Shown here: positions 1 to 55,454 of the stretch, in pieces
Numbering within the stretch: position 1 is the stretch's first letter
Layout of the letters: each line of letters begins with the position of its first letter
Origin: an uncultured Peptoniphilaceae bacterium
GTDB taxonomy: Bacteria; Bacillota; Clostridia; Tissierellales; Peptoniphilaceae
DNA length: 55,454 nt
Reading direction: 5' to 3'
Assembly: GCA_964523385.1 (NCBI GenBank)
Contig: CAZFXW010000001.1
Span: 1 to 55,454, forward strand
Translations under genes and position numbers: made by a program
Notes under the pieces: model-generated
The model's input: the letters and a program-made list of their open reading frames with translations, nothing else
The model's database searches: none
What the model was told of the DNA's origin: nothing

Positions 1-365
1 AGCTCTTCGGTAAGATAGGCACCCTTTTAGAGGTGACCGAAGATGAAATGGATTCAATTGGAGCCTTATCCTCTTCAGGCATAGCCTTTGCCGCCTATGT
101 CCTCAACTCCTTTGCCCAGGCAGGTAAGACCATTGATATCCCAGAAAAATACTTAAAGACAGTGGTCAACCAGACCTTTGCTGGAGCCATAGCCATGACT
201 CAAGGAGACATGAGTCCTGTAGAGCTGATGGAGTCGGTAGCTACAGAAGGCGGATCTACTATAGAAGGCTTAAAGACTTTAAAGACCCAAGAAGTAGAGG
301 AAAAAATCATCCAGTCGGTTCAAGCAACTAACGCTAAAATGAGAAATATGCTAGGAGGTAAGTGA
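1..365 (+). CDS. proC: Pyrroline-5-carboxylate reductase, C-terminal part (5-prime end outside window)
   Basis: The frame is open from base 3 to TGA 363-365. The translation (..GALSSSGIAFAAYVLNSFAQAG..SPVELMESVATEGGSTIEGL..) follows the conserved ProC C-terminal domain pattern (GSGPAY-like and SPGGTT-like motifs). Confidence 0.8.
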   Translation, partial: LFGKIGTLLEVTEDEMDSIGALSSSGIAFAAYVLNSFAQAGKTIDIPEKYLKTVVNQTFAGAIAMTQGDMSPVELMESVATEGGSTIEGLKTLKTQEVEEKIIQSVQATNAKMRNMLGGK

Positions 366-1267
366 TGAGAAGAATACTAGGCCTGCTAATTCTAGCCTTA
401 GTTCTCTTAACGGCCTGCAAATCTAAGGAGGCTACTGACAAGGGTTTCCACGGTTATGCAAGTATCTACCCAGTTTACGACTTGGGACTGAAGATAGCCG
501 GCGACAAGGCCCAGATAGAAATGCTCCTGCCAATGGGGGCTGACGCCCATGATTGGGAGCCTAGCGTTGGAGATATGAGAGACTTGGAAGAGGCAGACTT
601 TTTAATAATCAATGGCCTAGGCTTTGAAGGTTGGGTCGATTCGGTAATTTCTTCCTTAGACAATAAGCTGGTTTTAATTCAAACGTCCCTAGATATAGAA
701 CCTATAAAAGATGAACTAGAACATCAGGGCCATGATCATGGAGGCTTAGATCCTCATATCTGGATTTCACCAGCTAATGGGAAAAAGATGATGGAAAACA
801 TAGCCCAGGGCATAAGCGAGATTGACCGGGCCAATGGCGACTACTATATGGAAAACTATAAAACCTACGAAAAGAAATTTGACGACTTAGAAAAGTCTTA
901 TAGGGAAGGCCTAGGAGCCTTGGAAAATAAGACCCTCTTAGTTTCCCATTCAGCCTTTGGCTACTTAGCAGAAGACTACGGACTAAAGCAGGTCAGCATT
1001 GAAGGGCTTATGCCCGAGTCTGAGCCTACACCTAAGGGTTTGGCAGCAGTTGTAGATTTGGTCAGAGAGGAAGATATTAAGGCTATTTTTGTAGAAGAAG
1101 GGGAGAGCAGTAAGACAGCAGAGGCTGTGGCTGCCGAGACAGGAATAGAGATTTACACAATTTCCAACCTAGAGACTATTAGTCAAAAGTACCAGGAAAA
1201 TGGAGAAGACTATTTTTCAATTATGGAGAGAAATTTAGAGACTATAGTAGAAGGGCTGAGCAGATGA
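365..1267 (+). CDS. znuA: Metal (probably zinc) ABC transporter substrate-binding lipoprotein, ZnuA/AdcA-like
   Basis: Signal peptide with lipobox LLTAC and a His/Asp-rich loop EHQGHDHGGLDPH typical of zinc-type cluster-9 binding proteins. AGGAGG at 351-356 favours ATG 365 over GTG 362. The cognate ATPase and permease genes follow. Confidence 0.75.
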   Translation: MRRILGLLILALVLLTACKSKEATDKGFHGYASIYPVYDLGLKIAGDKAQIEMLLPMGADAHDWEPSVGDMRDLEEADFLIINGLGFEGWVDSVISSLDNKLVLIQTSLDIEPIKDELEHQGHDHGGLDPHIWISPANGKKMMENIAQGISEIDRANGDYYMENYKTYEKKFDDLEKSYREGLGALENKTLLVSHSAFGYLAEDYGLKQVSIEGLMPESEPTPKGLAAVVDLVREEDIKAIFVEEGESSKTAEAVAAETGIEIYTISNLETISQKYQENGEDYFSIMERNLETIVEGLSR

Positions 1268-1989
1268 AAATAATCGATATCCATGGACTTTACTTTTCCT
1301 ATCCTAACAATTCGGTATTGAGAAACCTAGACTACAGCTTAGAAGAGGGAGAATTTTCCGCTATTATAGGCCACAATGGCTCAGGTAAGAGCACCTTGAT
1401 AAAGATAATCCTAGGTGAACTAAGCCCCCAAAGGGGAAAAGTAGAGATTAATGGTAGGAAAATAGAGAAAAGTGACCCTCTGCCTATGATTGGCTATGTT
1501 CCTCAGAGGGATTTGGTGGAGATAGGCTTTCCTGGCTCGGTATTGGAAATAGTTAGGGGCAATCTATACTGCCAAACTACTAGGTTAAACTTTTTTAAGA
1601 AAGAAGTAAGGAGCCGGGTCCAAGAGGCCTTAGAACTGGTGGGGGCTGGAAAACTGATAGACAAACAGCTAGGCCAGCTGTCCGGAGGCCAAAGGCAAAG
1701 GGTTATGCTAGCCAGGGCCCTAGTCCACGATCCGGAGATATTGATTCTTGACGAGCCAAACAAGGGGTTAGATTCAGGGACCACAGCTAAATTTTATAGA
1801 CTCCTTAGGGAAATCAACTTGGAACAAGGAGTAAGCATAATCACAGTCACCCACGACATTGACAATCTCTACAGCTATGTAGACAGCATTCGCTGCTTGG
1901 GCAAGGGCTATCTATTAAAACTCAGCAAGGAAGATGTTGGCCGAGAGTTAGAACATAGACACTATCACCCAGAACGAGAGGAGGCTTAA
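1264..1989 (+). CDS. znuC: Metal ABC transporter ATP-binding protein
   Basis: Walker A GHNGSGKST, signature LSGGQRQR and Walker B ILILDEP. ATGA overlap with the upstream gene. Confidence 0.8.
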   Translation: MKIIDIHGLYFSYPNNSVLRNLDYSLEEGEFSAIIGHNGSGKSTLIKIILGELSPQRGKVEINGRKIEKSDPLPMIGYVPQRDLVEIGFPGSVLEIVRGNLYCQTTRLNFFKKEVRSRVQEALELVGAGKLIDKQLGQLSGGQRQRVMLARALVHDPEILILDEPNKGLDSGTTAKFYRLLREINLEQGVSIITVTHDIDNLYSYVDSIRCLGKGYLLKLSKEDVGRELEHRHYHPEREEA

Positions 1990-2789
1990 TGGCTAATATA
2001 TTTGAATACTCATTTATGATAAGAGCCTTCTTAGTTGGAGGAGTATTAGCTATCATTATCCCCCTAGTCGGAGTCTATGTGGTCCTAAGGAGAATATCTA
2101 TGATGGGCGACGCGCTGGCTCACTCATCTCTGGCAGGAGTTACTGCAGGACTGGCCTTTGGCTTTAATCCAGTCCTAGGGGCAGTGGTCTCAACTATCTT
2201 TGCCGGCCTCTTTATTGAAAGCATCAGGTCTAGGTTACCAGCCTATAAGGAAATGTCTATCGGAATAATAACATCGTTGGGAGTGGGCCTGGCTGGAGTC
2301 CTATCCGGATTTGTCACCAATTCAACTGGTTTTAGCTCCTTTTTATTTGGATCAATTGTGGCTATTTCCGACCAAGAGCTTTACTTTGTACTGGCTGTAG
2401 GAGCCTTAGTTTTGGCCAGCGTGGTCTTTTTCTATAGGGAACTCTTTTTATTAAGCTTAGATGAAAGAGGAGCCCAGCTCCTAGGAGTGAGGTCAAGGAT
2501 AATTGGACTGATCTTTACTTTTTTAATCGCCTTGACTGTTGCAGTGGCTGCTAGAACAGTAGGTACATTAATAGTGGCCTCATTGATGGTAGTGCCAGTG
2601 GCTTCGGCCATGGCCCTAGCTAGATCCTACTTTCAAACTTGCATCTATTCAGTTGTTTTTGGAATTTTAGCTAGCCTTATCGGGCTTTTATTATCTTTCT
2701 ACCTAGACCTTAGGCCGGGAGCTACCATAGTTTTAGTGTCTATAGGCCTGATGATTTTGGCAACTTTTATAAGTAGGCTTAGAAAATGA
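1989..2789 (+). CDS. znuB: Metal ABC transporter permease (ABC-3 family)
   Basis: A 266-aa polytopic hydrophobic protein with the GDALAHSSLAGV motif typical of ZnuB/MntB-type permeases. Its start overlaps the ATPase stop (TAATG). Confidence 0.8.
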   Translation: MANIFEYSFMIRAFLVGGVLAIIIPLVGVYVVLRRISMMGDALAHSSLAGVTAGLAFGFNPVLGAVVSTIFAGLFIESIRSRLPAYKEMSIGIITSLGVGLAGVLSGFVTNSTGFSSFLFGSIVAISDQELYFVLAVGALVLASVVFFYRELFLLSLDERGAQLLGVRSRIIGLIFTFLIALTVAVAARTVGTLIVASLMVVPVASAMALARSYFQTCIYSVVFGILASLIGLLLSFYLDLRPGATIVLVSIGLMILATFISRLRK

Positions 2790-3466
2790 AAAATTTAAGT
2801 GAAAAGTTTTCCATAAGAAAAAACGACATAATAACAATTGTAGGCTCAGGAGGCAAGACCACTCTTATGTATACCTTGGCTGGGGAACTGGCTCAAAAGG
2901 GAAGGGTCCTTATCACCACATCGACTAAAATCGGAGTTCCTAAAGGAGACAGGGGAGACCTAGTCTACTTTGAAGATCTGGCAGATTACATCCGGCCCAA
3001 AGGGGGAGTAATAACTGTTATGGGCCAGGGGAGAAAGGGAAGGATGATTCAGTCGATTGACGATTCCTGGCTGGGAAAGGTAAAAGACCAATTTGATTAC
3101 ATCCTTATGGAAGGAGATGGGGCCAAGCGCAAGCCTTTAAAGGGCTGGCGGGACTTTGAACCCGTAGTCTTGGAAGCCAGCAGGATAACTATAGGAGTTT
3201 TACCCCTAAGGCTAGTGGGCCAGGAAATCATCGACGAGCAAATCTTCAACCCAGAGATATTCAAAAAAGACTTTGGCTTTGAATCCAGGCTGGACTTTGA
3301 AGTTGTCTGGAGGATAGTCAGTTCAGACCAGGGAATCTTCAAGGCCAGCAAGCCAGAGGATAGGAAAATCCTCTACCTAAGCCAATCCCAAGGCTTAGAA
3401 GAGCTGGGAGACCAGCTAAAGGCCTACTTAGAAGAAAAAAATGAAGCTATAGAAGTATACTATTAA
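2786..3466 (+). CDS. yqeC: YqeC-like P-loop protein (putative selenium-dependent hydroxylase accessory protein family)
   Basis: N-terminal IVGSGGKTTLMYTLAGEL P-loop followed by VLITTSTKI and later ILMEGDGAKRKPLKG, the pattern of the YqeC family. ATGA overlap with the permease gene. Confidence 0.65.
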   Translation: MKNLSEKFSIRKNDIITIVGSGGKTTLMYTLAGELAQKGRVLITTSTKIGVPKGDRGDLVYFEDLADYIRPKGGVITVMGQGRKGRMIQSIDDSWLGKVKDQFDYILMEGDGAKRKPLKGWRDFEPVVLEASRITIGVLPLRLVGQEIIDEQIFNPEIFKKDFGFESRLDFEVVWRIVSSDQGIFKASKPEDRKILYLSQSQGLEELGDQLKAYLEEKNEAIEVYY

Positions 3467-3498
3467 AAAAGAGCCCTAGGCCTCTCTTTTACTTGTTA

Positions 3499-4067
3499 CT
3501 ATTTATCTAGGACAATAACTCTGTAGTCGTCGTAGTAGTTTCTGATGATCTGGTCGGCTATAACCACAGTCCTCCCAATAGAGTCTAAATTATCTAAAAC
3601 CTTTATTCTCAAATCTTCGTTCAAAATAGAGAAATTGTCGTCGATATAGATGGGTCCCTGACTTTGGTAGATAGTTCGGGCTAGGCCTATTCTAAAGGCT
3701 TCTCCACCAGAGATATTGGTAGCATCTGGCTCAAGGATTTGAGAAAATCCCTTTTAAAATCATTTCCAGTCAATCCGGCGATTTCAATAGCCCAGTTAAA
3801 CCTAGCCTGGTCCCAGTCCCCTAAGTATATATTTTCTTTTATTGTCTGTTTTAGAAGGCTAGGCTCATAGGTTTGAAAGCTAGAGTATGGCACTTTTTCA
3901 GAGGCCCTTTCTAAAAGAGAGGTCTTTCCCCAGCCCGTCGAGCCAAGGAGGATGTTCAACCTGCCTTTTTCTATCCTATTAAGAAAATTCAATGACCAGT
4001 CTTGGGGGCCAGTCTTTTTTCTAAACTCAAAGAATTTCCTATTAAGATTTTCCAAGTATGCCTTCAT
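3499..4067 (-). pseudogene. ABC ATPase domain gene, frameshifted
   Basis: ORF 3687-4067 carries Walker A GSTGWGKTS. The signature and Walker B part (ISGGEAFRIGLARTIY..PIYIDDNFS..VVIADQ) continues in another frame from about 3700 down to a TAG at 3499-3501. Confidence 0.7.
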
Positions 4068-5594
4068 TTATTGGTAGAGCAGATTAGAGCTATTCATATA
4101 ATCGGCTACTTGCGAGAGAGACTCTGAATAGGTTAGAAAGAGGACCAAGGCTTTTTTATCCTTAAATTTTTGTAAAAGCCTAGCGACATTTTCCACTCCC
4201 ATGTGGGTAAAGGCTTCGTCGAGTATAATAAAACTCCGCTGAGAGTAGATTGTTTCCATAAGATTTATCAGCATAATCTGTCCAGTAGATAAGTTCTGAC
4301 CAGACTCTACATTAGCTTTAAGCTCTTCTAATTCAGGGCCTAGTTGGGTTTTAAGCAACCAATCTTTGGATATGGACTTAGAACTGTTTTGTGCTAGGAA
4401 ACTTATCTCCTTTTGGTAGGAAGATTTCTTATAATTCCTAACATCCACACCATTGAACTTGATAGACCCTGAGTCTAAGTCCATTAACCGGCCTAAGAGA
4501 TTGACTAGGGTCGTCTTTCTACTACCAGATAGACCGATAAGTGCATAAACTCTGCCAGCCACCAAGCTTAGGTTTAGATCCTTTAATAGCTCATAATCAC
4601 TATAGGAAAAAAATCCATTTTCTACTAGGATTTCCTCAATAGGTACTTCTAGTTCCATGGACCCATAGGCCTGGCTGTCTTTGATTTCTAAAATCCTTTC
4701 AATCCTATCTACAGAAGCTTTAATTCCAGGAGCCGACTCTAATTGAACCCTAAAATCTTCCACTGGTTCTTCTAAAAGACTGACGTGGTGGAGAAAGAGA
4801 AAAACTCCTCTAGGATGGAGTCGGCCAGTGGCCACTGCCCAAGTTCCCAGGCCTAGAAGGGCAATTTTCAAGGCAGAAAATCCCTTGAGAGATACCAACC
4901 GGTATCTGTAGGCTAGGTAGGAACTTACAAAATCCTTAGAAAAATAGTTGTAAATAAAGTCAGCTGGGTAGTTGTTCAGGTAATCCAACCTGCCTAGGCC
5001 TAGGAAGTCTTCCATTGTCTTAGATACGGTGGCAAAGGCATTGAGAAAGGCTTCATTGGCTACTTAAGTATCCTCTAAGACCTAGGCCTATTTTTTACTT
5101 ATCCTTGAGAAGGAAAAAGCCATTAATCCAAAGACTAAAACCATAGCCAGAGGAGCTAGAACACTCTCTAAGGCAGAGACCAAGACCATACCGACTATAA
5201 GAACCAGGCCCTTGATTATTAATCCTAAAAAGTGGATATAGAAATTAGCTACCTGGACAGCGTCCTTATCCAAGGTCTGGGCAATTTCACCTAGTTGTTA
5301 GGTTTCTACAGCCTCCTGGTCTCCATCTACAAGCCTTTGGACCATTTTCCTCCCCAAATCACCAACCAGCCTCCAAAAGAGAAAGCTTGAGAAGAAGTAG
5401 GAAAAAAGTGTAAAGGCCAACCTAGCCAGGATTAGGGCTGAAATTAGAATAACTATAGACTTTTCTATAGGGCTACGGTCGTAGAGGCTTTCAATAATGT
5501 TTGCCAGGAAAATAGGGTAGGCAACCCTGATAAGTCCTAAGACCACTACCAATATGTAACTCAGAAATAATTTAAAACCATATCCCTTAAACAT
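4068..5594 (-). pseudogene. ABC exporter (fused permease + ATPase), broken into at least three ORFs
   Basis: Minus-strand ORFs 5298-5594 and 5088-5273 are hydrophobic TMD pieces. ORF 4068-5015 holds the end of the TMD plus an NBD with Walker A GLSGSRKTT, a degenerate signature LSTGQ and Walker B FIILDEAF. These are consecutive fragments in different frames. RBS GGAGGA lies just upstream of ATG 5594. Confidence 0.7.
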
Positions 5595-5731
5595 TGGTCC
5601 TCCTTGATAAAATATCTTATTTATTTAATTATAGGCTAGTTTAGGTTTATCACAAAGCCCTAGCCCCTTAGTTTTAATAACAAGAATATAGGGTATAAAT
5701 ACTCCAAATGAACAAATATTAGGAGGACAAG

Positions 5732-6106
5732 ATGAAATACATTCACACCTGTATTAGAGTTAAGGACCTAGAAGAGTCAATTAAATTTTATACCGAAGCC
5801 CTAGGCTACGAAGAGAGAAGGAGAAAAGACTTTCCAGAAGACAAGTTCTCCCTAGTCTTCCTAGCCTTACCAGGAGACGAAAACGAACTAGAGTTAACCT
5901 ACAACTACGACCATGGGCCCTACGAATTAGGCAACGGCTTTAGCCACATAGCACTGGGAACAGAAGACCTAGAGGGAACCCACAAGAGAATCAAAGAAGC
6001 AGGCTACAAGGTGACAGACCTTTGGGGGCTGCCAGGCCAAGAACCCCACTACTTCTTCGTAACCGATCCAGACGGCTATGACGTAGAAATAGTAAGGCAA
6101 GACTAA
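5732..6106 (+). CDS. gloA: Lactoylglutathione lyase / glyoxalase I (VOC family)
   Basis: A 124-aa protein with H at the N-terminal beta strand (YIHTCIRVKDLEESIKFY), ..LELTYNY.., GFSHIAL and DPDGYDVEIV, the typical small glyoxalase I pattern. RBS AGGAGGA lies upstream. Confidence 0.75.
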   Translation: MKYIHTCIRVKDLEESIKFYTEALGYEERRRKDFPEDKFSLVFLALPGDENELELTYNYDHGPYELGNGFSHIALGTEDLEGTHKRIKEAGYKVTDLWGLPGQEPHYFFVTDPDGYDVEIVRQD

Positions 6107-6122
6107 AAAACAATATAAGATT

Positions 6123-6146
6123 AGACGGCGTAAGCCGTCTTTTTTA
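6123..6146 (+). terminator. Rho-independent terminator after gloA
   Basis: AGACGGC-gtaa-GCCGTCT hairpin followed by TTTTTT. Confidence 0.8.
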
Positions 6147-6162
6147 TTTCCCAAGGTTGAAA

Positions 6163-6190
6163 GAACAGGGGACCTATCTTTGTTCATATA
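6163..6190. repeat. 28-nt repeat GAACAGGGGACCTATCTTTGTTCATATA (copy 1)
   Basis: Matches the reverse complement of 10369-10396 at 26 of 28 positions. It is internally a GAACA..TGTTC hairpin. Confidence 0.85.
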
Positions 6191-6218
6191 TATAAATTGT
6201 TCTATCTATTAAATGCCA

Positions 6219-6247
6219 GTAGGCTCCTACAGTGTAGGTCAATTGAC
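6219..6247 (+). repeat. REP-like units (GTAG-headed palindromes)
   Basis: GTAG-GCTC-CTAC, followed by GTAG plus the perfect 10-bp palindrome GTCAATTGAC. Confidence 0.5.
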
Positions 6248-6320
6248 ACAAGAGTCTAACACCCTTATAATCGTCAAGACCGTTAGATATTAATTTTATG
6301 CCTATAGATTGGAGCTATTT

Positions 6321-6755
6321 ATGGATTTTGAAAAACTTGCAAAGGAATTTATGGAGAATTTAATCCTCTACTATAAAAGAAGGCCCCTCTGTAGTCTACA
6401 GGAAGGCCACAGGGGCCAGCGTATGATATTAAATATCATAGCCAATAACTCAGGAGAAATCTCCCCTGGTCAGATAAGTAGCTTGGTGAAGATTTCCTCT
6501 GCCAGAACGGCTAAGGTTTTAAATAACCTAGAAGACTTGGGCTATATCCAGAGGCAGATAGATCTAGAGGACCGGGGCAAAACAATTATTTGTATAAGCA
6601 AAAAGGGCCAGACCAAGGCTGAGAAATACAAGGAAAAAATGCTGGCCAACATTGGCTCTATGCTAGAGTATTTGGGTCCAGAAGATAGCCTGGATTTCAC
6701 TAGAATTATGAAGAAGTTGAGTGAATATAAGATAAGGGAGGATTTAAATGATTAA
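6321..6755 (+). CDS. MarR-family transcriptional regulator
   Basis: About 145 aa with a winged-HTH pattern (ISPGQISSLVKISSARTAKVLNNLEDLGYIQRQIDLEDRGKT). ATG 6321 is preferred over TTG 6309 because GGAG lies 6 nt upstream. It overlaps the downstream ABC gene. Confidence 0.75.
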   Translation: MDFEKLAKEFMENLILYYKRRPLCSLQEGHRGQRMILNIIANNSGEISPGQISSLVKISSARTAKVLNNLEDLGYIQRQIDLEDRGKTIICISKKGQTKAEKYKEKMLANIGSMLEYLGPEDSLDFTRIMKKLSEYKIREDLND

Positions 6756-8508
6756 AATACTCAGAAACTTAGACCGAAAAAGCTGGTTTACTTTGATATT
6801 AATAACCGTTCTTACCGTAGGCCAAGTTTACCTAAATCTTCAGATTCCAGCCTATATGTCGGCAGTTACCAGGCTACTTCAAGAGCCTGGATCATTGGTT
6901 ACTGACATTTATAGCTTTGGATTTAAAATGATAATAACTGCCATAGGCTCAATAGTACTGGCTATAATCGCCGGATTTTTTATTGCCCGAACGGCAGCTA
7001 GTTTAATAAGAAATATTAGATTTGCCCTTTATGATAGAATAGCAGATTTTTCCATGAAGGATATTAACCAGTTTTCAACAGCATCCTTAATTACTAGAAC
7101 TACTAACGATACAAATCACGTTCGAATCGCCTACTCAATGGGATTGCAAATAATATTATCCTCTCCAGTAATGGCCTTTTTAGCCATTAGACAAATTATG
7201 GGAAAATCCTATGAATTTGGGCTGGCAACTGCCATTGGGGTAGGAGCACTGACATTAGTTTTTATTGTTTCATTAATCTATGTAATGCCAAGATTTGCCC
7301 GTATGCAGTCTTTAACCGATGAGATAAACAGAGTTTCTAGGGAAAATTTAACAGGCTTAAGAGTAATTAGAGCCTACAACGCAGAAAACTATCAACAGGA
7401 AAAATTTGAAACAGTTAATGGCAATCTATTCTACAATCAAATTCAAATTTACAGAACTTTTGCCATATTAAGGCCTATGACCTTAATAGCCGCACAGGTT
7501 TTAATTTTATTTATATATATTATTGGAGCTCATTTAATAAACTCAGCAGGAATGGACCAGGCACTGACCATATTTTCCGACATGATAGTATTTTCACAAT
7601 ACGCCATGCAGATAATCTTTGCTTTTATTATGCTGGTCATAATTGCCATAATCATGCCTAGAGCTCAGGTTTCTGCAAATCGTCTTAACGAGGTTCTGGA
7701 CACAAAAAGCTCTATCATAGAAGGAAAGCTGACAGAAGGAAAGCCGGGAATTTATGGAGAGCTAGAGTTTAAAAATGTTTCCTTTAAATATCCTGATGCA
7801 GAAGACTGTATTGTTGAGGATATAAGCTTTAAAGTAACTAGGGGAAAAACCCTAGCCTTTATTGGTTCAACTGGTTCTGGTAAAACCACCTTAGCAAATC
7901 TAGCCATGAGATTCTTAGATGTAACAAAGGGAGAAGTTTTAGTGGACGGAGTAAACGTAAAAGACTATAAATTGGAAGCTCTTTACAATAAATTAGGATA
8001 TGTTTCCCAAAGATCCATGCTCTACCGAGGAGATATTGAGTCAAATATTAACTTTGGCAAAAACTCTAGAAAAACTATTGAGGAAGCAGATATTTACAAG
8101 GCCATAGACATAGCCCAGGGTACAGATTTTGTTAGAAGTGAAACAGATGAGATTAAGGCACCAGTAGCCCAGCTAGGATCTAACTTCTCTGGGGGTCAAA
8201 AACAAAGACTTTCGATAGCTAGGGCAATATTTAAAGACCCAGAAATACTCATCTTTGACGACTCCTTTTCCGCCCTCGACTATCAAACAGATAGAAAACT
8301 GAGAAATCGTCTAAAAGAAGAAACAAAGGACGTTACAAAAATAATTATAGCCCAAAGGGTTGGAACAATAATAGATGCCGATGAAATCATCGTTTTAGAT
8401 AAGGGAAGAATAGTTTGTAAAGGAAGCCATGAAGAATTACTAAGAACTTCTAAAGTATATTTAGAAATCGCTAAGAGTCAGTTGTCAGAGGAGGAATTAA
8501 AGCTATGA
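6748..8508 (+). CDS. ABC exporter subunit (fused TMD-NBD), multidrug-type heterodimer partner 1
   Basis: Six predicted TM segments, then Walker A GSTGSGKTT, signature FSGGQKQR and Walker B ILIFDDSFSALD. RBS AGGAGG lies upstream. Confidence 0.85.
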   Translation: MIKILRNLDRKSWFTLILITVLTVGQVYLNLQIPAYMSAVTRLLQEPGSLVTDIYSFGFKMIITAIGSIVLAIIAGFFIARTAASLIRNIRFALYDRIADFSMKDINQFSTASLITRTTNDTNHVRIAYSMGLQIILSSPVMAFLAIRQIMGKSYEFGLATAIGVGALTLVFIVSLIYVMPRFARMQSLTDEINRVSRENLTGLRVIRAYNAENYQQEKFETVNGNLFYNQIQIYRTFAILRPMTLIAAQVLILFIYIIGAHLINSAGMDQALTIFSDMIVFSQYAMQIIFAFIMLVIIAIIMPRAQVSANRLNEVLDTKSSIIEGKLTEGKPGIYGELEFKNVSFKYPDAEDCIVEDISFKVTRGKTLAFIGSTGSGKTTLANLAMRFLDVTKGEVLVDGVNVKDYKLEALYNKLGYVSQRSMLYRGDIESNINFGKNSRKTIEEADIYKAIDIAQGTDFVRSETDEIKAPVAQLGSNFSGGQKQRLSIARAIFKDPEILIFDDSFSALDYQTDRKLRNRLKEETKDVTKIIIAQRVGTIIDADEIIVLDKGRIVCKGSHEELLRTSKVYLEIAKSQLSEEELKL

Positions 8509-10298
8509 AAAAAAGAGTAAATAAAGAAAATTCTCCTTTACAAAACCTGTCTAGGACACTATACAAGCTTTTAAGCCATGATAAAAAGTATTATCCCCAC
8601 TTTATAATAGCCACAGTGGCCGCTATTGTAGCCACATTATTTCAGGTAATTGGACCGACCTTTATTTCAAAAATAACCAACACCATAGTGGCAGGACTGC
8701 CAAAGGTAGTAGGAGAAAGTTCAAATATCGATTTGAAAGAAGTAGTAAGAATAGGAACAATCCTAGGGGTCATTCACTTTTCTTCCTTTGCCTTAAATGC
8801 AGTTAAAAACTTAATACTTGCCAATGCTACATTAAATATCACAAGAACCCTTAGAACAGAAGTGTCTAGAAAAATAAACAATCTCCCCCTGTCCTTTTTT
8901 GACACTACCAGCTTTGGAGATATACTTTCCAGAATTACCATGGATGTAGACACAGTTTCAGAAACCTTAAACCAATCAGTGGGAGCTATGCTACAGGTAC
9001 TGACGGTTTTAGTAGGTGCTATAATAATGATGTATCTTACCAACATTATTTTAGCAACAGTGGCCACATTAGTAGCCCTTGTAGGTTTCTATGTAATGCT
9101 GAGAATAGTTAGAATATCCCAGGAACATTTTGGAAAAATCCAAGAAGGATTGGGAGGAATGAACGGCCATGTAGAAGAGGTTTATTCCGGTCATGACGTA
9201 ATAAAAGCCTACAATGCCCATGAAATGATGAGAGAGGATTTTGCCTACTATAACGATATGATTTTTGAAGCAGGGTGGAGATCCCAGTTTTTCTCTGGGT
9301 CAATGACTCCCTTAATGGAGTTTACTTCAAACTTTGCCTTTGTATTAGTGGCAGTAATCGGATCAGTAATGACTAAAAACGGTTTAATTCAATTTGGAAC
9401 CGTAATAGCCATGATGATTTACGTTAGAATTTTCACCCAACCCCTGTCTCAATTGGCCCAAACTTTCACTAATTTTCAAAGAACCTTTGCTGCTTCAGAG
9501 AGAATTTTTGAATTCTTGTCCAACGAAGAGATGGAAAGTGAAAGCAATAAAAAGCCAACTATAGAAAAGGCAAAAGGCCATGTGACATTTGAAAATGTAA
9601 AATTTGGCTACCAGCCAGGCCAGGAAACGATTAAAGACTTTTCCTTAGACGTGGTACCCGGACAGAAAGTAGCCATTGTTGGCCCTACAGGAGCAGGTAA
9701 AACCACCTTGGTAAATCTGTTAATGAGATTTTACGAAATAAATTCGGGAAAAATCCTAATCGACGGTCATAATATAAAAGAAACTACCAGAGCCAACATT
9801 CACGACCAGTTCTCCATGGTACTACAAGACACGTGGATTTTTGAAGGAACCATAAAAGAAAACATCATCTACTCGGTAGAAGGAGTTACCGACGAAGAAG
9901 TAGTAGAAGCGGCAAAGGCCGTAGGACTTCACCACTTTGTAATGACCATGCCTAAGGGCTACGACACAGTAATAGGAGAGGCAGACCAGCTTTCAGAAGG
10001 TCAGCTTCAGCTCCTAACCATAGCCAGGGCCATGATTAAGGATGGTCCTCTCTTGATCCTAGATGAGGCCACCTCAAGCGTAGATACAAGGACAGAGGAA
10101 ATAGTTCAAAGGGCCATGGACAAGTTGACCGAGGGAAGAACTTCCTTTGTAATTGCCCATAGACTCTCAACTATTAGAAACGCAGATATAATTCTAGTTC
10201 TAGAAGCCGGAGATATAGTGGAAACAGGGACTCATGATGAACTTATGGCTGCCCAAGGCTTCTACGCCGACCTATATAATGCCCAATTCGAACTATAA
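8505..10298 (+). CDS. ABC exporter subunit (fused TMD-NBD), heterodimer partner 2
   Basis: TMD followed by Walker A GPTGAGKTT, signature LSEGQLQLL and Walker B LLILDEATSSVD. ATGA overlap with partner 1. Confidence 0.85.
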   Translation: MKKRVNKENSPLQNLSRTLYKLLSHDKKYYPHFIIATVAAIVATLFQVIGPTFISKITNTIVAGLPKVVGESSNIDLKEVVRIGTILGVIHFSSFALNAVKNLILANATLNITRTLRTEVSRKINNLPLSFFDTTSFGDILSRITMDVDTVSETLNQSVGAMLQVLTVLVGAIIMMYLTNIILATVATLVALVGFYVMLRIVRISQEHFGKIQEGLGGMNGHVEEVYSGHDVIKAYNAHEMMREDFAYYNDMIFEAGWRSQFFSGSMTPLMEFTSNFAFVLVAVIGSVMTKNGLIQFGTVIAMMIYVRIFTQPLSQLAQTFTNFQRTFAASERIFEFLSNEEMESESNKKPTIEKAKGHVTFENVKFGYQPGQETIKDFSLDVVPGQKVAIVGPTGAGKTTLVNLLMRFYEINSGKILIDGHNIKETTRANIHDQFSMVLQDTWIFEGTIKENIIYSVEGVTDEEVVEAAKAVGLHHFVMTMPKGYDTVIGEADQLSEGQLQLLTIARAMIKDGPLLILDEATSSVDTRTEEIVQRAMDKLTEGRTSFVIAHRLSTIRNADIILVLEAGDIVETGTHDELMAAQGFYADLYNAQFEL

Positions 10299-10302
10299 CA
10301 AT

Positions 10303-10325
10303 GACGGCTTCGGCCGTCTTTTTTT
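10303..10325 (+). terminator. Rho-independent terminator after the ABC pair
   Basis: GACGGC-ttcg-GCCGTC hairpin followed by a T7 run. Confidence 0.85.
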
Positions 10326-10368
10326 ATGTATTAAAGAAACTAAGGCTAAATATATAAAATGATTTATC

Positions 10369-10396
10369 TATATGAACAGAGATACGTCCCCTGTTC
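10369..10396. repeat. 28-nt repeat, copy 2 (inverted relative to 6163-6190)
   Basis: The reverse complement of TATATGAACAGAGATACGTCCCCTGTTC equals copy 1 except for two substitutions. Confidence 0.85.
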
Positions 10397-10461
10397 TGTA
10401 AACTCGCGCAAAAAATGATAGAATAAAAGAAAAATTAACTAAAAAATAAAAGGAGGTAACC

Positions 10462-10635
10462 ATGCTAAAGAAACTACTAATGGGCCTGGTCTTTATCCTA
10501 GTCGTCTCCTTTCTAGGCCTGACAATCTACATAGGCCTGGCTACAGCCTATGGCCGCGTCTGGGGACAGTCGCCTCCTACAGGAAGGCGGATGGAATCGC
10601 CCTTACTACAATCCCATATCATTAATTTACCCTAG
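10462..10635 (+). CDS. Small hypothetical membrane protein (57 aa); 3-prime half is built from REP-like repeats
   Basis: Good RBS (AAGGAGGT, 6 nt spacer) and an N-terminal TM helix (LLMGLVFILVVSFLGLTIYIGLA). From about 10513 onward the reading frame runs through repeat units, so authenticity is uncertain. It is below the 60-aa cutoff of the ORF track. Confidence 0.3.
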   Translation: MLKKLLMGLVFILVVSFLGLTIYIGLATAYGRVWGQSPPTGRRMESPLLQSHIINLP

Positions 10636-10683
10636 CTGTAGGGATAATTGATAAAATCATGTTTTTTGATTTTTCAACTGTCC
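10513..10683. repeat. Cluster of REP-like palindromic units (BIME-like)
   Basis: Three minus-oriented units end in CTAC (10541-10544, 10577-10580, 10606-10609). One plus-oriented 46-nt unit is at 10638-10683: GTAGGGATAATTGATAAAATCatgttttttGATTTTTCAACTGTCC. Confidence 0.7.
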
Positions 10684-10857
10684 GTTTTCTCTTCACCATA
10701 GTAACAATATTAATGGATTGAATTGAAATATTAATATCAATCACGTTAATTTTTATAAAACAATTTCAAATATTTTATTAATTCAATAATTATTTATGTA
10801 ATAGGGTATAAGTGCTTTGTAGGATAAAAGATCAAATAACTCTATAGGAGGAAAACA

Positions 10858-11604
10858 ATGCTATTTGAAAATAAAGTAGTTCTTGTTACAGGTGGAACCA
10901 GAGGAATTGGCTTTGTAACGGCTAAGGCTTTCCTAGACGAAGGAGCCCAAGTAATCTTCTGTGGATCTAGAGAAGAATCTGTAGATAAAGCTAGCGCAAA
11001 ACTGTCAGAAGACTATGATAGTGGAAAATTCAAAGGAATCTGGCCAGACCTACTAGACTATGACTCCGTAGAAGCAACTTTTAAAGAAGTAGCAAAAGAG
11101 TACGGAACAATCGACGTGTTGGTAAACAATGCTGGAATCGCAGCAACTGAGCCTTTAGAGGATGTCACAGGTGAGATGTTCAAAAAAGTAATGGACTTAA
11201 ATGTAAATGCAGTCTTTTACTGTTCTAAGGCAGTCAGTGAGATAATGAAAGAAAATGGAGGCGGGGTAATCTTAAACGCATCATCAATAGTTTCTAGAGA
11301 TGGCCAAGAAACAGGTATCGCCTACCCAGTAAGTAAGTTTGCGATAAACGGCCTAACCCTATCTCTAGCAAAAGAACTTGCCAAGCACAATATAAGGGTA
11401 AATGCTGTCGGCCCAGGAATAACAAATACCGATATGGTGGCAAATACGCCTAAGGAATTAATCGAACCATTTATCGCAACTATACCCCTAGGTCGCCTAG
11501 CAGAACCAGAAGATATCGCCAACGCCTACATATTCTTAGCCAGTGACAAAGCCAGCTACATCAGTGGTCAAGTCCTATATGTAGACGGTTTAACAAGAAT
11601 ATAA
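10858..11604 (+). CDS. Short-chain dehydrogenase/reductase, FabG-like 3-oxoacyl reductase family
   Basis: TGGTRGIG cofactor motif, NNAG, catalytic Y-x3-K (YPVSK) and a PGITNT motif. RBS AGGAGGA lies upstream. Confidence 0.8.
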   Translation: MLFENKVVLVTGGTRGIGFVTAKAFLDEGAQVIFCGSREESVDKASAKLSEDYDSGKFKGIWPDLLDYDSVEATFKEVAKEYGTIDVLVNNAGIAATEPLEDVTGEMFKKVMDLNVNAVFYCSKAVSEIMKENGGGVILNASSIVSRDGQETGIAYPVSKFAINGLTLSLAKELAKHNIRVNAVGPGITNTDMVANTPKELIEPFIATIPLGRLAEPEDIANAYIFLASDKASYISGQVLYVDGLTRI

Positions 11605-11610
11605 TCAAAA

Positions 11611-11635
11611 AGTGCAGAATTTTCTGCACTTTTTT
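11611..11635 (+). terminator. Rho-independent terminator after the SDR gene
   Basis: AGTGCAGAA-ttt-TCTGCACT hairpin followed by TTTTT. Confidence 0.85.
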
Positions 11636-11657
11636 ATTTTCTTTATCCAACTATGCT

Positions 11658-11887
11658 GTAGGGACGCTTGATAAAATCGTGTTTTTCGATTTTTCAAGGG
11701 TCCAGGCCACCTTCTCATTTCCCGTTCTTCATATTTTTTGCCCGTCGTTCGGTAGGAAAGGGCCGTACCTGGACCTTCCGCTCTTCTATTCAACGTCCAT
11801 TCCTCTAATTCACCCTCCCGTATATCCGAAAAAACCTAGCAGTAGGGATAGTTGATAATCCGGTGTTTTTTCGGATTTCAACTGTCC
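11658..11887 (+). repeat. Cluster of REP-like palindromic units
   Basis: Two 46-nt GTAG-headed hairpin units at 11658-11703 and 11842-11887, plus a shorter GTAG unit at 11752-11779 (GTAG GAAAGGGCC..GGACCTTCC). Confidence 0.75.
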
Positions 11888-12056
11888 GTTTTTCTTAAAT
11901 TTTTGGTTATTAATTAATAAATAATCATAATTTTCTAAAAAAACCGAAAGTTCACATAAAAGACTTATTCTGTCTATTGGAATGTCAAATTGATTTGCTA
12001 TACTATGCTTACAAGTTAAGAAACTCAACTTGAATAAATTTCTAAAGGAGTTCAAA

Positions 12057-12788
12057 ATGAAAAATTCACGAAAAGTTATCGCAGCAGGTACACTTATGCT
12101 ATCAGCATTACTAATAATGGGGCCAGTTTCTGCCTTGGCAGAATCACAGGTCAATCAAGAAAACATAAACGAAATGTATGGGGAAGAAATTTACGCAAAA
12201 ACAATGTATGAGAAAATGGTTGAAAAGTTTGATAATGATGACTATTATCAAAGATTGATAAGAGCAGAGACTAACCATTCTAACGCTGCAAAAAGACTTA
12301 TGGACAAAAATAATATCACAGTGGTAGATAATAAAGTCGAAGTTAAGGTAGCTGATGATGAGCTAACTGCATTAAAACCGGCCTATGAGTATGAAGTAAA
12401 AGACGTTGAGACCTTAGACGAGCTAATAAAAAATACTGAGAATCCAGATGAGATTCGAGTTTATGAAAGATTAAAAGCCGGATCAGAGAGACATGCCAAG
12501 TCATTAGAAAGAGCAATCGGCCTTTATGAAGAAGGTAAAACGAAAATCGCAGAAAATATGACTGGTGGTCAAAACAAGGCAGGCAGGGGAAGAAATAACA
12601 ATAGTAGCAGTGAAGGCAACAGAGGCATGAATAACCCTGACAAAGATGGCAATAAGGTCAAAATGGAGCCTAGGGACAGAAATCCTGATGACTGTCAGTA
12701 CGAAAATAGACAAGATATGGGAATGAGAAATAATGGCCCTATAAGAGATGGTCAAGGTCAAGGACAGAAGAATAAATCAGGTAAGTAA
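12057..12788 (+). CDS. Secreted ferritin-like DUF2202-type protein with a Gly/Asn/Arg-rich tail
   Basis: Signal peptide MKNSRKVIAAGTLMLSALLIMGPVSALA. The core pattern (EEIYAKTMYEKMVEKF..RAETNHSNAAKRLM..ERLKAGSERHAKSLERA) resembles DUF2202 four-helix-bundle proteins. ATG 12057 with AAGGAG 6 nt upstream is preferred over TTG 12030. Confidence 0.55.
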   Translation: MKNSRKVIAAGTLMLSALLIMGPVSALAESQVNQENINEMYGEEIYAKTMYEKMVEKFDNDDYYQRLIRAETNHSNAAKRLMDKNNITVVDNKVEVKVADDELTALKPAYEYEVKDVETLDELIKNTENPDEIRVYERLKAGSERHAKSLERAIGLYEEGKTKIAENMTGGQNKAGRGRNNNSSSEGNRGMNNPDKDGNKVKMEPRDRNPDDCQYENRQDMGMRNNGPIRDGQGQGQKNKSGK

Positions 12789-12902
12789 AAACTTAGATAG
12801 CTCCAAGATTGTATTAACTCAATAGATTGAATAAAATAGAGTACAAGAAGTTTTCTTGTACTCTATTTGTTTTTATAAAGGAAGTCTCGTTGGGAGGGAA
12901 AG

Positions 12903-13577
12903 ATGAAGGCACTGATTGTTGATGATAATAAGCAGATAACCGAAGTGTTAAAAAGCTTTGCAACTAAAGAGGGAATGGAAGTAGAGCTGGCATATGATGG
13001 TGAAGAAGCTTGGGATAAGTTTCAAAGGGAAGAGTTTGACATTATTCTTTTAGATATTATGATGCCAAAACTCGATGGCCTAGAGCTATTAAAAAGAATA
13101 CGAAAAGTTTCCGTCATTCCAGTCATTCTAATTACCGCCAAGGGAGATGATTATGAAAGGGTAATGGGCCTTGATTATGGCGCCGACGACTATATTGTAA
13201 AGCCATTTTCCGTAGCCGAAGTAATGGCCCGAATTCGCGCCATCTTGAGGAGGGCAGATTTATCTGATTCAAATAGGCAAAAGATTGAAATAGACAACTT
13301 GACTTTAAACCTAGATGAATACTCTTGTAGCTTAGATGGAGAAGAGATCCAGCTGACGAAGAAAGAATTTGAGATACTCTGGCTTCTAGCAAGTAACAAA
13401 GACAAGGTCTTTACCAGGGATAATATATTAGATAGCCTTTGGGGAATGGATTACTATGGAGACACTCGAACGGTAGACACCCATATAAAGCGTATCAGAT
13501 CTAAACTAAAGAAAGACACCAATAAGTGGCAGGTATCAACTGTGCGTGGAGTTGGATATAAATTCGAGGTTGAGTAA
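12903..13577 (+). CDS. OmpR-family response regulator
   Basis: Receiver domain (DD..LLDIMMPKLDG..VKPF) plus a C-terminal winged-helix domain (RTVDTHIKRIRSKL..VRGVGYKF). Confidence 0.9.
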   Translation: MKALIVDDNKQITEVLKSFATKEGMEVELAYDGEEAWDKFQREEFDIILLDIMMPKLDGLELLKRIRKVSVIPVILITAKGDDYERVMGLDYGADDYIVKPFSVAEVMARIRAILRRADLSDSNRQKIEIDNLTLNLDEYSCSLDGEEIQLTKKEFEILWLLASNKDKVFTRDNILDSLWGMDYYGDTRTVDTHIKRIRSKLKKDTNKWQVSTVRGVGYKFEVE

Positions 13578-13578
13578 A

Positions 13579-15057
13579 ATGAGCCCATTGACCAGACGAT
13601 TAATTTTATATTTCCTAATTATCATCCTATCCCTTTCCACTATAAGCGGAATCCTATTCTTAAATCTAGGAAGAAAGAGCCTAGAGAATTCTTCTATAAC
13701 TTATTTAGAAAAAAGAGGATTAAGGATTTCAGCCTTTATTTCCAATATTCTAGAAGCCTCTGCATCGGAAAACAGCACGAATACGCCCAACAACTCTATA
13801 GGTTCAAAACCAAAGCGCAAAAACCAATCTCCCGGCAAAAACTTTATTAAATGGATGAATGAACTTCTGGAGACAGATATAAGAATTGTCAGCAAGGATG
13901 GAAAATTAATTGAATCAGCCTTAGACAAAAACTCCATTGATTTCAATCAACTGAATGAGAGCGAGAAAACAATCGTAAATGCTGCCTTTAATGGAGACAC
14001 CTCCTATACAAAAGAATCTTCTTTCTTAGACAATGAAAGCTCCATAACCCTGGCAACTCCAATAAAAACAAATGGAGAGATTGTGAGTGTTCTACTTTTA
14101 AACGAAAGCAATTATTCACCTAAAGAATTTATAAACTCAGGAATTTTCATTTTTCTAATCTCAACACTAGCAGGTGCTACTTTAGTGACCCTTTTGGCAA
14201 TCTACTTTTCTAATAGATTTATAGAGCCGATAAAAAAACTCAACACTACCACAAAAGAATTGATCAGCGGAAATTATAATGTGACAAGCCACATAGATCA
14301 AAAAGATGAAATCGGAGACCTTGCCTATGATTTAGATAGACTAGCAAAGCGACTAGAAATGGCCAGGATTGAAACAGAGTCTATGGAACAAATGCGCGAC
14401 GACTTTATATCCAGCATGTCCCATGAATTAAAAACACCTGTGACAGTGGTGAAATCCTCCTTAGAAGCATTAAAGGCCAAAGTCATTACCAAGCCAGAAG
14501 ATATGGAAGAATACCATGAGATCCTTTACGATGAAATGGGTCTTATGGAAAAACTAATCAACGACCTTATGGAATTAAATATGCTTAGAAATGCAAAGTT
14601 TAAAATGAACGAGGAAGAGATTAATATCTTAGAAGTTTTAAATAACTCCATTAGAAGCCAGTCTCTCATTGCCCAGGAAAAAAATATCAAAATAGAGAAA
14701 AATTACTCAGAAGATTTCTATCTTTTCCATGGAGACTATACAAGGCTAAGGCAACTGTTCACCATAATCCTCAACAATGCTATAAAGCACTCTAAAGAAA
14801 ACTCAGAAATCACCATCTATGGAAAAAAGACAGATGGAAAATTTACAGTAGAGATTCAAAATTTTGGAGAAACCATCCCAGAAGAAAGTATAGACCAGCT
14901 CTTCCAGCCTTTTTACAGGGATAAAGATACAGAAGTAAAAGGATTTGGCCTAGGCCTAGCCATCGCCAAAGAAATCGCCAACCAGCATCATATAGAAATC
15001 CTAGTAAAAAGCGACCCAGGTAAAACATCCTTCACCCTCTTTTTCCCAGACCATTAA
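13579..15057 (+). CDS. Sensor histidine kinase (two TM segments, HAMP, HisKA, HATPase_c)
   Basis: H-box SHELKTP, N-box NNAIKHS and G-box GFGLGLAIAKE. ATG 13579 lies 1 nt after the regulator stop; the alternative upstream start at 13546 overlaps the regulator. Confidence 0.85.
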   Translation: MSPLTRRLILYFLIIILSLSTISGILFLNLGRKSLENSSITYLEKRGLRISAFISNILEASASENSTNTPNNSIGSKPKRKNQSPGKNFIKWMNELLETDIRIVSKDGKLIESALDKNSIDFNQLNESEKTIVNAAFNGDTSYTKESSFLDNESSITLATPIKTNGEIVSVLLLNESNYSPKEFINSGIFIFLISTLAGATLVTLLAIYFSNRFIEPIKKLNTTTKELISGNYNVTSHIDQKDEIGDLAYDLDRLAKRLEMARIETESMEQMRDDFISSMSHELKTPVTVVKSSLEALKAKVITKPEDMEEYHEILYDEMGLMEKLINDLMELNMLRNAKFKMNEEEINILEVLNNSIRSQSLIAQEKNIKIEKNYSEDFYLFHGDYTRLRQLFTIILNNAIKHSKENSEITIYGKKTDGKFTVEIQNFGETIPEESIDQLFQPFYRDKDTEVKGFGLGLAIAKEIANQHHIEILVKSDPGKTSFTLFFPDH

Positions 15058-15064
15058 ACCACGC

Positions 15065-15320
15065 GTAGGGGAGGACCATAAAATCATCCTTTTCGATTTT
15101 TGGGCCTCCCGCATTTCCAAGTTAAACCTAGCTGTAGGGATAGTTGATAATCCGGTGTTTTTCCAGATTTCAACTGTCCACTTCTTCTGTTAACCTTCGC
15201 TGTAGTGAAGGCCACTCCGTCGGCCTTCATGAGCGCGGACAGAACCGCGCTCACTACAAACCCATTCAGTTGATTTATCCACGCCGTAGGGACCGACTGT
15301 CCCCAGGCATTCAGATCTAC
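15065..15320. repeat. Cluster of REP-like palindromic units (BIME-like, both orientations)
   Basis: Two 46-nt units at 15065-15110 and 15134-15179. GTAG+TGAAGGCC..GGCCTTCA lies at 15202-15229, abutting the inverted unit TGAGCGCGG..CCGCGCTCA+CTAC at 15230-15257. GTAG+GGGACcgactGTCCC lies at 15286-15304. Confidence 0.75.
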
Positions 15321-15368
15321 AGCCCTGCAGGGGTTACCAAATTCCAAATAAATTTGATAAAGACATAT

Positions 15369-15394
15369 CGAACATAGAACCGCCCCTTGTTCAT
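15369..15394. repeat. Diverged third copy of the GAACAGGGGAC..TGTTC repeat
   Basis: CGAACATAGAACCGCCCCTTGTTCAT aligns with 10371-10396 at roughly three quarters of positions, in the same orientation. Confidence 0.45.
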
Positions 15395-15665
15395 AAAATC
15401 CACCGAATCTAACAAGAAAATCATAAAAAATTTTGATGAAGTTCTTGATATAGCAAACTCAGAAACTGAATATAGTTTATACCAAATGAAGTATGAAGAA
15501 ATAAAAGATAATTTTTTTGAGTCTAGATAACCTTAATATGAGAGTTTTAAAGAATAAAAGTATTATTTAATTAATATTATTAAAACTTTAAATTTAGTAA
15601 CAAATGTAACAGACAATCTATAAAACTCTCCTGTATAATGAATATTATTATAGAGGAGGAGAAAA

Positions 15666-16340
15666 TTGAGACAAATTATTGAAATAGATGAAGAATTATG
15701 TATAGGTTGTGGACTTTGTGCATCAGCTTGCCACGAATCTGCAATCCAAATAATAGATGGAAAAGCTAAACTAATAAGAGAAGATTATTGTGATGGACTA
15801 GGAAATTGTCTTTCAGAATGTCCAACAGATGCAATATCCTTTATAGAAAAAGAAGCTCCAGCATACAACCCTGAAGCAGTAGCAAAACACAAAGAAACAT
15901 TACTAGGCTGTGGTTGCCCAGGATCTATGGCAGAAACCTTTGATAGAAAAGAAAAAGAATCAACAGAAGGTGACATCCAGTCAAGGCTTAATCAATGGCC
16001 AGTTCAAATAAAACTTATACCTGCAAATGCAGGATATTTTAATGGAGCAGATGTTTTAGTCGCAGCAGATTGTACAGCCTTTGCCTATGGAAATTTCCAC
16101 AGAGATTTTATGGATGGGAAAATTTCCCTAATAGGTTGTCCAAAACTTGATGATGGAGACTATACAGATAAATTGACAGAGATATTAAAAATAAATAATA
16201 TAAAAAGTCTAACATTAGCAAGAATGGAAGTACCATGTTGTGGAGGACTAGAATGTGCTGCAAGACAAGCAGTAGAAAATAGCGGTAAAAATATACCTTT
16301 AGATATTAAAGTTATATCTACAAATGGAGAAATTAGATAG
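15666..16340 (+). CDS. 4Fe-4S dicluster ferredoxin-domain protein with a Cys-rich C-terminal domain
   Basis: Two CxxCxxCxxxC(P)-type motifs (CIGCGLCASAC and CDGLGNCLSECP) and further Cys pairs (GCGCPG, GCPKLDD, VPCCGGLEC). TTG start with a strong GAGGAGGAG RBS. Confidence 0.7.
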   Translation: MRQIIEIDEELCIGCGLCASACHESAIQIIDGKAKLIREDYCDGLGNCLSECPTDAISFIEKEAPAYNPEAVAKHKETLLGCGCPGSMAETFDRKEKESTEGDIQSRLNQWPVQIKLIPANAGYFNGADVLVAADCTAFAYGNFHRDFMDGKISLIGCPKLDDGDYTDKLTEILKINNIKSLTLARMEVPCCGGLECAARQAVENSGKNIPLDIKVISTNGEIR

Positions 16341-17381
16341 TATTTAATAAATAATATTTATTTATGCACACAAAAGAGGACTAAAATAGTCATTTTTTAG
16401 TTTTTTAACTTTAACTATAAAAATTGAGCAGAACTTGATAAGTATACACTAGAATTATCTTTCAAACTTCTTCTATAAATCAATTAATAGTTAGAATTAT
16501 CAAATTTGGGTATAAAATGGCTGAAATGAAACTCGACACTAATATATCTCAAATAGGAATTTAAATATTTTGTTGGCTTTCTCTATTTTTAGCCATTTAA
16601 CTATCCCCCGTTCCCGGGGGATATGTCATAATTATTTCAATTATTTCTATTACATAATCACAATCAAATACATATTAAGTAGAATGAAATCATTCATTCC
16701 AAACAGATTAAATCAAGGTTTTGGCCCTAATACCAGAAGACTGTCAAAGGCTTAATGAGTCAAGATTAAATTACCCTTATAGGGTAATAAATATATCTTG
16801 CAAATTAGGTGTGTAAGATCATGACAAGAGAAATACTTTTGCTGATAGAAGAGCATAAATAGAAAAGACAAAGTAAATTCAAGAAAAACACGACTTAATA
16901 TAAATAACCCAATATACCGTATTCAAGAAAAAGTGAAAAAGCGTATAGAAGATTCAGACTACTATGAAAAAGCTATCCCTTTATTGAGAAAATTTAGCCC
17001 AGCCTACGATGAATATTACAAACAGTTACTTGAAGCAAATCAAAGACTTCTGGATAAAAATATATAATCTATAAATAATTTTTGTGAAAGGCGATAGAAA
17101 AAATCTATCGTCTTTTATTATCCCCAAAATCAGAAGGGAAGAATGAATAGGATTGTAGATTTTCTTAAGCATTGATTTCCTTTGGTAGTTTTAGTAAAAG
17201 ATAGGAAAAATTTTTCTGTGTATTATAATAATATATTATGAAAGTTTAATTCACTTTATATATAAGAAATAAATATTTTATTCTGAGATAGATATACTTA
17301 AGGCATTATATTATTTGTTTAAAACAGATATGATGATTATGTAAGTGATGTGGTATTCGTACTAATGAGAGGTGGTATTTT

Positions 17382-18165
17382 TTGATATATTTAAGTCATA
17401 CGCACGTTGATAAAGAAATTGTTGAACCGATAGCTAATAGACTTGCTGAAATTTATGGAAGAGATAAAATATTTTATGATAGTTGGTCTATCCAACTTGG
17501 AGATGGAATAATTGATAAGATGGAGCAGGGCTTATCTAATTTTAATATTCTTTTTTCTTTGTGTCGAAAGATAGTCTGAATAGTAATATGGTTAAAATGG
17601 AGTGGCAGAATGCTTTATATGAAGCATCAAAAGGAAATGTTAAAATTATCCCAGTGAATTAGATAGTAGTTCAATGCCTTCAATATTAACTCAAACATTA
17701 TATCTAAATCTTTACGAGAATGGCCTAGAAGTTGTCCTTATACAAATGGTAAATGTTATTGAAGGTAGAAATATATATAGTTCAGAATTTAATAAATTTA
17801 ATAATATCATTGCATATTTAAATCGCGTCAACGACAGAGAATTGGATGTTATAATTAAAGTTAAACGTTACATGGAGGCCATTTCTAGATATGTTGGAAA
17901 TAGTGAAGAGGAAATTCAATATACATATTTTTCAGACCCCTTATGTTTGTATGGATTTAATAAAGATTCAGCTATAGTAGATATAAAATGGAATATTACG
18001 TGCAAATGTATTGGCTGTTACTGTTCAACGCGCTACAGTTCCTGGGTTTCCTGTAGAAAATAAAGTAGAAATTCTATATTATTCTATGGAATTCTTAAGG
18101 CAAGTTCAGATGATAGTTATACTGAGATTCCAGTAAAAATAATATTTAATAATAATGTACTATAG
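17382..18165 (+). pseudogene. TIR-domain protein gene, disrupted by several frameshifts
   Basis: N-terminus IYLSHTHVDKEIVEPIANRLAEIYG..IFYDSWSIQLGDGI is a bacterial TIR pattern. The frame is lost at the T6 run 17551-17556, and the reading continues as FFVSKDSLNSNMVKMEWQNALYEASKGNVKIIPV. It is lost again near 17654-17661, continues as LDSSSMPSILTQTLYLNLY.. (ORF 17674-18063), and breaks further after 18000. Confidence 0.6.
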
Positions 18166-18263
18166 AAATTCTTATAAATCGGAAATAGCATTTAACTAAA
18201 GGGAAGTAATTATTAATATTAGGAGCTGATGTTCTATTAGAGCAAATAATTAATCAAAATTTT

Positions 18264-18716
18264 TTGCGAATATTAGGGACTATTTTTGTGGTAGGTGCAC
18301 TTGTCCAAGCTTATATGCTAATAATTACCAAAGATAATAGTGAATCTGATTCTTCAAAAAAAGATAAAATAGAAGAGAGTCAAAAACCAGCATCTAGAAT
18401 TCTTGAAAATACCGGTAAAATTGTTGGAATATCCTTTTCCCTTGTTTTGCTTTTCAGAATAGTTATATTCTTAATAAAGAATGAAGAACACTTAAAAACT
18501 AATTATATTTATATGGTATTTATTTTATTAAATATTTTAATGATAATGGCTTCATCATTTTTCTATATTTATAAAGTCATTAAATTTTTGTTAATAAACA
18601 GAAGAGATGAGGATGTAAAACTTGGGGAAGATGAGAAAAACAGTATATTTTATTCTTTTGCATATTTTGTATACATATATATAGAATCTAATAAAACAAG
18701 AATATTGAATTATTGA
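18264..18716 (+). CDS. Hypothetical membrane protein (very AT-rich, no clear RBS)
   Basis: A 150-aa ORF with 3-4 hydrophobic segments, a TTG start and no recognisable motif. Confidence 0.3.
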   Translation: MRILGTIFVVGALVQAYMLIITKDNSESDSSKKDKIEESQKPASRILENTGKIVGISFSLVLLFRIVIFLIKNEEHLKTNYIYMVFILLNILMIMASSFFYIYKVIKFLLINRRDEDVKLGEDEKNSIFYSFAYFVYIYIESNKTRILNY

Positions 18717-18991
18717 ATAGATTGAGGAAAATTAATCAAAATATGTTTGATTTTATATATATTTCCTTTAAATTTACTGTAACTTTCATAGTTTTATTTT
18801 ATATGATTGCAATGTTATTAATAACAATTTTAAATATAAGCACAATAAAGGTATCTAGTAGGTCAAAGTGCTTTTTATTGATTGATACTATAAAGCCTAG
18901 ATTCATTAAGTTCTTTAATATTCCTAAAAAGTATTATCGTTTTTTATTAATGAAGATGATAGTGATCTTAAAATTCCTAAAAAGCTATTAG
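18713..18991 (+). CDS. Hypothetical small membrane protein
   Basis: A 92-aa ORF overlapping the previous stop (ATTGA context), with one or two hydrophobic segments. Confidence 0.25.
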   Translation: MNRLRKINQNMFDFIYISFKFTVTFIVLFYMIAMLLITILNISTIKVSSRSKCFLLIDTIKPRFIKFFNIPKKYYRFLLMKMIVILKFLKSY

Positions 18992-19080
18992 GTACTTTTA
19001 ATTCATCTAACAATAAAGGAAAAAGTGTTTTTTATGCAATTTCATATATAATTGTAATTTGTATAGAGTGTACTTTTCAT

Positions 19081-19374
19081 TTGTTCTATGCACTAATTAA
19101 ATTAGTTTTTATGTTTATAGTGGGTATTTTTGTGTTTATTAATAAAATTTACAACGTAACCAAAGAAAAATTAGTTTTCCTTACAGATAATATTGGGATA
19201 TCAATTTATCGAATAGAACTGTTGGCAATTATAATAGCAGTTTTGAATGTGTATATTAGTCTAGTAACTACAGATATTGTTGCTGAAAGCAGTATATCAA
19301 TTTTTGAATTTGTTAGCAGTGTACTTTTAATACCAGTAATATTAGCTGAAATTTTAGAAGCTAAAAAAAGTTAG
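19081..19374 (+). CDS. Hypothetical small membrane protein
   Basis: A 97-aa ORF with three hydrophobic segments and a TTG start. Confidence 0.25.
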   Translation: MFYALIKLVFMFIVGIFVFINKIYNVTKEKLVFLTDNIGISIYRIELLAIIIAVLNVYISLVTTDIVAESSISIFEFVSSVLLIPVILAEILEAKKS

Positions 19375-19521
19375 TATTTTGATAATTAATTATCTATTCT
19401 TAAATAAGAGTGTAAAAAACCTCATTCGTTTTTAATTGAGGGTTTTTGTGAAAATCTATTTATATTCTACTATATTTAATCCATAGATATTTTGTTTTCT
19501 AATTACAGAGCTAGAGAAAGA

Positions 19522-19863
19522 TTATGTCTCACATATATTATTAATTAGAATGAGAACATACAATAAATTCACTATTTTAATACAGTCTAGTTTAGTGAAC
19601 TTCTTGCGACTTCTGCCATGCATTATCCAATGTCTATTCAAGTGATTAGGTTCTTTTTTATCAAAACTTATATAGCTGTTAAATAACTCTAAACAATGTT
19701 CAATAGTATGGAGAAGAGTTATAAATGATATATCAGTATCCTTAATTTCTTCAACATTTTTTAGTTTTAATTCTATAGCTTTGTATCTATTTCTTATAGT
19801 AACTTCATGAAGACCGTTAAAATCAGTTATAAGCTCGTCTATTGTTGCAATTATTCTGAACAT
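19522..19863 (-). CDS. Hypothetical protein with a C-terminal Rx4H (HEPN-like) motif; probably the 3-prime remnant of a longer decayed gene
   Basis: NRHWIMHGR, encoded at 19618-19635, fits the HEPN Rx4-6H signature. Upstream, up to about 20095, the same strand reads as ..SLNDNTIHGLLESKNINNILLQISKKEYKNVKK.. and ..IIPNKCNKKQKFKPYKNILD(stop)SYQAIEFNNFDIAMFRII... These pieces are interrupted by an A7-run frameshift and an in-frame TAG. Confidence 0.35.
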   Translation of the reverse strand: MFRIIATIDELITDFNGLHEVTIRNRYKAIELKLKNVEEIKDTDISFITLLHTIEHCLELFNSYISFDKKEPNHLNRHWIMHGRSRKKFTKLDCIKIVNLLYVLILINNICET

Positions 19864-20388
19864 TGCTATATCAAAATTATTAAATTCAATTGCCTGATAA
19901 GACTAATCTAGTATATTTTTATATGGCTTAAATTTTTGTTTTTTATTACATTTATTTGGTATTATTTTTTTACATTTTTATATTCCTTTTTAGAAATTTG
20001 TAATAAAATATTATTTATATTTTTAGATTCAAGTAGTCCATGAATAGTATTATCATTTAAAGACTTCCAATAACAAACTGATTATCAATAAGTATATTCC
20101 TCCCCTTGTATGCATAGTATACAGTAATAGCAAGAAAATAGGTGATCATTAAACTTAACATTAGGGCTAGCCCTAATGTGATTTTCACACATCTCTTTTA
20201 TAATAAACATAGAGTTGTGTAGTTTTATCCTCCCCTATAGCTTTGACTATTACACGTAGAATAAACCCACAGCTTTATGTTTATTTGTTAATCGGTTATT
20301 TAACGACAAACGTTTGATGTTGACAAGGATACAAGACATAGAGAGATCTGGTTCACAGCTCAAATATTTTACATTAGGAGTGAGTATT

Positions 20389-21539
20389 GTGATTTATGTA
20401 GGAATTGATGTAGCAAAGAATTTACACTATTGCACTATCTTGTTTTCAGAAGAGAGCAAAGAAAAAACCTTCCCCTTTGAAAACAACAGGGAAGGATTTA
20501 ATAGTTTAATTAACAAGCTATCTAGTCTTGGTAAGATAGAAGCAATTGGGCTCGAGGCCAGGGGGCATTACCATGAAGCTCTAAAAGATTTTCTAGAAAA
20601 TCATGGCTATGCCCTAAAGGTTTTCAATCCTTTACAAAGGAAAAAGTTCAGGGATTTTTTATCGCTTAGAAATACCAAAACTGATTCGATTGATTGATCT
20701 ACAATCGCTAAATTGTTATTTCATCGCCTAATCGAGCTACCAGATACATCATATCATTTAGACGAGTTAAAAGTACTAACGAGACAAAGATTTTATCTAA
20801 ATCAAGATAGATCTAGATACAAAAACAAGCTTAGACAGGTCCTAGAAGTCAATTTCCCAGAGCTTGAAAAGATAGTTGATATCCATGGCAAGGCTATTAG
20901 GGCCATGCTTAATGAGTATCCTTCAGCTAAAAGTATCGCCAGCAGTCACTTAAGAAGGCTAGCAAACATCTTAGAAAAGAACTCTAGAGGAGCTTTTAAG
21001 AAAGAGAAGGCAGAAGAGATTAGAGAATTACCTAGAATCTCAGTAGGTAAGCACACAAGATCTGCTGAGTTAGAACTAACAAATCTTATTTCTTCTATCA
21101 AGCATCTAGATGGAATAATTGGTAACTTAAAGATGGAAATTAAAGAGATTATGTTAGAAATTGATTCTCCCTCACAAGTATTCCAGGCCTTTCGAATACT
21201 TTAGGCTCAATGATATTAGGTGAGATTGGCGATATTAACAGGTTTTCTTGTCCTTCAAAGATACTTTCCTATGCTGGAATGGAGGCAGCTATTAAACAAT
21301 CAGGTAATTTTATTGGCCAGTCCAAAATGGTAAAAAAAGTATCTAAGTATTTGAGCTTTGCCTTGTTTAAAGCAGCAGAAACAGTGTCATTTTATGATAA
21401 TCATTTTAAAGAATACCTACACAAGAAAAGATTAGAAGGAAAGCATTACAGAGTTGCCCTTTCCCATGTGGCTAGAAAATTAATTAGGGTAATCTTTAAA
21501 TTATTAACGACTGGAGAAACTTTCGTTTCTCAGTCTTGA
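20389..21539 (+). mobile_element. IS110-family transposase gene, inactivated (in-frame TGA plus a frameshift)
   Basis: N-terminus VIYVGIDVAKNLHY.. is the DEDD RuvC-like domain. An in-frame TGA lies at 20695-20697 (..KTDSID*STIAKLL..). The C-terminal part, ..TSIPGLSNTLGSMILGEIGDINRF..YAGMEAAIKQSG.. (Transposase_20-like), needs a frameshift near 21170-21180. GTG 20389 lies behind AGGAG. Confidence 0.8.
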
Positions 21540-21698
21540 ATTATTGACAACTTAAAAGTCAAAAGACCCAACTAGTGGGTCAGTTTAGTGTGTGTATTTT
21601 GAAAATATTTAGTTATCTATTAGTAGTGAGATTATCTAAAAAAACTACTTGACTAGACATAGTTATTCTACAATTGGGTAAACCAATGGAATATGGCA

Positions 21699-21729
21699 GA
21701 AAAAAAGCACCTATCGGATCATAGGTGCT
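21699..21729 (-). terminator. Rho-independent terminator of the GcvT-family gene
   Basis: AGCACCTAT-cggatc-ATAGGTGCT hairpin with an A-run on the plus strand (a T-run on the minus strand) at 21700-21706. Confidence 0.8.
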
Positions 21730-21741
21730 TTGCTCTTGTTA

Positions 21742-22758
21742 TTATGCTTTAACTCTAAGGTTTTCTGGATCGTAGAAAACTCTATTGACTAGTTTGGTTT
21801 GAACCTTGTTTGGCCCAATCTCAACTGTGTCGCCTTCTTTGGCGTCGGTTGTGTCTATTAAGGCGTAGCCTAGGAATTTTTCCATGGTGAAACTATAGGT
21901 GTATCTGGTTACATGGCCGATTTCTTTTCCGTCGAAGTAGACCTTGTCTCCAGGGTTGATTTCAACGTCTTGGTCTTCGATTTCAAATCCCGCTAGCTCT
22001 CTGTGGATTCCCGCATCTAGGGACTTTTGAACCGCTTCTTTTCCGATAAAGTCCTTGTCCATCTTTACAGACCAGCCGTAGCCAACTTCAAAGGGGTTAG
22101 CCCCTTCCATATCGCTGACCAGTACATAGCCTTTTTCTGTAGGCAAGCTGGTTACTATAATATCGGTGGTGATATTCATAAGGTTAAACTCCTTACCAAC
22201 TTCTTGGAGTTTGGCCTCAAGCTGTTCTTTCTTATCTGTGGCGATGTATAGCTCATAGCCTAGCTCGCCTGTGTAGCCAGCTCTGGCAACTAGAACCTTT
22301 AAATCTCCTACTGTGTTGTCAGTCATGCATAGGAATTCTAAGTCGGTGATATCCTCATCTAAAAGTTTATTTAATAGATCTCTAGACTTAGGTCCTTGGA
22401 CTGCAAACATGCCACTTTCTGTTGAAACGTCCTTGTACTCTACTTCTTCGTCTTCTTTGTGCTTATCGAACCACTCGATTAATTCATTAACGTATAGGGT
22501 TGAGATCAGATAGTGTTCTCTTCCAATCTTAAATACTATTATGTCATCAATTACGTGTCCATCTTCATTGAGCATGGTACTGTAAACAGCTTTTCCTACA
22601 GGTGTGTTGGAAATATAGTTTACATACACTTTATCTAAGAATTTTTCAGCGTCTTTTCCGGTAACTTCTGCAATTGAGTGAGTGAAGTCGTAATAACCTA
22701 CATCCTCTCTAACTGCCTGGTGTTCTTTTTTCTTTAATTCAAAATCCTTAGTTAACAT
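21742..22758 (-). CDS. Aminomethyltransferase-family protein (glycine cleavage T-protein-like)
   Basis: The pattern ..REDVGYYDFTHSIAEVTGKDAEKFL..MFAVQGPKSRDLL..ARAGYTGELGYELYI.. is characteristic of the GcvT fold. No gcvH or gcvP lies nearby. Confidence 0.7.
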   Translation of the reverse strand: MLTKDFELKKKEHQAVREDVGYYDFTHSIAEVTGKDAEKFLDKVYVNYISNTPVGKAVYSTMLNEDGHVIDDIIVFKIGREHYLISTLYVNELIEWFDKHKEDEEVEYKDVSTESGMFAVQGPKSRDLLNKLLDEDITDLEFLCMTDNTVGDLKVLVARAGYTGELGYELYIATDKKEQLEAKLQEVGKEFNLMNITTDIIVTSLPTEKGYVLVSDMEGANPFEVGYGWSVKMDKDFIGKEAVQKSLDAGIHRELAGFEIEDQDVEINPGDKVYFDGKEIGHVTRYTYSFTMEKFLGYALIDTTDAKEGDTVEIGPNKVQTKLVNRVFYDPENLRVKA

Positions 22759-22959
22759 ATTATCACCTCTAATTAGACTATACCCATAATTTAATAAATT
22801 AAAGTATATTTTAAGGGTTTCATCTAATCCTTATCTATTTTATTAAGGATTGTTAATTATTTGAATTGGTTGGTAGAGCGGGTTTAGCTAGGGTCTCATC
22901 AATGATATTAACTAATGGATTAATATTAGGTGATAATTATGGATATTAGTTAGAAATAT

Positions 22960-22988
22960 TTACAACATCATTAATATTATGGTATAAT
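22960..22988 (+). promoter_or_regulatory. Putative sigma-A promoter of the DUF1232 gene
   Basis: TTACAA (22960-22965), a 17-nt spacer and TATAAT (22983-22988) preceded by TGn (extended -10). Confidence 0.5.
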
Positions 22989-23008
22989 AGGCCCAAGGGA
23001 GGGATGGT

Positions 23009-23416
23009 ATGAAAAGGGAGCAAGGCAAGGAGAAAGATACAATGAGGCTAAGGTTTTTATTTCCCAGAGCCAGAAGGGTTTTGAGAAATAGAAAGGAGCT
23101 TTTTGAGCTTTTACAAAAGGCCCTAGGGCTAATGACCAGCAAAAAAGGCCTAGACGAAGTTAGGGGCCAGGGATTTACCCTAGTTAATTTGGTCAAGGAC
23201 CGTATGTCTGGTCGTTACAAGGACTTTTCTTGGACCAATTTGGTTTTAATTGTGGCTGGCCTTATTTATCTGGTGAGCCCGATAGACTTTATACCGGATT
23301 TTATTTTAGGAATTGGATACGCCGATGATGTGGCGGTAATTTTATATATTATGAGGAAGTTGTCAGGAGAGCTGGATAAGTATAAGCTCTGGTCTGACGG
23401 TCAAATGGGCCCTTAG
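23009..23416 (+). CDS. DUF1232 (YkvA-like) membrane protein
   Basis: Conserved LVSPIDFIPDFILGIGYADDVAVILYI motif. RBS GGGAGGG lies upstream. Confidence 0.7.
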   Translation: MKREQGKEKDTMRLRFLFPRARRVLRNRKELFELLQKALGLMTSKKGLDEVRGQGFTLVNLVKDRMSGRYKDFSWTNLVLIVAGLIYLVSPIDFIPDFILGIGYADDVAVILYIMRKLSGELDKYKLWSDGQMGP

Positions 23417-23532
23417 GGCTCATTTTTATTTGATAAGTTCTCTATTAAGGCCGTGCTCAGCTGTTAGGAGAGTCTTGCAATTTGCGGAACTTTATATCTG
23501 ATTAATCTGTTCTTCTGTGGTATAATGGTAGC

Positions 23533-23697
23533 AATTGGAAAAAGTGAGCTAGTCCACATCAGGGAATGAGGTGAAAGGCCTCAGCAGCCCCCGCTACTGT
23601 AAGGCGAAAGCCAAGCCAGGATACATACCTGGGACTACGCTTAGGTACTTCGGCGGGAGGTTCTTAAAAACTAGGCCGCATTGCGGCCTTTTTTAAT
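23533..23697 (+). promoter_or_regulatory. Cobalamin (B12) riboswitch with an intrinsic terminator expression platform
   Basis: Core AGGGAAtgAGGTGAAAGGCCTCAGCAGCCCCCGCTACTGTAA, a B12-box-like GCCAGGATACATACCTGG, then GGCCGCattGCGGCC plus a T-run (23672-23697). An extended -10 (TGgTATAAT) lies at 23518-23526. Confidence 0.85.
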
Positions 23698-23709
23698 TGG
23701 GAGAAGAGG

Positions 23710-24291
23710 ATGTATAGTTTTTTAAGTGTAGATTTTAGCGGAAAGAAGGTAATAGTGGCTGGGGCTGGCCAGGTAGGCCTTAGGAAGGGAGCCAAGCTCT
23801 TGGAGGCAGGGGCAGACCTGTATTTTTTTGACCCCTATATCCAAGCCCTGCCCTGGCCTGGGCCAGTTCTACACAAGAGGCCTTTAGAGGCAGGTGATTT
23901 AGAGGGGGCTTATTTGCTTTTGGTGGCCACTTCTTCTGCTGAGGAAAATCAAAGGCTGGTGGATTTAGCCAAGTCAAAGGGGATTTTCGTCAACTCTGCC
24001 GACTTTAGTATCGACTCTTCGTTAATCTTTCCTATGGAATTTAAGGCCGGAGGGGTTCATATAGGTCTGTCTACTTCTGGCCAAGCTCCCTTTGCCCTAG
24101 GTTCGATTAGGGCTGATATAGAAGGGGCCTTAGAGGGCTGGAGCCAGGAAAGGTTAGAGCTTTTGGCTCAGATCAGGCAGCAGGTGATCCAGCTAGATTT
24201 GACCGACCAGGAGAAGAGGGCAATCTACCAGGATTTGCTGGAAAGAGATAAGGAGGAGCTAAAGGCCTATGAAGATAAGATTAGGGACTAG
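23710..24291 (+). CDS. sirC: Precorrin-2 dehydrogenase / sirohydrochlorin ferrochelatase-type protein (CysG N-terminal-like)
   Basis: A 193-aa protein with an N-terminal Rossmann motif, VIVAGAGQVGLRKGAKLLEAGADL. It is the first gene behind the B12 riboswitch. Confidence 0.7.
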   Translation: MYSFLSVDFSGKKVIVAGAGQVGLRKGAKLLEAGADLYFFDPYIQALPWPGPVLHKRPLEAGDLEGAYLLLVATSSAEENQRLVDLAKSKGIFVNSADFSIDSSLIFPMEFKAGGVHIGLSTSGQAPFALGSIRADIEGALEGWSQERLELLAQIRQQVIQLDLTDQEKRAIYQDLLERDKEELKAYEDKIRD

Positions 24292-25162
24292 AGAATCGGC
24301 CTTGGCCTTGGAACAGACCTATGAGGTAAGGAAGGGTTTAAGGGAGATTTTTCCCCAGGCCGATTTTAAAATAGTGAAGATTTCTACCTATGGAGATGAA
24401 AACCTCCAGCTGCCAATCTCCGTTATCGGAGGCAAGGGGGTTTTTGTAAAAGAGGTTCAGAGCCAGCTGGTAGAAGGCTTAATAGATATTTGCGTCCACT
24501 CCTGTAAGGATATACCTGCGGCCACCAGACCAGAAGGTGTTGTCCTCTTACCCTTTTGGAAGGAAGAGGACCCAAGGGATCTGATTGTAACCAAGGAGCC
24601 GGCCCAGTCAATTTATGATTTGCCAGCTGGGGCGGTTTTAGGAACTGGAAGTCAGAGGCGCGCCTTAGAGCTAGGAAGGCTGAGACCGGATTTGAAATTT
24701 AAGCCTGTAAGAGGGGCTGTTCCCACTCGGGTCAGGAAAATCGAGGAAGAAGGCTTAGATGGTGTGGTATTGGCGGTGGCTGGCCTTAGAAGGCTGGGCC
24801 TAGAGAAAGAGTTGGCTGGTCGTCTGGTCTACTTGGATGTGGATCAGGTTTTACCATCGCCAGGTCAGGGGATTATCGCCCTAGAGCTTAGGGAGGAGGA
24901 CCCACTAATCCAGGCTATCCAGGGTCAGATTGACAGGCAGGTTTATTATAGGTTTCTCAGTGAAAGGGCTTTTCTCAGAGCTGTTGGCGGAGATTGTACT
25001 GTTCCCCTAGGCTGCTGGGCCCAGGTGGATTTAATAAAAGAGGAAGTTTGGCTTAGGGGCTTTTTAAAGGAGGCAGCCTATGCTAGGGATGAAATTCGCT
25101 CTAGCCTAGGAGATTGCCAAGAGTCTGCTGCTGAACTGGTAAGGAGATTGAGAAGTGGCTAG
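24269..25162 (+). CDS. hemC: Hydroxymethylbilane synthase (porphobilinogen deaminase)
   Basis: IRLGTRESALALEQ N-terminus, GKGVFVKEVQ, VHSCKDIP and the cofactor-Cys region GGDCTVPLG. Confidence 0.9.
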   Translation: MKIRLGTRESALALEQTYEVRKGLREIFPQADFKIVKISTYGDENLQLPISVIGGKGVFVKEVQSQLVEGLIDICVHSCKDIPAATRPEGVVLLPFWKEEDPRDLIVTKEPAQSIYDLPAGAVLGTGSQRRALELGRLRPDLKFKPVRGAVPTRVRKIEEEGLDGVVLAVAGLRRLGLEKELAGRLVYLDVDQVLPSPGQGIIALELREEDPLIQAIQGQIDRQVYYRFLSERAFLRAVGGDCTVPLGCWAQVDLIKEEVWLRGFLKEAAYARDEIRSSLGDCQESAAELVRRLRSG

Positions 25163-26594
25163 GGTTTATTTGGTGGGAGCAGGGCCGGGAGATGAAGGGC
25201 TTTTAACCCTAAGAGGTAAGGAAGTTTTAGAAAAAGCTGATTTTATAGTCTACGACCGGCTGGTTTCTCCGGAAATACTGAAGATGAAAAGTCCTAGGGC
25301 CCAGCTTTTTTACGTAGGCAAGAGGGCGGGGAAACACTGTATGAAGCAGGCTGATATTAATCTGCTTTTAGACGAGCTGGCTGGTCAGGGAACTGTGGTG
25401 AGGATTAAGGGAGGAGACCCTTATGTATTTGGCCGAGGGGGAGAGGAGTTTCTCTTTTTAAAGAAGAAGGGCCACCAGGTTGAGGTGGTGCCAGGGGTGA
25501 CTTCGGCTTTGGCTGGCCTAGCCTATGCGGGGATTCCAGCTACCCATCGGTCCTATTCCAACTGTGTCCACATCTACACTGGTCACTTTGTCCAAGGTGC
25601 TCCAGACTACCCTTGGGAGTCTATAGTTAAGGTGGGAGGGACGGCGATTTTCCTTATGGGTCTTAGCTTCATAGATAGGATTCGAGATGGGCTTTTGGCA
25701 GGGGGAATGAACCCGAATATGCCGGTGGCCCTTATCCGTTGGGCTACTACCAGTATCCAAGAGAAATATGTGGGGACCTTAGAGAATTTAGTTGAATTAA
25801 AGGAAGATAACCAGGTCCAGTCACCAGCCCTAATAGTTGTAGGCTTAGCAGTTAGGCTCAATGAGGATTTGGATTTTTTCAAGCCTGTCCAGCCTTCTGG
25901 AAGGAGGCTGGCCCTCTTTAGGAGGGAAGACCAGGGAGAAGAGCTGGCTGAAAGGCTGAAAGAGTTGGGTCACTATGTGAAAAATATTCCACTGATTAGC
26001 AGTGGGGTTTTAAAGGCGGACCTGGCTGGTCTAGAAGAATCTGACCACTTGGTCTTTACCTCTAAAATGGGAGTAGAAGGATTTTTTGCGAATCTCTTGG
26101 GCCAGGGGCGGGATTTAAGGGCCTTGGCTGGAAAGAAGGTCTATGCCATAGGTCCAAGGACGACCCAGGCTTTAAAAGACCGAGGGATATTGGCTGACTA
26201 CCAGTCGGTTGGAGGAAACTCGGACCAGATGAGGGAAGAGTTAGAAGCCTTGGTTGGTAGGGCTAGGATTTTTTATCCTTGCTCAAATCTAACCGATAAT
26301 GCCCTTATAGGCCTAGAGGACCTGGTAAAAGAGGCGGTCTATGAGACCCAGCTCCTTAAACAGGATTTAGAAGGGCTGGAAGAGGGGGGCTATGATCTGA
26401 TTTTTTTCTCTCCCTCTCAGGTCAGAGCCTTTGTTCAAAGCGGTGGCCAATGGGAGACTAACAGGATTGTATCTATTGGGCCTATTAGTTCTAAGGAATT
26501 GGCCCACCAGGGAGTGGAAGTTGATTTTGAATTAGAGGATCATTCGGCCCAGGGCTTGATAGATTTTTACAAGAGCTTAGATAGCAGTTTATAA
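25155..26594 (+). CDS. cobA/hemD: Fused uroporphyrinogen-III C-methyltransferase / uroporphyrinogen-III synthase
   Basis: N-terminal SUMT motifs VYLVGAGPGDEGLLTLRG and VRIKGGDPYVFGRGGEE, followed by a C-terminal HemD-like half of about 230 aa. Confidence 0.85.
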   Translation: MARVYLVGAGPGDEGLLTLRGKEVLEKADFIVYDRLVSPEILKMKSPRAQLFYVGKRAGKHCMKQADINLLLDELAGQGTVVRIKGGDPYVFGRGGEEFLFLKKKGHQVEVVPGVTSALAGLAYAGIPATHRSYSNCVHIYTGHFVQGAPDYPWESIVKVGGTAIFLMGLSFIDRIRDGLLAGGMNPNMPVALIRWATTSIQEKYVGTLENLVELKEDNQVQSPALIVVGLAVRLNEDLDFFKPVQPSGRRLALFRREDQGEELAERLKELGHYVKNIPLISSGVLKADLAGLEESDHLVFTSKMGVEGFFANLLGQGRDLRALAGKKVYAIGPRTTQALKDRGILADYQSVGGNSDQMREELEALVGRARIFYPCSNLTDNALIGLEDLVKEAVYETQLLKQDLEGLEEGGYDLIFFSPSQVRAFVQSGGQWETNRIVSIGPISSKELAHQGVEVDFELEDHSAQGLIDFYKSLDSSL

Positions 26595-26627
26595 ATATTA
26601 TAAGATTAAATAGATGATGAGGATTAA

Positions 26628-27587
26628 TTGATGTATAGAAAGAGACAGAGTCAGGCTTACAGGGATTTTTTTGCTGAGAGTGTTTTAAGAATGGAGGATT
26701 TAATCTACCCTCTCTTTATTGAGGAAGGTAAGGATATTAAAAGGGAGATTGGGTCTATGGAGGGGATTTGCAGGTTTTCTCCTGACCGGGTCCTTGAAGA
26801 AGTTGGGGAGCTAGTTGATTTAGGGGTGAATAGCTTTATCCTTTTCGGAATTCCAGCTTCTAAGGATTGGAAGGCTAGTTCTTCCTATGAGGAAGATGGG
26901 GTTATCCAGAGTGGGGCTCGGCTTATCAAGGAGGCCTATCCCCAGGCATTTTTAATAGGTGATGTGTGTATGTGTGAGTATACTGACCATGGCCACTGTG
27001 GAATTTTAGATGGCTCTATGATACATATGGAGGAAACCAGAGGTGTATTAGCTAAGATTGGCCTTTCCTACGCTGAATCGGGGATAGATTTACTGGCGCC
27101 TAGTGGGATGACCCAGGGGGCTGTGGCTGCCATTAGGCAGGCTTTGGATTCAGGAGGCTATGGTAATGTGCCGGTGATTTCCTATGCAGCCAAGTATGCA
27201 TCTAATTTATACGGACCCTTTAGGGAGGCGGCTGGATCTGCTCCCTCCTTTGGTGACAGGAAGACCTATCAGATGGACTATAGGAATGGCCATGAGGCTA
27301 TGGAGGAAGTGGCCCAGGATTTAAGGGAAGGGGCTGACGGGATTATCGTTAAGCCCTCTATGTACTATGGAGATATTCTCTATAGGACAGCCCAGGCCTT
27401 TGACACCTTGATTTTAGCTTATCAGGTTAGTGGCGAGTACTCGATGATAAAAAATGGGGTTAGAGATGGTCTTTTAAACCAAGATAGTATCTTCGAGAGC
27501 CTCTACTCTTTAAAGAGGGCTGGGGCTGACAAGATTATCACTTACTTTGCCAAGGAATTGGCAGAGGATTTAAAGGGGAAGATATAA
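26628..27587 (+). CDS. hemB: Porphobilinogen synthase (ALA dehydratase)
   Basis: Zinc-site Cys cluster DVCMCEYTDHGHCG, active-site Lys region IVKPSMYY and YQVSGEY. Confidence 0.9.
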   Translation: MMYRKRQSQAYRDFFAESVLRMEDLIYPLFIEEGKDIKREIGSMEGICRFSPDRVLEEVGELVDLGVNSFILFGIPASKDWKASSSYEEDGVIQSGARLIKEAYPQAFLIGDVCMCEYTDHGHCGILDGSMIHMEETRGVLAKIGLSYAESGIDLLAPSGMTQGAVAAIRQALDSGGYGNVPVISYAAKYASNLYGPFREAAGSAPSFGDRKTYQMDYRNGHEAMEEVAQDLREGADGIIVKPSMYYGDILYRTAQAFDTLILAYQVSGEYSMIKNGVRDGLLNQDSIFESLYSLKRAGADKIITYFAKELAEDLKGKI

Positions 27588-27589
27588 AA

Positions 27590-28330
27590 ATGAAAAAAGC
27601 TATGGCAGTGGTGGCCTTTGGCACAACCTATAGTCAGACCTATGAAAAATGTATAGCTCCATTAATTAAAGGGGCCCAAGAAAGGTATCCGGATTTGGAG
27701 GTTAAAGAGGGTTTTACCTCCAGGATTATCCAAAGACTTTTAAGGAAGAGGGGAATTCACATCCAGCTAGAGGAAGAAGTGGTTAATGATTTGGTTCAGG
27801 ATGATTTTGAGATTATCTATATCCAGCCCCTCCACCTTTTGACTGGCCACGAGTACAATAAGCTAAAGCTGGATCAGACGGTTTTAGGAGATCCTCTCTT
27901 TGCCAATCAGGATGATATAAGACGCTTTGCCGATGTTATGGCCTTTGAGGCAGACGAGGGCGAGGTTTATCTCCTTATGGGACATGGCACTGACCACCAG
28001 GCCGACTGGATTTACCAGGCACTGGAGGAGGAATATCGGAAGAGAGGCCAGAGGGTTGTTATTGCAACTTTAGAAGGCTCTAGGCTTTTAGAGGATGTCC
28101 AAGGAGAGCTAAGAAGGCTGGAGGCGAAGAAGGTTATCCTCCAGCCACTAATGCTGGTGGCCGGAGACCATGCTGAAAATGATATGGCCTCTGATGACCC
28201 AGACTCTTGGAAGTCATACTTAGAGGGTCAAGGCTATGAGGTTGAAGTAGTGATGAAGGGCCTAGGCGAGTATAGTCAGGTCAGAGATTTGTTTTATGAG
28301 AAGATGGATAAGTTGGTAGATAGGCATTGA
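27590..28330 (+). CDS. cbiK: Sirohydrochlorin cobaltochelatase (anaerobic pathway)
   Basis: AVVAFGTTY.., IQPLHLLTGHEY and LMGHGTDH motifs. About 246 aa, in a cbi context. Confidence 0.8.
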   Translation: MKKAMAVVAFGTTYSQTYEKCIAPLIKGAQERYPDLEVKEGFTSRIIQRLLRKRGIHIQLEEEVVNDLVQDDFEIIYIQPLHLLTGHEYNKLKLDQTVLGDPLFANQDDIRRFADVMAFEADEGEVYLLMGHGTDHQADWIYQALEEEYRKRGQRVVIATLEGSRLLEDVQGELRRLEAKKVILQPLMLVAGDHAENDMASDDPDSWKSYLEGQGYEVEVVMKGLGEYSQVRDLFYEKMDKLVDRH

Positions 28331-28986
28331 GGAAATTATTTATTGTGGGAACAGGTCCGGGAGATCCAGAGCTGCTAACAGTTAAGGCGGCCAGGGTAAT
28401 ATCAGAGGCGGATTTAATCTTTGCCCCTAATAACAAGGGGAAGAATATGGCCTTAGACTCGACCCAGCCTTATATTAAAGGGGCCAAGGTAGTTCTTTTG
28501 GACTTTCCCATGGGCAGGGTGACCGAAGAAGATTACCTGGAAAATCAAAAGATTATCCAGAGGGAGTTAAAAGTTGGCCAGACGGGGGTCTATTTGACTA
28601 TCGGTGACGCTACGATTTTTTCTACTATTATGAATTTGATAGAGATTCAGCCAGTAGATATGGAAGTTGAGTTTGTGCCGGGGGTGCCATCCTTTTTATC
28701 TGCAGCCAATGCCGGTCAGATGCCCTTGGTTTTTACCAAGGAGAGGTTTCTTTTAACCGAGGAGGTAGACCGGGAAGTCCTTGGGTATGTGGATTCTTTG
28801 GCTGTCCTTAAAACCTTTAGGGACAAGAGGCTCCTGTTGGATCTTTTAGAGGAAGAGGGATTTGATTACGTGTATTATTCAAATATAAGTGGAGAAAATC
28901 AGAAAATTTTAAAGAACAGGAAAGAAATTATCGAGGAAGAAAATTACCTGTCTCTAATATTAGGGAGAAGAAAGCACCAGAGATGA
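28327..28986 (+). CDS. cbiL: Cobalt-factor II (precorrin-2) C20-methyltransferase
   Basis: LFIVGTGPGDPELLTVKA and TIGDATIFST tetrapyrrole methylase motifs, plus its position in the operon. Confidence 0.8.
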   Translation: MRKLFIVGTGPGDPELLTVKAARVISEADLIFAPNNKGKNMALDSTQPYIKGAKVVLLDFPMGRVTEEDYLENQKIIQRELKVGQTGVYLTIGDATIFSTIMNLIEIQPVDMEVEFVPGVPSFLSAANAGQMPLVFTKERFLLTEEVDREVLGYVDSLAVLKTFRDKRLLLDLLEEEGFDYVYYSNISGENQKILKNRKEIIEEENYLSLILGRRKHQR

Positions 28987-30239
28987 AGGGATTAATTGTT
29001 ACGGGAGGGTCTTCTAAGTCGGGAAAGACTATCTTTACTCTAGGCCTACTTAGGCTGTTTCAGAGGAAGGGCTTAGATTTTTCATCCTTTAAGTTAGGAC
29101 CAGATTACATTGATTTGGCCTATCATCAGAGGATAACCGGTGGAAGAAGTGGAAATCTAGATTATTATATGCAGGGATCTCTAGAGGCCTTGGGAAGGAA
29201 TCCAGCTGACTTTGTGATTATGGAAGGAGCTATGGGCTACTTTGATGGGATTGGCAATGGCAAGGTTAACTCTGCCTTTGACCTGGCTCAGAAGACAGGA
29301 GCTCCGAGCCTTTTGGTCTATATGCCTGTTGGGGAGATGTTTACAGTTGTGACCAAGATTAAGGGGATGATCGACTACGCTAGGGGAACTATTGGGGCTA
29401 TAGTCGTAAATTGCGTATCGAAAAACACCTACTTTATGCTTAAAGAAGCCATAGAGAGGGAAACGGGAGTCCCAGTTATTGGCTATATTCCCTACGACAC
29501 TGATCTGACCATAGAGTCTAGGCACCTAGGCCTTATGATGCCAGATGAAATTGAAAATTTAGATGAGATTATTGAAAAGACTGCCGACTATATAAATGAG
29601 AATGTGGGCATGGACAAGTTTCTGACCCTCTTCGGTAAACTTTGGCCAGTGGAAATAAAAAGACAGGACAAGCTGGGCCTAACCATTGGAGTAGCCAAAG
29701 ACCAGGCCTTTACCTTCCACTATAAGGAGAATCTGGAAATCCTAGAGGAGATGGGAGAGCTTATCTACTTTTCCCCTTTAGAAGATGAAAGATTGCCGGA
29801 CGTAGACCTGGTGATCATCGGTGGAGGATATCCAGAGCTTTATCTGGAAAAATTAGGGGCAAATAAATCTATGAGGCAGAGCATTAAAGACTATTGGAAG
29901 GCTGGAGGCAGGATATTTTCCTATGGCGGTGGCTATACCTATCTGGTTGAAGATTTTGACGGCTATGAGATGGTGGGAATCTTTAAGGGCCATGGCCATA
30001 TGACTGATTCCCTCCAAGGCTTTGGCTATTGTCTGGTCAAGGGCCAAGGAGTTGAACTGCCGGCTAGGGAGTACAGAAGGTCTAAGGTTGAAGGTGGAGG
30101 CGAGGACTTCTACTTTGTTAAGGTTGGAGATGGTTCTATGACCAGGGGTGGGGAAGTTTCTAAAAAGGCTATGGGCTTCCACCCCCACATCAATCTTTTA
30201 GCCTGGAGGGACTTTATAAGGGATTTTGCCCAGGCCTAA
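28983..30239 (+). CDS. cbiA: Cobyrinate a,c-diamide synthase
   Basis: N-terminal P-loop TGGSSKSGKT and a C-terminal GATase-like half (GGGYPELY..). Confidence 0.8.
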   Translation: MKGLIVTGGSSKSGKTIFTLGLLRLFQRKGLDFSSFKLGPDYIDLAYHQRITGGRSGNLDYYMQGSLEALGRNPADFVIMEGAMGYFDGIGNGKVNSAFDLAQKTGAPSLLVYMPVGEMFTVVTKIKGMIDYARGTIGAIVVNCVSKNTYFMLKEAIERETGVPVIGYIPYDTDLTIESRHLGLMMPDEIENLDEIIEKTADYINENVGMDKFLTLFGKLWPVEIKRQDKLGLTIGVAKDQAFTFHYKENLEILEEMGELIYFSPLEDERLPDVDLVIIGGGYPELYLEKLGANKSMRQSIKDYWKAGGRIFSYGGGYTYLVEDFDGYEMVGIFKGHGHMTDSLQGFGYCLVKGQGVELPAREYRRSKVEGGGEDFYFVKVGDGSMTRGGEVSKKAMGFHPHINLLAWRDFIRDFAQA

Positions 30240-30248
30240 GGAGGTTAC

Positions 30249-30866
30249 ATGTATATTAGAGAACCGGTGAAAATTGAAAGTAATTCAATGGATATAATCG
30301 ACCAATACCTAGCTGATGTCTCCTTTAAAGAAGAGGAGCTACCGGTGGTCAAGAGGATGATCCACACTACGGGAGATGTGGATTATAGGCATATTATTGA
30401 ATTTCAAGGGGATTTTATGGCCAAGGCCCTGGCTTCTATCCAAGGCCAGACTATCTACACCGATACCAATATGATTAGGGCGGGGGTAAATAAGCAGGCT
30501 CTGGAAAAGGCCAGCTGTTCTTTGCTCACCTTGGTAGCTGACCAGGAGGTTTATAAAGAGGCAGAGGTCAGGGGAATTACCCGTTCCATTGTGGCCTTGG
30601 AGAAGGCTGTTGAGGTAGGGGTTAGGATTTTTGTCATTGGCAATGCTCCGACAGCCCTCTTTAGGCTGATTGAGTTAGTAGAAGAAGGAAGGGTTGAACC
30701 AGATTTTGTGGTTGGAGTCCCAGTAGGCTTTGTGGGAGCAGCAGAGTCTAAGGAAGCCCTTAGGCAGGTTGATTTGCCAGCGGTGACTACAGTGGGCAAC
30801 AAGGGAGGTTCGAATGTGGCCGCTTCGGTTATCAACGCCCTCCTCTACCAAGTTGTAGGAAGATGA
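30249..30866 (+). CDS. cbiC: Cobalt-precorrin-8 methylmutase
   Basis: RMIHTTGDVDY and IGNAPTALF motifs; 205 aa. Confidence 0.85.
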   Translation: MYIREPVKIESNSMDIIDQYLADVSFKEEELPVVKRMIHTTGDVDYRHIIEFQGDFMAKALASIQGQTIYTDTNMIRAGVNKQALEKASCSLLTLVADQEVYKEAEVRGITRSIVALEKAVEVGVRIFVIGNAPTALFRLIELVEEGRVEPDFVVGVPVGFVGAAESKEALRQVDLPAVTTVGNKGGSNVAASVINALLYQVVGR

Positions 30867-31924
30867 AGGAATACGTTCAAGTAGGAGGCAAGAAGCTTAG
30901 GCTAGGCTATACAACTGGCTCTTGTGCTGCTGGAGCTGCCCTGGCTGCTGGCCTTTACTTAGAAGGCCATGAGCCGAGTCAGGTTAGATTGATGACGCCA
31001 GTTGGTATAGACTTAGAATTAGAGGTAGTCAGACCAGAGTTAGGAGCGGGCTGGGCTAGCTCTTGTATTATTAAGGACGGAGGGGACGACCCAGATGCTA
31101 CTGATGGCATGGAGATTTGCGCCATAGTTAGGAAAAGGGAAGACGGCCAGATTTGCATCAGTGGAGGTCAAGGAATTGGAGTAATCAAAAAAAAGGGGCT
31201 TTTTGGCCAGCTGGGAGAGGCGGCTATCAATCCCGTTCCCCGGCAGATGATTAGGGAGGCTCTAGAAAGTCTGAGTCCAGAAGGCTATGATGTGGAAATT
31301 TTTGCCCCTAGAGGAGAAGAGGTGGCCTTGAAAACCTATAACTCTAGGCTGGGTATAGAAGGTGGAATTTCCATTATCGGGACTAAGGGAATCGTCTACC
31401 CTATGAGCCAGGAGGCTATCATCAAGACTATTTATTTGGAGATAGACGTGGCTCTTGCTGAGTATGGGCCAGAGTCAATCCTCTTGGTGCCTGGCAACTA
31501 TGGGGAGAAGAGGGCCAGCCAGTTAGGCTATCAGTTTCCCTCAGTTCAGATGTCTAACTATGTGGGGGACGCCCTTAAGTATGCAGTAGAAAAGGGTTTT
31601 AAAAAGCTCTACCTCTTAGGCCATATTGGCAAGTTCGCCAAACTGGCCCTGGGGATTTTTAACACCCACAGCGCCTATGCTGACACTAGGCTAGAGGCCT
31701 TTGTCTACTACCTATTTAAATTGGGAGCTCCTAGGGATTTTATTCTAGAGCTTGAGTCCCTTACATCGGCGGAAGAGGCTATGAATTATTGTATAGACCA
31801 GGGCTATGGAGAGGTAATTAGGCGGATGGAAAAGGGGGCTGAGGATAGGATTAGGGCCTATCTAAGGGCAGATGTGGATGTGGAAGTGAGGATTTACAGT
31901 ATGGAGGGCGGAGATGAGGGCTAA
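30863..31924 (+). CDS. cbiD: Cobalt-precorrin-5B C1-methyltransferase
   Basis: LRLGYTTGSCAAGAA N-terminal motif; 353 aa. Confidence 0.85.
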   Translation: MKEYVQVGGKKLRLGYTTGSCAAGAALAAGLYLEGHEPSQVRLMTPVGIDLELEVVRPELGAGWASSCIIKDGGDDPDATDGMEICAIVRKREDGQICISGGQGIGVIKKKGLFGQLGEAAINPVPRQMIREALESLSPEGYDVEIFAPRGEEVALKTYNSRLGIEGGISIIGTKGIVYPMSQEAIIKTIYLEIDVALAEYGPESILLVPGNYGEKRASQLGYQFPSVQMSNYVGDALKYAVEKGFKKLYLLGHIGKFAKLALGIFNTHSAYADTRLEAFVYYLFKLGAPRDFILELESLTSAEEAMNYCIDQGYGEVIRRMEKGAEDRIRAYLRADVDVEVRIYSMEGGDEG

Positions 31925-32504
31925 GTTAGCTGGGATTGGCCCGGGAAATCCTAGGCTTTTGACTGTTGAGGTTAGGGATTTGATTCTAGAGGAAGAGAGG
32001 GTCTTGGCCTTTAGGCGGGCTGGCCAGTCTCTGGCAAATTTACGGGAAGATATTGAGATTATTAGGACTAGGGGAGATATCTTACCTAAGCTGGCCCAGG
32101 GCCCTGCTTTGGTTTTGGCATCGGGAGATCCTATGTATTATGGTATTTTTGATTATTTAGAGCGAGAAGGGGTGGAGCTTGAAGTTTATCCAGGTCTTTC
32201 CTCCATCCAATATTTTGCAGCCCAGGGGAGTTTTTCCTGGCAGGATGCTTATCTAGGTAGTTTCCACGGTAGGGAGATGGATTTTTCAGGCCTAGAGGCC
32301 AGGGAAAAGGCTCTTTATTTTACCGACTCGGTTCACACGCCTAGTTATATTTCTAAGGCCCTCTACCAGAAGGGCTTTAGGGGCCAGATTATGGCAGGCT
32401 ATGATTTGTCCTATGATAGTCAATCGATACAAAATAGAGTGATTGGCCAGGTTTTCGAGGAGGTCTCGACCTTGGCCGTCGTGTATATTAGGAGAGAAAT
32501 ATGA
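31914..32504 (+). CDS. cbiE: Cobalt-precorrin-7 C5-methyltransferase
   Basis: LAGIGPGNPRLLT and ASGDPMYYG motifs. Directly precedes cbiT. Confidence 0.8.
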   Translation: MRAKLAGIGPGNPRLLTVEVRDLILEEERVLAFRRAGQSLANLREDIEIIRTRGDILPKLAQGPALVLASGDPMYYGIFDYLEREGVELEVYPGLSSIQYFAAQGSFSWQDAYLGSFHGREMDFSGLEAREKALYFTDSVHTPSYISKALYQKGFRGQIMAGYDLSYDSQSIQNRVIGQVFEEVSTLAVVYIRREI

Positions 32505-33046
32505 AGTTTTTAAGAGATGAGGATTTTATAAGAGGGGAAATACCTATGACCAAGGGGGATATAAGAATCCTAACCTTGTCCAGGTTAAAGATTAGTCCGG
32601 GTATGACCTGTTTAGACATAGGAGCGGGAACTGGTAGCGTGTCTATCGAGATGGGTAGGATGGGTGGTGTAGTTACCTCTGTGGAAAAAAGACCAGAGGC
32701 AGTTGAGCTTATTAAGGGTAATTCCCAGTTCCAGGATGTGAAGGTGAATATTATAGAGGGGACTGCTCCAGGTGATTTGCCTGACCAGATGTGGGATAGG
32801 ATATTTATTGGAGGATCTAATGGTAAGCTGAAAGAACTGCTCCAATACTCCTATGACCACTTAAACCCTGGTGGTAAGTTGGTTATCAACTGTATTATCA
32901 TTAGCAATGCGGTCATTAGCTACGACTTTATGAAGCACCACTTTACCAGTGCTTCTATGACCTTGGTTTCAATTGCCAACACTAACCAGTATGGCATGAT
33001 GATCGGGGACAATCCAATTTATGTTTTAGAGGCAACTAAGCTTTGA
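32501..33046 (+). CDS. cbiT: Cobalt-precorrin-6B C15-methyltransferase (decarboxylating)
   Basis: SAM-binding DIGAGTGSVSIE motif; 181 aa; follows cbiE. Confidence 0.8.
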   Translation: MKFLRDEDFIRGEIPMTKGDIRILTLSRLKISPGMTCLDIGAGTGSVSIEMGRMGGVVTSVEKRPEAVELIKGNSQFQDVKVNIIEGTAPGDLPDQMWDRIFIGGSNGKLKELLQYSYDHLNPGGKLVINCIIISNAVISYDFMKHHFTSASMTLVSIANTNQYGMMIGDNPIYVLEATKL

Positions 33047-33801
33047 TTTACTTTGTGGGAGCAGGGCCTGGGGCGGCAGACCTGATAACCGTCAGAGGTC
33101 TAGAGCTTATCAAGAAAGCAGATATTATCGTTTACGCCGGCTCCTTGGTTTCCAAGGACCATTTAAAGGCAGCCAAGCAGGGCTGTCTTTTCTATAATTC
33201 AGCTGAAATGGCCTTGCCAGAGATAGTTCAGGTCCTAGAAAAAGGGGCGAGGGAAGGCAAGTTGGCGGTTCGGCTCCACACGGGAGATCCGTCGATTTAC
33301 GGGGCTATTGGTGAGCAGATGAAGGAGCTGGATAAACTGGGACTGGCCTACCAGCTAGTACCAGGTGTCTCTTCCTTTACTGCCGCCAGTGCAGCGGTAA
33401 AAAAGGAGATGACCTTGCCAGGTCTTAGCCAGACTATTATCATAACTCGTTTGGCAGGACGAACTCCTGTGCCGGAAGATGAAAGGCTCCAGGACCTGGC
33501 TAGCCATGGTGCCTCTATGGCGATTTTCTTGAGCGTCCAGAATATGGATGGAGTAGTTGAAGCTTTAGAGGAAGGCTATGGGCGAGATGTAGCAGTGGCT
33601 GTAGTTTACAAGGCTAGCTGGCCAGAAGAGAAAATAGTCAGAGGAACCTTGGCAGATATAGCTGAAAAGGTGGAAGAGGCGGGGATTAGTAGGCAGGCTA
33701 TGATTTTAGTCGGAGATTTTTTAGAAGATGGACTGGATTTTGACTACTCAAAGCTCTACGATGAGACCTTTAGCACAGATTTTAGGCAGGCTGAGAGATG
33801 A
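33043..33801 (+). CDS. cbiF: Cobalt-precorrin-4 C11-methyltransferase
   Basis: IYFVGAGPGAADLITVRG and RLHTGDPSIYGA motifs. Confidence 0.85.
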   Translation: MIYFVGAGPGAADLITVRGLELIKKADIIVYAGSLVSKDHLKAAKQGCLFYNSAEMALPEIVQVLEKGAREGKLAVRLHTGDPSIYGAIGEQMKELDKLGLAYQLVPGVSSFTAASAAVKKEMTLPGLSQTIIITRLAGRTPVPEDERLQDLASHGASMAIFLSVQNMDGVVEALEEGYGRDVAVAVVYKASWPEEKIVRGTLADIAEKVEEAGISRQAMILVGDFLEDGLDFDYSKLYDETFSTDFRQAER

Positions 33802-34754
33802 TAGCCTATCTTTGTTTCACTAAGGGAGGCTTAGGCTTAGCTGAGACCTTGTCCCAGAAGAATCCAGGCAGGATTATCTACAATAGGGAAGAGAAGATTA
33901 AGCCTTTGATGGCAGAACTTTGGGCTCTAAAGGCTTTGGTCTTTATCTCTGCCAGTGGAATTGCCGTCAGGTATATAGCACCCTATGTGAAGGACAAGGC
34001 TAAAGATCCAGCGGTAATTGTAATTGACGAGGGAGGGACCTATGCTATTTCCCTTCTTTCAGGTCATCTAGGAGGAGCCAACGAGCTGGCCAGGGATTTG
34101 GCCAGGCTAGTTGGGGCTGAGCCTGTTATAACAACGGCTTCAGAAGTTAAAGGCCTAGAGAGTATAGACAGTTATGCCCAGAGGATGAATTTGGTTATTG
34201 AGGATTTATCCTCTTTGGCCAAGGTTATGGGTCCTTTAGTAGATGGGGCTCCTCTTTTTATCTATGGCCAAAGCCACTATCCCTATGATAATCTAACCAA
34301 CCTAGAGGGAGCCCAAGTAGTTCTGGTTCAAAGCGATGAGCTAGTTTCCTTTGACAAGCCGACGGCGGTCTTAAGGCCTAGGTCCTTAGTTCTAGGTTTA
34401 GGGGCTAAGAAAGGTGTGACCTGCCAAGCTGTTGGCCGGGCTATATCAGGAGCTTTAAAAGAACTAGGTCTGGCAGAAGGTTCAGTCTACCGGGTCAACA
34501 GTATAGACTTGAAGAAAGAAGAGCAGGGAATTTTAGATTTTTGCCAGGAAAAGGGTCTGGAGTTTTTTACCTACTCGGCCCAGGAACTGGACCAGGTGAA
34601 AGGTGATTTTGAGGAAAGTGACTTTGTAAGGTCGGTTACAGGCTTAGGGTCTGTATCCTCAAGGGCTGCCTTGGCAGAAGGTGGAGACTTGCTTTTAGAC
34701 AAGTATGTTTTAGATGGAGTTACGGTTTCCGTAGCTAGGAGGGAAGATGGGTAA
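33798..34754 (+). CDS. cbiG: Cobalt-precorrin-5A hydrolase
   Basis: A two-domain 318-aa protein with ..FISASGIAVRYIAP.. and ..LGLGAKKG... Sits between cbiF and cbiH, as in anaerobic cbi operons. Confidence 0.75.
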   Translation: MIAYLCFTKGGLGLAETLSQKNPGRIIYNREEKIKPLMAELWALKALVFISASGIAVRYIAPYVKDKAKDPAVIVIDEGGTYAISLLSGHLGGANELARDLARLVGAEPVITTASEVKGLESIDSYAQRMNLVIEDLSSLAKVMGPLVDGAPLFIYGQSHYPYDNLTNLEGAQVVLVQSDELVSFDKPTAVLRPRSLVLGLGAKKGVTCQAVGRAISGALKELGLAEGSVYRVNSIDLKKEEQGILDFCQEKGLEFFTYSAQELDQVKGDFEESDFVRSVTGLGSVSSRAALAEGGDLLLDKYVLDGVTVSVARREDG

Positions 34755-35469
34755 GTTATTTGTGGTGGGGCTGGGGCCTGGAGGTAGGGATTTAATGACC
34801 CTTAGGGCCTTAGAGGTAATAAAGAAATCCGATGCAGTGGTGGGTTACAAGCCCTATATTGAGTATATTGAGGATTTGCTTAATGGCAAGGAGGTCTTTG
34901 CCAATAGCATGAGGGGAGAGTTGGAAAGGTGCCAAAGGGCTATAGACTATGCCCTAGCTGGTAAGATAACGTCTATTGTATCAACTGGAGACCCTGGTAT
35001 ATACGGCATGGCCGGGCCTATCTTAGAGATGGCTCCAGAGTCCTTGGAGGTGGAAGTAGTTCCGGGGGTGACTTCCCAGCACTCGGCAGGGGCAGAGTTG
35101 GGAGCTCCACTTATGCATGACGGGGCTAATATCTCCCTCTCTGATTTGCTTACGTCTTACGATTTGATTATGGAAAGGGTGGAAGCGGCTGCCAGTTCGG
35201 ATATGCTTATCTCCCTCTATAATCCTAGGTCTATGGGTAGACAAAAACACTTGCCTCAGGCGCTGGAGATTATAGGCAGGTACAGGGAGGGTTCTACTCC
35301 TGTTGGCATTGTAAGGGATTCGGGTAGGCCGGGCACCCAGATTCTAATCACTAGCCTAGACCAGGTGGATGTAGAGCTGATGGACATGAAGACTATGGTG
35401 ATTATAGGCAATTCTAAGACCTTTATTAGAGGTGGGAAGATGATTACCCCGAGGGGATATGAGCTGTGA
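34747..35469 (+). CDS. cbiH: Cobalt-factor III (precorrin-3B) C17-methyltransferase
   Basis: LFVVGLGPGGRDLMTLRA and STGDPGIYGMAG motifs. Confidence 0.85.
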   Translation: MGKLFVVGLGPGGRDLMTLRALEVIKKSDAVVGYKPYIEYIEDLLNGKEVFANSMRGELERCQRAIDYALAGKITSIVSTGDPGIYGMAGPILEMAPESLEVEVVPGVTSQHSAGAELGAPLMHDGANISLSDLLTSYDLIMERVEAAASSDMLISLYNPRSMGRQKHLPQALEIIGRYREGSTPVGIVRDSGRPGTQILITSLDQVDVELMDMKTMVIIGNSKTFIRGGKMITPRGYEL

Positions 35470-36200
35470 TTTGGATTGTCGGTGGAACCGGTGAGACTCG
35501 GGAGCTAATCCATGGCCTAGGAGACATAGACTATGTGGTCACGGTGGCTACAGATGAGGGGCTGGATTTCCTACCAGATCCAGCTAAGGGACTGGTAGGA
35601 AGGTTAGATTACAAGCAAATGGTAGATTTGGTTAGGAAAAATAAAATTCAGCTTATTGCTGATATAAGTCATCCCTTTGCTAGCCAGGTTTCTGGAAATC
35701 TCAAAAAATTAGCCTTGGACTTAGGCCTAGCCTATCTTAGGTATGTGAGGCCAGCTATTGATTATGGCGGCAATGTTATTAGAGTTGGCTCCTATGAAGA
35801 GGCTTGTGATTTAATTCAAGGCTTAGAAGGGACTTTTTTCTTTACTACCGGAGTCAACAAGGCTGAGGACTTTATCCATGTTCAAGGGGATAGGAGATTT
35901 GTCTTTAGGGTCTTACCTGTAGCCAGTTCTATAGAAAAGCTTAGGGATTTAGGTTTGGAACTTAGGAATATCTATGCAGGCCTAGGGCCCTTTAGCGCTG
36001 GTTTAAATAAGGAGATGCTTTTAGCTACAGGAGCTAATTATTTGGTGACCAAGGAAAGTGGCAAAGACGGCGGTTTTTATGAGAAACTACAGGGCGCTGA
36101 AGCTGCTGGGGCTCTGGTTATTGTCATAGACAGAGAGGAAGAAGAGGGGCTAGGAGACATTAGCTTACTGATAAAAGAAATATATAAAATAATTGAATAA
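35466..36200 (+). CDS. cbiJ: Cobalt-precorrin-6A reductase
   Basis: IWIVGGTGETREL N-terminus, DISHPFA and TKESGKDGG motifs. Last gene of the operon. Confidence 0.8.
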   Translation: MIWIVGGTGETRELIHGLGDIDYVVTVATDEGLDFLPDPAKGLVGRLDYKQMVDLVRKNKIQLIADISHPFASQVSGNLKKLALDLGLAYLRYVRPAIDYGGNVIRVGSYEEACDLIQGLEGTFFFTTGVNKAEDFIHVQGDRRFVFRVLPVASSIEKLRDLGLELRNIYAGLGPFSAGLNKEMLLATGANYLVTKESGKDGGFYEKLQGAEAAGALVIVIDREEEEGLGDISLLIKEIYKIIE

Positions 36201-36271
36201 TGATAGCCTTTTATTATAATTAGAGTTGTTAAACTTTTAAATATACTTATTAATATAAAGGAGGAGTAGCA

Positions 36272-36862
36272 TTGGGCGACTCAAAAAATATTCTGATTGC
36301 TCAAGGTGGTGGCAGGTAGTTAGGCAACACTACCAGAATAGTAGGTTCTTTTAGAAGAGGGGCTGAAGAAGCGGGACATAGGTAGAATTAGTAAACTTGA
36401 ACAATTACAGAGTAGAAGGCTGCGTTGAGTGTAACTCTTGCAGGTTGACAAATGTTTGCGTTTTAGATGACGACTTTAATTCTATTGTGCCTAAGATAAA
36501 GGAAGCTGATGCATTGGTTATCGCTTCGCCTCTGTACTTTTGGACTATAAATACTAGGCTTCTAGCCTTTGTAGAAAGATTTTATTCAATTGCAAAGAAG
36601 GATGTCACCCAACTCTTTGGAGGGATCAGAAGTATGATAAGAAGGACTGTGCTCTTTTGATAACCGCATCAGATGATCAGCCATGGACTTTTGATCACGT
36701 CCACAATTACTACAACAATATTTTTGTCAACTATATGGGCTTTTATGACCTAGGTTCTATTCTTGCGGGAGGCTGTGGAGAGACCCATGGGCCGGCAAAA
36801 ATAGACAAGACTAGGTAGAGTTGGATAAGGCCTATGAATTTGCGAAAAACTTGTACAAATAA
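36272..36862 (+). pseudogene. Flavodoxin-like NAD(P)H-dependent FMN reductase / iron-sulfur flavoprotein gene, decayed
   Basis: Behind AAGGAGGAG: ..KNILIAQGGGR(TAG)LGNTTRIVGSFRRGAEEAGH. A frameshift follows, then VELVNLNNYRVEGCVECNSCR..ADALVIASPLYFWTIN (ORF 36397-36660). Further frameshifts give ..CALLITASDDQPW..GSILAGGCGE.. and ..LDKAYEFAKNLYK. Confidence 0.65.
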
Positions 36863-36877
36863 AAGTGCTAAAAAGGC

Positions 36878-37179
36878 TTGACATAAAATATCTTATCGGT
36901 TAAAGTATTGAATAACAGATATGATAAAGGAAAAATAGAAACTAGTAACTTTAGCAGAGGCTTTCAGAGAGTCGCCGGCTGGTGAGAGGCGATAAGATTA
37001 GCTAGGGTGAATACATTCTATTCCTTCCCACCGAATTGAGTAGGCTGGGACGGTTTCTCCCGTTATAGAGATAGGGTGTCGATTATTCTGCACTCGAAGA
37101 GGCAGGCCTCGCGAGGGGTTTGTGAATCAAGGTGGTAACACGAGTAAGCGCTCGTCCTTTATAGGATGGCGCTTTTTTA
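36878..37179 (+). promoter_or_regulatory. Promoter plus T-box leader (apparent Tyr specifier UAC) with a terminator/antiterminator
   Basis: Promoter: TTGACA 36878-36883, 17-nt spacer, TAAAGT 36901-36906. Stem I elements: AGAGAG 36966-36971 and TGGTGAGAG 36980-36988. Specifier context GAA-TAC-A at 37009-37015. AGTAGG 37039-37044 and CCCGTTAT 37059-37066. T-box motif AATCAAGGTGGTAACACGAG at 37125-37144. Terminator hairpin plus a T-run at 37146-37179. Confidence 0.8.
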
Positions 37180-37220
37180 TTTTGCCATTTTTGCTTAAAA
37201 TTATTTTGGAGGAACAATAG

Positions 37221-38669
37221 ATGACTAATATCAAATTTTTTGCAACAGAAGAAATACCTTTAGAGATGCATAGGGTGTCGGTGGTTTCGCCGCTGAAGTT
37301 GGTACCAGTTGAAGATAGATTAAAGGCTATCAAAGAAGCTGGATTTAACAATTTCTTACTTAAGAACAAGGATGTATTCCTAGATATGCTTACAGACTCA
37401 GGTGTTAACGCAATGTCAACAATCCAGCAAGCTAGTATGTTTATGGCTGAAGACTCCTACGCTGGATCAGCTACCTTTACTAGACTAGAGGCAAAAATTA
37501 AGGAAATTTTTGGAATGAAACACTTCCTGCCGACCCACCAAGGTAGGGCATCGGAGAACATTATCTCTCAGGTTTTCGTTAAAGAAGGTTCGGTTGTGCC
37601 GATGAACTTCCACTTTACCACTGCCCAAGCTCATATAGACAGGTTAGGTGGTAGGATTGAAGAGGTTATTATCGATGAAGGCCTTGTAATCACATCTGAT
37701 TGTCCTTTTAAGGGTAATATCGATCTGGAAAAATTAGAAAACCTGATAAAAGAAGTTGGGCCAGAAAATGTCCCCTTTATTAGAATTGAAGCTGGAACTA
37801 ACCTTATAGGTGGCCAGCCAGTCTCCCTACAAAATATCAGAGAAGTTAAGAAGATTGCCGACAAGTATGGAACAATTACGGTAATGGACGCTTCCCTACT
37901 TATGGACAACCTATACTTTAACAAGATTAGGGAGCCTGAGTGTAAGGATATGTCTATTAGGGAAATTACCAAGGAAATTATGAAGGAAATCGACATTATG
38001 TACTTCTCTGCTAGAAAGCTTGGATTCGCCAGAGGTGGTGGAATTGCAACCAACAATGATGAGCTAAACGAGAAGATGAAAACCCTGATTCCTCTATTTG
38101 AAGGTTTCCTCACCTACGGAGGAATGAGCGTTAGGGAGATGGAGGCTATAACCGTAGGTCTAGATGAGACTATGGAAATGGATGTAATCTCCCAAGGGCC
38201 AGAGTTTATCAAGTTTATGGTTAACAAATTAGATGAGAAGGGAATTCCGGTAGTAACTCCTCCAGGAGGTCTAGGCTGTCATCTAAACGCAGGAGCCTTT
38301 GTAGACCATGTACCTCAAGACCAATACCCATCAGGAGCCTTGGCAGCAGCCCTGTTTATAGCTGGAGGTATAAGGGGAATGGAGAGGGGAACCCTGTCTG
38401 AGGCTAGAAAGCCAGACGGTTCAGAGACACTAGCGGCTATGGAACTGCTTAGGCTAGCCTTGCCGAGAAGGGTCTTTACCCTAAGCCAGGTTATGTACAC
38501 AATCGATAGGATCCAATGGCTGTACGAGAATAGAGAGCTAATTGGAGGCCTGAGATTCGTCAAGGAACCAGAAACTCTTAGATTCTTTATTGGAGAATTA
38601 GAGGCTATTGGCGACTGGCCAGAAAAGTTAGCAGCTAAATTTAGAGAGGATTTTGGAGATTCTCTATAA
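37221..38669 (+). CDS. PLP-dependent beta-eliminating lyase (tryptophanase / tyrosine phenol-lyase family)
   Basis: Collinear by eye with TnaA/Tpl over its whole length: ..DRLKAIKEAGFNNFLLKNKDVFLDMLTDSGVNAMS..SYAGS..LPTHQGRASENI..GGQPVSL..FSARKLGFARGGG (PLP-Lys region)..ALPRRVFT..RFF... RBS GGAGG lies 8 nt upstream. Substrate (Trp or Tyr) is not decidable by eye. Confidence 0.8.
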   Translation: MTNIKFFATEEIPLEMHRVSVVSPLKLVPVEDRLKAIKEAGFNNFLLKNKDVFLDMLTDSGVNAMSTIQQASMFMAEDSYAGSATFTRLEAKIKEIFGMKHFLPTHQGRASENIISQVFVKEGSVVPMNFHFTTAQAHIDRLGGRIEEVIIDEGLVITSDCPFKGNIDLEKLENLIKEVGPENVPFIRIEAGTNLIGGQPVSLQNIREVKKIADKYGTITVMDASLLMDNLYFNKIREPECKDMSIREITKEIMKEIDIMYFSARKLGFARGGGIATNNDELNEKMKTLIPLFEGFLTYGGMSVREMEAITVGLDETMEMDVISQGPEFIKFMVNKLDEKGIPVVTPPGGLGCHLNAGAFVDHVPQDQYPSGALAAALFIAGGIRGMERGTLSEARKPDGSETLAAMELLRLALPRRVFTLSQVMYTIDRIQWLYENRELIGGLRFVKEPETLRFFIGELEAIGDWPEKLAAKFREDFGDSL

Positions 38670-38696
38670 AGGTATAGATTCTATATTATATATTAG

Positions 38697-38724
38697 CGGA
38701 GATGGTTAACCATCTCCGTTTTTT
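38697..38724 (+). terminator. Rho-independent terminator after the lyase gene
   Basis: CGGAGATGG-ttaa-CCATCTCCG hairpin followed by TTTTTT. Confidence 0.85.
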
Positions 38725-39350
38725 GTCTTATATACTAGATTAGGCGGAATTTAGCAAAAGTCTTTCATTTTATAGGGGGGTATTTTGAAGTTTTGCAGAG
38801 AAAGTGGATTACTTATGCGAAAATATCAAAAATAATAAAAAAGCCCCAGATTGAATTTTAGCATTAAGTAAAAAATGTTATTATTACTTAAATTTAACAC
38901 TTGTAAGGGAACAATTAGTAACTATTACAATAAAAACTGCTAATCGATATATTATTATGATTAATTAAGAAATAAATGAAATGTTTTCACGTTTCTTAAT
39001 TATCGCAATTATTTTTCTTTCCCATGTTCATTTTAGAATAATGCGAATAAGTTGCACAAGAATTTAACAATGTATCCCAAAAAGTGGTTTAAATTAGGGA
39101 TAGGTTGTTTTTTAACAATTTAAAACTACATAGTTATTTATCATCTTCTTTTATTTTGAGAAAAAGGCTTTTAATTTCTCTTTTAGTGGTCAAAAGGGCC
39201 TATTTTTACCAATATTGTGCTAAAGCAAAAACTATTGTGCACCTAGTTGATAGCAATTATACTGGTTTTAGCAGCTGGGAATTGAGCCCAGCCCTTAAGA
39301 TAAAAAATTCAGATTTAATATAAATAAAACCAACTGGGAGATGAAAATAA

Positions 39351-40421
39351 ATGAAAAAAGCTTATTATAAAACTTTCAGCAGGCACAATACTTTCTTACT
39401 CACTTTTAATAAACCCAATCGTAGCTAAGGGAAAAACAAGCCAGGCTATCGAGACTCCAAGAATAGAAGAGCAAATCGGAATCGTTCTAAACCAAGTTGA
39501 ATTAACTAAAGAAGACTTAACTAATGAAAAAGAAGACTCTATCGAAATTCAAATGGACCAGATTGACTTAGTTGAAGAAACTGAGACTGAGTTAGAGACT
39601 GAAGAGACAGAAAAAGTTATTGAAATCTCCCTAGCAGGGTTAGAAACTGAAGTTAAGGAAGAAGAGCCAGCGGAAGAGATTCCAGCAGTTATCGAAGTTA
39701 AAGAAGAAGCACCAGCAGTTGCAACTGCTCCGGTAACTCCAGTAGACTCACAAGAACCAATAGAAGAAAGACCTGAAGAAGTTGAAACTGAAGAGCTAGC
39801 TCCAGTAGTTTATGAATCATATGATCACCTATACACTGATGAGGCTTACCAAAAGTACCTTTGGCTCTAGAAGATGGGGATTACGAAAATAGGCACCTTG
39901 AGGGTGGAACTAGAGCAACTTTCAACAACGAGCAAACTCTTTCAATCGAACTTCTAAATTCAGAGTTCGCAAGACTTTTAAATGCTGAAAGAGCAACCTA
40001 TGGATTAAATCCAGTTACAGTAGGTCATAACCTTAGAGACGGCAACACCAACAGAAAGTTAGAAATGCTTCCTCACAACTCACAGACATACCAAAACCAA
40101 GCTCACACTAGACCAGATGGAACTGACCACAGCACAGCTTTCAATTACATGGCAGGATTTGACCACTATTTCTTGGAAAATAGTGGAGTTTTAGCATATG
40201 ATGGAAATACATCAAAACTAAACAGTGAAAGATACCTGGCAGAGCAGTTCTTCACAATCTGGAAAAACTGCCAAGGCCATTACGAATCTATGATGGAAGA
40301 GGGTTTAAGGGAAATCTACCTAGGCATATCTCTTTCTGAGTATATGCTAGACCAGAGTACTGGCGAATACCACGACAGACACTCATTCATCGGTTTCTTA
40401 AGCATGAAGGCTGGATGGTAA
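39351..40421 (+). pseudogene. Secreted acidic-linker + CAP/SCP (YkwD-like) domain protein gene, interrupted by two frameshifts
   Basis: ATG + A6 at 39351-39359 reads MKKAYYKTFS..stop. With one A fewer it reads MKKLIIKLSAGTILSYSLLINPIVAKG (a signal peptide), in frame with ORF 39553-39870 (Glu/Thr/Pro-rich). A second shift near 39840-39860 joins ORF 39861-40421, which holds the CAP-like pattern LLNAERATYGLNPV..W..C.GHYESM. Confidence 0.6.
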
Positions 40422-40558
40422 ATTTTTTTAAAGAGAAAGTAAACCGTTTCGGTTCAGAATACATTGCTGGCAATTTTTTTGTCTTTTTTTCAATATGGTC
40501 CATATGGTGTATAATAGGTGGAGAGATTGTAGATTAAGGCAAAGAAAGGATTGATTAG

Positions 40559-41416
40559 ATGTTAAAAACAGGTGATGAAATACTAAGGCATGCTGACCAG
40601 CATGGCTATGCAGTCGGAGCTTTCAATATTAACAATATGGAGATTGCCCAAGCGATTATTAAAGGGGCAGAGGCTTGCAACGCTCCAGTTTTCTTACAGG
40701 CATCTCAGGGAGCTATTAAGTATGCAGGTATCGAGTATATTGCTGCTATTGGAAAGACCATTGCTGCCAATACCGACGTACCAGTGGCCCTTCACTTAGA
40801 CCACGGTACAGACTTTAAGGATATTATGTCTTGTATTCAGCACGGTTTCAAATCGGTGATGATCGACGCATCCCAATTCCCCTTAGAGGAGAATATTGCT
40901 AAGACTAAGGAAATTGTAAATATAGCCCACTCTATCGGAGTTTCTGTAGAGGCTGAACTTGGAAAAATCGGTGGAACTGAGGAGCATATCTCGGTAGCTG
41001 AGGAAGATGTAGTTTACACGGATCCAGAAGAAGCTAAGTACTTTGTTGAGGAGACGGGAGTAGACTCACTGGCTATTGCAGTAGGAACTGCCCACGGAGT
41101 ATACAAGGGTGAGCCAAAGATTGACTTTGAAAGGATTAAGCAGATTAACGAACTTGTTGATATTCCTTTAGTTCTTCACGGTTCAAGTGGTGTGTCCTAT
41201 GATGACCTTAGGAAGGCAGTTTCTATGGGAATCAGAAAGATTAACATTGATACTGACATCAGAGCTAGCTTTGCTCAAACAGTAGCTAACTTTATCAAGG
41301 AAAATCCAGATGAAATCGACCCAAGGAAGATTTTAGGTCCAGCTAGAGATGCTATGGCTGAGGTTGTTGAAGAGAAGATTAAGGTCTTCGGCAGCAATGG
41401 CAAGGCTTGGAAATAA
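40559..41416 (+). CDS. fba: Class II fructose-1,6-bisphosphate aldolase
   Basis: ..YAVGAFNINNME..PVFLQASQG..ALHLDHG..SVMIDAS..VEAELG.IGG.E..LAIAVGTAHG.Y..LVLHGSSG... A TATAAT at 40510-40515 lies upstream. Confidence 0.9.
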   Translation: MLKTGDEILRHADQHGYAVGAFNINNMEIAQAIIKGAEACNAPVFLQASQGAIKYAGIEYIAAIGKTIAANTDVPVALHLDHGTDFKDIMSCIQHGFKSVMIDASQFPLEENIAKTKEIVNIAHSIGVSVEAELGKIGGTEEHISVAEEDVVYTDPEEAKYFVEETGVDSLAIAVGTAHGVYKGEPKIDFERIKQINELVDIPLVLHGSSGVSYDDLRKAVSMGIRKINIDTDIRASFAQTVANFIKENPDEIDPRKILGPARDAMAEVVEEKIKVFGSNGKAWK

Positions 41417-41438
41417 AAATTAACTTTTCTACATAGAC

Positions 41439-41468
41439 AAACCCTGCTGCGGCGGGGTTTTGTTTTTT
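41439..41468 (+). terminator. Rho-independent terminator after fba
   Basis: AAACCCtGC-tgcg-GCgGGGTTT hairpin followed by a T-rich run. Confidence 0.75.
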
Positions 41469-41547
41469 CTTTCTAGCTATCTATCCTATGTTATCTGGGT
41501 CTAAATATGATAAGATAGTCGGTAACTTATTATTAGAAGGGGTATGT

Positions 41548-43146
41548 ATGGACTATTTAAAATACGTTGAAGAATTAGATATGGGTATTTTGTCGACAAA
41601 TCAGCCTGGTCCTTTGGCCTGGGTGGATTTGGCATGCCAATTTGAAAAGATAAATTACGAGACTAGCAATGAGTTGGATAAGAGGTCTTTACTTCTCTTT
41701 GACGCGACCATGGATGCCCTTGAGGGTTATTATAGGTCTAAGGGCTCTACTGTAAAGGAAGAAATTATTGAGAATAAGGGATCTGAAGAGATAATTTCAA
41801 GGATTATGTCTTTACTTATAGCCATTACCAAGGCTAGGGTCGAAGACTTTTATTCAGAAGAGGGCTGGGAGGATAGTCGAGAAGAGGAAATCCTCAATTA
41901 TATCTTTGCCGAAGGGAAATTTTTCAACCTTTACTCAGGATTGATGGAAGCCAATATAGCCAGGCTGGGCCAGGCTGAAGAAGAGATTATCTTTCTTCTA
42001 AATCTAACTGACAACGGCCTTAGGAAGCTTTGGTGGGATGAGGATGGCCAAATCAGGGCTTCATTGGGGGCTTCCCATAGGGATCTAAGGGCAATGGATT
42101 TGGTTAGGGAGATAAAGACTAAGCCTTGGACTAAGTACCCTTCCAGAAGACTGATGGTAGATATATTTATCTATGTCTATCAGATGCTCAAGGAAGAAAT
42201 TGGCCAGCTAGATCAAGAGCCTAGCTATTTTGACTCTAGCTACTATACGTGGCTTAAGATTCAAAGGGATTTTAAGCATTTTGATAAGAGGGGTCAGGAG
42301 TCGGAGGACTTGGAGAGAATTTTTAGTTCTATTCTTAGGATTATCGAAGCAGAGGTAAGGGATAGCCTTCAGACCTTTGGCAAGTTAGATAAGACTAAGG
42401 CTAAGGCTCAGCTCTTAGAGTCTTTGCCGGAGGATGTTTACGCTAAGATTATGGAGATTATCGGAGAAAAGCTTGCTGATAAGGAGCTAGTTAGGTCCAC
42501 TATGCTAGAACTAACTCAGGAGACGGGTATGAGCTGGACCCTAAATGCAGTTTTGGCCCTAGACTGTGGTCCAGATCAGGCTTTAGACTTGATTAATAAG
42601 TGGAGGGAGTTACCAGACTATAAGAAGATAATTAACCGAGTATCAAGTCAGACGAAAGACCTTTGTTTGAAATCAGAAGTAGATAGGCTAAGGGTGGAGG
42701 CTGGTCTTATCCAAGCCAGCCCTAAGCATGAGCCCATAACTAAAGCTTGGCAGAATATCCAGCTAGATCTTGAGGAGATTCACTGGTCTAAGAGTCAACT
42801 TAGGGAAACGGAGAAGCTGTTAGAGGGCTACATGGGTGAGGAAGAAGAGAAAAAAGAGCCTAGCCTAGGGGATTTCCTTAGAGAACATGAAGAGAATCAA
42901 GAATCAAGTTGCCAGCTAGGTCCTTATGGAGACTTCCTTAAGGATTTGCTTAAGGATAGGATTTTAGAATCAAAATTGGCTAGCTATTCGCTAAAGGCAG
43001 GGATGCTTCCGGCTGCCTATATAAGCAGTTTAAACCAAGAGCTGGATAGGCATATAGGTGGTCAGGCAGTTTACTTAGAAGACGGTTATTATCAAATAGA
43101 TGAATTTTACCAGGTTGAAATTGAGGGGATTGTAAATGACGACTAA
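41548..43146 (+). CDS. Hypothetical 532-aa protein, first gene of a three-gene operon; C-terminal TerB-C-like segment (candidate SngA-like component)
   Basis: ATG 41548 (MDYLKYVEEL..) behind GAAGGGG is preferred over the ATG at 41488. The protein is soluble, helical and acidic, with an EEEEKKE stretch. The last 45 aa or so (..AAYISSLNQELDRHIGGQAVYLEDGYYQIDEFYQVEIEGI) resemble the TerB-C pattern (I-x-x-L/I-N-E-x-a-x-x-x-x-G-D-x-l-l-E-x-D..Y-x-I-x-E-E). No N-terminal motif was recognised by eye. Confidence 0.5.
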   Translation: MDYLKYVEELDMGILSTNQPGPLAWVDLACQFEKINYETSNELDKRSLLLFDATMDALEGYYRSKGSTVKEEIIENKGSEEIISRIMSLLIAITKARVEDFYSEEGWEDSREEEILNYIFAEGKFFNLYSGLMEANIARLGQAEEEIIFLLNLTDNGLRKLWWDEDGQIRASLGASHRDLRAMDLVREIKTKPWTKYPSRRLMVDIFIYVYQMLKEEIGQLDQEPSYFDSSYYTWLKIQRDFKHFDKRGQESEDLERIFSSILRIIEAEVRDSLQTFGKLDKTKAKAQLLESLPEDVYAKIMEIIGEKLADKELVRSTMLELTQETGMSWTLNAVLALDCGPDQALDLINKWRELPDYKKIINRVSSQTKDLCLKSEVDRLRVEAGLIQASPKHEPITKAWQNIQLDLEEIHWSKSQLRETEKLLEGYMGEEEEKKEPSLGDFLREHEENQESSCQLGPYGDFLKDLLKDRILESKLASYSLKAGMLPAAYISSLNQELDRHIGGQAVYLEDGYYQIDEFYQVEIEGIVNDD

Positions 43147-44455
43147 AATAAATCCTAGAGATGCAGAGAGTATTATCAGAGGCTTAGAGGGAGGCATTGT
43201 ACCAAGTAGGGGGATTAGGCACTTGCTGGTTGGGAGGAAAAATGAGGTTCTAGAGATTATAGATACCTTAGACTACCTAGACCAGGGAGGCTCTGATATA
43301 AGATTTTGGGTAGGTGATTTCGGAAGTGGTAAGTCTTTTATGCTGAGGACTATCGAATCTATGGCCATACAGAGGAATTTTGTAGCCTCTACTGTAGATT
43401 TAACTCCCTCAAGGAGGTTCTATGCTACAGATAAGAAGGCCAAGGCTCTCTACAAGGAGATTGTAGACAATATGGCTACTATGGGGGCAAGAGATGGAGG
43501 AGCAATTGAGGCCATAGTAGGTCAGCTAGTGACAGGGATATTAACCGAAGGAATGGAAGAGGGGATAGTAGATTTGACAGATTTAGATGACGAGGCCAAG
43601 GCCTGGGTTAGGGATAGGATTTTAGACTTAACTACTAGCTTTAAGAGCGCTGGCTTGGCCTACGAGCTAGGAGAGGCTATCTACCACTTCTTTATTGGTG
43701 AGGTAAGTGGAAACAGGAACCTAAAGCTGGCGGCTATTCGTTGGATTAGAGGGGATATAGATTTGAAGATGGAGGCTAGGCGGGAGCTGGGATTGAGCGA
43801 GATAATCAACGACGACAATTGGTTTGATGCTCTGAAAACCCTGGTAGAGCTCTTCAGGGCTATTGGCTATGGAGGTCTAGTGGTCAACTTTGATGAGGCG
43901 GTGAATCTCTACAAGCTTCCTATGGCTAGGACCAGGGAGAGAAACTATGAAAGGATTCTCAATATTTACAATGAGTGTAAGTCTGGTGCAATTGAAGGTC
44001 TTTTTGTAAACTTTGGTGCTACGAGGAAGACGGTCTTTGACGAAAGTAGAGGTATGTCTAGCTATGGGGCCCTTAAGGGCAGGTTAGGTTCTGAAGAGTC
44101 TATGGACTCTAAGTATGTAAATACCAACAGGACAGCCCTTGGTTTGAAGCCTTTAAGTCCTGAGGAAATCTATACTCTCCTTGATAACTTAAGAAATATT
44201 TATTCGGTTTATTGGGACCAGGACATGGATTTTAAGGGTGAAAATATCCGGACCTATATGGAGCTCCAGTTAAATAGGCCAGGAGCTGACGAATTTTTAA
44301 CTCCTAGGGCTGTAATCAAGGATTTTTTAGAGATTTTAGATATAAAAAGGCAAAACCAAGGGGTAGATGAACTAGAGATTATCCAGGAAAAGTTTGGAAG
44401 TATGCCTATCTACAAGGACCAAGAGGATCTAGATGATTTACTAGAGGTGTTTTAA
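43136..44455 (+). CDS. DUF2791 / BrxD-like P-loop ATPase (candidate SngB-like component)
   Basis: N-terminal ..AESIIRGLEGGIVPSRGIRHLLVGR.., then Walker A GDFGSGKSF (encoded at 43313-43339), ..AIQRNFVASTVDLTP.. and Walker B-like GLVVNFDEA. This is the layout I recall for the BREX-associated BrxD/DUF2791 ATPases. It overlaps the upstream gene by 11 nt. Confidence 0.7.
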   Translation: MTTKINPRDAESIIRGLEGGIVPSRGIRHLLVGRKNEVLEIIDTLDYLDQGGSDIRFWVGDFGSGKSFMLRTIESMAIQRNFVASTVDLTPSRRFYATDKKAKALYKEIVDNMATMGARDGGAIEAIVGQLVTGILTEGMEEGIVDLTDLDDEAKAWVRDRILDLTTSFKSAGLAYELGEAIYHFFIGEVSGNRNLKLAAIRWIRGDIDLKMEARRELGLSEIINDDNWFDALKTLVELFRAIGYGGLVVNFDEAVNLYKLPMARTRERNYERILNIYNECKSGAIEGLFVNFGATRKTVFDESRGMSSYGALKGRLGSEESMDSKYVNTNRTALGLKPLSPEEIYTLLDNLRNIYSVYWDQDMDFKGENIRTYMELQLNRPGADEFLTPRAVIKDFLEILDIKRQNQGVDELEIIQEKFGSMPIYKDQEDLDDLLEVF

Positions 44456-46494
44456 TGGACCTCTATCAAGGGCTGAGTCGTCAACTGAGAAAATTTATCT
44501 ACGAAAAAGGATGGCGGGATTTTACTCCTATACAAAAAGGAGCCCTTAAGTACTCTAAGGCCAGCAATGATAATTTGATTTTAGTAGCCCCTACAGCCTC
44601 GGGAAAGACCGAGGCGGCTTTTTTGCCAGCAATCGATTCAAGTCTTGGCAAAGAGGGGCTAAAAATTATATATATATCCCCTCTTATCGCCTTAATAAAC
44701 GACCAGTTTCAAAGGATTAGCCAGCTCTGTCAAGACCTAGAGTTTCCAATTACATCCTGGCATTCAGAAAGCTCTGCTAGGGCCAAGGCTAGGCTTTTGA
44801 AAAATCCCCAAGGTATTCTCTTGATTACTCCAGAGTCAATTGAGGCTATGTTGGTCAACCGACCTGAAGAGGCTGGAAGGCTATTTAAGGCTGTAGATTG
44901 GGTTTTGGTAGATGAAATTCACGGTTTTAGCCAAGGGAACAGGGGTGTTCAGCTAAGGTCTCTCTTGGCTAGGATAGAAAAATATATGGATAGCACTCCT
45001 AGGTACTTGGGTATGAGCGCCACTGTGGCTCCAGAAGACTTTGAATTGATGAAGGATTTTTTTCCTAAAGGCAGGGAGACCCTGGTTTTAAGGGACAAGG
45101 GGTCTAATGTATTGAGGGCGAACCTAACTTACTGGCCAGTTTCTAAGGGGATTTCCCAAGATGCAGTTGAAGAAATTTATCGCCTTTCCCAGGATCAGTC
45201 GTTGCTGGTTTTTCCCAATTCTAGGGCAGATGTTGAGGAATTAAGTAGCCGACTTAGGCAGCTAGCTAGGGAAAGGGGGAGCCAAACTCGCTATTTTGCC
45301 CATCACGCCTCTATATCGAAGAGGGCTAGGCGAGAAGCTGAAGCCTTTGCCTTAGCTGGCCAGGGTTTTTTCACTATCTTTGCAACCTCCACCTTAGAGA
45401 TGGGCATAGACATCGGTGCAGTAGACGGAGTTGTCCAGTTCTCTGCTCCAGCAGATGCTAAGTCTTTGGCTCAAAGGCTTGGCAGAGGTGGTAGGAGGAC
45501 TGGTGAAAATTTCCTCTACCTCTTGGCTACTAATCCCTTTGACCTACTTCAAAGTAAAGCAGCCCTGGCAATGGTTGAAGATGAGGATTTGGATAAATCT
45601 CAGCCAACTATAAAGCCCTTTGATATCCTAGCCCATCAGTTCCTGTCCATGCTCTTGGAGAGAAATGGAATTGAGGTGGGTCAAGCCTTAGAGTTTTTGT
45701 CTAGTTCCAAGGCATGGAAAGATATAGAAGTTGATGAATTTAGGGCTATTCTCAATCATATGCATAGGGAAAATTATATTGAAGTCCTTGAGTCAGAGGT
45801 TATCCTAGGTTTAGAAGGGGAAAAATTTTTAAATATGGGAGATTTTTATGCTGTCTTTGAAGATGGGGAGAGCTTTCGCGTCTACCACAAGGATGCTGAG
45901 TTGGGCCGTTTAGCTCTGAGCCCTAGTCTTGAAGTAGGGAGGAATATTATCCTAGGTTCTAGAACTTGGGAGATATGCGAAATCAACTATGGACAAAAGA
46001 GAATCCAGGTTGTTGAGGGGAAAAAGGGGGAAGCTCCACTCTTTATCGGAGCAGAGATTGTCGTTTCCTGCCAGCTAAGGTCTAGGATGAGAAAGCTTAT
46101 TGAGGCTAGACCTTGGGAGGAAGATGAGGATTTGAATCCATTAAGGGAAATCTCTATCCAAGATGAGATTGAAGAGGACATGCTGAGAACCTATTTAGGA
46201 ACTAGGGCTAACCAGAGTCTGATAATCCTCTGTGATTACCTTGGATACAATTTCAGACTAGAAGACTGGCAGAGTCTTATCAGGGGTAGGGGTATTGAGG
46301 GGGCTTTAAGTAAATTGGCGGATAATTTTCCTACTTCAGAAGAGTTAAAGGACTTTCTCTTAGCCAGGGAAGACTTGATTGATAGGTTTTACCGGGCTAA
46401 GTATAGGGAGCTTTTGCCCTTAGAGCTAAGGGCTCAGTATATTATTGATAATATCTTAGCTGTAGATGAGGTAAGGGATTTTTTAGGAGGATAA
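44455..46494 (+). CDS. Lhr-like DEAD/DEAH-box SF2 helicase with a C-terminal extension of about 300 aa (candidate SngC-like component)
   Basis: Q-motif FTPIQ, motif I APTASGKTEAA, motif II DEIH, motif III SAT and motif VI QRLGRGGRR. TAATG overlap with the ATPase gene. Confidence 0.8.
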   Translation: MDLYQGLSRQLRKFIYEKGWRDFTPIQKGALKYSKASNDNLILVAPTASGKTEAAFLPAIDSSLGKEGLKIIYISPLIALINDQFQRISQLCQDLEFPITSWHSESSARAKARLLKNPQGILLITPESIEAMLVNRPEEAGRLFKAVDWVLVDEIHGFSQGNRGVQLRSLLARIEKYMDSTPRYLGMSATVAPEDFELMKDFFPKGRETLVLRDKGSNVLRANLTYWPVSKGISQDAVEEIYRLSQDQSLLVFPNSRADVEELSSRLRQLARERGSQTRYFAHHASISKRARREAEAFALAGQGFFTIFATSTLEMGIDIGAVDGVVQFSAPADAKSLAQRLGRGGRRTGENFLYLLATNPFDLLQSKAALAMVEDEDLDKSQPTIKPFDILAHQFLSMLLERNGIEVGQALEFLSSSKAWKDIEVDEFRAILNHMHRENYIEVLESEVILGLEGEKFLNMGDFYAVFEDGESFRVYHKDAELGRLALSPSLEVGRNIILGSRTWEICEINYGQKRIQVVEGKKGEAPLFIGAEIVVSCQLRSRMRKLIEARPWEEDEDLNPLREISIQDEIEEDMLRTYLGTRANQSLIILCDYLGYNFRLEDWQSLIRGRGIEGALSKLADNFPTSEELKDFLLAREDLIDRFYRAKYRELLPLELRAQYIIDNILAVDEVRDFLGG

Positions 46495-46495
46495 A

Positions 46496-47734
46496 ATGCT
46501 GAATTTCTTAGACAAGAAGATTCATCGCTGGATTGTTGTGGCAGGGCTTTTCATATACCTGTCCTCGTCTTGGGGAGTAATTTACAACTTAACTAGTCTA
46601 TATATGACTCCAGTCCAGGAGCACCTAGGCCTGAGCCGCCAGTATGTGACTATGGGGCTGACCTTTAGGAGTATTGGGGTAGTTTTAGGAGGGTTAGCTT
46701 TGGGGGCTGTCTACAAGAGGCTTAGTGTAATGAAGGTTTTAAGGGCTTCTTCTTTAGTCCTACCAGCGATTTTCTTTACCCAGTACTTTATCAACCATAT
46801 TTCTATCTACTACCTATCCCTATGCCTACAGACATTTTTTGTAATCCTATGTGGCTTTGTGCCGGTTTCTATCCTTATAAATCAGTGGTTTCCTACAAAC
46901 AGAGGCTTTGTTATGGGAATCACCACTACGGGATCAAGTGTGGGAGGGGTTATCTTTAATATGTTAGGGAGCCATGTCCTTATAAACTATGGCTGGCAAG
47001 AGTCAGTTATGGCGGTATCAGCTAGTATGGCGGTAGTGATGGCCCTGACTTCCTTTTTATTGATTTCGGAAAATAGAGACTTTGAGGGAGATAGGGAAGA
47101 GCAGCTAGGCTCAGGCCTAAGCTATGAACAGATTAAGGGGGATAGGACCTACTACCCTGTTATTTTGATTGTCTGTTTGATGGGGGCTTCGGTAAATGGA
47201 ACTATTACAAATATTATTCCTAGGCTCTTAGACTCGGGCTACGGTATAGCCTATGCAGCTAAGATGATTAGTCTAAATATGGTGGCTTTATCCTTTGGTA
47301 AGTTTTTCCTGGGCTATCTCTATGACAAGCTTGGAATTAAGAAGAGTACCTTGATTTCAGCTGGCACTCTAGGTATAGGGGTTGGTGCTATGTATTTTTC
47401 ATCAATTCCTATCTTTGTACCAATCTTAGCCATAGGGATTGGGGTGGGAACAGGCTTTGCTTCAGTGGCCAATCCAGTTTTTATCAACTCCCTCTATGGG
47501 GAAAAGGAGTTTTCTAGGATTTCTGGCTACCTTCAAGGGGCAAACGGTTTGGGAGCTATTATCGCTCCTATTATAATTTCCTTACTTTATGGGGTGAGTG
47601 ATTCCTATGATGAGGGAATATTGGTTTTATTTTTTAGTGCAATTCTTGTTATCATCCTAACTCTAATATTTGTTCCTGACGTTAGGGAGGAAGATAAGCT
47701 ATTTTTAAAGAAGATGGCAGAGGCAAAAGAATAG
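46496..47734 (+). CDS. MFS transporter (12 predicted TM segments)
   Basis: A 412-aa polytopic protein. Its ATG lies 1 nt after the helicase stop, and its AGGAGG RBS sits inside the helicase 3-prime end. Confidence 0.75.
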   Translation: MLNFLDKKIHRWIVVAGLFIYLSSSWGVIYNLTSLYMTPVQEHLGLSRQYVTMGLTFRSIGVVLGGLALGAVYKRLSVMKVLRASSLVLPAIFFTQYFINHISIYYLSLCLQTFFVILCGFVPVSILINQWFPTNRGFVMGITTTGSSVGGVIFNMLGSHVLINYGWQESVMAVSASMAVVMALTSFLLISENRDFEGDREEQLGSGLSYEQIKGDRTYYPVILIVCLMGASVNGTITNIIPRLLDSGYGIAYAAKMISLNMVALSFGKFFLGYLYDKLGIKKSTLISAGTLGIGVGAMYFSSIPIFVPILAIGIGVGTGFASVANPVFINSLYGEKEFSRISGYLQGANGLGAIIAPIIISLLYGVSDSYDEGILVLFFSAILVIILTLIFVPDVREEDKLFLKKMAEAKE

Positions 47735-47752
47735 TTAATATTTATAAAAAAA

Positions 47753-47780
47753 GCTAGCACATAGAACTGTGCTAGCTTTT
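47753..47780 (+). terminator. Rho-independent terminator after the MFS gene
   Basis: GCTAGCACA-tagaac-TGTGCTAGC hairpin followed by TTTT. Confidence 0.8.
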
Positions 47781-48027
47781 CATGTATGACTTAAGGGACT
47801 TTTATTAAATTGATTTAAAGGCTTTACAGATTATAGGCCTATGTCTATCTTTGCTAGCCGCTTGTCTATGTCTAAGGCTTCTTTTGGATCTAGGTCCAGC
47901 TCCCTGATAATCATATGGCTACCATAGGGAATGTACTATCCTGCTTCTAGTTTTTTATGAAGGTTTCTTCATCATCTTTAATGCCGAATATAAAGGCTAA
48001 ACTAGCAATCTCCTCTGGACTGAGTAT

Positions 48028-48342
48028 CTAGAGCGTTTCATCAGACCCTTTAATTCTTACAACATCGTTGAACTTCTTGTCTTTAATAAATTCGCAAATA
48101 TCCTTCCTATCTTGGAATTCCCTATAGTAGTATTCTTCCATAAATAGGATATGGTGAGATTTAGCCTTTAGTTTAGCTAGGGCTTTTTTAATATCTTGGT
48201 AGCTTTTTAGTGGGTCTCTATCTATTAGCTGGATTAGATGTTTATTAAAGTATTCAATGATTTCATCTAAGTCTTCTATTTTTAGTTCTACCCTTTCTAG
48301 GCACATGTCAGGGCCTAGTAATACATAGTTTTCAATATTCAA
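48028..48342 (-). CDS. Hypothetical protein (104 aa), probably the 5-prime part of a decayed longer gene
   Basis: Past its TAG, the same strand continues as ..ILSPEEIASLAFIFGIKDDEETFIKN(stop).. and, in another frame, ..HMIIRELDLDPKEALDIDKRLAKIDIGL.., down to about 47800. No family was recognised. Confidence 0.35.
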   Translation of the reverse strand: MNIENYVLLGPDMCLERVELKIEDLDEIIEYFNKHLIQLIDRDPLKSYQDIKKALAKLKAKSHHILFMEEYYYREFQDRKDICEFIKDKKFNDVVRIKGSDETL

Positions 48343-48360
48343 TCCTACTAAAAATCAATA

Positions 48361-48395
48361 AAAAAAGGGACTGACCTCTGTCAGTCCCTTTTTTG
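48361..48395. terminator. Bidirectional terminator-like hairpin downstream of tRNA-Val
   Basis: An A6 run, the GGGACTGAC-ctc-TGTCAGTCCC hairpin, then a T6 run. Confidence 0.7.
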
Positions 48396-48415
48396 GCTAC
48401 TATTTGAGCCGTTTA

Positions 48416-48492
<77 letters not shown>

Positions 48493-48590
48493 CAATGTTC
48501 ATTATTATAACACAGATAATATTAATAGCAAGTAATATCTTTATTGAAAATATGATTTTAAACTGATAAAGTTATGTAAGGAGGGATGGT

Positions 48591-49430
48591 ATGAATAAAT
48601 TACTTATTTTTGTGCTTCTCTTAACCTTGATAGGATGTGGACAGGTCTCTGACGATTTTACACCTAAGGGAGAGGATAAGTTGGGCACGACTGATCAAGA
48701 CCAGGTCCTAACAGAGACTAAATCTGAAGTAAGTGAAAAGAAGGTAGAACTTCCGACTAAGAAAGCAGGAAATCCCATAGACAAGAAGTTGGTAGATGCT
48801 TCGCGCCTTAGGTCTGGAGTATATATAGAGACTGAGTATTCTATAAGAAACGGAGAAGGTAATGCCTCTGGCTATAGCGAGACTAAGTATGCCAAGGATG
48901 ATCATAGGTATTGGCATGAAAGTGATGGGGGTTTTGAGACCAACGAAGAATACATAGTTGATGGTAAGAGGTATTACAAGAAGGATGTTTTTCAGGATTG
49001 GTCAAAGTCGGACTTTGACGATGCTGGATTTGAAAATATTGAAAAAAGTTTTAAGGTAGAGGATCTAACCAGGAAGATTCTAATAAATCCAGAGCTTTTT
49101 GAAGTGGATGAAACTGAAAAGGAGTTTATATTTTCTTTTGAAAGTGGTGATGACCAGGCAATAAAGGACATGGGCTTTACTAACTTTATCTTTCCATCAG
49201 TAGACGAAGGCGCTGAGGTGACTTTTGCTAAATTTGAAGTCTTATATATAGTGGATAAATTTAGTTATAAGCCTATTAGCCTCTACTATTTTATCGACAA
49301 GGAGATTAAAGGCCCTGGTTATGAGGATCAGGTTGTCCAGTCCCAGACCCAGAGATTCTTGTCTTTTAATGAACCAGTGGAAATTGTTCTACCTGAAGAA
49401 GCTTTGAAGCTTAAGAAGCAAGAGCACTAA
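48591..49430 (+). CDS. Hypothetical lipoprotein (paralog of 49986-50771)
   Basis: Lipobox LTLIGC. Shares collinear blocks with the downstream paralog (..FIFSFESGDDQAIKDMG.. versus ..YVFTYESDDPEMIKTIR..; ..VDKFSYKPISLYYF.. versus ..VDSKTLKPIIINIY..). Confidence 0.65.
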   Translation: MNKLLIFVLLLTLIGCGQVSDDFTPKGEDKLGTTDQDQVLTETKSEVSEKKVELPTKKAGNPIDKKLVDASRLRSGVYIETEYSIRNGEGNASGYSETKYAKDDHRYWHESDGGFETNEEYIVDGKRYYKKDVFQDWSKSDFDDAGFENIEKSFKVEDLTRKILINPELFEVDETEKEFIFSFESGDDQAIKDMGFTNFIFPSVDEGAEVTFAKFEVLYIVDKFSYKPISLYYFIDKEIKGPGYEDQVVQSQTQRFLSFNEPVEIVLPEEALKLKKQEH

Positions 49431-49602
49431 AGTGTTAACTTGTCAATGTTTTAAAGCGTTCTATGATAGAATTATGGCTAATTGTTAAAAATGGCTTAAA
49501 TTTATGACAAAAAGTACTTAGATTTTTATTTTAATAGCTTGAAGACCTATAATACCTTGAAATATTTTTAGAAAGCTGATATCTTATATATATAAAGGGA
49601 AG

Positions 49603-49851
49603 GTGATAAATGTGAAGAAAGTAATTTTAATTTTAATGGCAAGTGTTATGCTAATCTCATGTCAAACTACTACTGAGACTGACCAGGTAGAAGACAAGTC
49701 AGAAATGGTATCTGAAGAATCAGAAATGGTGTCTGAAGAGTCTGAAAAAGTAGAAGAATCAGAAGCAGTAGACATGGAATCAGAAGCAGTATCTGAAGAG
49801 TCAGAAATGGTATCTGAAGATGCAGTAGAGACTTCAGAAGAAACTGAGTAA
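49603..49851 (+). CDS. Small acidic lipoprotein built from SE(E/A)-rich heptad repeats
   Basis: Lipobox VMLISC followed by repeated SEMVSEE / SEAVSEE units. The start is ambiguous (GTG 49603 or GTG 49612). Confidence 0.5.
   Translation: MINVKKVILILMASVMLISCQTTTETDQVEDKSEMVSEESEMVSEESEKVEESEAVDMESEAVSEESEMVSEDAVETSEETE
49699..49842 (+). repeat. Imperfect 21-bp tandem repeat (about 7 units) inside the small lipoprotein gene
   Basis: Units are TCAGAAATGGTATCTGAAGAA, TCAGAAATGGTGTCTGAAGAG, an 18-bp variant, TCAGAAGCAGTAGACATGGAA, TCAGAAGCAGTATCTGAAGAG, TCAGAAATGGTATCTGAAGAT and GCAGTAGAGACTTCAGAAGAA. Confidence 0.85.
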
Positions 49852-49882
49852 TTAAATAATCTATAGGTTATTTACTTATGAG

Positions 49883-49916
49883 AAGGCTGAGATGAATTCA
49901 TCTCGGCCTTTTTCTT
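49883..49916 (+). terminator. Rho-independent terminator
   Basis: A 13-bp stem AAGGCTGAGATGA / TCATCTCGGCCTT (one G-U pair) followed by a T-run. Confidence 0.8.
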
Positions 49917-49985
49917 TTTCTAATTAAATCAGGGCTTAGAAGATGATAAGCTGATAGCAGAGAGAAAGGTGATAGGACGAAAAAA

Positions 49986-50771
49986 GTGTTGTTAGCGGTT
50001 GGCTTGGGTATTTTTCTAGCAGCGTGCTCTCCAACTACTGAGCTGACTGAGGAAATTTCCCAAACTGAGATTAGCAGTGAGGAAAATGAGAAGGTTACCG
50101 AAGAGAAGGTGTTAGAGGTTGATCCTAGATCTGCAGATCTTATCAAAGGTGGAGTAGTAGAAAAGTATGTCCATGCTGAGGAAATTATGACTAGAGAGGC
50201 CAATGAAGGAGAGGCTAGGGTGGAGATTCATACTGAGTCTAAGCATGCTCCGGAAAAGGGACTTTACTGGGAAAAAACCAGCATAGACGAAGGCGATGGC
50301 CAGGTTGAATTTGAAAGATACATAGACCAGACTAGGGAGTACTTTCAGGATGGCGAGATTTGGGACAGTAGGGAATTGGCAGAAGGGGAATATGAAGAGA
50401 TTATCCATTACTATCCTTACGGCTGGATTTCTGAAAAAATCATAGTTCAACCTAATTTATTCGATTTAAAATCCGAAGAAGGCCAGTATGTATTTACCTA
50501 TGAATCTGATGATCCAGAGATGATTAAGACTATAAGGTCGGATATGAGGTTAAATAAAGAGGACATGGCAGATTTGAATTTTTCTGATTTCAAATTTGCC
50601 TATACTGTTGACTCTAAAACCTTAAAGCCTATCATCATAAATATATACTCTCTAAGTGAGGAAGATGGTATAAGCATAATTGAGGAAAGGGACATTAAGA
50701 TTATTGAAATTAACGAAGACTTTGAGTTTTCTATGCCTGAGGATATAAAGGCTCTGGGAGATACTGAGTAG
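49986..50771 (+). CDS. Hypothetical lipoprotein (paralog of 48591-49430)
   Basis: Lipobox FLAACS with a GTG/TTG start. Shares C-terminal blocks with the upstream paralog. Confidence 0.65.
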   Translation: MLLAVGLGIFLAACSPTTELTEEISQTEISSEENEKVTEEKVLEVDPRSADLIKGGVVEKYVHAEEIMTREANEGEARVEIHTESKHAPEKGLYWEKTSIDEGDGQVEFERYIDQTREYFQDGEIWDSRELAEGEYEEIIHYYPYGWISEKIIVQPNLFDLKSEEGQYVFTYESDDPEMIKTIRSDMRLNKEDMADLNFSDFKFAYTVDSKTLKPIIINIYSLSEEDGISIIEERDIKIIEINEDFEFSMPEDIKALGDTE

Positions 50772-50788
50772 GAATAAAAAGCAAAGAT

Positions 50789-50828
50789 AAAACCCAGCCT
50801 CTCTATTTAAGAGATAGGCTGGGGTTTT
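50789..50828. terminator. Bidirectional terminator between convergent genes
   Basis: AAAACCCAGCCTcTCTc..GAGAtAGGCTGGGGTTTT imperfect long hairpin, flanked by A and T runs. Confidence 0.7.
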
Positions 50829-50846
50829 CCTATGTTTTAATGTAAT

Positions 50847-51710
50847 TTAGTGGACGATTAATACGTTTTTGTGAGAGTTATGAACGATTCCACTGGAAAC
50901 CGAACCTACTAGGCCTCTTGCAACTCGTCCAAGACCTCTAGAACCAACGATTATAGTCGATGGATCTATTTCGTCCTCAAGCTCTAAGATAGAGTCGATT
51001 ATGTTACCTGCCTTTTGGTGGGTAATAACAGTTCCTGGGTAGGAACTAGTCATTTCCTTAGCTTCAGTTAAGACTTTCTCCGCCAACTCATCATAGTAAG
51101 GCTGGTAGTGTTCTTCTAGTGAATATGCTGTGTCTAGCTCTGGGATATGGAAGGCTGAAATTACGTAAAGGATGTGAATCTCACTGTTGAAAAGCTCTCC
51201 AAGTGCCATAGCTGTTGTCAAAGCTTTTTTAGACGTTTCTGAACCGTCGATTGGAACGAGGAGCCTGTCAAAGACATTCTCATTATACTCTTCGACTACC
51301 AGAGTATCTATTCCCGCTTTACGAACTATCTTGTCAGAGACTGAACCTAGGAAGGCTCTTCTCATGGCAGATAAACCCCTAGAACCAACTACGATTAGGT
51401 TGTAACCGTCTTTGGCTTCTTCCACAACTTCTGTCGCTGGGTCGCCCATAGCTGTCTTTCCTGTAATCTCGTAGTTAGTGTCTGCTAGAGAGTCGGTGCT
51501 CGTCTTTTGTCTTTCTTCAATAAGGTCTCTGTTCTTACTGAGGATTTCATGGGCCTTTTCTCTAGCCAGAAGGTCAAAAGCAGAGTGAACTTCTACGACT
51601 GAGAAAAGAGTGGCTTCACCACCGGTTTTACTAGCTAAGAGATTGGCTACATTAAGTGCCTTGTTTGAGTGTTGCGATCCATCATATGGTATCAAATATT
51701 TTTTCTTCAT
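50847..51710 (-). CDS. Tandem universal stress protein (two UspA domains)
   Basis: Two copies of the USP ATP-binding pattern (VVGSRGLSAMRRAFLGSVS and IVGSRGLGRVARGLVGSVS). ATG 51710 behind AGGTGA is preferred over ATG 51755. Confidence 0.8.
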   Translation of the reverse strand: MKKKYLIPYDGSQHSNKALNVANLLASKTGGEATLFSVVEVHSAFDLLAREKAHEILSKNRDLIEERQKTSTDSLADTNYEITGKTAMGDPATEVVEEAKDGYNLIVVGSRGLSAMRRAFLGSVSDKIVRKAGIDTLVVEEYNENVFDRLLVPIDGSETSKKALTTAMALGELFNSEIHILYVISAFHIPELDTAYSLEEHYQPYYDELAEKVLTEAKEMTSSYPGTVITHQKAGNIIDSILELEDEIDPSTIIVGSRGLGRVARGLVGSVSSGIVHNSHKNVLIVH

Positions 51711-51836
51711 TATATCACCTCTATACAATCTTGATACCCTTTCATCTACTTTCACAAACTAAAACTTTAAAATTTTTTGTTTTATATTATAATAAAGAGT
51801 ATAAGTGATAAACGATTGGATTGAGGAGATTTTTTT

Positions 51837-52934
51837 ATGAGAAATAAAATTATTGGGCTTTTAATTTTAGTCATAGTCTTGGCTGGATGTTCTAACAAGG
51901 GATCGAAGAAAACAGATGGCCAGGCAGGAGGTCTGGAGAAGTATGAGTATACTTTTTTTGACACCTTTGACACGATTATTAGCTATGTAGCCTTTGAAGA
52001 GTCAGAGGAAAAATTTAATGAGGACGCGGCCTTTGTTGAAAGTGAATTTAAAAGGCTCCACAAGATTTATGACAACTACAATACCTATACTGGAATCAAC
52101 AACGTGATGAGCATTAATGAAAATGCTGGCAAGGGGCCTATAGAAGTAGATAAGGAGCTTTCAGACCTAGTTGCCCTAAGCATCAAGTGGAATAAGGATA
52201 TCTCGCCTAAAGTTGATATTTCCCTAGGTCCAGTCCTTAAGATATGGCACGACTACAGGGAAGAAGCAATGGCAAATCCAGATAGGGCTGCGGTGCCTTC
52301 TGGGGCAGAGTTGGAAAAGGCCGATGAATTTGTAGATATTAAAAAGATTAAGGTAAATGAGAAAAAGAGAACTGTTGAAATCCAAGAGGGTATGTCTATA
52401 GACTTAGGTGCAGTAGCTAAAGGCTATGCTGTAGAGCTAGTTACAAAATCCCTTGAGGAAAGAGGAGTTAAATCGGCTATTTTATCTGCCGGAGGAAATG
52501 TTAAGCTTATTGGAAGTCCTATGGATGGGTCTAGGGATAAGTGGGGCATTGGAATCCAAAATCCAGATGCAGCCAAAGGTCTGTCAGCCGAACAACTGGC
52601 TGACGTCCTATATCTAAAGGAAGGATCTGCTGTTACCAGTGGAGATTACCAGAGATACTATGAAGTTGATGGCAATTTTTACCACCATATTATCGACCCT
52701 GATACATTAGAGCCACCTAATTTCTACAATTCAGTAACAATTGTAGCAGAGGACTCAGGATTGGCTGATTTCTTATCTACTGTAGCCTTCCTGCTCCCTA
52801 TGGATGAGTCTGAAAAACTAATTAAAGCTCATAAGGGAGCCGAAGCCCTGTGGATTTTAGAAGATAATACCATCGTAGCTACAGATGGACTTAAACCCTA
52901 TATGGAAAGTCTTGGAGCTAGTCCGTCAAATTAA
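51837..52934 (+). CDS. apbE: FAD:protein FMN transferase (ApbE-family lipoprotein)
   Basis: Lipobox LAGCS. DLGAVAKGYA, TSGDYQRYY and HHIIDP motifs. Confidence 0.85.
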   Translation: MRNKIIGLLILVIVLAGCSNKGSKKTDGQAGGLEKYEYTFFDTFDTIISYVAFEESEEKFNEDAAFVESEFKRLHKIYDNYNTYTGINNVMSINENAGKGPIEVDKELSDLVALSIKWNKDISPKVDISLGPVLKIWHDYREEAMANPDRAAVPSGAELEKADEFVDIKKIKVNEKKRTVEIQEGMSIDLGAVAKGYAVELVTKSLEERGVKSAILSAGGNVKLIGSPMDGSRDKWGIGIQNPDAAKGLSAEQLADVLYLKEGSAVTSGDYQRYYEVDGNFYHHIIDPDTLEPPNFYNSVTIVAEDSGLADFLSTVAFLLPMDESEKLIKAHKGAEALWILEDNTIVATDGLKPYMESLGASPSN

Positions 52935-53593
52935 ATGAAAATCCCGTATAAGAGGGGAATTAGGAGTGAAGGTAGGTAATTAACTACCTTCATTTCTTTT
53001 AAACCTAGCATTTCTATAGAAAGAGCTATAAGGATTACCGAACCAATCTGGGAGATGTAATCGACCACTAGGCTAGTCAGAATTGGGGTTAGGAAAAGGG
53101 AGAGGACAAAGAAGGCTCCCTGGTAGAGGAAGAGGAGGATAGAAGTTAGAAATAGGCTTCTTCCGTAAATACTTCCAAAGATTATCGAGGAGATAAAGTC
53201 TAGGGCTGCCTTAAAGAGTAGGATGGAGATGTCTCCTTTCAGTCCTGCTTCTAGGGGGCCGAGAATAGCCATGGCGCCCATGCCTTGGACCAGGAAGACG
53301 GTAATGGCTCCCCTTAGAAATTCAGAGTCAAATTTTTTTGAACTGTCAGCCACTGCATCTAACCTATCTGACAGTTTAAGTATATTGCCTAAAAGGGTTC
53401 CTAGGCAGAGAAAAACCAGGATGAGGAACATCTGCTCAGCTTGAATAGAGCCCTTGATTCCAAAGAGGAGGACAAGGATACCTAGAATAGAGTAGAGGGA
53501 GTTGGCCAGGTCTTCAGAGATGGCGTTTTTCAAAAATAAGCCTATCAGACCCCCACCAGCAACTCCCAGGGAATTTATTATTACACCTAACAT
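52931..53593 (-). CDS. DUF554-family membrane protein (YqgA/YdfK-like)
   Basis: A 220-aa polytopic protein with N-terminus MLGVIINSLGVAGGGLIGLFLK and ..GMGAMAILGPLEAGLKGD.., as in DUF554. Confidence 0.65.
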   Translation of the reverse strand: MLGVIINSLGVAGGGLIGLFLKNAISEDLANSLYSILGILVLLFGIKGSIQAEQMFLILVFLCLGTLLGNILKLSDRLDAVADSSKKFDSEFLRGAITVFLVQGMGAMAILGPLEAGLKGDISILLFKAALDFISSIIFGSIYGRSLFLTSILLFLYQGAFFVLSLFLTPILTSLVVDYISQIGSVILIALSIEMLGLKEMKVVNYLPSLLIPLLYGIFI

Positions 53594-53653
53594 GTAGACC
53601 TCCTTAAAAAATATTAATTAATATTATACAGTATAAATCTAAGAAAGGTTAGT

Positions 53654-54379
53654 ATGAGCTATAGAAGATATAAAAGAGATGATGAGCACACCTATGTCCT
53701 AGGGGCCTTTCCAGCTATTGAAGCCGTTGAAAGTAGGCCTGACTTGGTTATCGAAGTAATATTGTCCACTAAGCTAAAGGATAGTATTCAATTAGAAGAA
53801 AAGTTGGATAAATTGGGTATAGTATATAAGGTAGATGACAGAACCCTCAACAGGATTTCCAACCGAAGGGATAATTTCGTGCTAGCGGTAATGAAAAAAG
53901 AAGAAATGAAGTTAGAGGCTGGCAAGCACCTGGTCCTTCATCATCCCAGCAATATGGGAAATATAGGAACTATTATTAGGACAATGCTGGGTTTAGGCTA
54001 CAGGGATTTGGCCATTGTTGGAGACAGCGCTGACTTTCAGGATCCTAGGGTTATCAGGGCATCTATGGGAGCTTTTTACAAGCTTAGGATAGAGGCTTTT
54101 GAGGATATAGGAGCCTATAAAGAAGCTTTTCCAAATAATAGGCTATATTCTTTTATGTTGGCAGAAGAGGCAATCTATTTAGATGAACTGGAAGGAAATG
54201 GGTCTGGAGAGGAATTTTCATTGGTTTTTGGCAATGAAGGAGAAGGTCTACCAGAATATTTTATTAATTTGGGTCAGCCCGTTAAAATTCCCCAATCTAA
54301 GGAGGTAGACTCGTTAAATCTGACCATAGCCGCAGGTCTTGCCATGTACCAGTTTGCAGACTTAGGAGCCTTGAAATAA
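53654..54379 (+). CDS. TrmH/SpoU-family RNA 2-prime-O-methyltransferase
   Basis: SpoU motifs HPSNMGNIGTIIRT, VFGNEGEGL and SLNLTIAAGLAMY. Confidence 0.8.
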   Translation: MSYRRYKRDDEHTYVLGAFPAIEAVESRPDLVIEVILSTKLKDSIQLEEKLDKLGIVYKVDDRTLNRISNRRDNFVLAVMKKEEMKLEAGKHLVLHHPSNMGNIGTIIRTMLGLGYRDLAIVGDSADFQDPRVIRASMGAFYKLRIEAFEDIGAYKEAFPNNRLYSFMLAEEAIYLDELEGNGSGEEFSLVFGNEGEGLPEYFINLGQPVKIPQSKEVDSLNLTIAAGLAMYQFADLGALK

Positions 54380-55022
54380 TGCTGTGGATATTTGATTTAG
54401 ATGGGACTTTGGTAGACTCACTGCCCACAATTACAGGCCATGTCAATAAAGTTCTGAAGGCCTATGGCTACAAGCAGATTCCAGAGGAAAAGATTAAGGA
54501 ATTCTTAGGCCTTGGGGCCAGAAACTTATTGGATAGGGTTAGGGATTATGCGGAAATTGCTGATAAAGACCTAGGGTCTATCCTGGAGAATTATATTAGA
54601 AGCTACAATAGCCAGCCTGTTGATGGAACGGTGATTTTTCCCGACGTTGAGAGTGTGTTAAAGAATTAAAAAGAAGAGGCCATAGGCTCGTGATAGTGTC
54701 TAAGAAACAGAACTCTACAGTCCAGGAGATAAATCCAGAGATTTTTGGAGATAAGATTGATTTTTACCTAGGTGAGGGAGAGGGAAGTAGAAAACCCAGT
54801 CCGGATATGCTAAGTAAGGCTATGGAAGTTTTGTCCATTGGGTCGGAAAGGACTATAATGGTAGGAGACAGTGAAGCAGACATGGGAGCTGCCCAGAGGG
54901 CTGGTGTGAAGACTGTGGCTGTCACCTGGGGATATAGAAGTGAAAGTGATTTAAAAGAGTTGAAGCCAGATTATATTATAGGTAAGGCAGAAGAGCTTTT
55001 GGATTTGGAGGAGATTAGATGA
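54379..55022 (+). pseudogene. HAD-superfamily phosphatase (phosphoglycolate phosphatase-like), split by one frameshift
   Basis: Motif I FDLDGTLVDS lies in ORF 54379-54669. The frame changes near 54650-54670, where the other frame reads ..VKELKRRGHRLVIVSKK... ORF 54690-55022 carries RKPSPD and VGDSEADMGAA. Confidence 0.65.
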
Positions 55023-55454
55023 AAAAAATTGGATTAGTTGTTAATCCCATCGCTGGAATGGGCGGTAGGGTTGGACTTAAGGGAACTGACGGCAAGGATA
55101 TCTTAAAGAAGGCTATCGAGCTTGGTTCAGTGCCAGAAGCACCTGCCAAGGCAGAACTTGCCCTAGAAAAGCTTCTTCCGATAAAGGATGAGATTGAACT
55201 TCTAGTTGCCAGTGGAGATATGGGCGAAAATGAAGCAAAGAATGTAGGCCTTAATTATAGGGTGGTTTACCAGGCTGGTGAGGAAACCGATGAGAAGGAT
55301 ACGGCAGCTCTATCAGACATCCTAGAGAAGGAAGAGGTTGAGTTGGTTTTATTCGTTGGGGGAGATGGTACGGCTAGGGACATTTACAATGCTATCGAAA
55401 CTAGGGTGCCAGCTATAGGCATACCAGCGGGGGTAAAAATCCACTCGCCAGTTT
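55019..55454 (+). CDS. ATP-NAD kinase-family protein, N-terminal part (runs off the window)
   Basis: MKKIGLVVNPIAGMGGRVGLKGTDG..FVGGDGTARD..GIPAGVKIHS, with an ATGA overlap onto the previous gene. The frame is open to the end of the window and is absent from the ORF track. Confidence 0.7.
   Translation, partial: MKKIGLVVNPIAGMGGRVGLKGTDGKDILKKAIELGSVPEAPAKAELALEKLLPIKDEIELLVASGDMGENEAKNVGLNYRVVYQAGEETDEKDTAALSDILEKEEVELVLFVGGDGTARDIYNAIETRVPAIGIPAGVKIHSPV

Follow-up and report, generated by a model that had tools for sequence, protein, structure and literature searches.

A T-box leader predicted to sense tyrosine precedes the gene for a lyase related to tyrosine phenol-lyase (TPL) in the genome of an uncultured Peptoniphilaceae bacterium, and the same arrangement recurs before related genes in other genomes. 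Both elements lie on the + strand of the window, by which we mean the whole stretch of DNA that was analyzed (55,454 nucleotides; contig CAZFXW010000001.1). The lyase belongs to a branch of the TPL family that is large and unstudied. The explanation that we consider best, in which a tyrosine T-box governs a TPL-like enzyme that supplies tyrosine through the reverse reaction or through beta-replacement with phenol, stands as a whole at about an even chance. We found no paper linking a T-box to TPL or tryptophanase, with earlier mention in Vitreschak 2008 or Gutierrez-Preciado 2009 being possible, and the RegPrecise T-box tables contain no TPL or tryptophanase target.

The Rfam covariance model of the T-box leader (RF00230) matched positions 36923 to 37162 over its full length (model positions 1 to 219 of 219), with a score of 109.3 bits against a gathering score of 93 and an E value of 2.7e-23, far above chance. 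Seventeen nucleotides upstream of the start of this match ends a sigma-70-type promoter (36878 to 36906; TTGACA, 17 nt, TAAAGT; 10 of 12 consensus matches), the sole promoter-like site on the + strand within 36700 to 38800. Position 36878, at which the original prediction began the element, corresponds to the -35 hexamer of this promoter. That prediction had listed the T-box landmarks, and all of them (AGAGAG, the distal loop, AGUAGG..CCCGUUA, the T-box sequence, and the terminator) were found at the places it gave. Alignment to RF00230 together with covariation delimits Stem I, with its basal helices, specifier loop, AG bulge, and distal loop, to 36928 to 37025. The AG bulge AGAGAG (36966 to 36971) and the distal loop GGCUGGUGAGA (36977 to 36987) align with conserved columns of the model, and both are kept in 26 leaders; they are predicted to form the distal platform that docks the tRNA elbow. 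AGUAGG..CCCGUUA was placed by Rfam in the Stem II/IIA-B region. Compensatory changes were observed in 17 of the 17 Stem I pairs tested across 26 related leaders, and the covariation score was 0.84; shuffles scored 0.24, and slid registers did not exceed 0.18.

Which tRNA does the leader read? Few computational clues to what a gene does are as reliable as a T-box specifier. The codon here is predicted to be UAC (tyrosine; 37012 to 37014), flanked by GAA (37009 to 37011) and by a conserved purine, A (37015). GAA-TAC-A at 37009 to 37015 had been read as a tyrosine specifier in the original prediction, and the RF00230 alignment that it proposed as a check, once run, placed UAC in the specifier position, in agreement with 33 of 33 related leaders. 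In the RF00230 register, GAA-UACA forms the 3' strand of the specifier loop, opposite the 5' strand ACUAGUA. The closing helix follows directly, with UUCUA (37016 to 37020) pairing with UAGAA (36936 to 36940). The AGUA/GAA S-turn context is thus present in the leader, as is a codon whose following purine lies against the closing helix. UAC occupies the same place in all 33 distinct leaders preceding orthologous genes, though the flanking helices covary freely and the neighboring bases vary (GAA-, AAA-, GAAU-, GAAGU-, or CAAU- before the codon; A, G, or C after it).

An assignment of this kind is a rule and not a measurement, and the specifier could have been misplaced; if the register were shifted to AUA, ACA, or AAU, the leader would answer to a different tRNA. 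The Rfam alignment of one relative (L007) does move the register by one. In five leaders the base after UAC, beside the helix, is C or G, and an alternative threonine register is formally possible there (ACC in L007, L076, L081, and L084; ACG in L087). The UAC reading is backed by the RF00230 register, by the rule that codon plus purine precede the helix, by covariation of the closing helices, and by the invariance of UAC in 33 leaders with variable flanking bases, and we regard a misassigned specifier as highly improbable.

Downstream of Stem I, the features are those of a classical transcription-attenuation T-box, as read from the sequence. The T-box sequence AAUCAAGGUGGUAACACGAG (37125 to 37144) is followed by a terminator, and folding of the T-box sequence with the adjoining segment (37125 to 37159) gave a canonical two-helix antiterminator. 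The antiterminator proper, AAGG[UGGUAAC]ACGAGU-AAGC-GCUCGUCCUU (37129 to 37159; -7.6 kcal/mol), carries a 7-nt bulge, UGGUAAC (37133 to 37139), in which UGGU (37133 to 37136) is placed to pair with the tRNA 3' end ACCA and fits a discriminator A; the core GGUGGUA is common to the related leaders. An intrinsic terminator, AAGCGC.CGUCCU/AGGAUGGCGCUU plus a U tract (37146 to 37183; stem, 37146 to 37174), is much stronger than the antiterminator (minimum free energy of the region, -27.8 kcal/mol; z, -5.1). Its 5' arm overlaps the 3' half of the antiterminator, and because positions 37146 to 37159 are shared, the two structures are mutually exclusive. By established T-box logic, uncharged tRNA-Tyr would pair at two sites, its anticodon with the Stem I codon UAC and its free 3' end with the bulge, and this pairing would stabilize the weak antiterminator (37129 to 37159) over the strong terminator (37146 to 37183), so that the lyase gene is transcribed.

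The open reading frame that follows (37221 to 38669) is preceded by a ribosome-binding site, GGAGG (37208 to 37212), 8 nt before the ATG, and encodes a 482-amino-acid PLP-dependent beta-eliminating lyase of a TPL-like subfamily, with the codon of the PLP lysine, K266, at 38016 to 38018. A second terminator (38695 to 38726; 11-bp stem; -17.7 kcal/mol; z, -5.7) closes the unit. With terminators on both sides, the layout indicates that the T-box governs the lyase gene alone. An operon partner was also rejected on comparative grounds: no neighboring gene is conserved in 86 loci, and the only recurring "neighbors" are shadow open reading frames inside the lyase gene.

Related loci show how widely the pairing is distributed. 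We counted 33 distinct leaders in which a T-box stands before the same lyase gene. Of these, 28 come from metagenome loci, of which 73 could be assessed, and the rest include those of Miniphocaeibacter massiliensis, Sporanaerobacter acetigenes, and a Peptostreptococcaceae genome. Loci with a T-box fall in at least eight clades of the protein tree and range in GC content from ∼0.27 to ∼0.63, which suggests that selection has preserved the wiring over deep divergence. About 62% of the assessable subfamily loci have no T-box. The T-box leaders are of the anaerobic Firmicutes type, and loci without a T-box include Firmicutes-type ones (Massilibacterium L006, Caldicoprobacterales L092, and the Clostridia metagenome-assembled genome L001). 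A scan of the genome collection with the window protein as single query returned two loci only, both ∼60% identical and both without a T-box. Tyrosine-rich leader peptides were considered as an alternative control in loci lacking a T-box and rejected as a general solution, being confined to one clade that itself bears T-boxes (L004 and L028). Two clade-specific conserved leaders at such loci matched no Rfam family. The lyase locus was found in ∼20 wastewater or bioreactor DNA runs and in none of the RNA runs searched. Among canonical TPLs, one representative (P0139) is from Patescibacteria and its relatives are from Bacteroidota and candidate phyla, groups that are not known to use T-boxes; the remaining named representatives are from Actinomycetota (Gaiellaceae) and Vibrio.

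The original prediction had assigned the downstream gene to the beta-eliminating lyase family, and the protein does match PF01212 (163 bits; cutoff, 27) as well as the NCBIfam subfamily NF009709 (580.6 bits; cutoff, 285). Its label of a "catabolic-type" enzyme did not survive. The protein fails the TPL equivalog model TIGR02618 (EC 4.1.99.2; 439.8 bits; cutoff, 720.7) and both tryptophanase models (EC 4.1.99.1; TIGR02617, 350 against 825.8 bits; NF053783, 400 against 750 bits), and we rejected a standard catabolic TPL or TnaA identity. The closest solved relatives are TPLs (E ∼1e-110), and this homology already fixes the fold. Identity is at least 60% within the subfamily and ∼40% to TPL. Judged by these comparisons, the lyase belongs to a discrete subfamily and is neither a canonical TPL nor a tryptophanase.

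The binding pocket is nevertheless of the TPL kind. Eleven residues (Y71, F123, T124, N185, D214, K257, M379, R381, R404, F448, and F449) are the same in every one of 120 homologs, and the window lyase itself has the PLP lysine together with Y71, T124, N185, D214, R381, R404, F448, and F449. Both the phenol pocket of TPL and its catalytic residues are retained in the subfamily (Y71, T124, K257, M379, R381, R404, F448, and F449). Five positions discriminate tyrosine phenol-lyases from tryptophanases (T124, M288, M379, R381, and F448; PMC5805759). At four of the five the lyase has the TPL residue. At position 288 it shares Phe with tryptophanase, and M288F is invariant in the subfamily. The tryptophanase indole-pocket residues D137, V394, I396, and H463 (Escherichia coli numbering) are absent, their places being taken by T, M, R, and F. 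The proposal that the enzyme is a TPL rather than a tryptophanase, for which a comparison of discriminating active-site residues had been suggested, therefore holds in part: the pocket (T124, M379, R381, and F448, not D, V, I, and H) favors it, and the failure of TIGR02618 (440 against 720.7 bits) and an invariantly remodeled cofactor/cation site speak against it. All TPL residues that bind the p-hydroxyphenyl group and act on the C-beta to C-gamma bond are kept, so the enzyme would be expected to use or form phenol and tyrosine, or a near analogue of tyrosine.

The remodeling consists of six replacements that are invariant or nearly so in the subfamily (E69D, R217L, K256R, D258L, N262R, and H343L) at positions near-universal in TPL and tryptophanase. 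We take these positions to be the cofactor/cation-site residues of TPL structures, with R217 and K256 next to the cofactor. Such changes could have altered reaction specificity, so that the substrate has nothing to do with tyrosine or phenol (elimination from serine, cysteine, or S-alkyl-cysteine, or transamination) and the link to the tyrosine T-box is indirect. The loss of six near-universal TPL/TnaA residues, among them the cofactor-adjacent R217 and K256 as well as H343, and the failure of both sets of equivalog models point that way. Conservation of Y71, T124, M379, R381, F448, and F449 in 120 of 120 homologs would be hard to explain for an enzyme with no aromatic p-hydroxy ligand, and the tyrosine-specific regulation agrees with the tyrosine-type pocket; an unrelated substrate seems to us quite unlikely.

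The ligand could also be a toxic relative of tyrosine. Ring-substituted or DOPA-like tyrosines that block tyrosyl-tRNA synthetase would raise uncharged tRNA-Tyr and so induce a lyase that destroys them, satisfying the T-box logic with no paradox, and the substrates of TPL include many phenols and tyrosines with ring substituents (PMC10170061). This scenario is speculative, the residues that bind the para-hydroxyl group (T124 and R381) are unchanged, nothing indicates a different ring, and in none of the 86 loci is the lyase gene linked to genes for resistance or efflux. We consider analogue removal distinctly improbable.

Canonical tpl is induced 32-fold by tyrosine through TyrR (PMC10170061). 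The gene described here would be induced by tyrosine shortage, the opposite of catabolic tpl, and for this reason we infer that the enzyme most likely supplies tyrosine. Known targets of tyrosine T-boxes all do so: tyrS, the transporter gene tyrT, tyrA, aro genes, and phhA (PMC2494555, PMC3766115). An ordinary catabolic TPL (tyrosine to phenol, pyruvate, and NH3) whose T-box serves some purpose other than tyrosine supply, such as the harvest of pyruvate and nitrogen by amino acid fermenters in general amino acid starvation, would be in keeping with the fully TPL-like catalytic and phenol-binding residues and with the many subfamily members that have no T-box. Several hosts are amino-acid-fermenting Clostridia or Tissierellia, which would suit it too. 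However, destroying the amino acid whose shortage is sensed is self-defeating, tpl responds to tyrosine and not to its absence (PMC10170061), every catalogued tyrosine T-box target raises tyrosine supply, and UAC in 33 of 33 leaders argues for a tyrosine-specific signal and not a general one. That the subfamily departs from catabolic TPLs at six positions that are near-universal elsewhere also argues against it, and we judge a catabolic role unlikely. The conserved tyrosine-starvation wiring, opposite to that of canonical tpl, strengthens the premise from which the original prediction had suggested a reverse, salvage reaction or a different substrate.

For tyrosine supply, two routes could be used: phenol plus pyruvate plus ammonium, the known reverse reaction, or phenol plus serine by beta-replacement. 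TPL is reversible and beta-replacement is also known; the reverse kcat is 1.5 times the forward one, and the Km values of the canonical enzyme in reverse are 12 mM for pyruvate, 20 mM for NH3, and 1.1 mM for phenol (PMC10170061). These millimolar values count against salvage, which would need high phenol or an improved enzyme. Also counting against it are the ∼62% of assessable loci without a T-box, Firmicutes-type ones among them, and a neighborhood with no linked phenol-producing, transport, or tyrosine genes in 86 loci. The communities in which these organisms live, in wastewater, bioreactors, and the gut, would be expected to offer phenol. We speculate that E69D, R217L, K256R, D258L, N262R, and H343L may adapt the subfamily to tyrosine supply, with a remodeled and possibly cation-independent cofactor site tuning the lyase scaffold for synthesis. 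That the subfamily is a dedicated "tyrosine synthase," induced by uncharged tRNA-Tyr and using phenol with pyruvate and ammonium or with serine, is plausible but a little short of an even bet.

With such a tyrosine synthase, anaerobic communities of the gut, of wastewater, and of digesters would have a previously unrecognized means of acquiring tyrosine and of cross-feeding on phenol, much as tryptophan synthase serves to salvage indole. The T-box specifier would give a tyrosine-supply role to thousands of proteins labeled "tryptophanase" or "tyrosine phenol-lyase," labels under which databases have them counted as indole or phenol producers. If salvage is true, models of phenol and tyrosine flux in gut and wastewater microbiomes would change, the T-box regulon would gain a new enzyme class, and a natural synthesis-biased TPL variant would become available for making tyrosine and L-DOPA analogues by biocatalysis. 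Whatever the direction, the invariant replacement of six residues relative to TPL/TnaA poses a defined structure-function question.

Comparison with known systems places the parts of this arrangement. The Bacillus subtilis tyrS leader, the founding tyrosine-specific T-box (RF00230), has the architecture of ours: UAC and a following purine as specifier in Stem I, the AG bulge and distal loop, a UGGN bulge in the T-box sequence, antiterminator and terminator structures that compete, and control at the level of transcription. Unlike in tyrS, the target here is not an aminoacyl-tRNA synthetase, biosynthetic operon, or transporter and comes from a family known to degrade the sensed amino acid. Canonical TPL (Citrobacter freundii and Erwinia herbicola) matches residues 12 to 460 of the lyase at ∼40% identity; the lyase is longer (482 versus 456 amino acids, with ∼25 extra C-terminal residues), and its regulation is opposite, tpl being activated by TyrR plus tyrosine. 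Tryptophan synthase beta, for which indole salvage has been demonstrated, for example, in genital Chlamydia strains, offers an analogy, in that a PLP enzyme would rebuild an amino acid from an excreted aromatic ring and a three-carbon amino acid unit; the lyase differs in fold type (I versus II) and substrate, and its function is proposed where that of tryptophan synthase is established. The closest precedent for the proposed regulatory logic is the tyrosine T-box upstream of the phenylalanine-4-hydroxylase gene phhA in the Bacillus cereus group (PMC2494555). PhhA is of another enzyme family, uses Phe where the lyase would presumably use phenol, and, unlike the lyase, normally runs in the tyrosine-forming direction. 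There, as we propose for the lyase, a tyrosine T-box controls a single enzyme that makes tyrosine from a nonstandard precursor and not by the prephenate route.

The original prediction placed a T-box leader in front of a beta-eliminating lyase gene. We aligned the region with the Rfam covariance model, and RF00230 matched from end to end at 36923-37162 on the forward strand (score, 109.3 bits; Rfam gathering score, 93; E = 2.7e-23), downstream of a promoter, TTGACA-17-TAAAGT, at 36878-36906. Within Stem I (36928-37025), the covariance model places the 3' strand of the specifier loop, GAA-UAC-A, at 37009-37015 across from the 5' strand ACUAGUA. Immediately after the 3' strand comes UUCUA, the partner of UAGAA (36936-36940) in the closing helix. 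Because that helix abuts GAA-UAC-A, UAC (37012-37014) is the specifier, and it has the customary purine after it. The T-box sequence (37125-37144) forms part of a canonical two-helix antiterminator (37129-37159; folded at -7.6 kcal/mol) with a 7-nt bulge, UGGUAAC, whose first four bases match the tRNA 3' end ACCA. This fit of UGGU to ACCA implies a discriminator A; bacterial tRNA-Tyr carries A73. The antiterminator shares its 3' half with the 5' arm of a far stronger terminator (37146-37174, with a U tract after it; region minimum free energy, -27.8 kcal/mol; z = -5.1), making the two structures mutually exclusive. With all of its testable defining features present, the leader is an ordinary T-box RNA.

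The leader precedes a ribosome-binding site, GGAGG (37208-37212), and a lyase open reading frame of 482 codons that runs from the ATG at 37221 to 38669; a terminator follows at 38695-38720 (z = -5.7), all on the forward strand. The T-box-lyase unit is monocistronic. It is flanked upstream by cobalamin synthesis genes (CbiG, tetrapyrrole methylase, and CbiJ) and a split flavoprotein gene and downstream by small open reading frames of unknown function and a class II fructose-bisphosphate aldolase gene; none of the flanking genes in the window is tyrosine related. The only other Rfam matches in the whole 55 kb were a tRNA-Val (GAC) on the reverse strand (48416-48492) and a cobalamin riboswitch (23501-23646; 51.2 bits), which heads the long forward-strand run of cbi genes; the run (32501-36200 stretch) ends ∼700 nt 5' of the T-box promoter. 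The flavoprotein gene just 5' of that promoter (NADPH-dependent FMN reductase like; PF03358) is split into overlapping frames at 36397-36660 and 36657-36818, which points either to a frameshifted pseudogene or to a misassembly.

Homologs of the lyase were abundant, with at least 8000 proteins at E <= 1e-50 in a word-index search and at least 600 matching stretches in a metagenome scan. Rfam detected T-boxes before homologs in Miniphocaeibacter massiliensis (118.6 bits), Sporanaerobacter acetigenes (123 bits), one metagenome contig (L007/L008; 119 bits), and six more metagenome loci (104.8 to 122.8 bits). A Stem I covariance model built from four Rfam-anchored leaders brought 26 Stem I elements into a single alignment. 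To these we added three leaders from Rfam alone (L054, L074, and L079), three that have the T-box core and specifier loop and fall below the Rfam threshold owing to insertions (L038, L047, and L050), and one from a Peptostreptococcaceae genome (L093), giving 33 distinct T-box leaders before lyase homologs. These 33 include the 28 found among 73 metagenome loci with upstream sequence long enough for assessment (38%). Among the loci lacking a T-box are a Bacteroidales metagenome-assembled genome (MAG; L002), a high-GC Clostridia MAG (L001), Massilibacterium senegalense (L006), and a Caldicoprobacterales MAG (L092). On a neighbor-joining protein tree, T-box loci fell into eight or more clades, with clades lacking the T-box in between, and locus GC contents ranged from ∼0.27 to 0.63. 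No neighboring gene recurred around the lyase across 86 loci.

UAC occupies the 3' end of the specifier loop in all 33 leaders, in agreement with the tyrosine specifier predicted for the window, and each leader has the UGGU bulge and, after it, a hairpin and U run. The contexts of UAC vary (GAA-UAC-A, AAA-UAC-A, GAAA-UAC-A, GAAU-UAC-A, GAAGU-UAC-A, CAAU-UAC-C/G, and GAA-UAC-G/C). Compensatory changes were observed in 17 of 17 tested pairs of the helices around the loop, and the covariation score was 0.84; shuffles gave 0.24, and sliding the 3' partners gave no more than 0.18. Five leaders (L007, L076, L081, L084, and L087) have C or G between UAC and the helix; a shifted threonine reading is formally possible there, as ACC in the first four and ACG in L087. 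Set beside the UAC common to all 33 leaders, a misread specifier is extremely improbable.

Several related loci carry further leader elements. Six high-GC T-box leaders (L010, L015, L022, L023, L026, and L030) have an additional hairpin in the spacer from T-box terminator to ribosome-binding site, 30 to 60 nt 5' of the ATG (∼1440-1480 in L010), with an invariant GCCAAAGGG loop and covarying stems (GCGUCCGCC/GGCGGGCGC, GGCACC/GGUGCC, and GUGCC/GGCAC). Its 3' arm can pair with the ribosome-binding site instead in three of the six leaders, and it matched no Rfam family. L076, L081, L084, and L087 share a conserved GAUACCCGC-GGCG-GCGGGAU between terminator and ATG, with a covarying CCCGC/GCGGG hairpin. 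The compensatory CCCAC/GUGGG in L087 indicates that this element behaves as an RNA hairpin, which disfavors an "RYPRRRD" peptide from overlapping small open reading frames at these loci.

In the Sporanaerobacter clade, a short open reading frame with its own ribosome-binding site lies between the T-box terminator and the lyase (L004, 3910-3991; L028, 1413-1494; ∼90 to 10 nt 5' of the lyase ATG). Its MDSDYYY start, with three consecutive tyrosine codons, is kept through synonymous changes (UCU/UCA and UAU/UAC), the remainder of the peptide diverges, and the stop codon overlaps or abuts the lyase ribosome-binding site. This frame, absent from the window leader, may provide a second, ribosome-mediated layer of control dependent on tyrosine codons. 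Three loci without a T-box (L092, ∼1330-1410; L035, ∼1290-1400; L045, ∼1300-1420) share a UAG/GGUAG-rich leader (e.g., GGGUAGGAUGGUAGGGUGGUAGAAUA) with irregular repeat spacing that ends in a terminator (GC hairpin and U run). It matched no Rfam family at E <= 1 and looks like a different attenuator, possibly protein mediated. Another clade lacking the T-box, which branches among T-box clades (L037, L044, L061, L062, and L073), has a common TTGACAA promoter-like box and a leader with UACUCCUAUCUUUGC and then a CCCUC-NNNN-GAGGGG hairpin, ∼60 to 200 nt before the ATG. An azaaromatic (yjdF) riboswitch precedes a DUF2992 gene adjoining the lyase in one metagenome organism (L007, 5962-6061; L008, 4151-4250), and L047 has an upstream match to PYLIS_2 (mtbB pyrrolysine insertion; 709-808).

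The lyase had been assigned to the tryptophanase/tyrosine phenol-lyase (TPL) family, and the T-box pairing had suggested TPL rather than tryptophanase (TnaA). It is a Beta_elim_lyase in Pfam and scores 580.6 bits with the broad NCBIfam "tryptophanase" subfamily model. Among solved structures, TPLs are closest (E = 1e-109 to 1e-112; ∼40% identity), followed by tryptophanases (E = 1e-84 to 1e-100). The lyase falls short of both NCBIfam equivalog cutoffs (TPL, 439.8 versus 720.7 bits; TnaA, 350.3 versus 825.8 bits). It is a member of the beta-eliminating lyase superfamily outside both equivalog families, so that the leaning toward TPL holds for the active-site pocket (below) and not for equivalog membership. 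In an exhaustive search of representatives at 50% identity, the subfamily comprised one full-length representative (P0121; 61% identity). The nearest cousin, P0128 (480 aa; 49%), comes from Desulfurococcales and Acidilobaceae archaea, and all others were at or below ∼44%, a gap that marks the subfamily as discrete. P0128, the hyperthermophilic crenarchaeal outgroup of the bacterial subfamily, has most of the remodeled signature described below (D69, M217, R256, R262, and L343), a hint of ancient origin or of transfer between domains. Many other proteins (P0122 to P0125, P0129, and P0131 to P0134; ∼850 to 930 aa) have two tandem beta-eliminating-lyase domains, each protein giving two matched stretches at 32 to 37% identity.

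We mapped residues to Citrobacter freundii TPL numbering and read conservation over 120 homologs. Kept invariantly were F36, T49, Y71, Q98-G99-R100, F123, T124, N185, D214, S254, K257 (the pyridoxal phosphate lysine, K266 of the window protein), M379, R381, R404, F448, and F449. The replacements E69D, R217L, K256R, D258L, N262R, M288F, and H343L were invariant or nearly so. Indole-lyases and TPLs are discriminated by D137/F304/V394/I396/H463 versus T124/M288/M379/R381/F448 (PMC5805759). At these positions the subfamily has T, F, M, R, and F, being TPL type at four of five and indole-lyase type at position 288. E69, R217, K256, D258, N262, and H343 are almost universal in TPL-type and TnaA-type representatives alike. 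We take E69 and N262 to be part of the monovalent-cation site of TPL and R217 and K256 to lie on either side of the cofactor. E69D and N262R, taken as a pair, suggest that an arginine occupies the cation site. Judged from these residues, the ring pocket and C-C bond chemistry are conserved and the cofactor and cation environment remodeled. A non-aromatic substrate might be sought in the remodeling; with the ring pocket kept, we consider it distinctly unlikely.

The RNA and family assignments are near certain. A tyrosine T-box on a TPL-like gene, conserved over many lineages, is new, as is the discrete, remodeled subfamily; the literature searched, with coverage excluding two key T-box reviews, gave no prior mention of either. 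In T-box regulation, uncharged tRNA-Tyr stabilizes the antiterminator. Low tyrosine charging would thus raise uncharged tRNA-Tyr, favor the antiterminator, and allow expression of the lyase gene, and the enzyme would then convert phenol to tyrosine, either in the reverse reaction or by beta-replacement with serine. We favor this role, at about an even chance. Bearing on it are the habitat, the reversibility of TPL, the known targets of tyrosine T-boxes, and a wiring opposite to that of tpl. The window organism is found in wastewater and bioreactor metagenomes, habitats that are ammonium rich and contain phenol. The reverse kcat of TPL is 1.5 times the forward kcat, and TPL also performs beta-replacement; its Km values for pyruvate (12 mM), NH3 (20 mM), and phenol (1.1 mM; PMC10170061) are high for a salvage role.

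The catalogued tyrosine T-box targets all raise tyrosine supply: tyrS, the NhaC-type transporter tyrT, tyrA, aro genes, and, in the Bacillus cereus group, phenylalanine hydroxylase (PMC2494555; PMC3766115 supplement). Detoxification of tyrosine analogues is very unlikely. Tyrosine breakdown, the role of canonical tpl, is unlikely here as well: the canonical catabolic gene is tyrosine induced, being activated 32-fold by TyrR with tyrosine (PMC10170061), whereas the window lyase has the opposite wiring.

Follow-up and report, generated by a model that had tools for sequence, protein, structure and literature searches.

Three intact, translationally coupled genes at positions 41548-46494 of the window (the whole stretch of 55,454 nucleotides that was analysed), on the + strand and directly 3' of the fba terminator, can with reasonable probability be assigned to a chromosomal member of the Shango (SngA-SngB-SngC) family. 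The locus would belong to a lineage in which SngA carries neither TerB_N nor TerB; ahead of the TerB_C common to all SngA proteins, it has a soluble helical domain of about 350 residues. Its function is likely anti-phage defence, in which an ORC/Cdc6-like ATPase would act as the partner of an Lhr-like helicase; the mechanism is inferred by analogy. All three PADLOC Shango models are matched in the expected gene order (Table 1), in line with the original prediction of a Shango-type module.

Protection against phages is documented for Shango of E. coli (Millman 2022) and of P. aeruginosa PA14 (Johnson 2023) (10.1101/2022.05.11.491447; PMC10250203). In the literature, Shango is described by its TerB domain (PMC10952713, table; Millman 2022), and every published phenotype comes from a system described as TerB or TerB-like. 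From these descriptions, the SngA of the validated systems is expected to have the TerB_N+TerB+TerB_C build. A literature search retrieved no TerB-less Shango with a tested phenotype and no Shango structure or biochemistry, and the papers searched give no mechanism. As of September 2025, authors still considered it unclear how TerB-containing defence proteins protect.

Organization of the locus

The three genes had been described as lying right behind the fba terminator, and this was confirmed by the hairpin and T-run given in Table 1. The 5' limit of the module is set by this terminator. The genes are adjacent, on a single strand and in the A-B-C order of Shango, which is repeated in related loci. 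The translational coupling proposed at the outset was recovered exactly, with an 11-nt overlap of genes 1 and 2 (43136-43146) and a 1-nt overlap of genes 2 and 3 within the TAATG at 44453-44457. Gene 1 has an alternative, longer reading of 552 residues starting at 41488. The start at 41548 (532 residues) is the better one because the Shine-Dalgarno-like AGAAGGGG precedes it by 5 nt and because gene callers chose it in 7 of the 10 contigs listed. In the 78 nt that separate gene 1 from the fba terminator, a scan gave no sigma-70-like promoter.

Table 1. Features of the locus, with positions in the window.
Feature	Position	Strand	Description
fba intrinsic terminator	41439..41470	+	hairpin 41439-41460, 9-bp stem with 5 GC pairs, then T-run
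Shine-Dalgarno-like AGAAGGGG	41535..41542	+	5 nt before the start codon of gene 1 (ATG, 41548)
Gene 1, SngA-like, without TerB or TerB_N	41548..43146	+	532 aa; PADLOC SngA 6.5e-12
Gene 1 N-terminal all-helical domain, residues ~47-383	41686..42696	+	custom HMM 6e-45
Gene 1 TerB_C, residues ~397-525, degenerate	42736..43122	+	Pfam 7.4e-05; custom HMM 1e-20
Gene 2, SngB, DUF2791/BrxD-family AAA+ ATPase, ORC/Cdc6 type	43136..44455	+	439 aa; PADLOC SngB 4e-128
Gene 3, SngC, Lhr-like SF2 helicase	44455..46494	+	679 aa; PADLOC SngC 1.1e-158
MFS transporter gene	46496..47734	+	Pfam MFS_1 1.8e-38; begins 1 nt past the gene 3 stop

On the 3' side, the operon had been described as stand-alone. Strictly it is not, because the MFS transporter gene abuts gene 3, and the AGGAGG that serves as its ribosome-binding site sits inside the 3' end of gene 3. 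A terminator scan gave no terminator-like site at this 1-nt junction; the weak hairpins listed lie inside coding sequences. The transcription unit is probably one of four genes, MFS included. It may then be imagined that the transporter is a functional membrane partner, replacing the TM2 or TerB membrane link of other SngA proteins: the gene 3-MFS arrangement is seen in every contig reaching that far, and gene 1 has no transmembrane segment, whereas 18 of 67 related SngA proteins contain TM2 or other such segments. However, MFS_1 is outside the 25 commonest families in a set of 148 ORFs from the flanks of 40 related triads, the gene following SngC differs in each related locus inspected (L003-L009), and the MFS protein is without close homologues usable for testing linkage. 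A functional four-gene unit is therefore very improbable, and the MFS gene, though probably co-transcribed, is not conserved as a component of Shango.

Relationship of the three proteins to Shango and BREX

Profile searches against Pfam and PADLOC, advocated together with the original prediction, placed gene 2 in DUF2791, gene 3 among the helicases and gene 1 with SngA, its TerB_C remaining below threshold. Judged from sequence profiles, the Pfam matches of genes 2 and 3 are far past chance. Gene 2 is the BrxD/DUF2791 ATPase that had been foreseen: it matches BrxC_BrxD over the full length of DUF2791 (2.3e-110) and carries the Walker A motif GDFGSGKSF at residues 60-68 (K66), a Walker B at D253-E254 and a conserved R267. 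The SngB model, aligned over residues 2-435 on profile positions 3-433 of 439, fits it better than the BrxD model (4e-128 vs 1.4e-41). Its AF2 model (mean pLDDT 80) has the N-terminal region of BrxC (9zll_B) and ORC/Cdc6 proteins (1w5t, 2qby, 1fnn) as best Foldseek matches. Gene 3, rightly called an SF2 helicase, matches DEAD (9.5e-30), Helicase_C (8e-14) and WH_Lhr in Pfam, and all three motifs quoted for it are present (motif I APTASGKTEAA at 45-55, DEIH at 153-156, QRLGRGGRR at 340-348). The protein comprises a helicase core (residues 24-348), an Lhr winged helix (374-437) and a C-terminal region (440-679). SngC is again the better model (528 bits, residues 4-676), with 1.1e-158 vs 5.6e-106 for BrxHI. 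In both proteins, the catalytic motifs are intact.

The matches to BrxD and BrxHI could be taken to mean that the locus is the remnant of a type 2 BREX (Pgl) system which kept this pair and lost the rest. Such an origin is extremely improbable. The Shango models score much higher, gene 2 reaches 140 bits on the NCBIfam BREX_BrxD model for a cut-off of 350 bits, and in related loci a TerB_C protein precedes the ATPase-helicase pair. Furthermore, Pfam and PADLOC detected no PglZ, PglX, BrxC or PglW among the ORFs scanned in the 55-kb window, a scan covering the ORFs outside 24-36 kb; in a matching contig, about 31.9-36.2 kb is annotated as cobalamin synthesis, behind a cobalamin riboswitch. The view that the locus is not BREX is thus upheld.

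Gene 1 matches the SngA model partially, with residues 174-528 on profile positions 210-526 of 528. For reference, the TerB-containing SngA of an E. coli IncY plasmid (locus L007), taken as an example of that build, matches positions 12-524 at 1e-105. The first ~390 residues of gene 1 are all-alpha and without Pfam family (AF2 mean pLDDT 78), and a structure search gave no significant PDB or viral fold match for the helical domain. In the C-terminal part, Pfam TerB_C (PF15615) scores 23.4 bits, under its cut-off of 26.3 (E = 7.4e-05). In an alignment of 31 sequences (gene 1, 27 of its relatives and three SngA from related loci), TerB_C passes in 29 and the SngA model is matched by all, so that TerB_C is clearly supported for the family as a whole. 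When gene 1 was compared with the L007 SngA by hhalign, the TerB_C region alone aligned with confidence.

Gene 1 had been noted to show no obvious canonical TerB domain, and every search agrees. Pfam gave no match to TerB (PF05099) even at E <= 1; none of the 31 aligned sequences matches TerB or TerB_N (E <= 0.01); a custom HMM made from TerB-containing SngA proteins finds TerB in none of the 67 proteins of the helical-domain build; and the 50 Foldseek PDB matches listed for gene 1 do not include TerB. TerB_N (PF13208) is likewise absent in the same Pfam, alignment, custom-HMM and hhalign tests.

A Shango relative that keeps its ATPase-helicase pair while SngA drifts, decaying or already non-functional, would also account for several of these features. 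The SngA match of gene 1 (6.5e-12) is among the weakest, other loci ranging from 2e-19 to 1e-105; TerB_C stays below the Pfam cut-off; two positions are off consensus (G505 in TerB_C, Asp in 84% of homologues; W401, Arg in 81%); and only 31 distant relatives, of 28% identity or less, are detectable among 1.84 billion representative proteins. On the other hand, gene 1 is full length and stop-free in all 12 contigs of the species, and its polymorphic codons are synonymous and non-synonymous in the ratio 11:7. It retains N496, 99% conserved, as well as E267 and R271 of the helical domain, which are 99% conserved across 67 homologues. Its AF2 fold is confident (409 of 532 residues reach a pLDDT of 70 or more) and its coupling to gene 2 is preserved. 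Decay of SngA is thus decidedly unlikely.

Distribution, polymorphism and genomic neighbourhood

Among the nearest 80 loci, spread over many phyla, nearly all show the succession of an upstream TerB_C protein, the ATPase and a helicase of ~700 residues. The proteins encoded just upstream of SngB homologues number 78. The helical domain + TerB_C build is found in 67 of them (Firmicutes, Bacteroidota and others), and the TerB_N+TerB+TerB_C build in nine, which form one separate clade in the SngB tree. The TerB-less build is therefore the majority among these loci and not a rarity. The suggestion that gene 1 may be an undescribed variant holds insofar as it belongs to an undescribed TerB-less branch; it does not hold in the sense of a one-off. 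This branch is common yet so far undescribed, a useful rather than a surprising observation.

The nearest relatives of SngB, 62-64% identical, belong to further Firmicute groups, among them Clostridia, Tissierella and an Erysipelothrix MAG, whereas the fba and MFS proteins of the host are without close relatives. SngB homologues occur in 695 plasmid records, 542 of them on conjugative plasmids; the SngB studied here shares 32-33% identity with the listed homologues from enterobacterial plasmids. Within the species, all three genes are full length and without premature stops in every scorable contig (10-12), and none of the contigs read is devoid of the operon. The ratio of synonymous to non-synonymous polymorphic codons is 15:8 for gene 2 and 12:9 for gene 3, and polymorphism is 3-5 times higher in the operon than in the flanking genes.

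In the window, the neighbours are housekeeping (fba, MFS, tRNA-Val and a cbi operon), and the Pfam/PADLOC scan revealed no other defence gene or mobile-element marker near the operon. The 148 nearest ORFs flanking the 40 related triads, a set with no matched control, are mostly housekeeping with a handful of strong defence matches: GajB (4.5e-227), AbiP2/DRT (AbiP2 4.7e-185), PDC-S02 and, three times, PDC-S48. GmrSD and PemK/MazE lie near the Acidilutibacter locus. BRCT-domain genes recur beside related triads, one of them directly 3' of SngC in a Hymenobacter monticola plasmid locus (L008).

This weak defence-island signal and the presence of the operon in every species contig read, amid housekeeping genes, could also point to a housekeeping module for DNA repair or replication restart. 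Its targets would be RNA:DNA hybrids or damaged DNA of the cell itself rather than phage, handled by an Lhr-type helicase together with an AAA+ partner and an adaptor. This idea fits the solved structures most similar to gene 3, which are repair-associated helicases: the nearest is the core of Lhr (5v9x, 1e-34), and Lhr 7lhl and YprA/MrfA (6znp) are also among the best. The top NCBIfam match is a ligase-associated DNA-damage-response DEXH helicase, but at 232 bits it is far under the cut-off of 850 bits and well behind the 528 bits of SngC. Moreover, the distribution is patchy across phyla, with the closest SngB relatives in other Firmicute groups; the family is common on conjugative plasmids; the operon is more variable than its flanks; and homologous systems have been demonstrated to be anti-phage. 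A repair module is rather unlikely, and anti-phage defence remains the preferred function.

Possible mechanism and comparison with known systems

BrxD, which belongs to the ORC-Cdc6 AAA+ ATPases and forms a tight pair with BrxHI, has been proposed to be a helicase loader (PMC12839542). A defence-specific clade within SF2 is made up of SngC, BrxHI, DruE and DpdJ (PMC12278908). By analogy, it is inferred that SngB, an AAA+ ATPase of the ORC/Cdc6 clade, would oligomerise on ATP and would load the helicase SngC onto phage DNA or onto replication intermediates, or activate it there. The helicase would track on DNA in the 3'-to-5' direction expected of Lhr-like helicases. SngA may dock to the SngB-SngC pair via TerB_C and use its variable N-terminus for sensing or localisation; this part is soluble here, anchored by TM2 in Clostridia and made of TerB_N+TerB in Proteobacteria. 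As no nuclease domain is detectable in the three proteins, interference would rely on unwinding or remodelling phage DNA at the expense of ATP, not on cutting it.

It may tentatively be proposed, with chances a little short of even, that the helical domain + TerB_C build is a functionally distinct and undescribed Shango subtype, in which the helical domain, with its near-invariant E267 and R271, would serve as a sensory or regulatory module of a new kind. If true, TerB and its proposed membrane-surveillance role would not be essential to Shango, and the invariant core would consist of TerB_C, the ORC/Cdc6-like ATPase and the Lhr-like helicase. In this locus and its 66 relatives, TerB/TerB_N have been replaced wholesale within one large lineage while TerB_C, ATPase and helicase stayed constant, so that a minimal conserved machine can be delineated. 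This argues in favour of the variable N-terminus of SngA as an exchangeable input module. Since the system is compact and soluble (532 + 439 + 679 aa, no membrane segment), it should suit biochemical and structural work. Annotation pipelines probably already call such loci Shango; the gain is thus a sharper description, not a new system.

Among known proteins, Mycobacterium smegmatis Lhr (5v9x) shares with gene 3 both the RecA1/RecA2 core and a winged helix of the Lhr type. The sequence similarity ends at about residue 440, and Lhr is a stand-alone repair helicase, without ATPase or TerB_C partners. In type 2 BREX (Pgl), too, a DUF2791 ATPase of the ORC/Cdc6 type is tightly linked to an Lhr-like helicase of SF2 with a winged helix; the helicase-loader idea originates from this BrxD-BrxHI pair. 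In contrast, the partner here is a TerB_C protein, and among the ORFs scanned there is neither PglZ, PglX, BrxC or PglW nor a methyltransferase, so that no self/non-self marking is evident.

The Hymenobacter plasmid locus has the same architecture as the present one, with an hhalign probability of 98.3% over gene 1 residues 167-522 and 37% identity between the SngB homologues. It is annotated as a TerB C-terminal domain-containing protein, an ATP-binding protein and a DEAD/DEAH helicase. Many of the TerB_C-only triads, none of which is characterised, differ from the present locus by extra N-terminal extensions with TM2 or other transmembrane segments. The L007 SngA, of 769 aa, consists of TerB_N, TerB and TerB_C (TerB_N 1.6e-46 in L007 and 2.5e-36 in L009), whereas gene 1, of 532 aa, has an unrelated helical N-terminus. 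A phenotype has been demonstrated only in Shango systems described as TerB-containing. With these systems the locus nonetheless shares the three-gene order and tight coupling, full-length homology of SngB and SngC, and the C-terminal TerB_C region, which in gene 1 is degenerate and below the Pfam cut-off.

The operon and its products

All three genes are recognised by the PADLOC profiles of Shango, the SngA-SngB-SngC anti-phage system, in the expected order. Automated tools would thus very likely call the locus Shango, and the Shango-type reading of the original prediction is confirmed. The junctions also read as had been claimed: genes 1 and 2 overlap by 11 nt (ATGACGACTAA), and genes 2 and 3 meet in a TAATG. 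Upstream, the predicted fba terminator corresponds to a terminator-like hairpin (41439-41460) followed by a T-run, which closes the class II fructose-bisphosphate aldolase gene. A consensus scan between this terminator and gene 1 gave no sigma-70-type promoter. Of the two possible starts of gene 1, 41548 is the likelier because AGAAGGGG is located 5 nt upstream of its ATG and because independent gene calls use it in 7 of the 10 contigs shown.

The operon had been described as stand-alone. Its three-gene composition holds but its isolation does not, since an MFS transporter gene abuts the gene 3 stop. The junction is too short to accommodate a terminator, and AGGAGG, the ribosome-binding site of the MFS gene, lies within the end of gene 3. 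Considering the 1-nt gap and this ribosome-binding site inside SngC, the MFS gene is probably co-transcribed with the Shango operon. Homologues of the MFS protein are distant, the next-best one being 29% identical.

Features of the window discussed in the text
Feature	Position	Strand	Remarks
Cobalamin riboswitch	23501-23646		Followed by the cbi operon
T-box leader	36923-37162		109 bits; directly 5' of the beta-eliminating lyase gene
Beta-eliminating lyase gene	37221-38669		Tryptophanase / tyrosine phenol-lyase type
Gene 1 (SngA-like)	41548-43146	+	ORF list; longer reading from 41488
Gene 2 (SngB)	43136-44455	+	ORF list
Gene 3 (SngC)	44455-46494	+	ORF list; consecutive with genes 1 and 2
MFS transporter gene	46496-47734	+	MFS_1 1.8e-38; begins 1 nt past the gene 3 stop
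Bidirectional terminator hairpin	48361-48394		Perfect 15-bp; adjoins tRNA-Val
tRNA-Val (GAC)	48416-48492	minus	

Gene 2 possesses the predicted Walker A motif (residues 60-68, with K66) and a Walker B motif at D253/E254. Its assignment to DUF2791 is borne out by a full-length Pfam BrxC_BrxD/DUF2791 match (2.3e-110). The best PADLOC match is SngB (4e-128), as against 1.4e-41 for BrxD, the related ATPase of type 2 BREX; the score against NCBIfam BREX_BrxD is 140 bits for a cut-off of 350 bits. A PDB sequence search with gene 2 gave no match. With the AF2 model (mean pLDDT 80), the best Foldseek matches, obtained with probabilities of 1.00 and modest E-values, are the N-terminal ATPase of BrxC (9zll_B) and archaeal/eukaryotic ORC/Cdc6 proteins (1w5t, 2qby, 1fnn, 7tji). 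The modelled fold of SngB is ORC/Cdc6-like, in line with BrxD having been placed in the ORC-Cdc6 AAA+ clade (PMC12839542).

Gene 3 is an SF2 helicase, as proposed, with Pfam DEAD, Helicase_C and Lhr winged-helix matches. The quoted motifs are present (motif I, 45-55; DEIH, 153-156; QRLGRGGRR, 340-348), together with a SAT motif at residues 188-190. SngC is again the best PADLOC match (1.1e-158, residues 4-676), versus 5.6e-106 for BrxHI, the helicase partner of BrxD. SngC thus has an Lhr-like core and a winged helix.

Gene 1 and the two builds of SngA

The PADLOC SngA match of gene 1 (6.5e-12) aligns residues 174-528 with profile positions 210-526 of 528. Among Pfam domains, only TerB_C is detected, at 23.4 bits and thus below the gathering score of 26.3 bits. 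The original prediction had noted that gene 1 shows no obvious canonical TerB domain; indeed, TerB and TerB_N were both looked for and are absent. A cryptic version of either domain was ruled out by profile-profile comparison. A word-indexed homologue search returned the self-match only, and an exhaustive HMMER search of 1.84 billion representative proteins gave 31 matches at E <= 0.001. Self-match aside, identity to gene 1 is 16-35% among the listed relatives (28% or less for the full-length ones), which align with it in both its central part (about residues 42-375) and its C-terminal part (about 400-530). An alignment of 31 sequences was built from gene 1, 27 HMMER relatives and three SngA proteins of related loci. 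PADLOC SngA matches 31/31 of these sequences, TerB_C 29/31 and TM2 10/31; TerB_N or TerB is found in none of the 31.

The AF2 model of gene 1 (mean pLDDT 78) is all helical save for a C-terminal beta-hairpin. Foldseek returned generic helical repeats only (best E = 0.3 in the PDB and 0.2 among viral structures), and a PDB sequence search with the family profile gave one chance-level match, YopN (E = 0.012). In profile-profile comparisons, the gene 1 family aligns with the Hymenobacter protein over residues 167-522 (98.3% probability), and its alignment with the E. coli plasmid SngA is limited to TerB_C. Gene 1 keeps E267, R271 and N496, each 99% conserved across 67 helical-domain homologues; its residue 505 is Gly, a position occupied by Asp in 84% of homologues.

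SngA proteins are built in several ways. That of the E. coli IncY plasmid (769 aa) contains TerB_N (1.6e-46), TerB (2e-07) and TerB_C (5e-26), and that of the Aeromonas plasmid (789 aa) TerB_N and TerB_C. TerB_C only is found in the proteins of the Hymenobacter plasmid (505 aa) and of Anaerococcus (580 aa), and TM2 with TerB_C in those of Clostridium algidicarnis and Acidilutibacter (699-706 aa). Species-representative genomes contain at least 522 SngB-encoding loci, the best match being 62% identical to the window SngB, and the best 80 of these at least 522 loci were compared. In nearly all 80, an ORF of roughly 330-1070 aa ends at the SngB start; in about 66, SngB is closely followed by an ORF for a helicase of roughly 700 aa. 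Custom HMMs were used to type 78 proteins encoded upstream of SngB. The gene 1-type helical domain followed by TerB_C occurs in 67 of them, and TerB_N + TerB + TerB_C in 8, with TerB + TerB_C in one more, shorter ORF. The helical-domain and TerB builds never co-occur in one protein among the 78 typed. The former is hosted by Firmicutes, Bacteroidota, Leptospira, Chlorobi, some Acidobacteriota and others, the latter by Proteobacteria, Actinomycetota, Chloroflexota, Gemmatimonadota, one cyanobacterium and some Acidobacteriota. All 9 TerB-containing loci fall together in a neighbour-joining tree of SngB, in a single clade that includes no other locus. Within the helical-domain class, 33/67 proteins are minimal and soluble, like the window protein, and 18/67 carry N-terminal membrane-like segments. 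The match to the PADLOC SngA profile runs the whole length in TerB-containing proteins (1e-105) but is only partial in helical-domain proteins (2e-19 to 5e-50). Public genomes commonly contain the TerB-less lineage, whose loci already bear generic annotations such as 'TerB C-terminal domain-containing protein'.

Genomic context and distribution

In the window, the operon is surrounded by housekeeping genes, with fba upstream and, downstream, the MFS gene, tRNA-Val, DUF6612 lipoproteins, Usp and ApbE. The other PADLOC matches (mad3, mad8, AriA, LmuB) were read as cross-matches of four ABC transporter ATPases; these models are commonly cross-matched by ABC-type ATPases. Related triads (SngA-type protein, ATPase and helicase) show a weak defence-island signal. 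In Acidilutibacter, GmrSD, PemK/MazE and an M78 peptidase are encoded near the triad. The 148 nearest-neighbour ORFs of 40 triads include strong matches to GajB, AbiP2/DRT, PDC-S02 and PDC-S48 (three times), the remainder being mostly metabolic. BRCT is among the commonest neighbour domains (7/148 flanking ORFs by Pfam, versus two loci only by phmmer), and RNase_T/DEDDh exonucleases account for 3/148. A BRCT-domain gene lies directly 3' of SngC in the Hymenobacter plasmid locus (8565-9218) and in the related locus L038 (10466-11368). The products of the BRCT and RNase_T/DEDDh genes may serve as accessory factors in the TerB-less lineage of Shango.

Other features of the window may be mentioned. 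Following the cobalamin riboswitch, tightly packed + strand genes with a GC content of 45-49% occupy 23710-36200; in the 3' part of this run (about 31.9-36.2 kb), CbiD, CbiG, CbiJ and methylases are annotated in a matching contig. The beta-eliminating lyase gene is an unusual one to be under T-box control. The T-box leader, like the lipoprotein-like signal sequences of the window, suggests a Firmicute host. The interval 39553-40421 contains an acidic ORF of 105 aa overlapping a weakly CAP-like one of 186 aa. Another strain (L091, 7995-8822) has the two fused into a single gene of 275 aa. One additional G around window position 39863 separates the two forms, which makes this either a pseudogene or a frameshift polymorphism. 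The 16000-20000 block, with short ORFs only and a GC content of 24-29% versus about 40% elsewhere, may be of foreign or mobile origin. Two ORFs of the window match the IS110-family transposase domain DEDD_Tnp_IS110. No integrase or repeat suggestive of an integration site was seen at tRNA-Val and its neighbouring terminator hairpin (48361-48492). The DUF6612 lipoprotein-like paralogues (48591-49430 and 49986-50771) are 24% identical and have acidic low-complexity N-terminal regions.

Within the species, 23 contigs were read, the ten contexts shown coming from ten different samples. The order fba, three genes, MFS is found in all 23, as far as each reaches, and none has an empty site with fba beside MFS. 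Genes 1-3 are intact in all 11-12 scorable contigs. Synonymous to non-synonymous polymorphic codons number 11:7, 15:8 and 12:9 in genes 1 to 3, consistent with purifying selection. The Shango genes (41548-46494) diverge from the window by at most 0.9-1.7% of nucleotides, compared with 0.35% in the neighbouring fba and lyase genes (37221-41416); strain-to-strain divergence is thus 3-5 times higher in the operon.

The databases contain no close relative of the organism. Among the matches listed, SngB has about 120 relatives at 59-64% identity (Clostridium, Tissierella, Acidilutibacter, Anaerococcus), whereas the window fba is the sole member of its 90%-identity cluster. Such a profile, with many relatives at this level for SngB and no close one for fba or MFS, is consistent with the module having spread horizontally. 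Plasmid records with an SngB homologue number 695, of which 542 are conjugative; no phage record has one, and no gene 1 homologue was found in plasmid records.

Proposed mechanism and classification

All three proteins are homologous to Shango components, their catalytic motifs are intact and their genes are translationally coupled. No nuclease domain is recognisable in any of the three. In E. coli and P. aeruginosa, Shango gives protection from several phages, typically 10- to 100-fold (10.1101/2022.05.11.491447; PMC10250203), and the role of TerB in defence was still unclear in the literature as of September 2025. BrxD and BrxHI are tightly linked, and it has been proposed that BrxD loads or activates the helicase (PMC12839542). 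In the mechanism proposed here, ATP would make SngB oligomerise, and SngB would then load SngC onto phage DNA or replication intermediates, or activate it there. SngA would bind the SngB-SngC pair through the universally conserved TerB_C, and its exchangeable N-terminus would provide sensing or localisation.

The result will not surprise a specialist, and the locus does not by itself reveal the mechanism; it does narrow down the conserved Shango core. In the literature, Shango is described by the TerB domain PF05099 (PMC10952713). Because TerB and TerB_N are absent from gene 1, the locus is filed as a variant Shango lineage rather than as a plain member. As for the helicase, SngC, BrxHI, DruE and DpdJ form one defence-specific SF2 clade (PMC12278908), and the nearest solved structure to gene 3 is the Mycobacterium Lhr core (5v9x, 1e-34).
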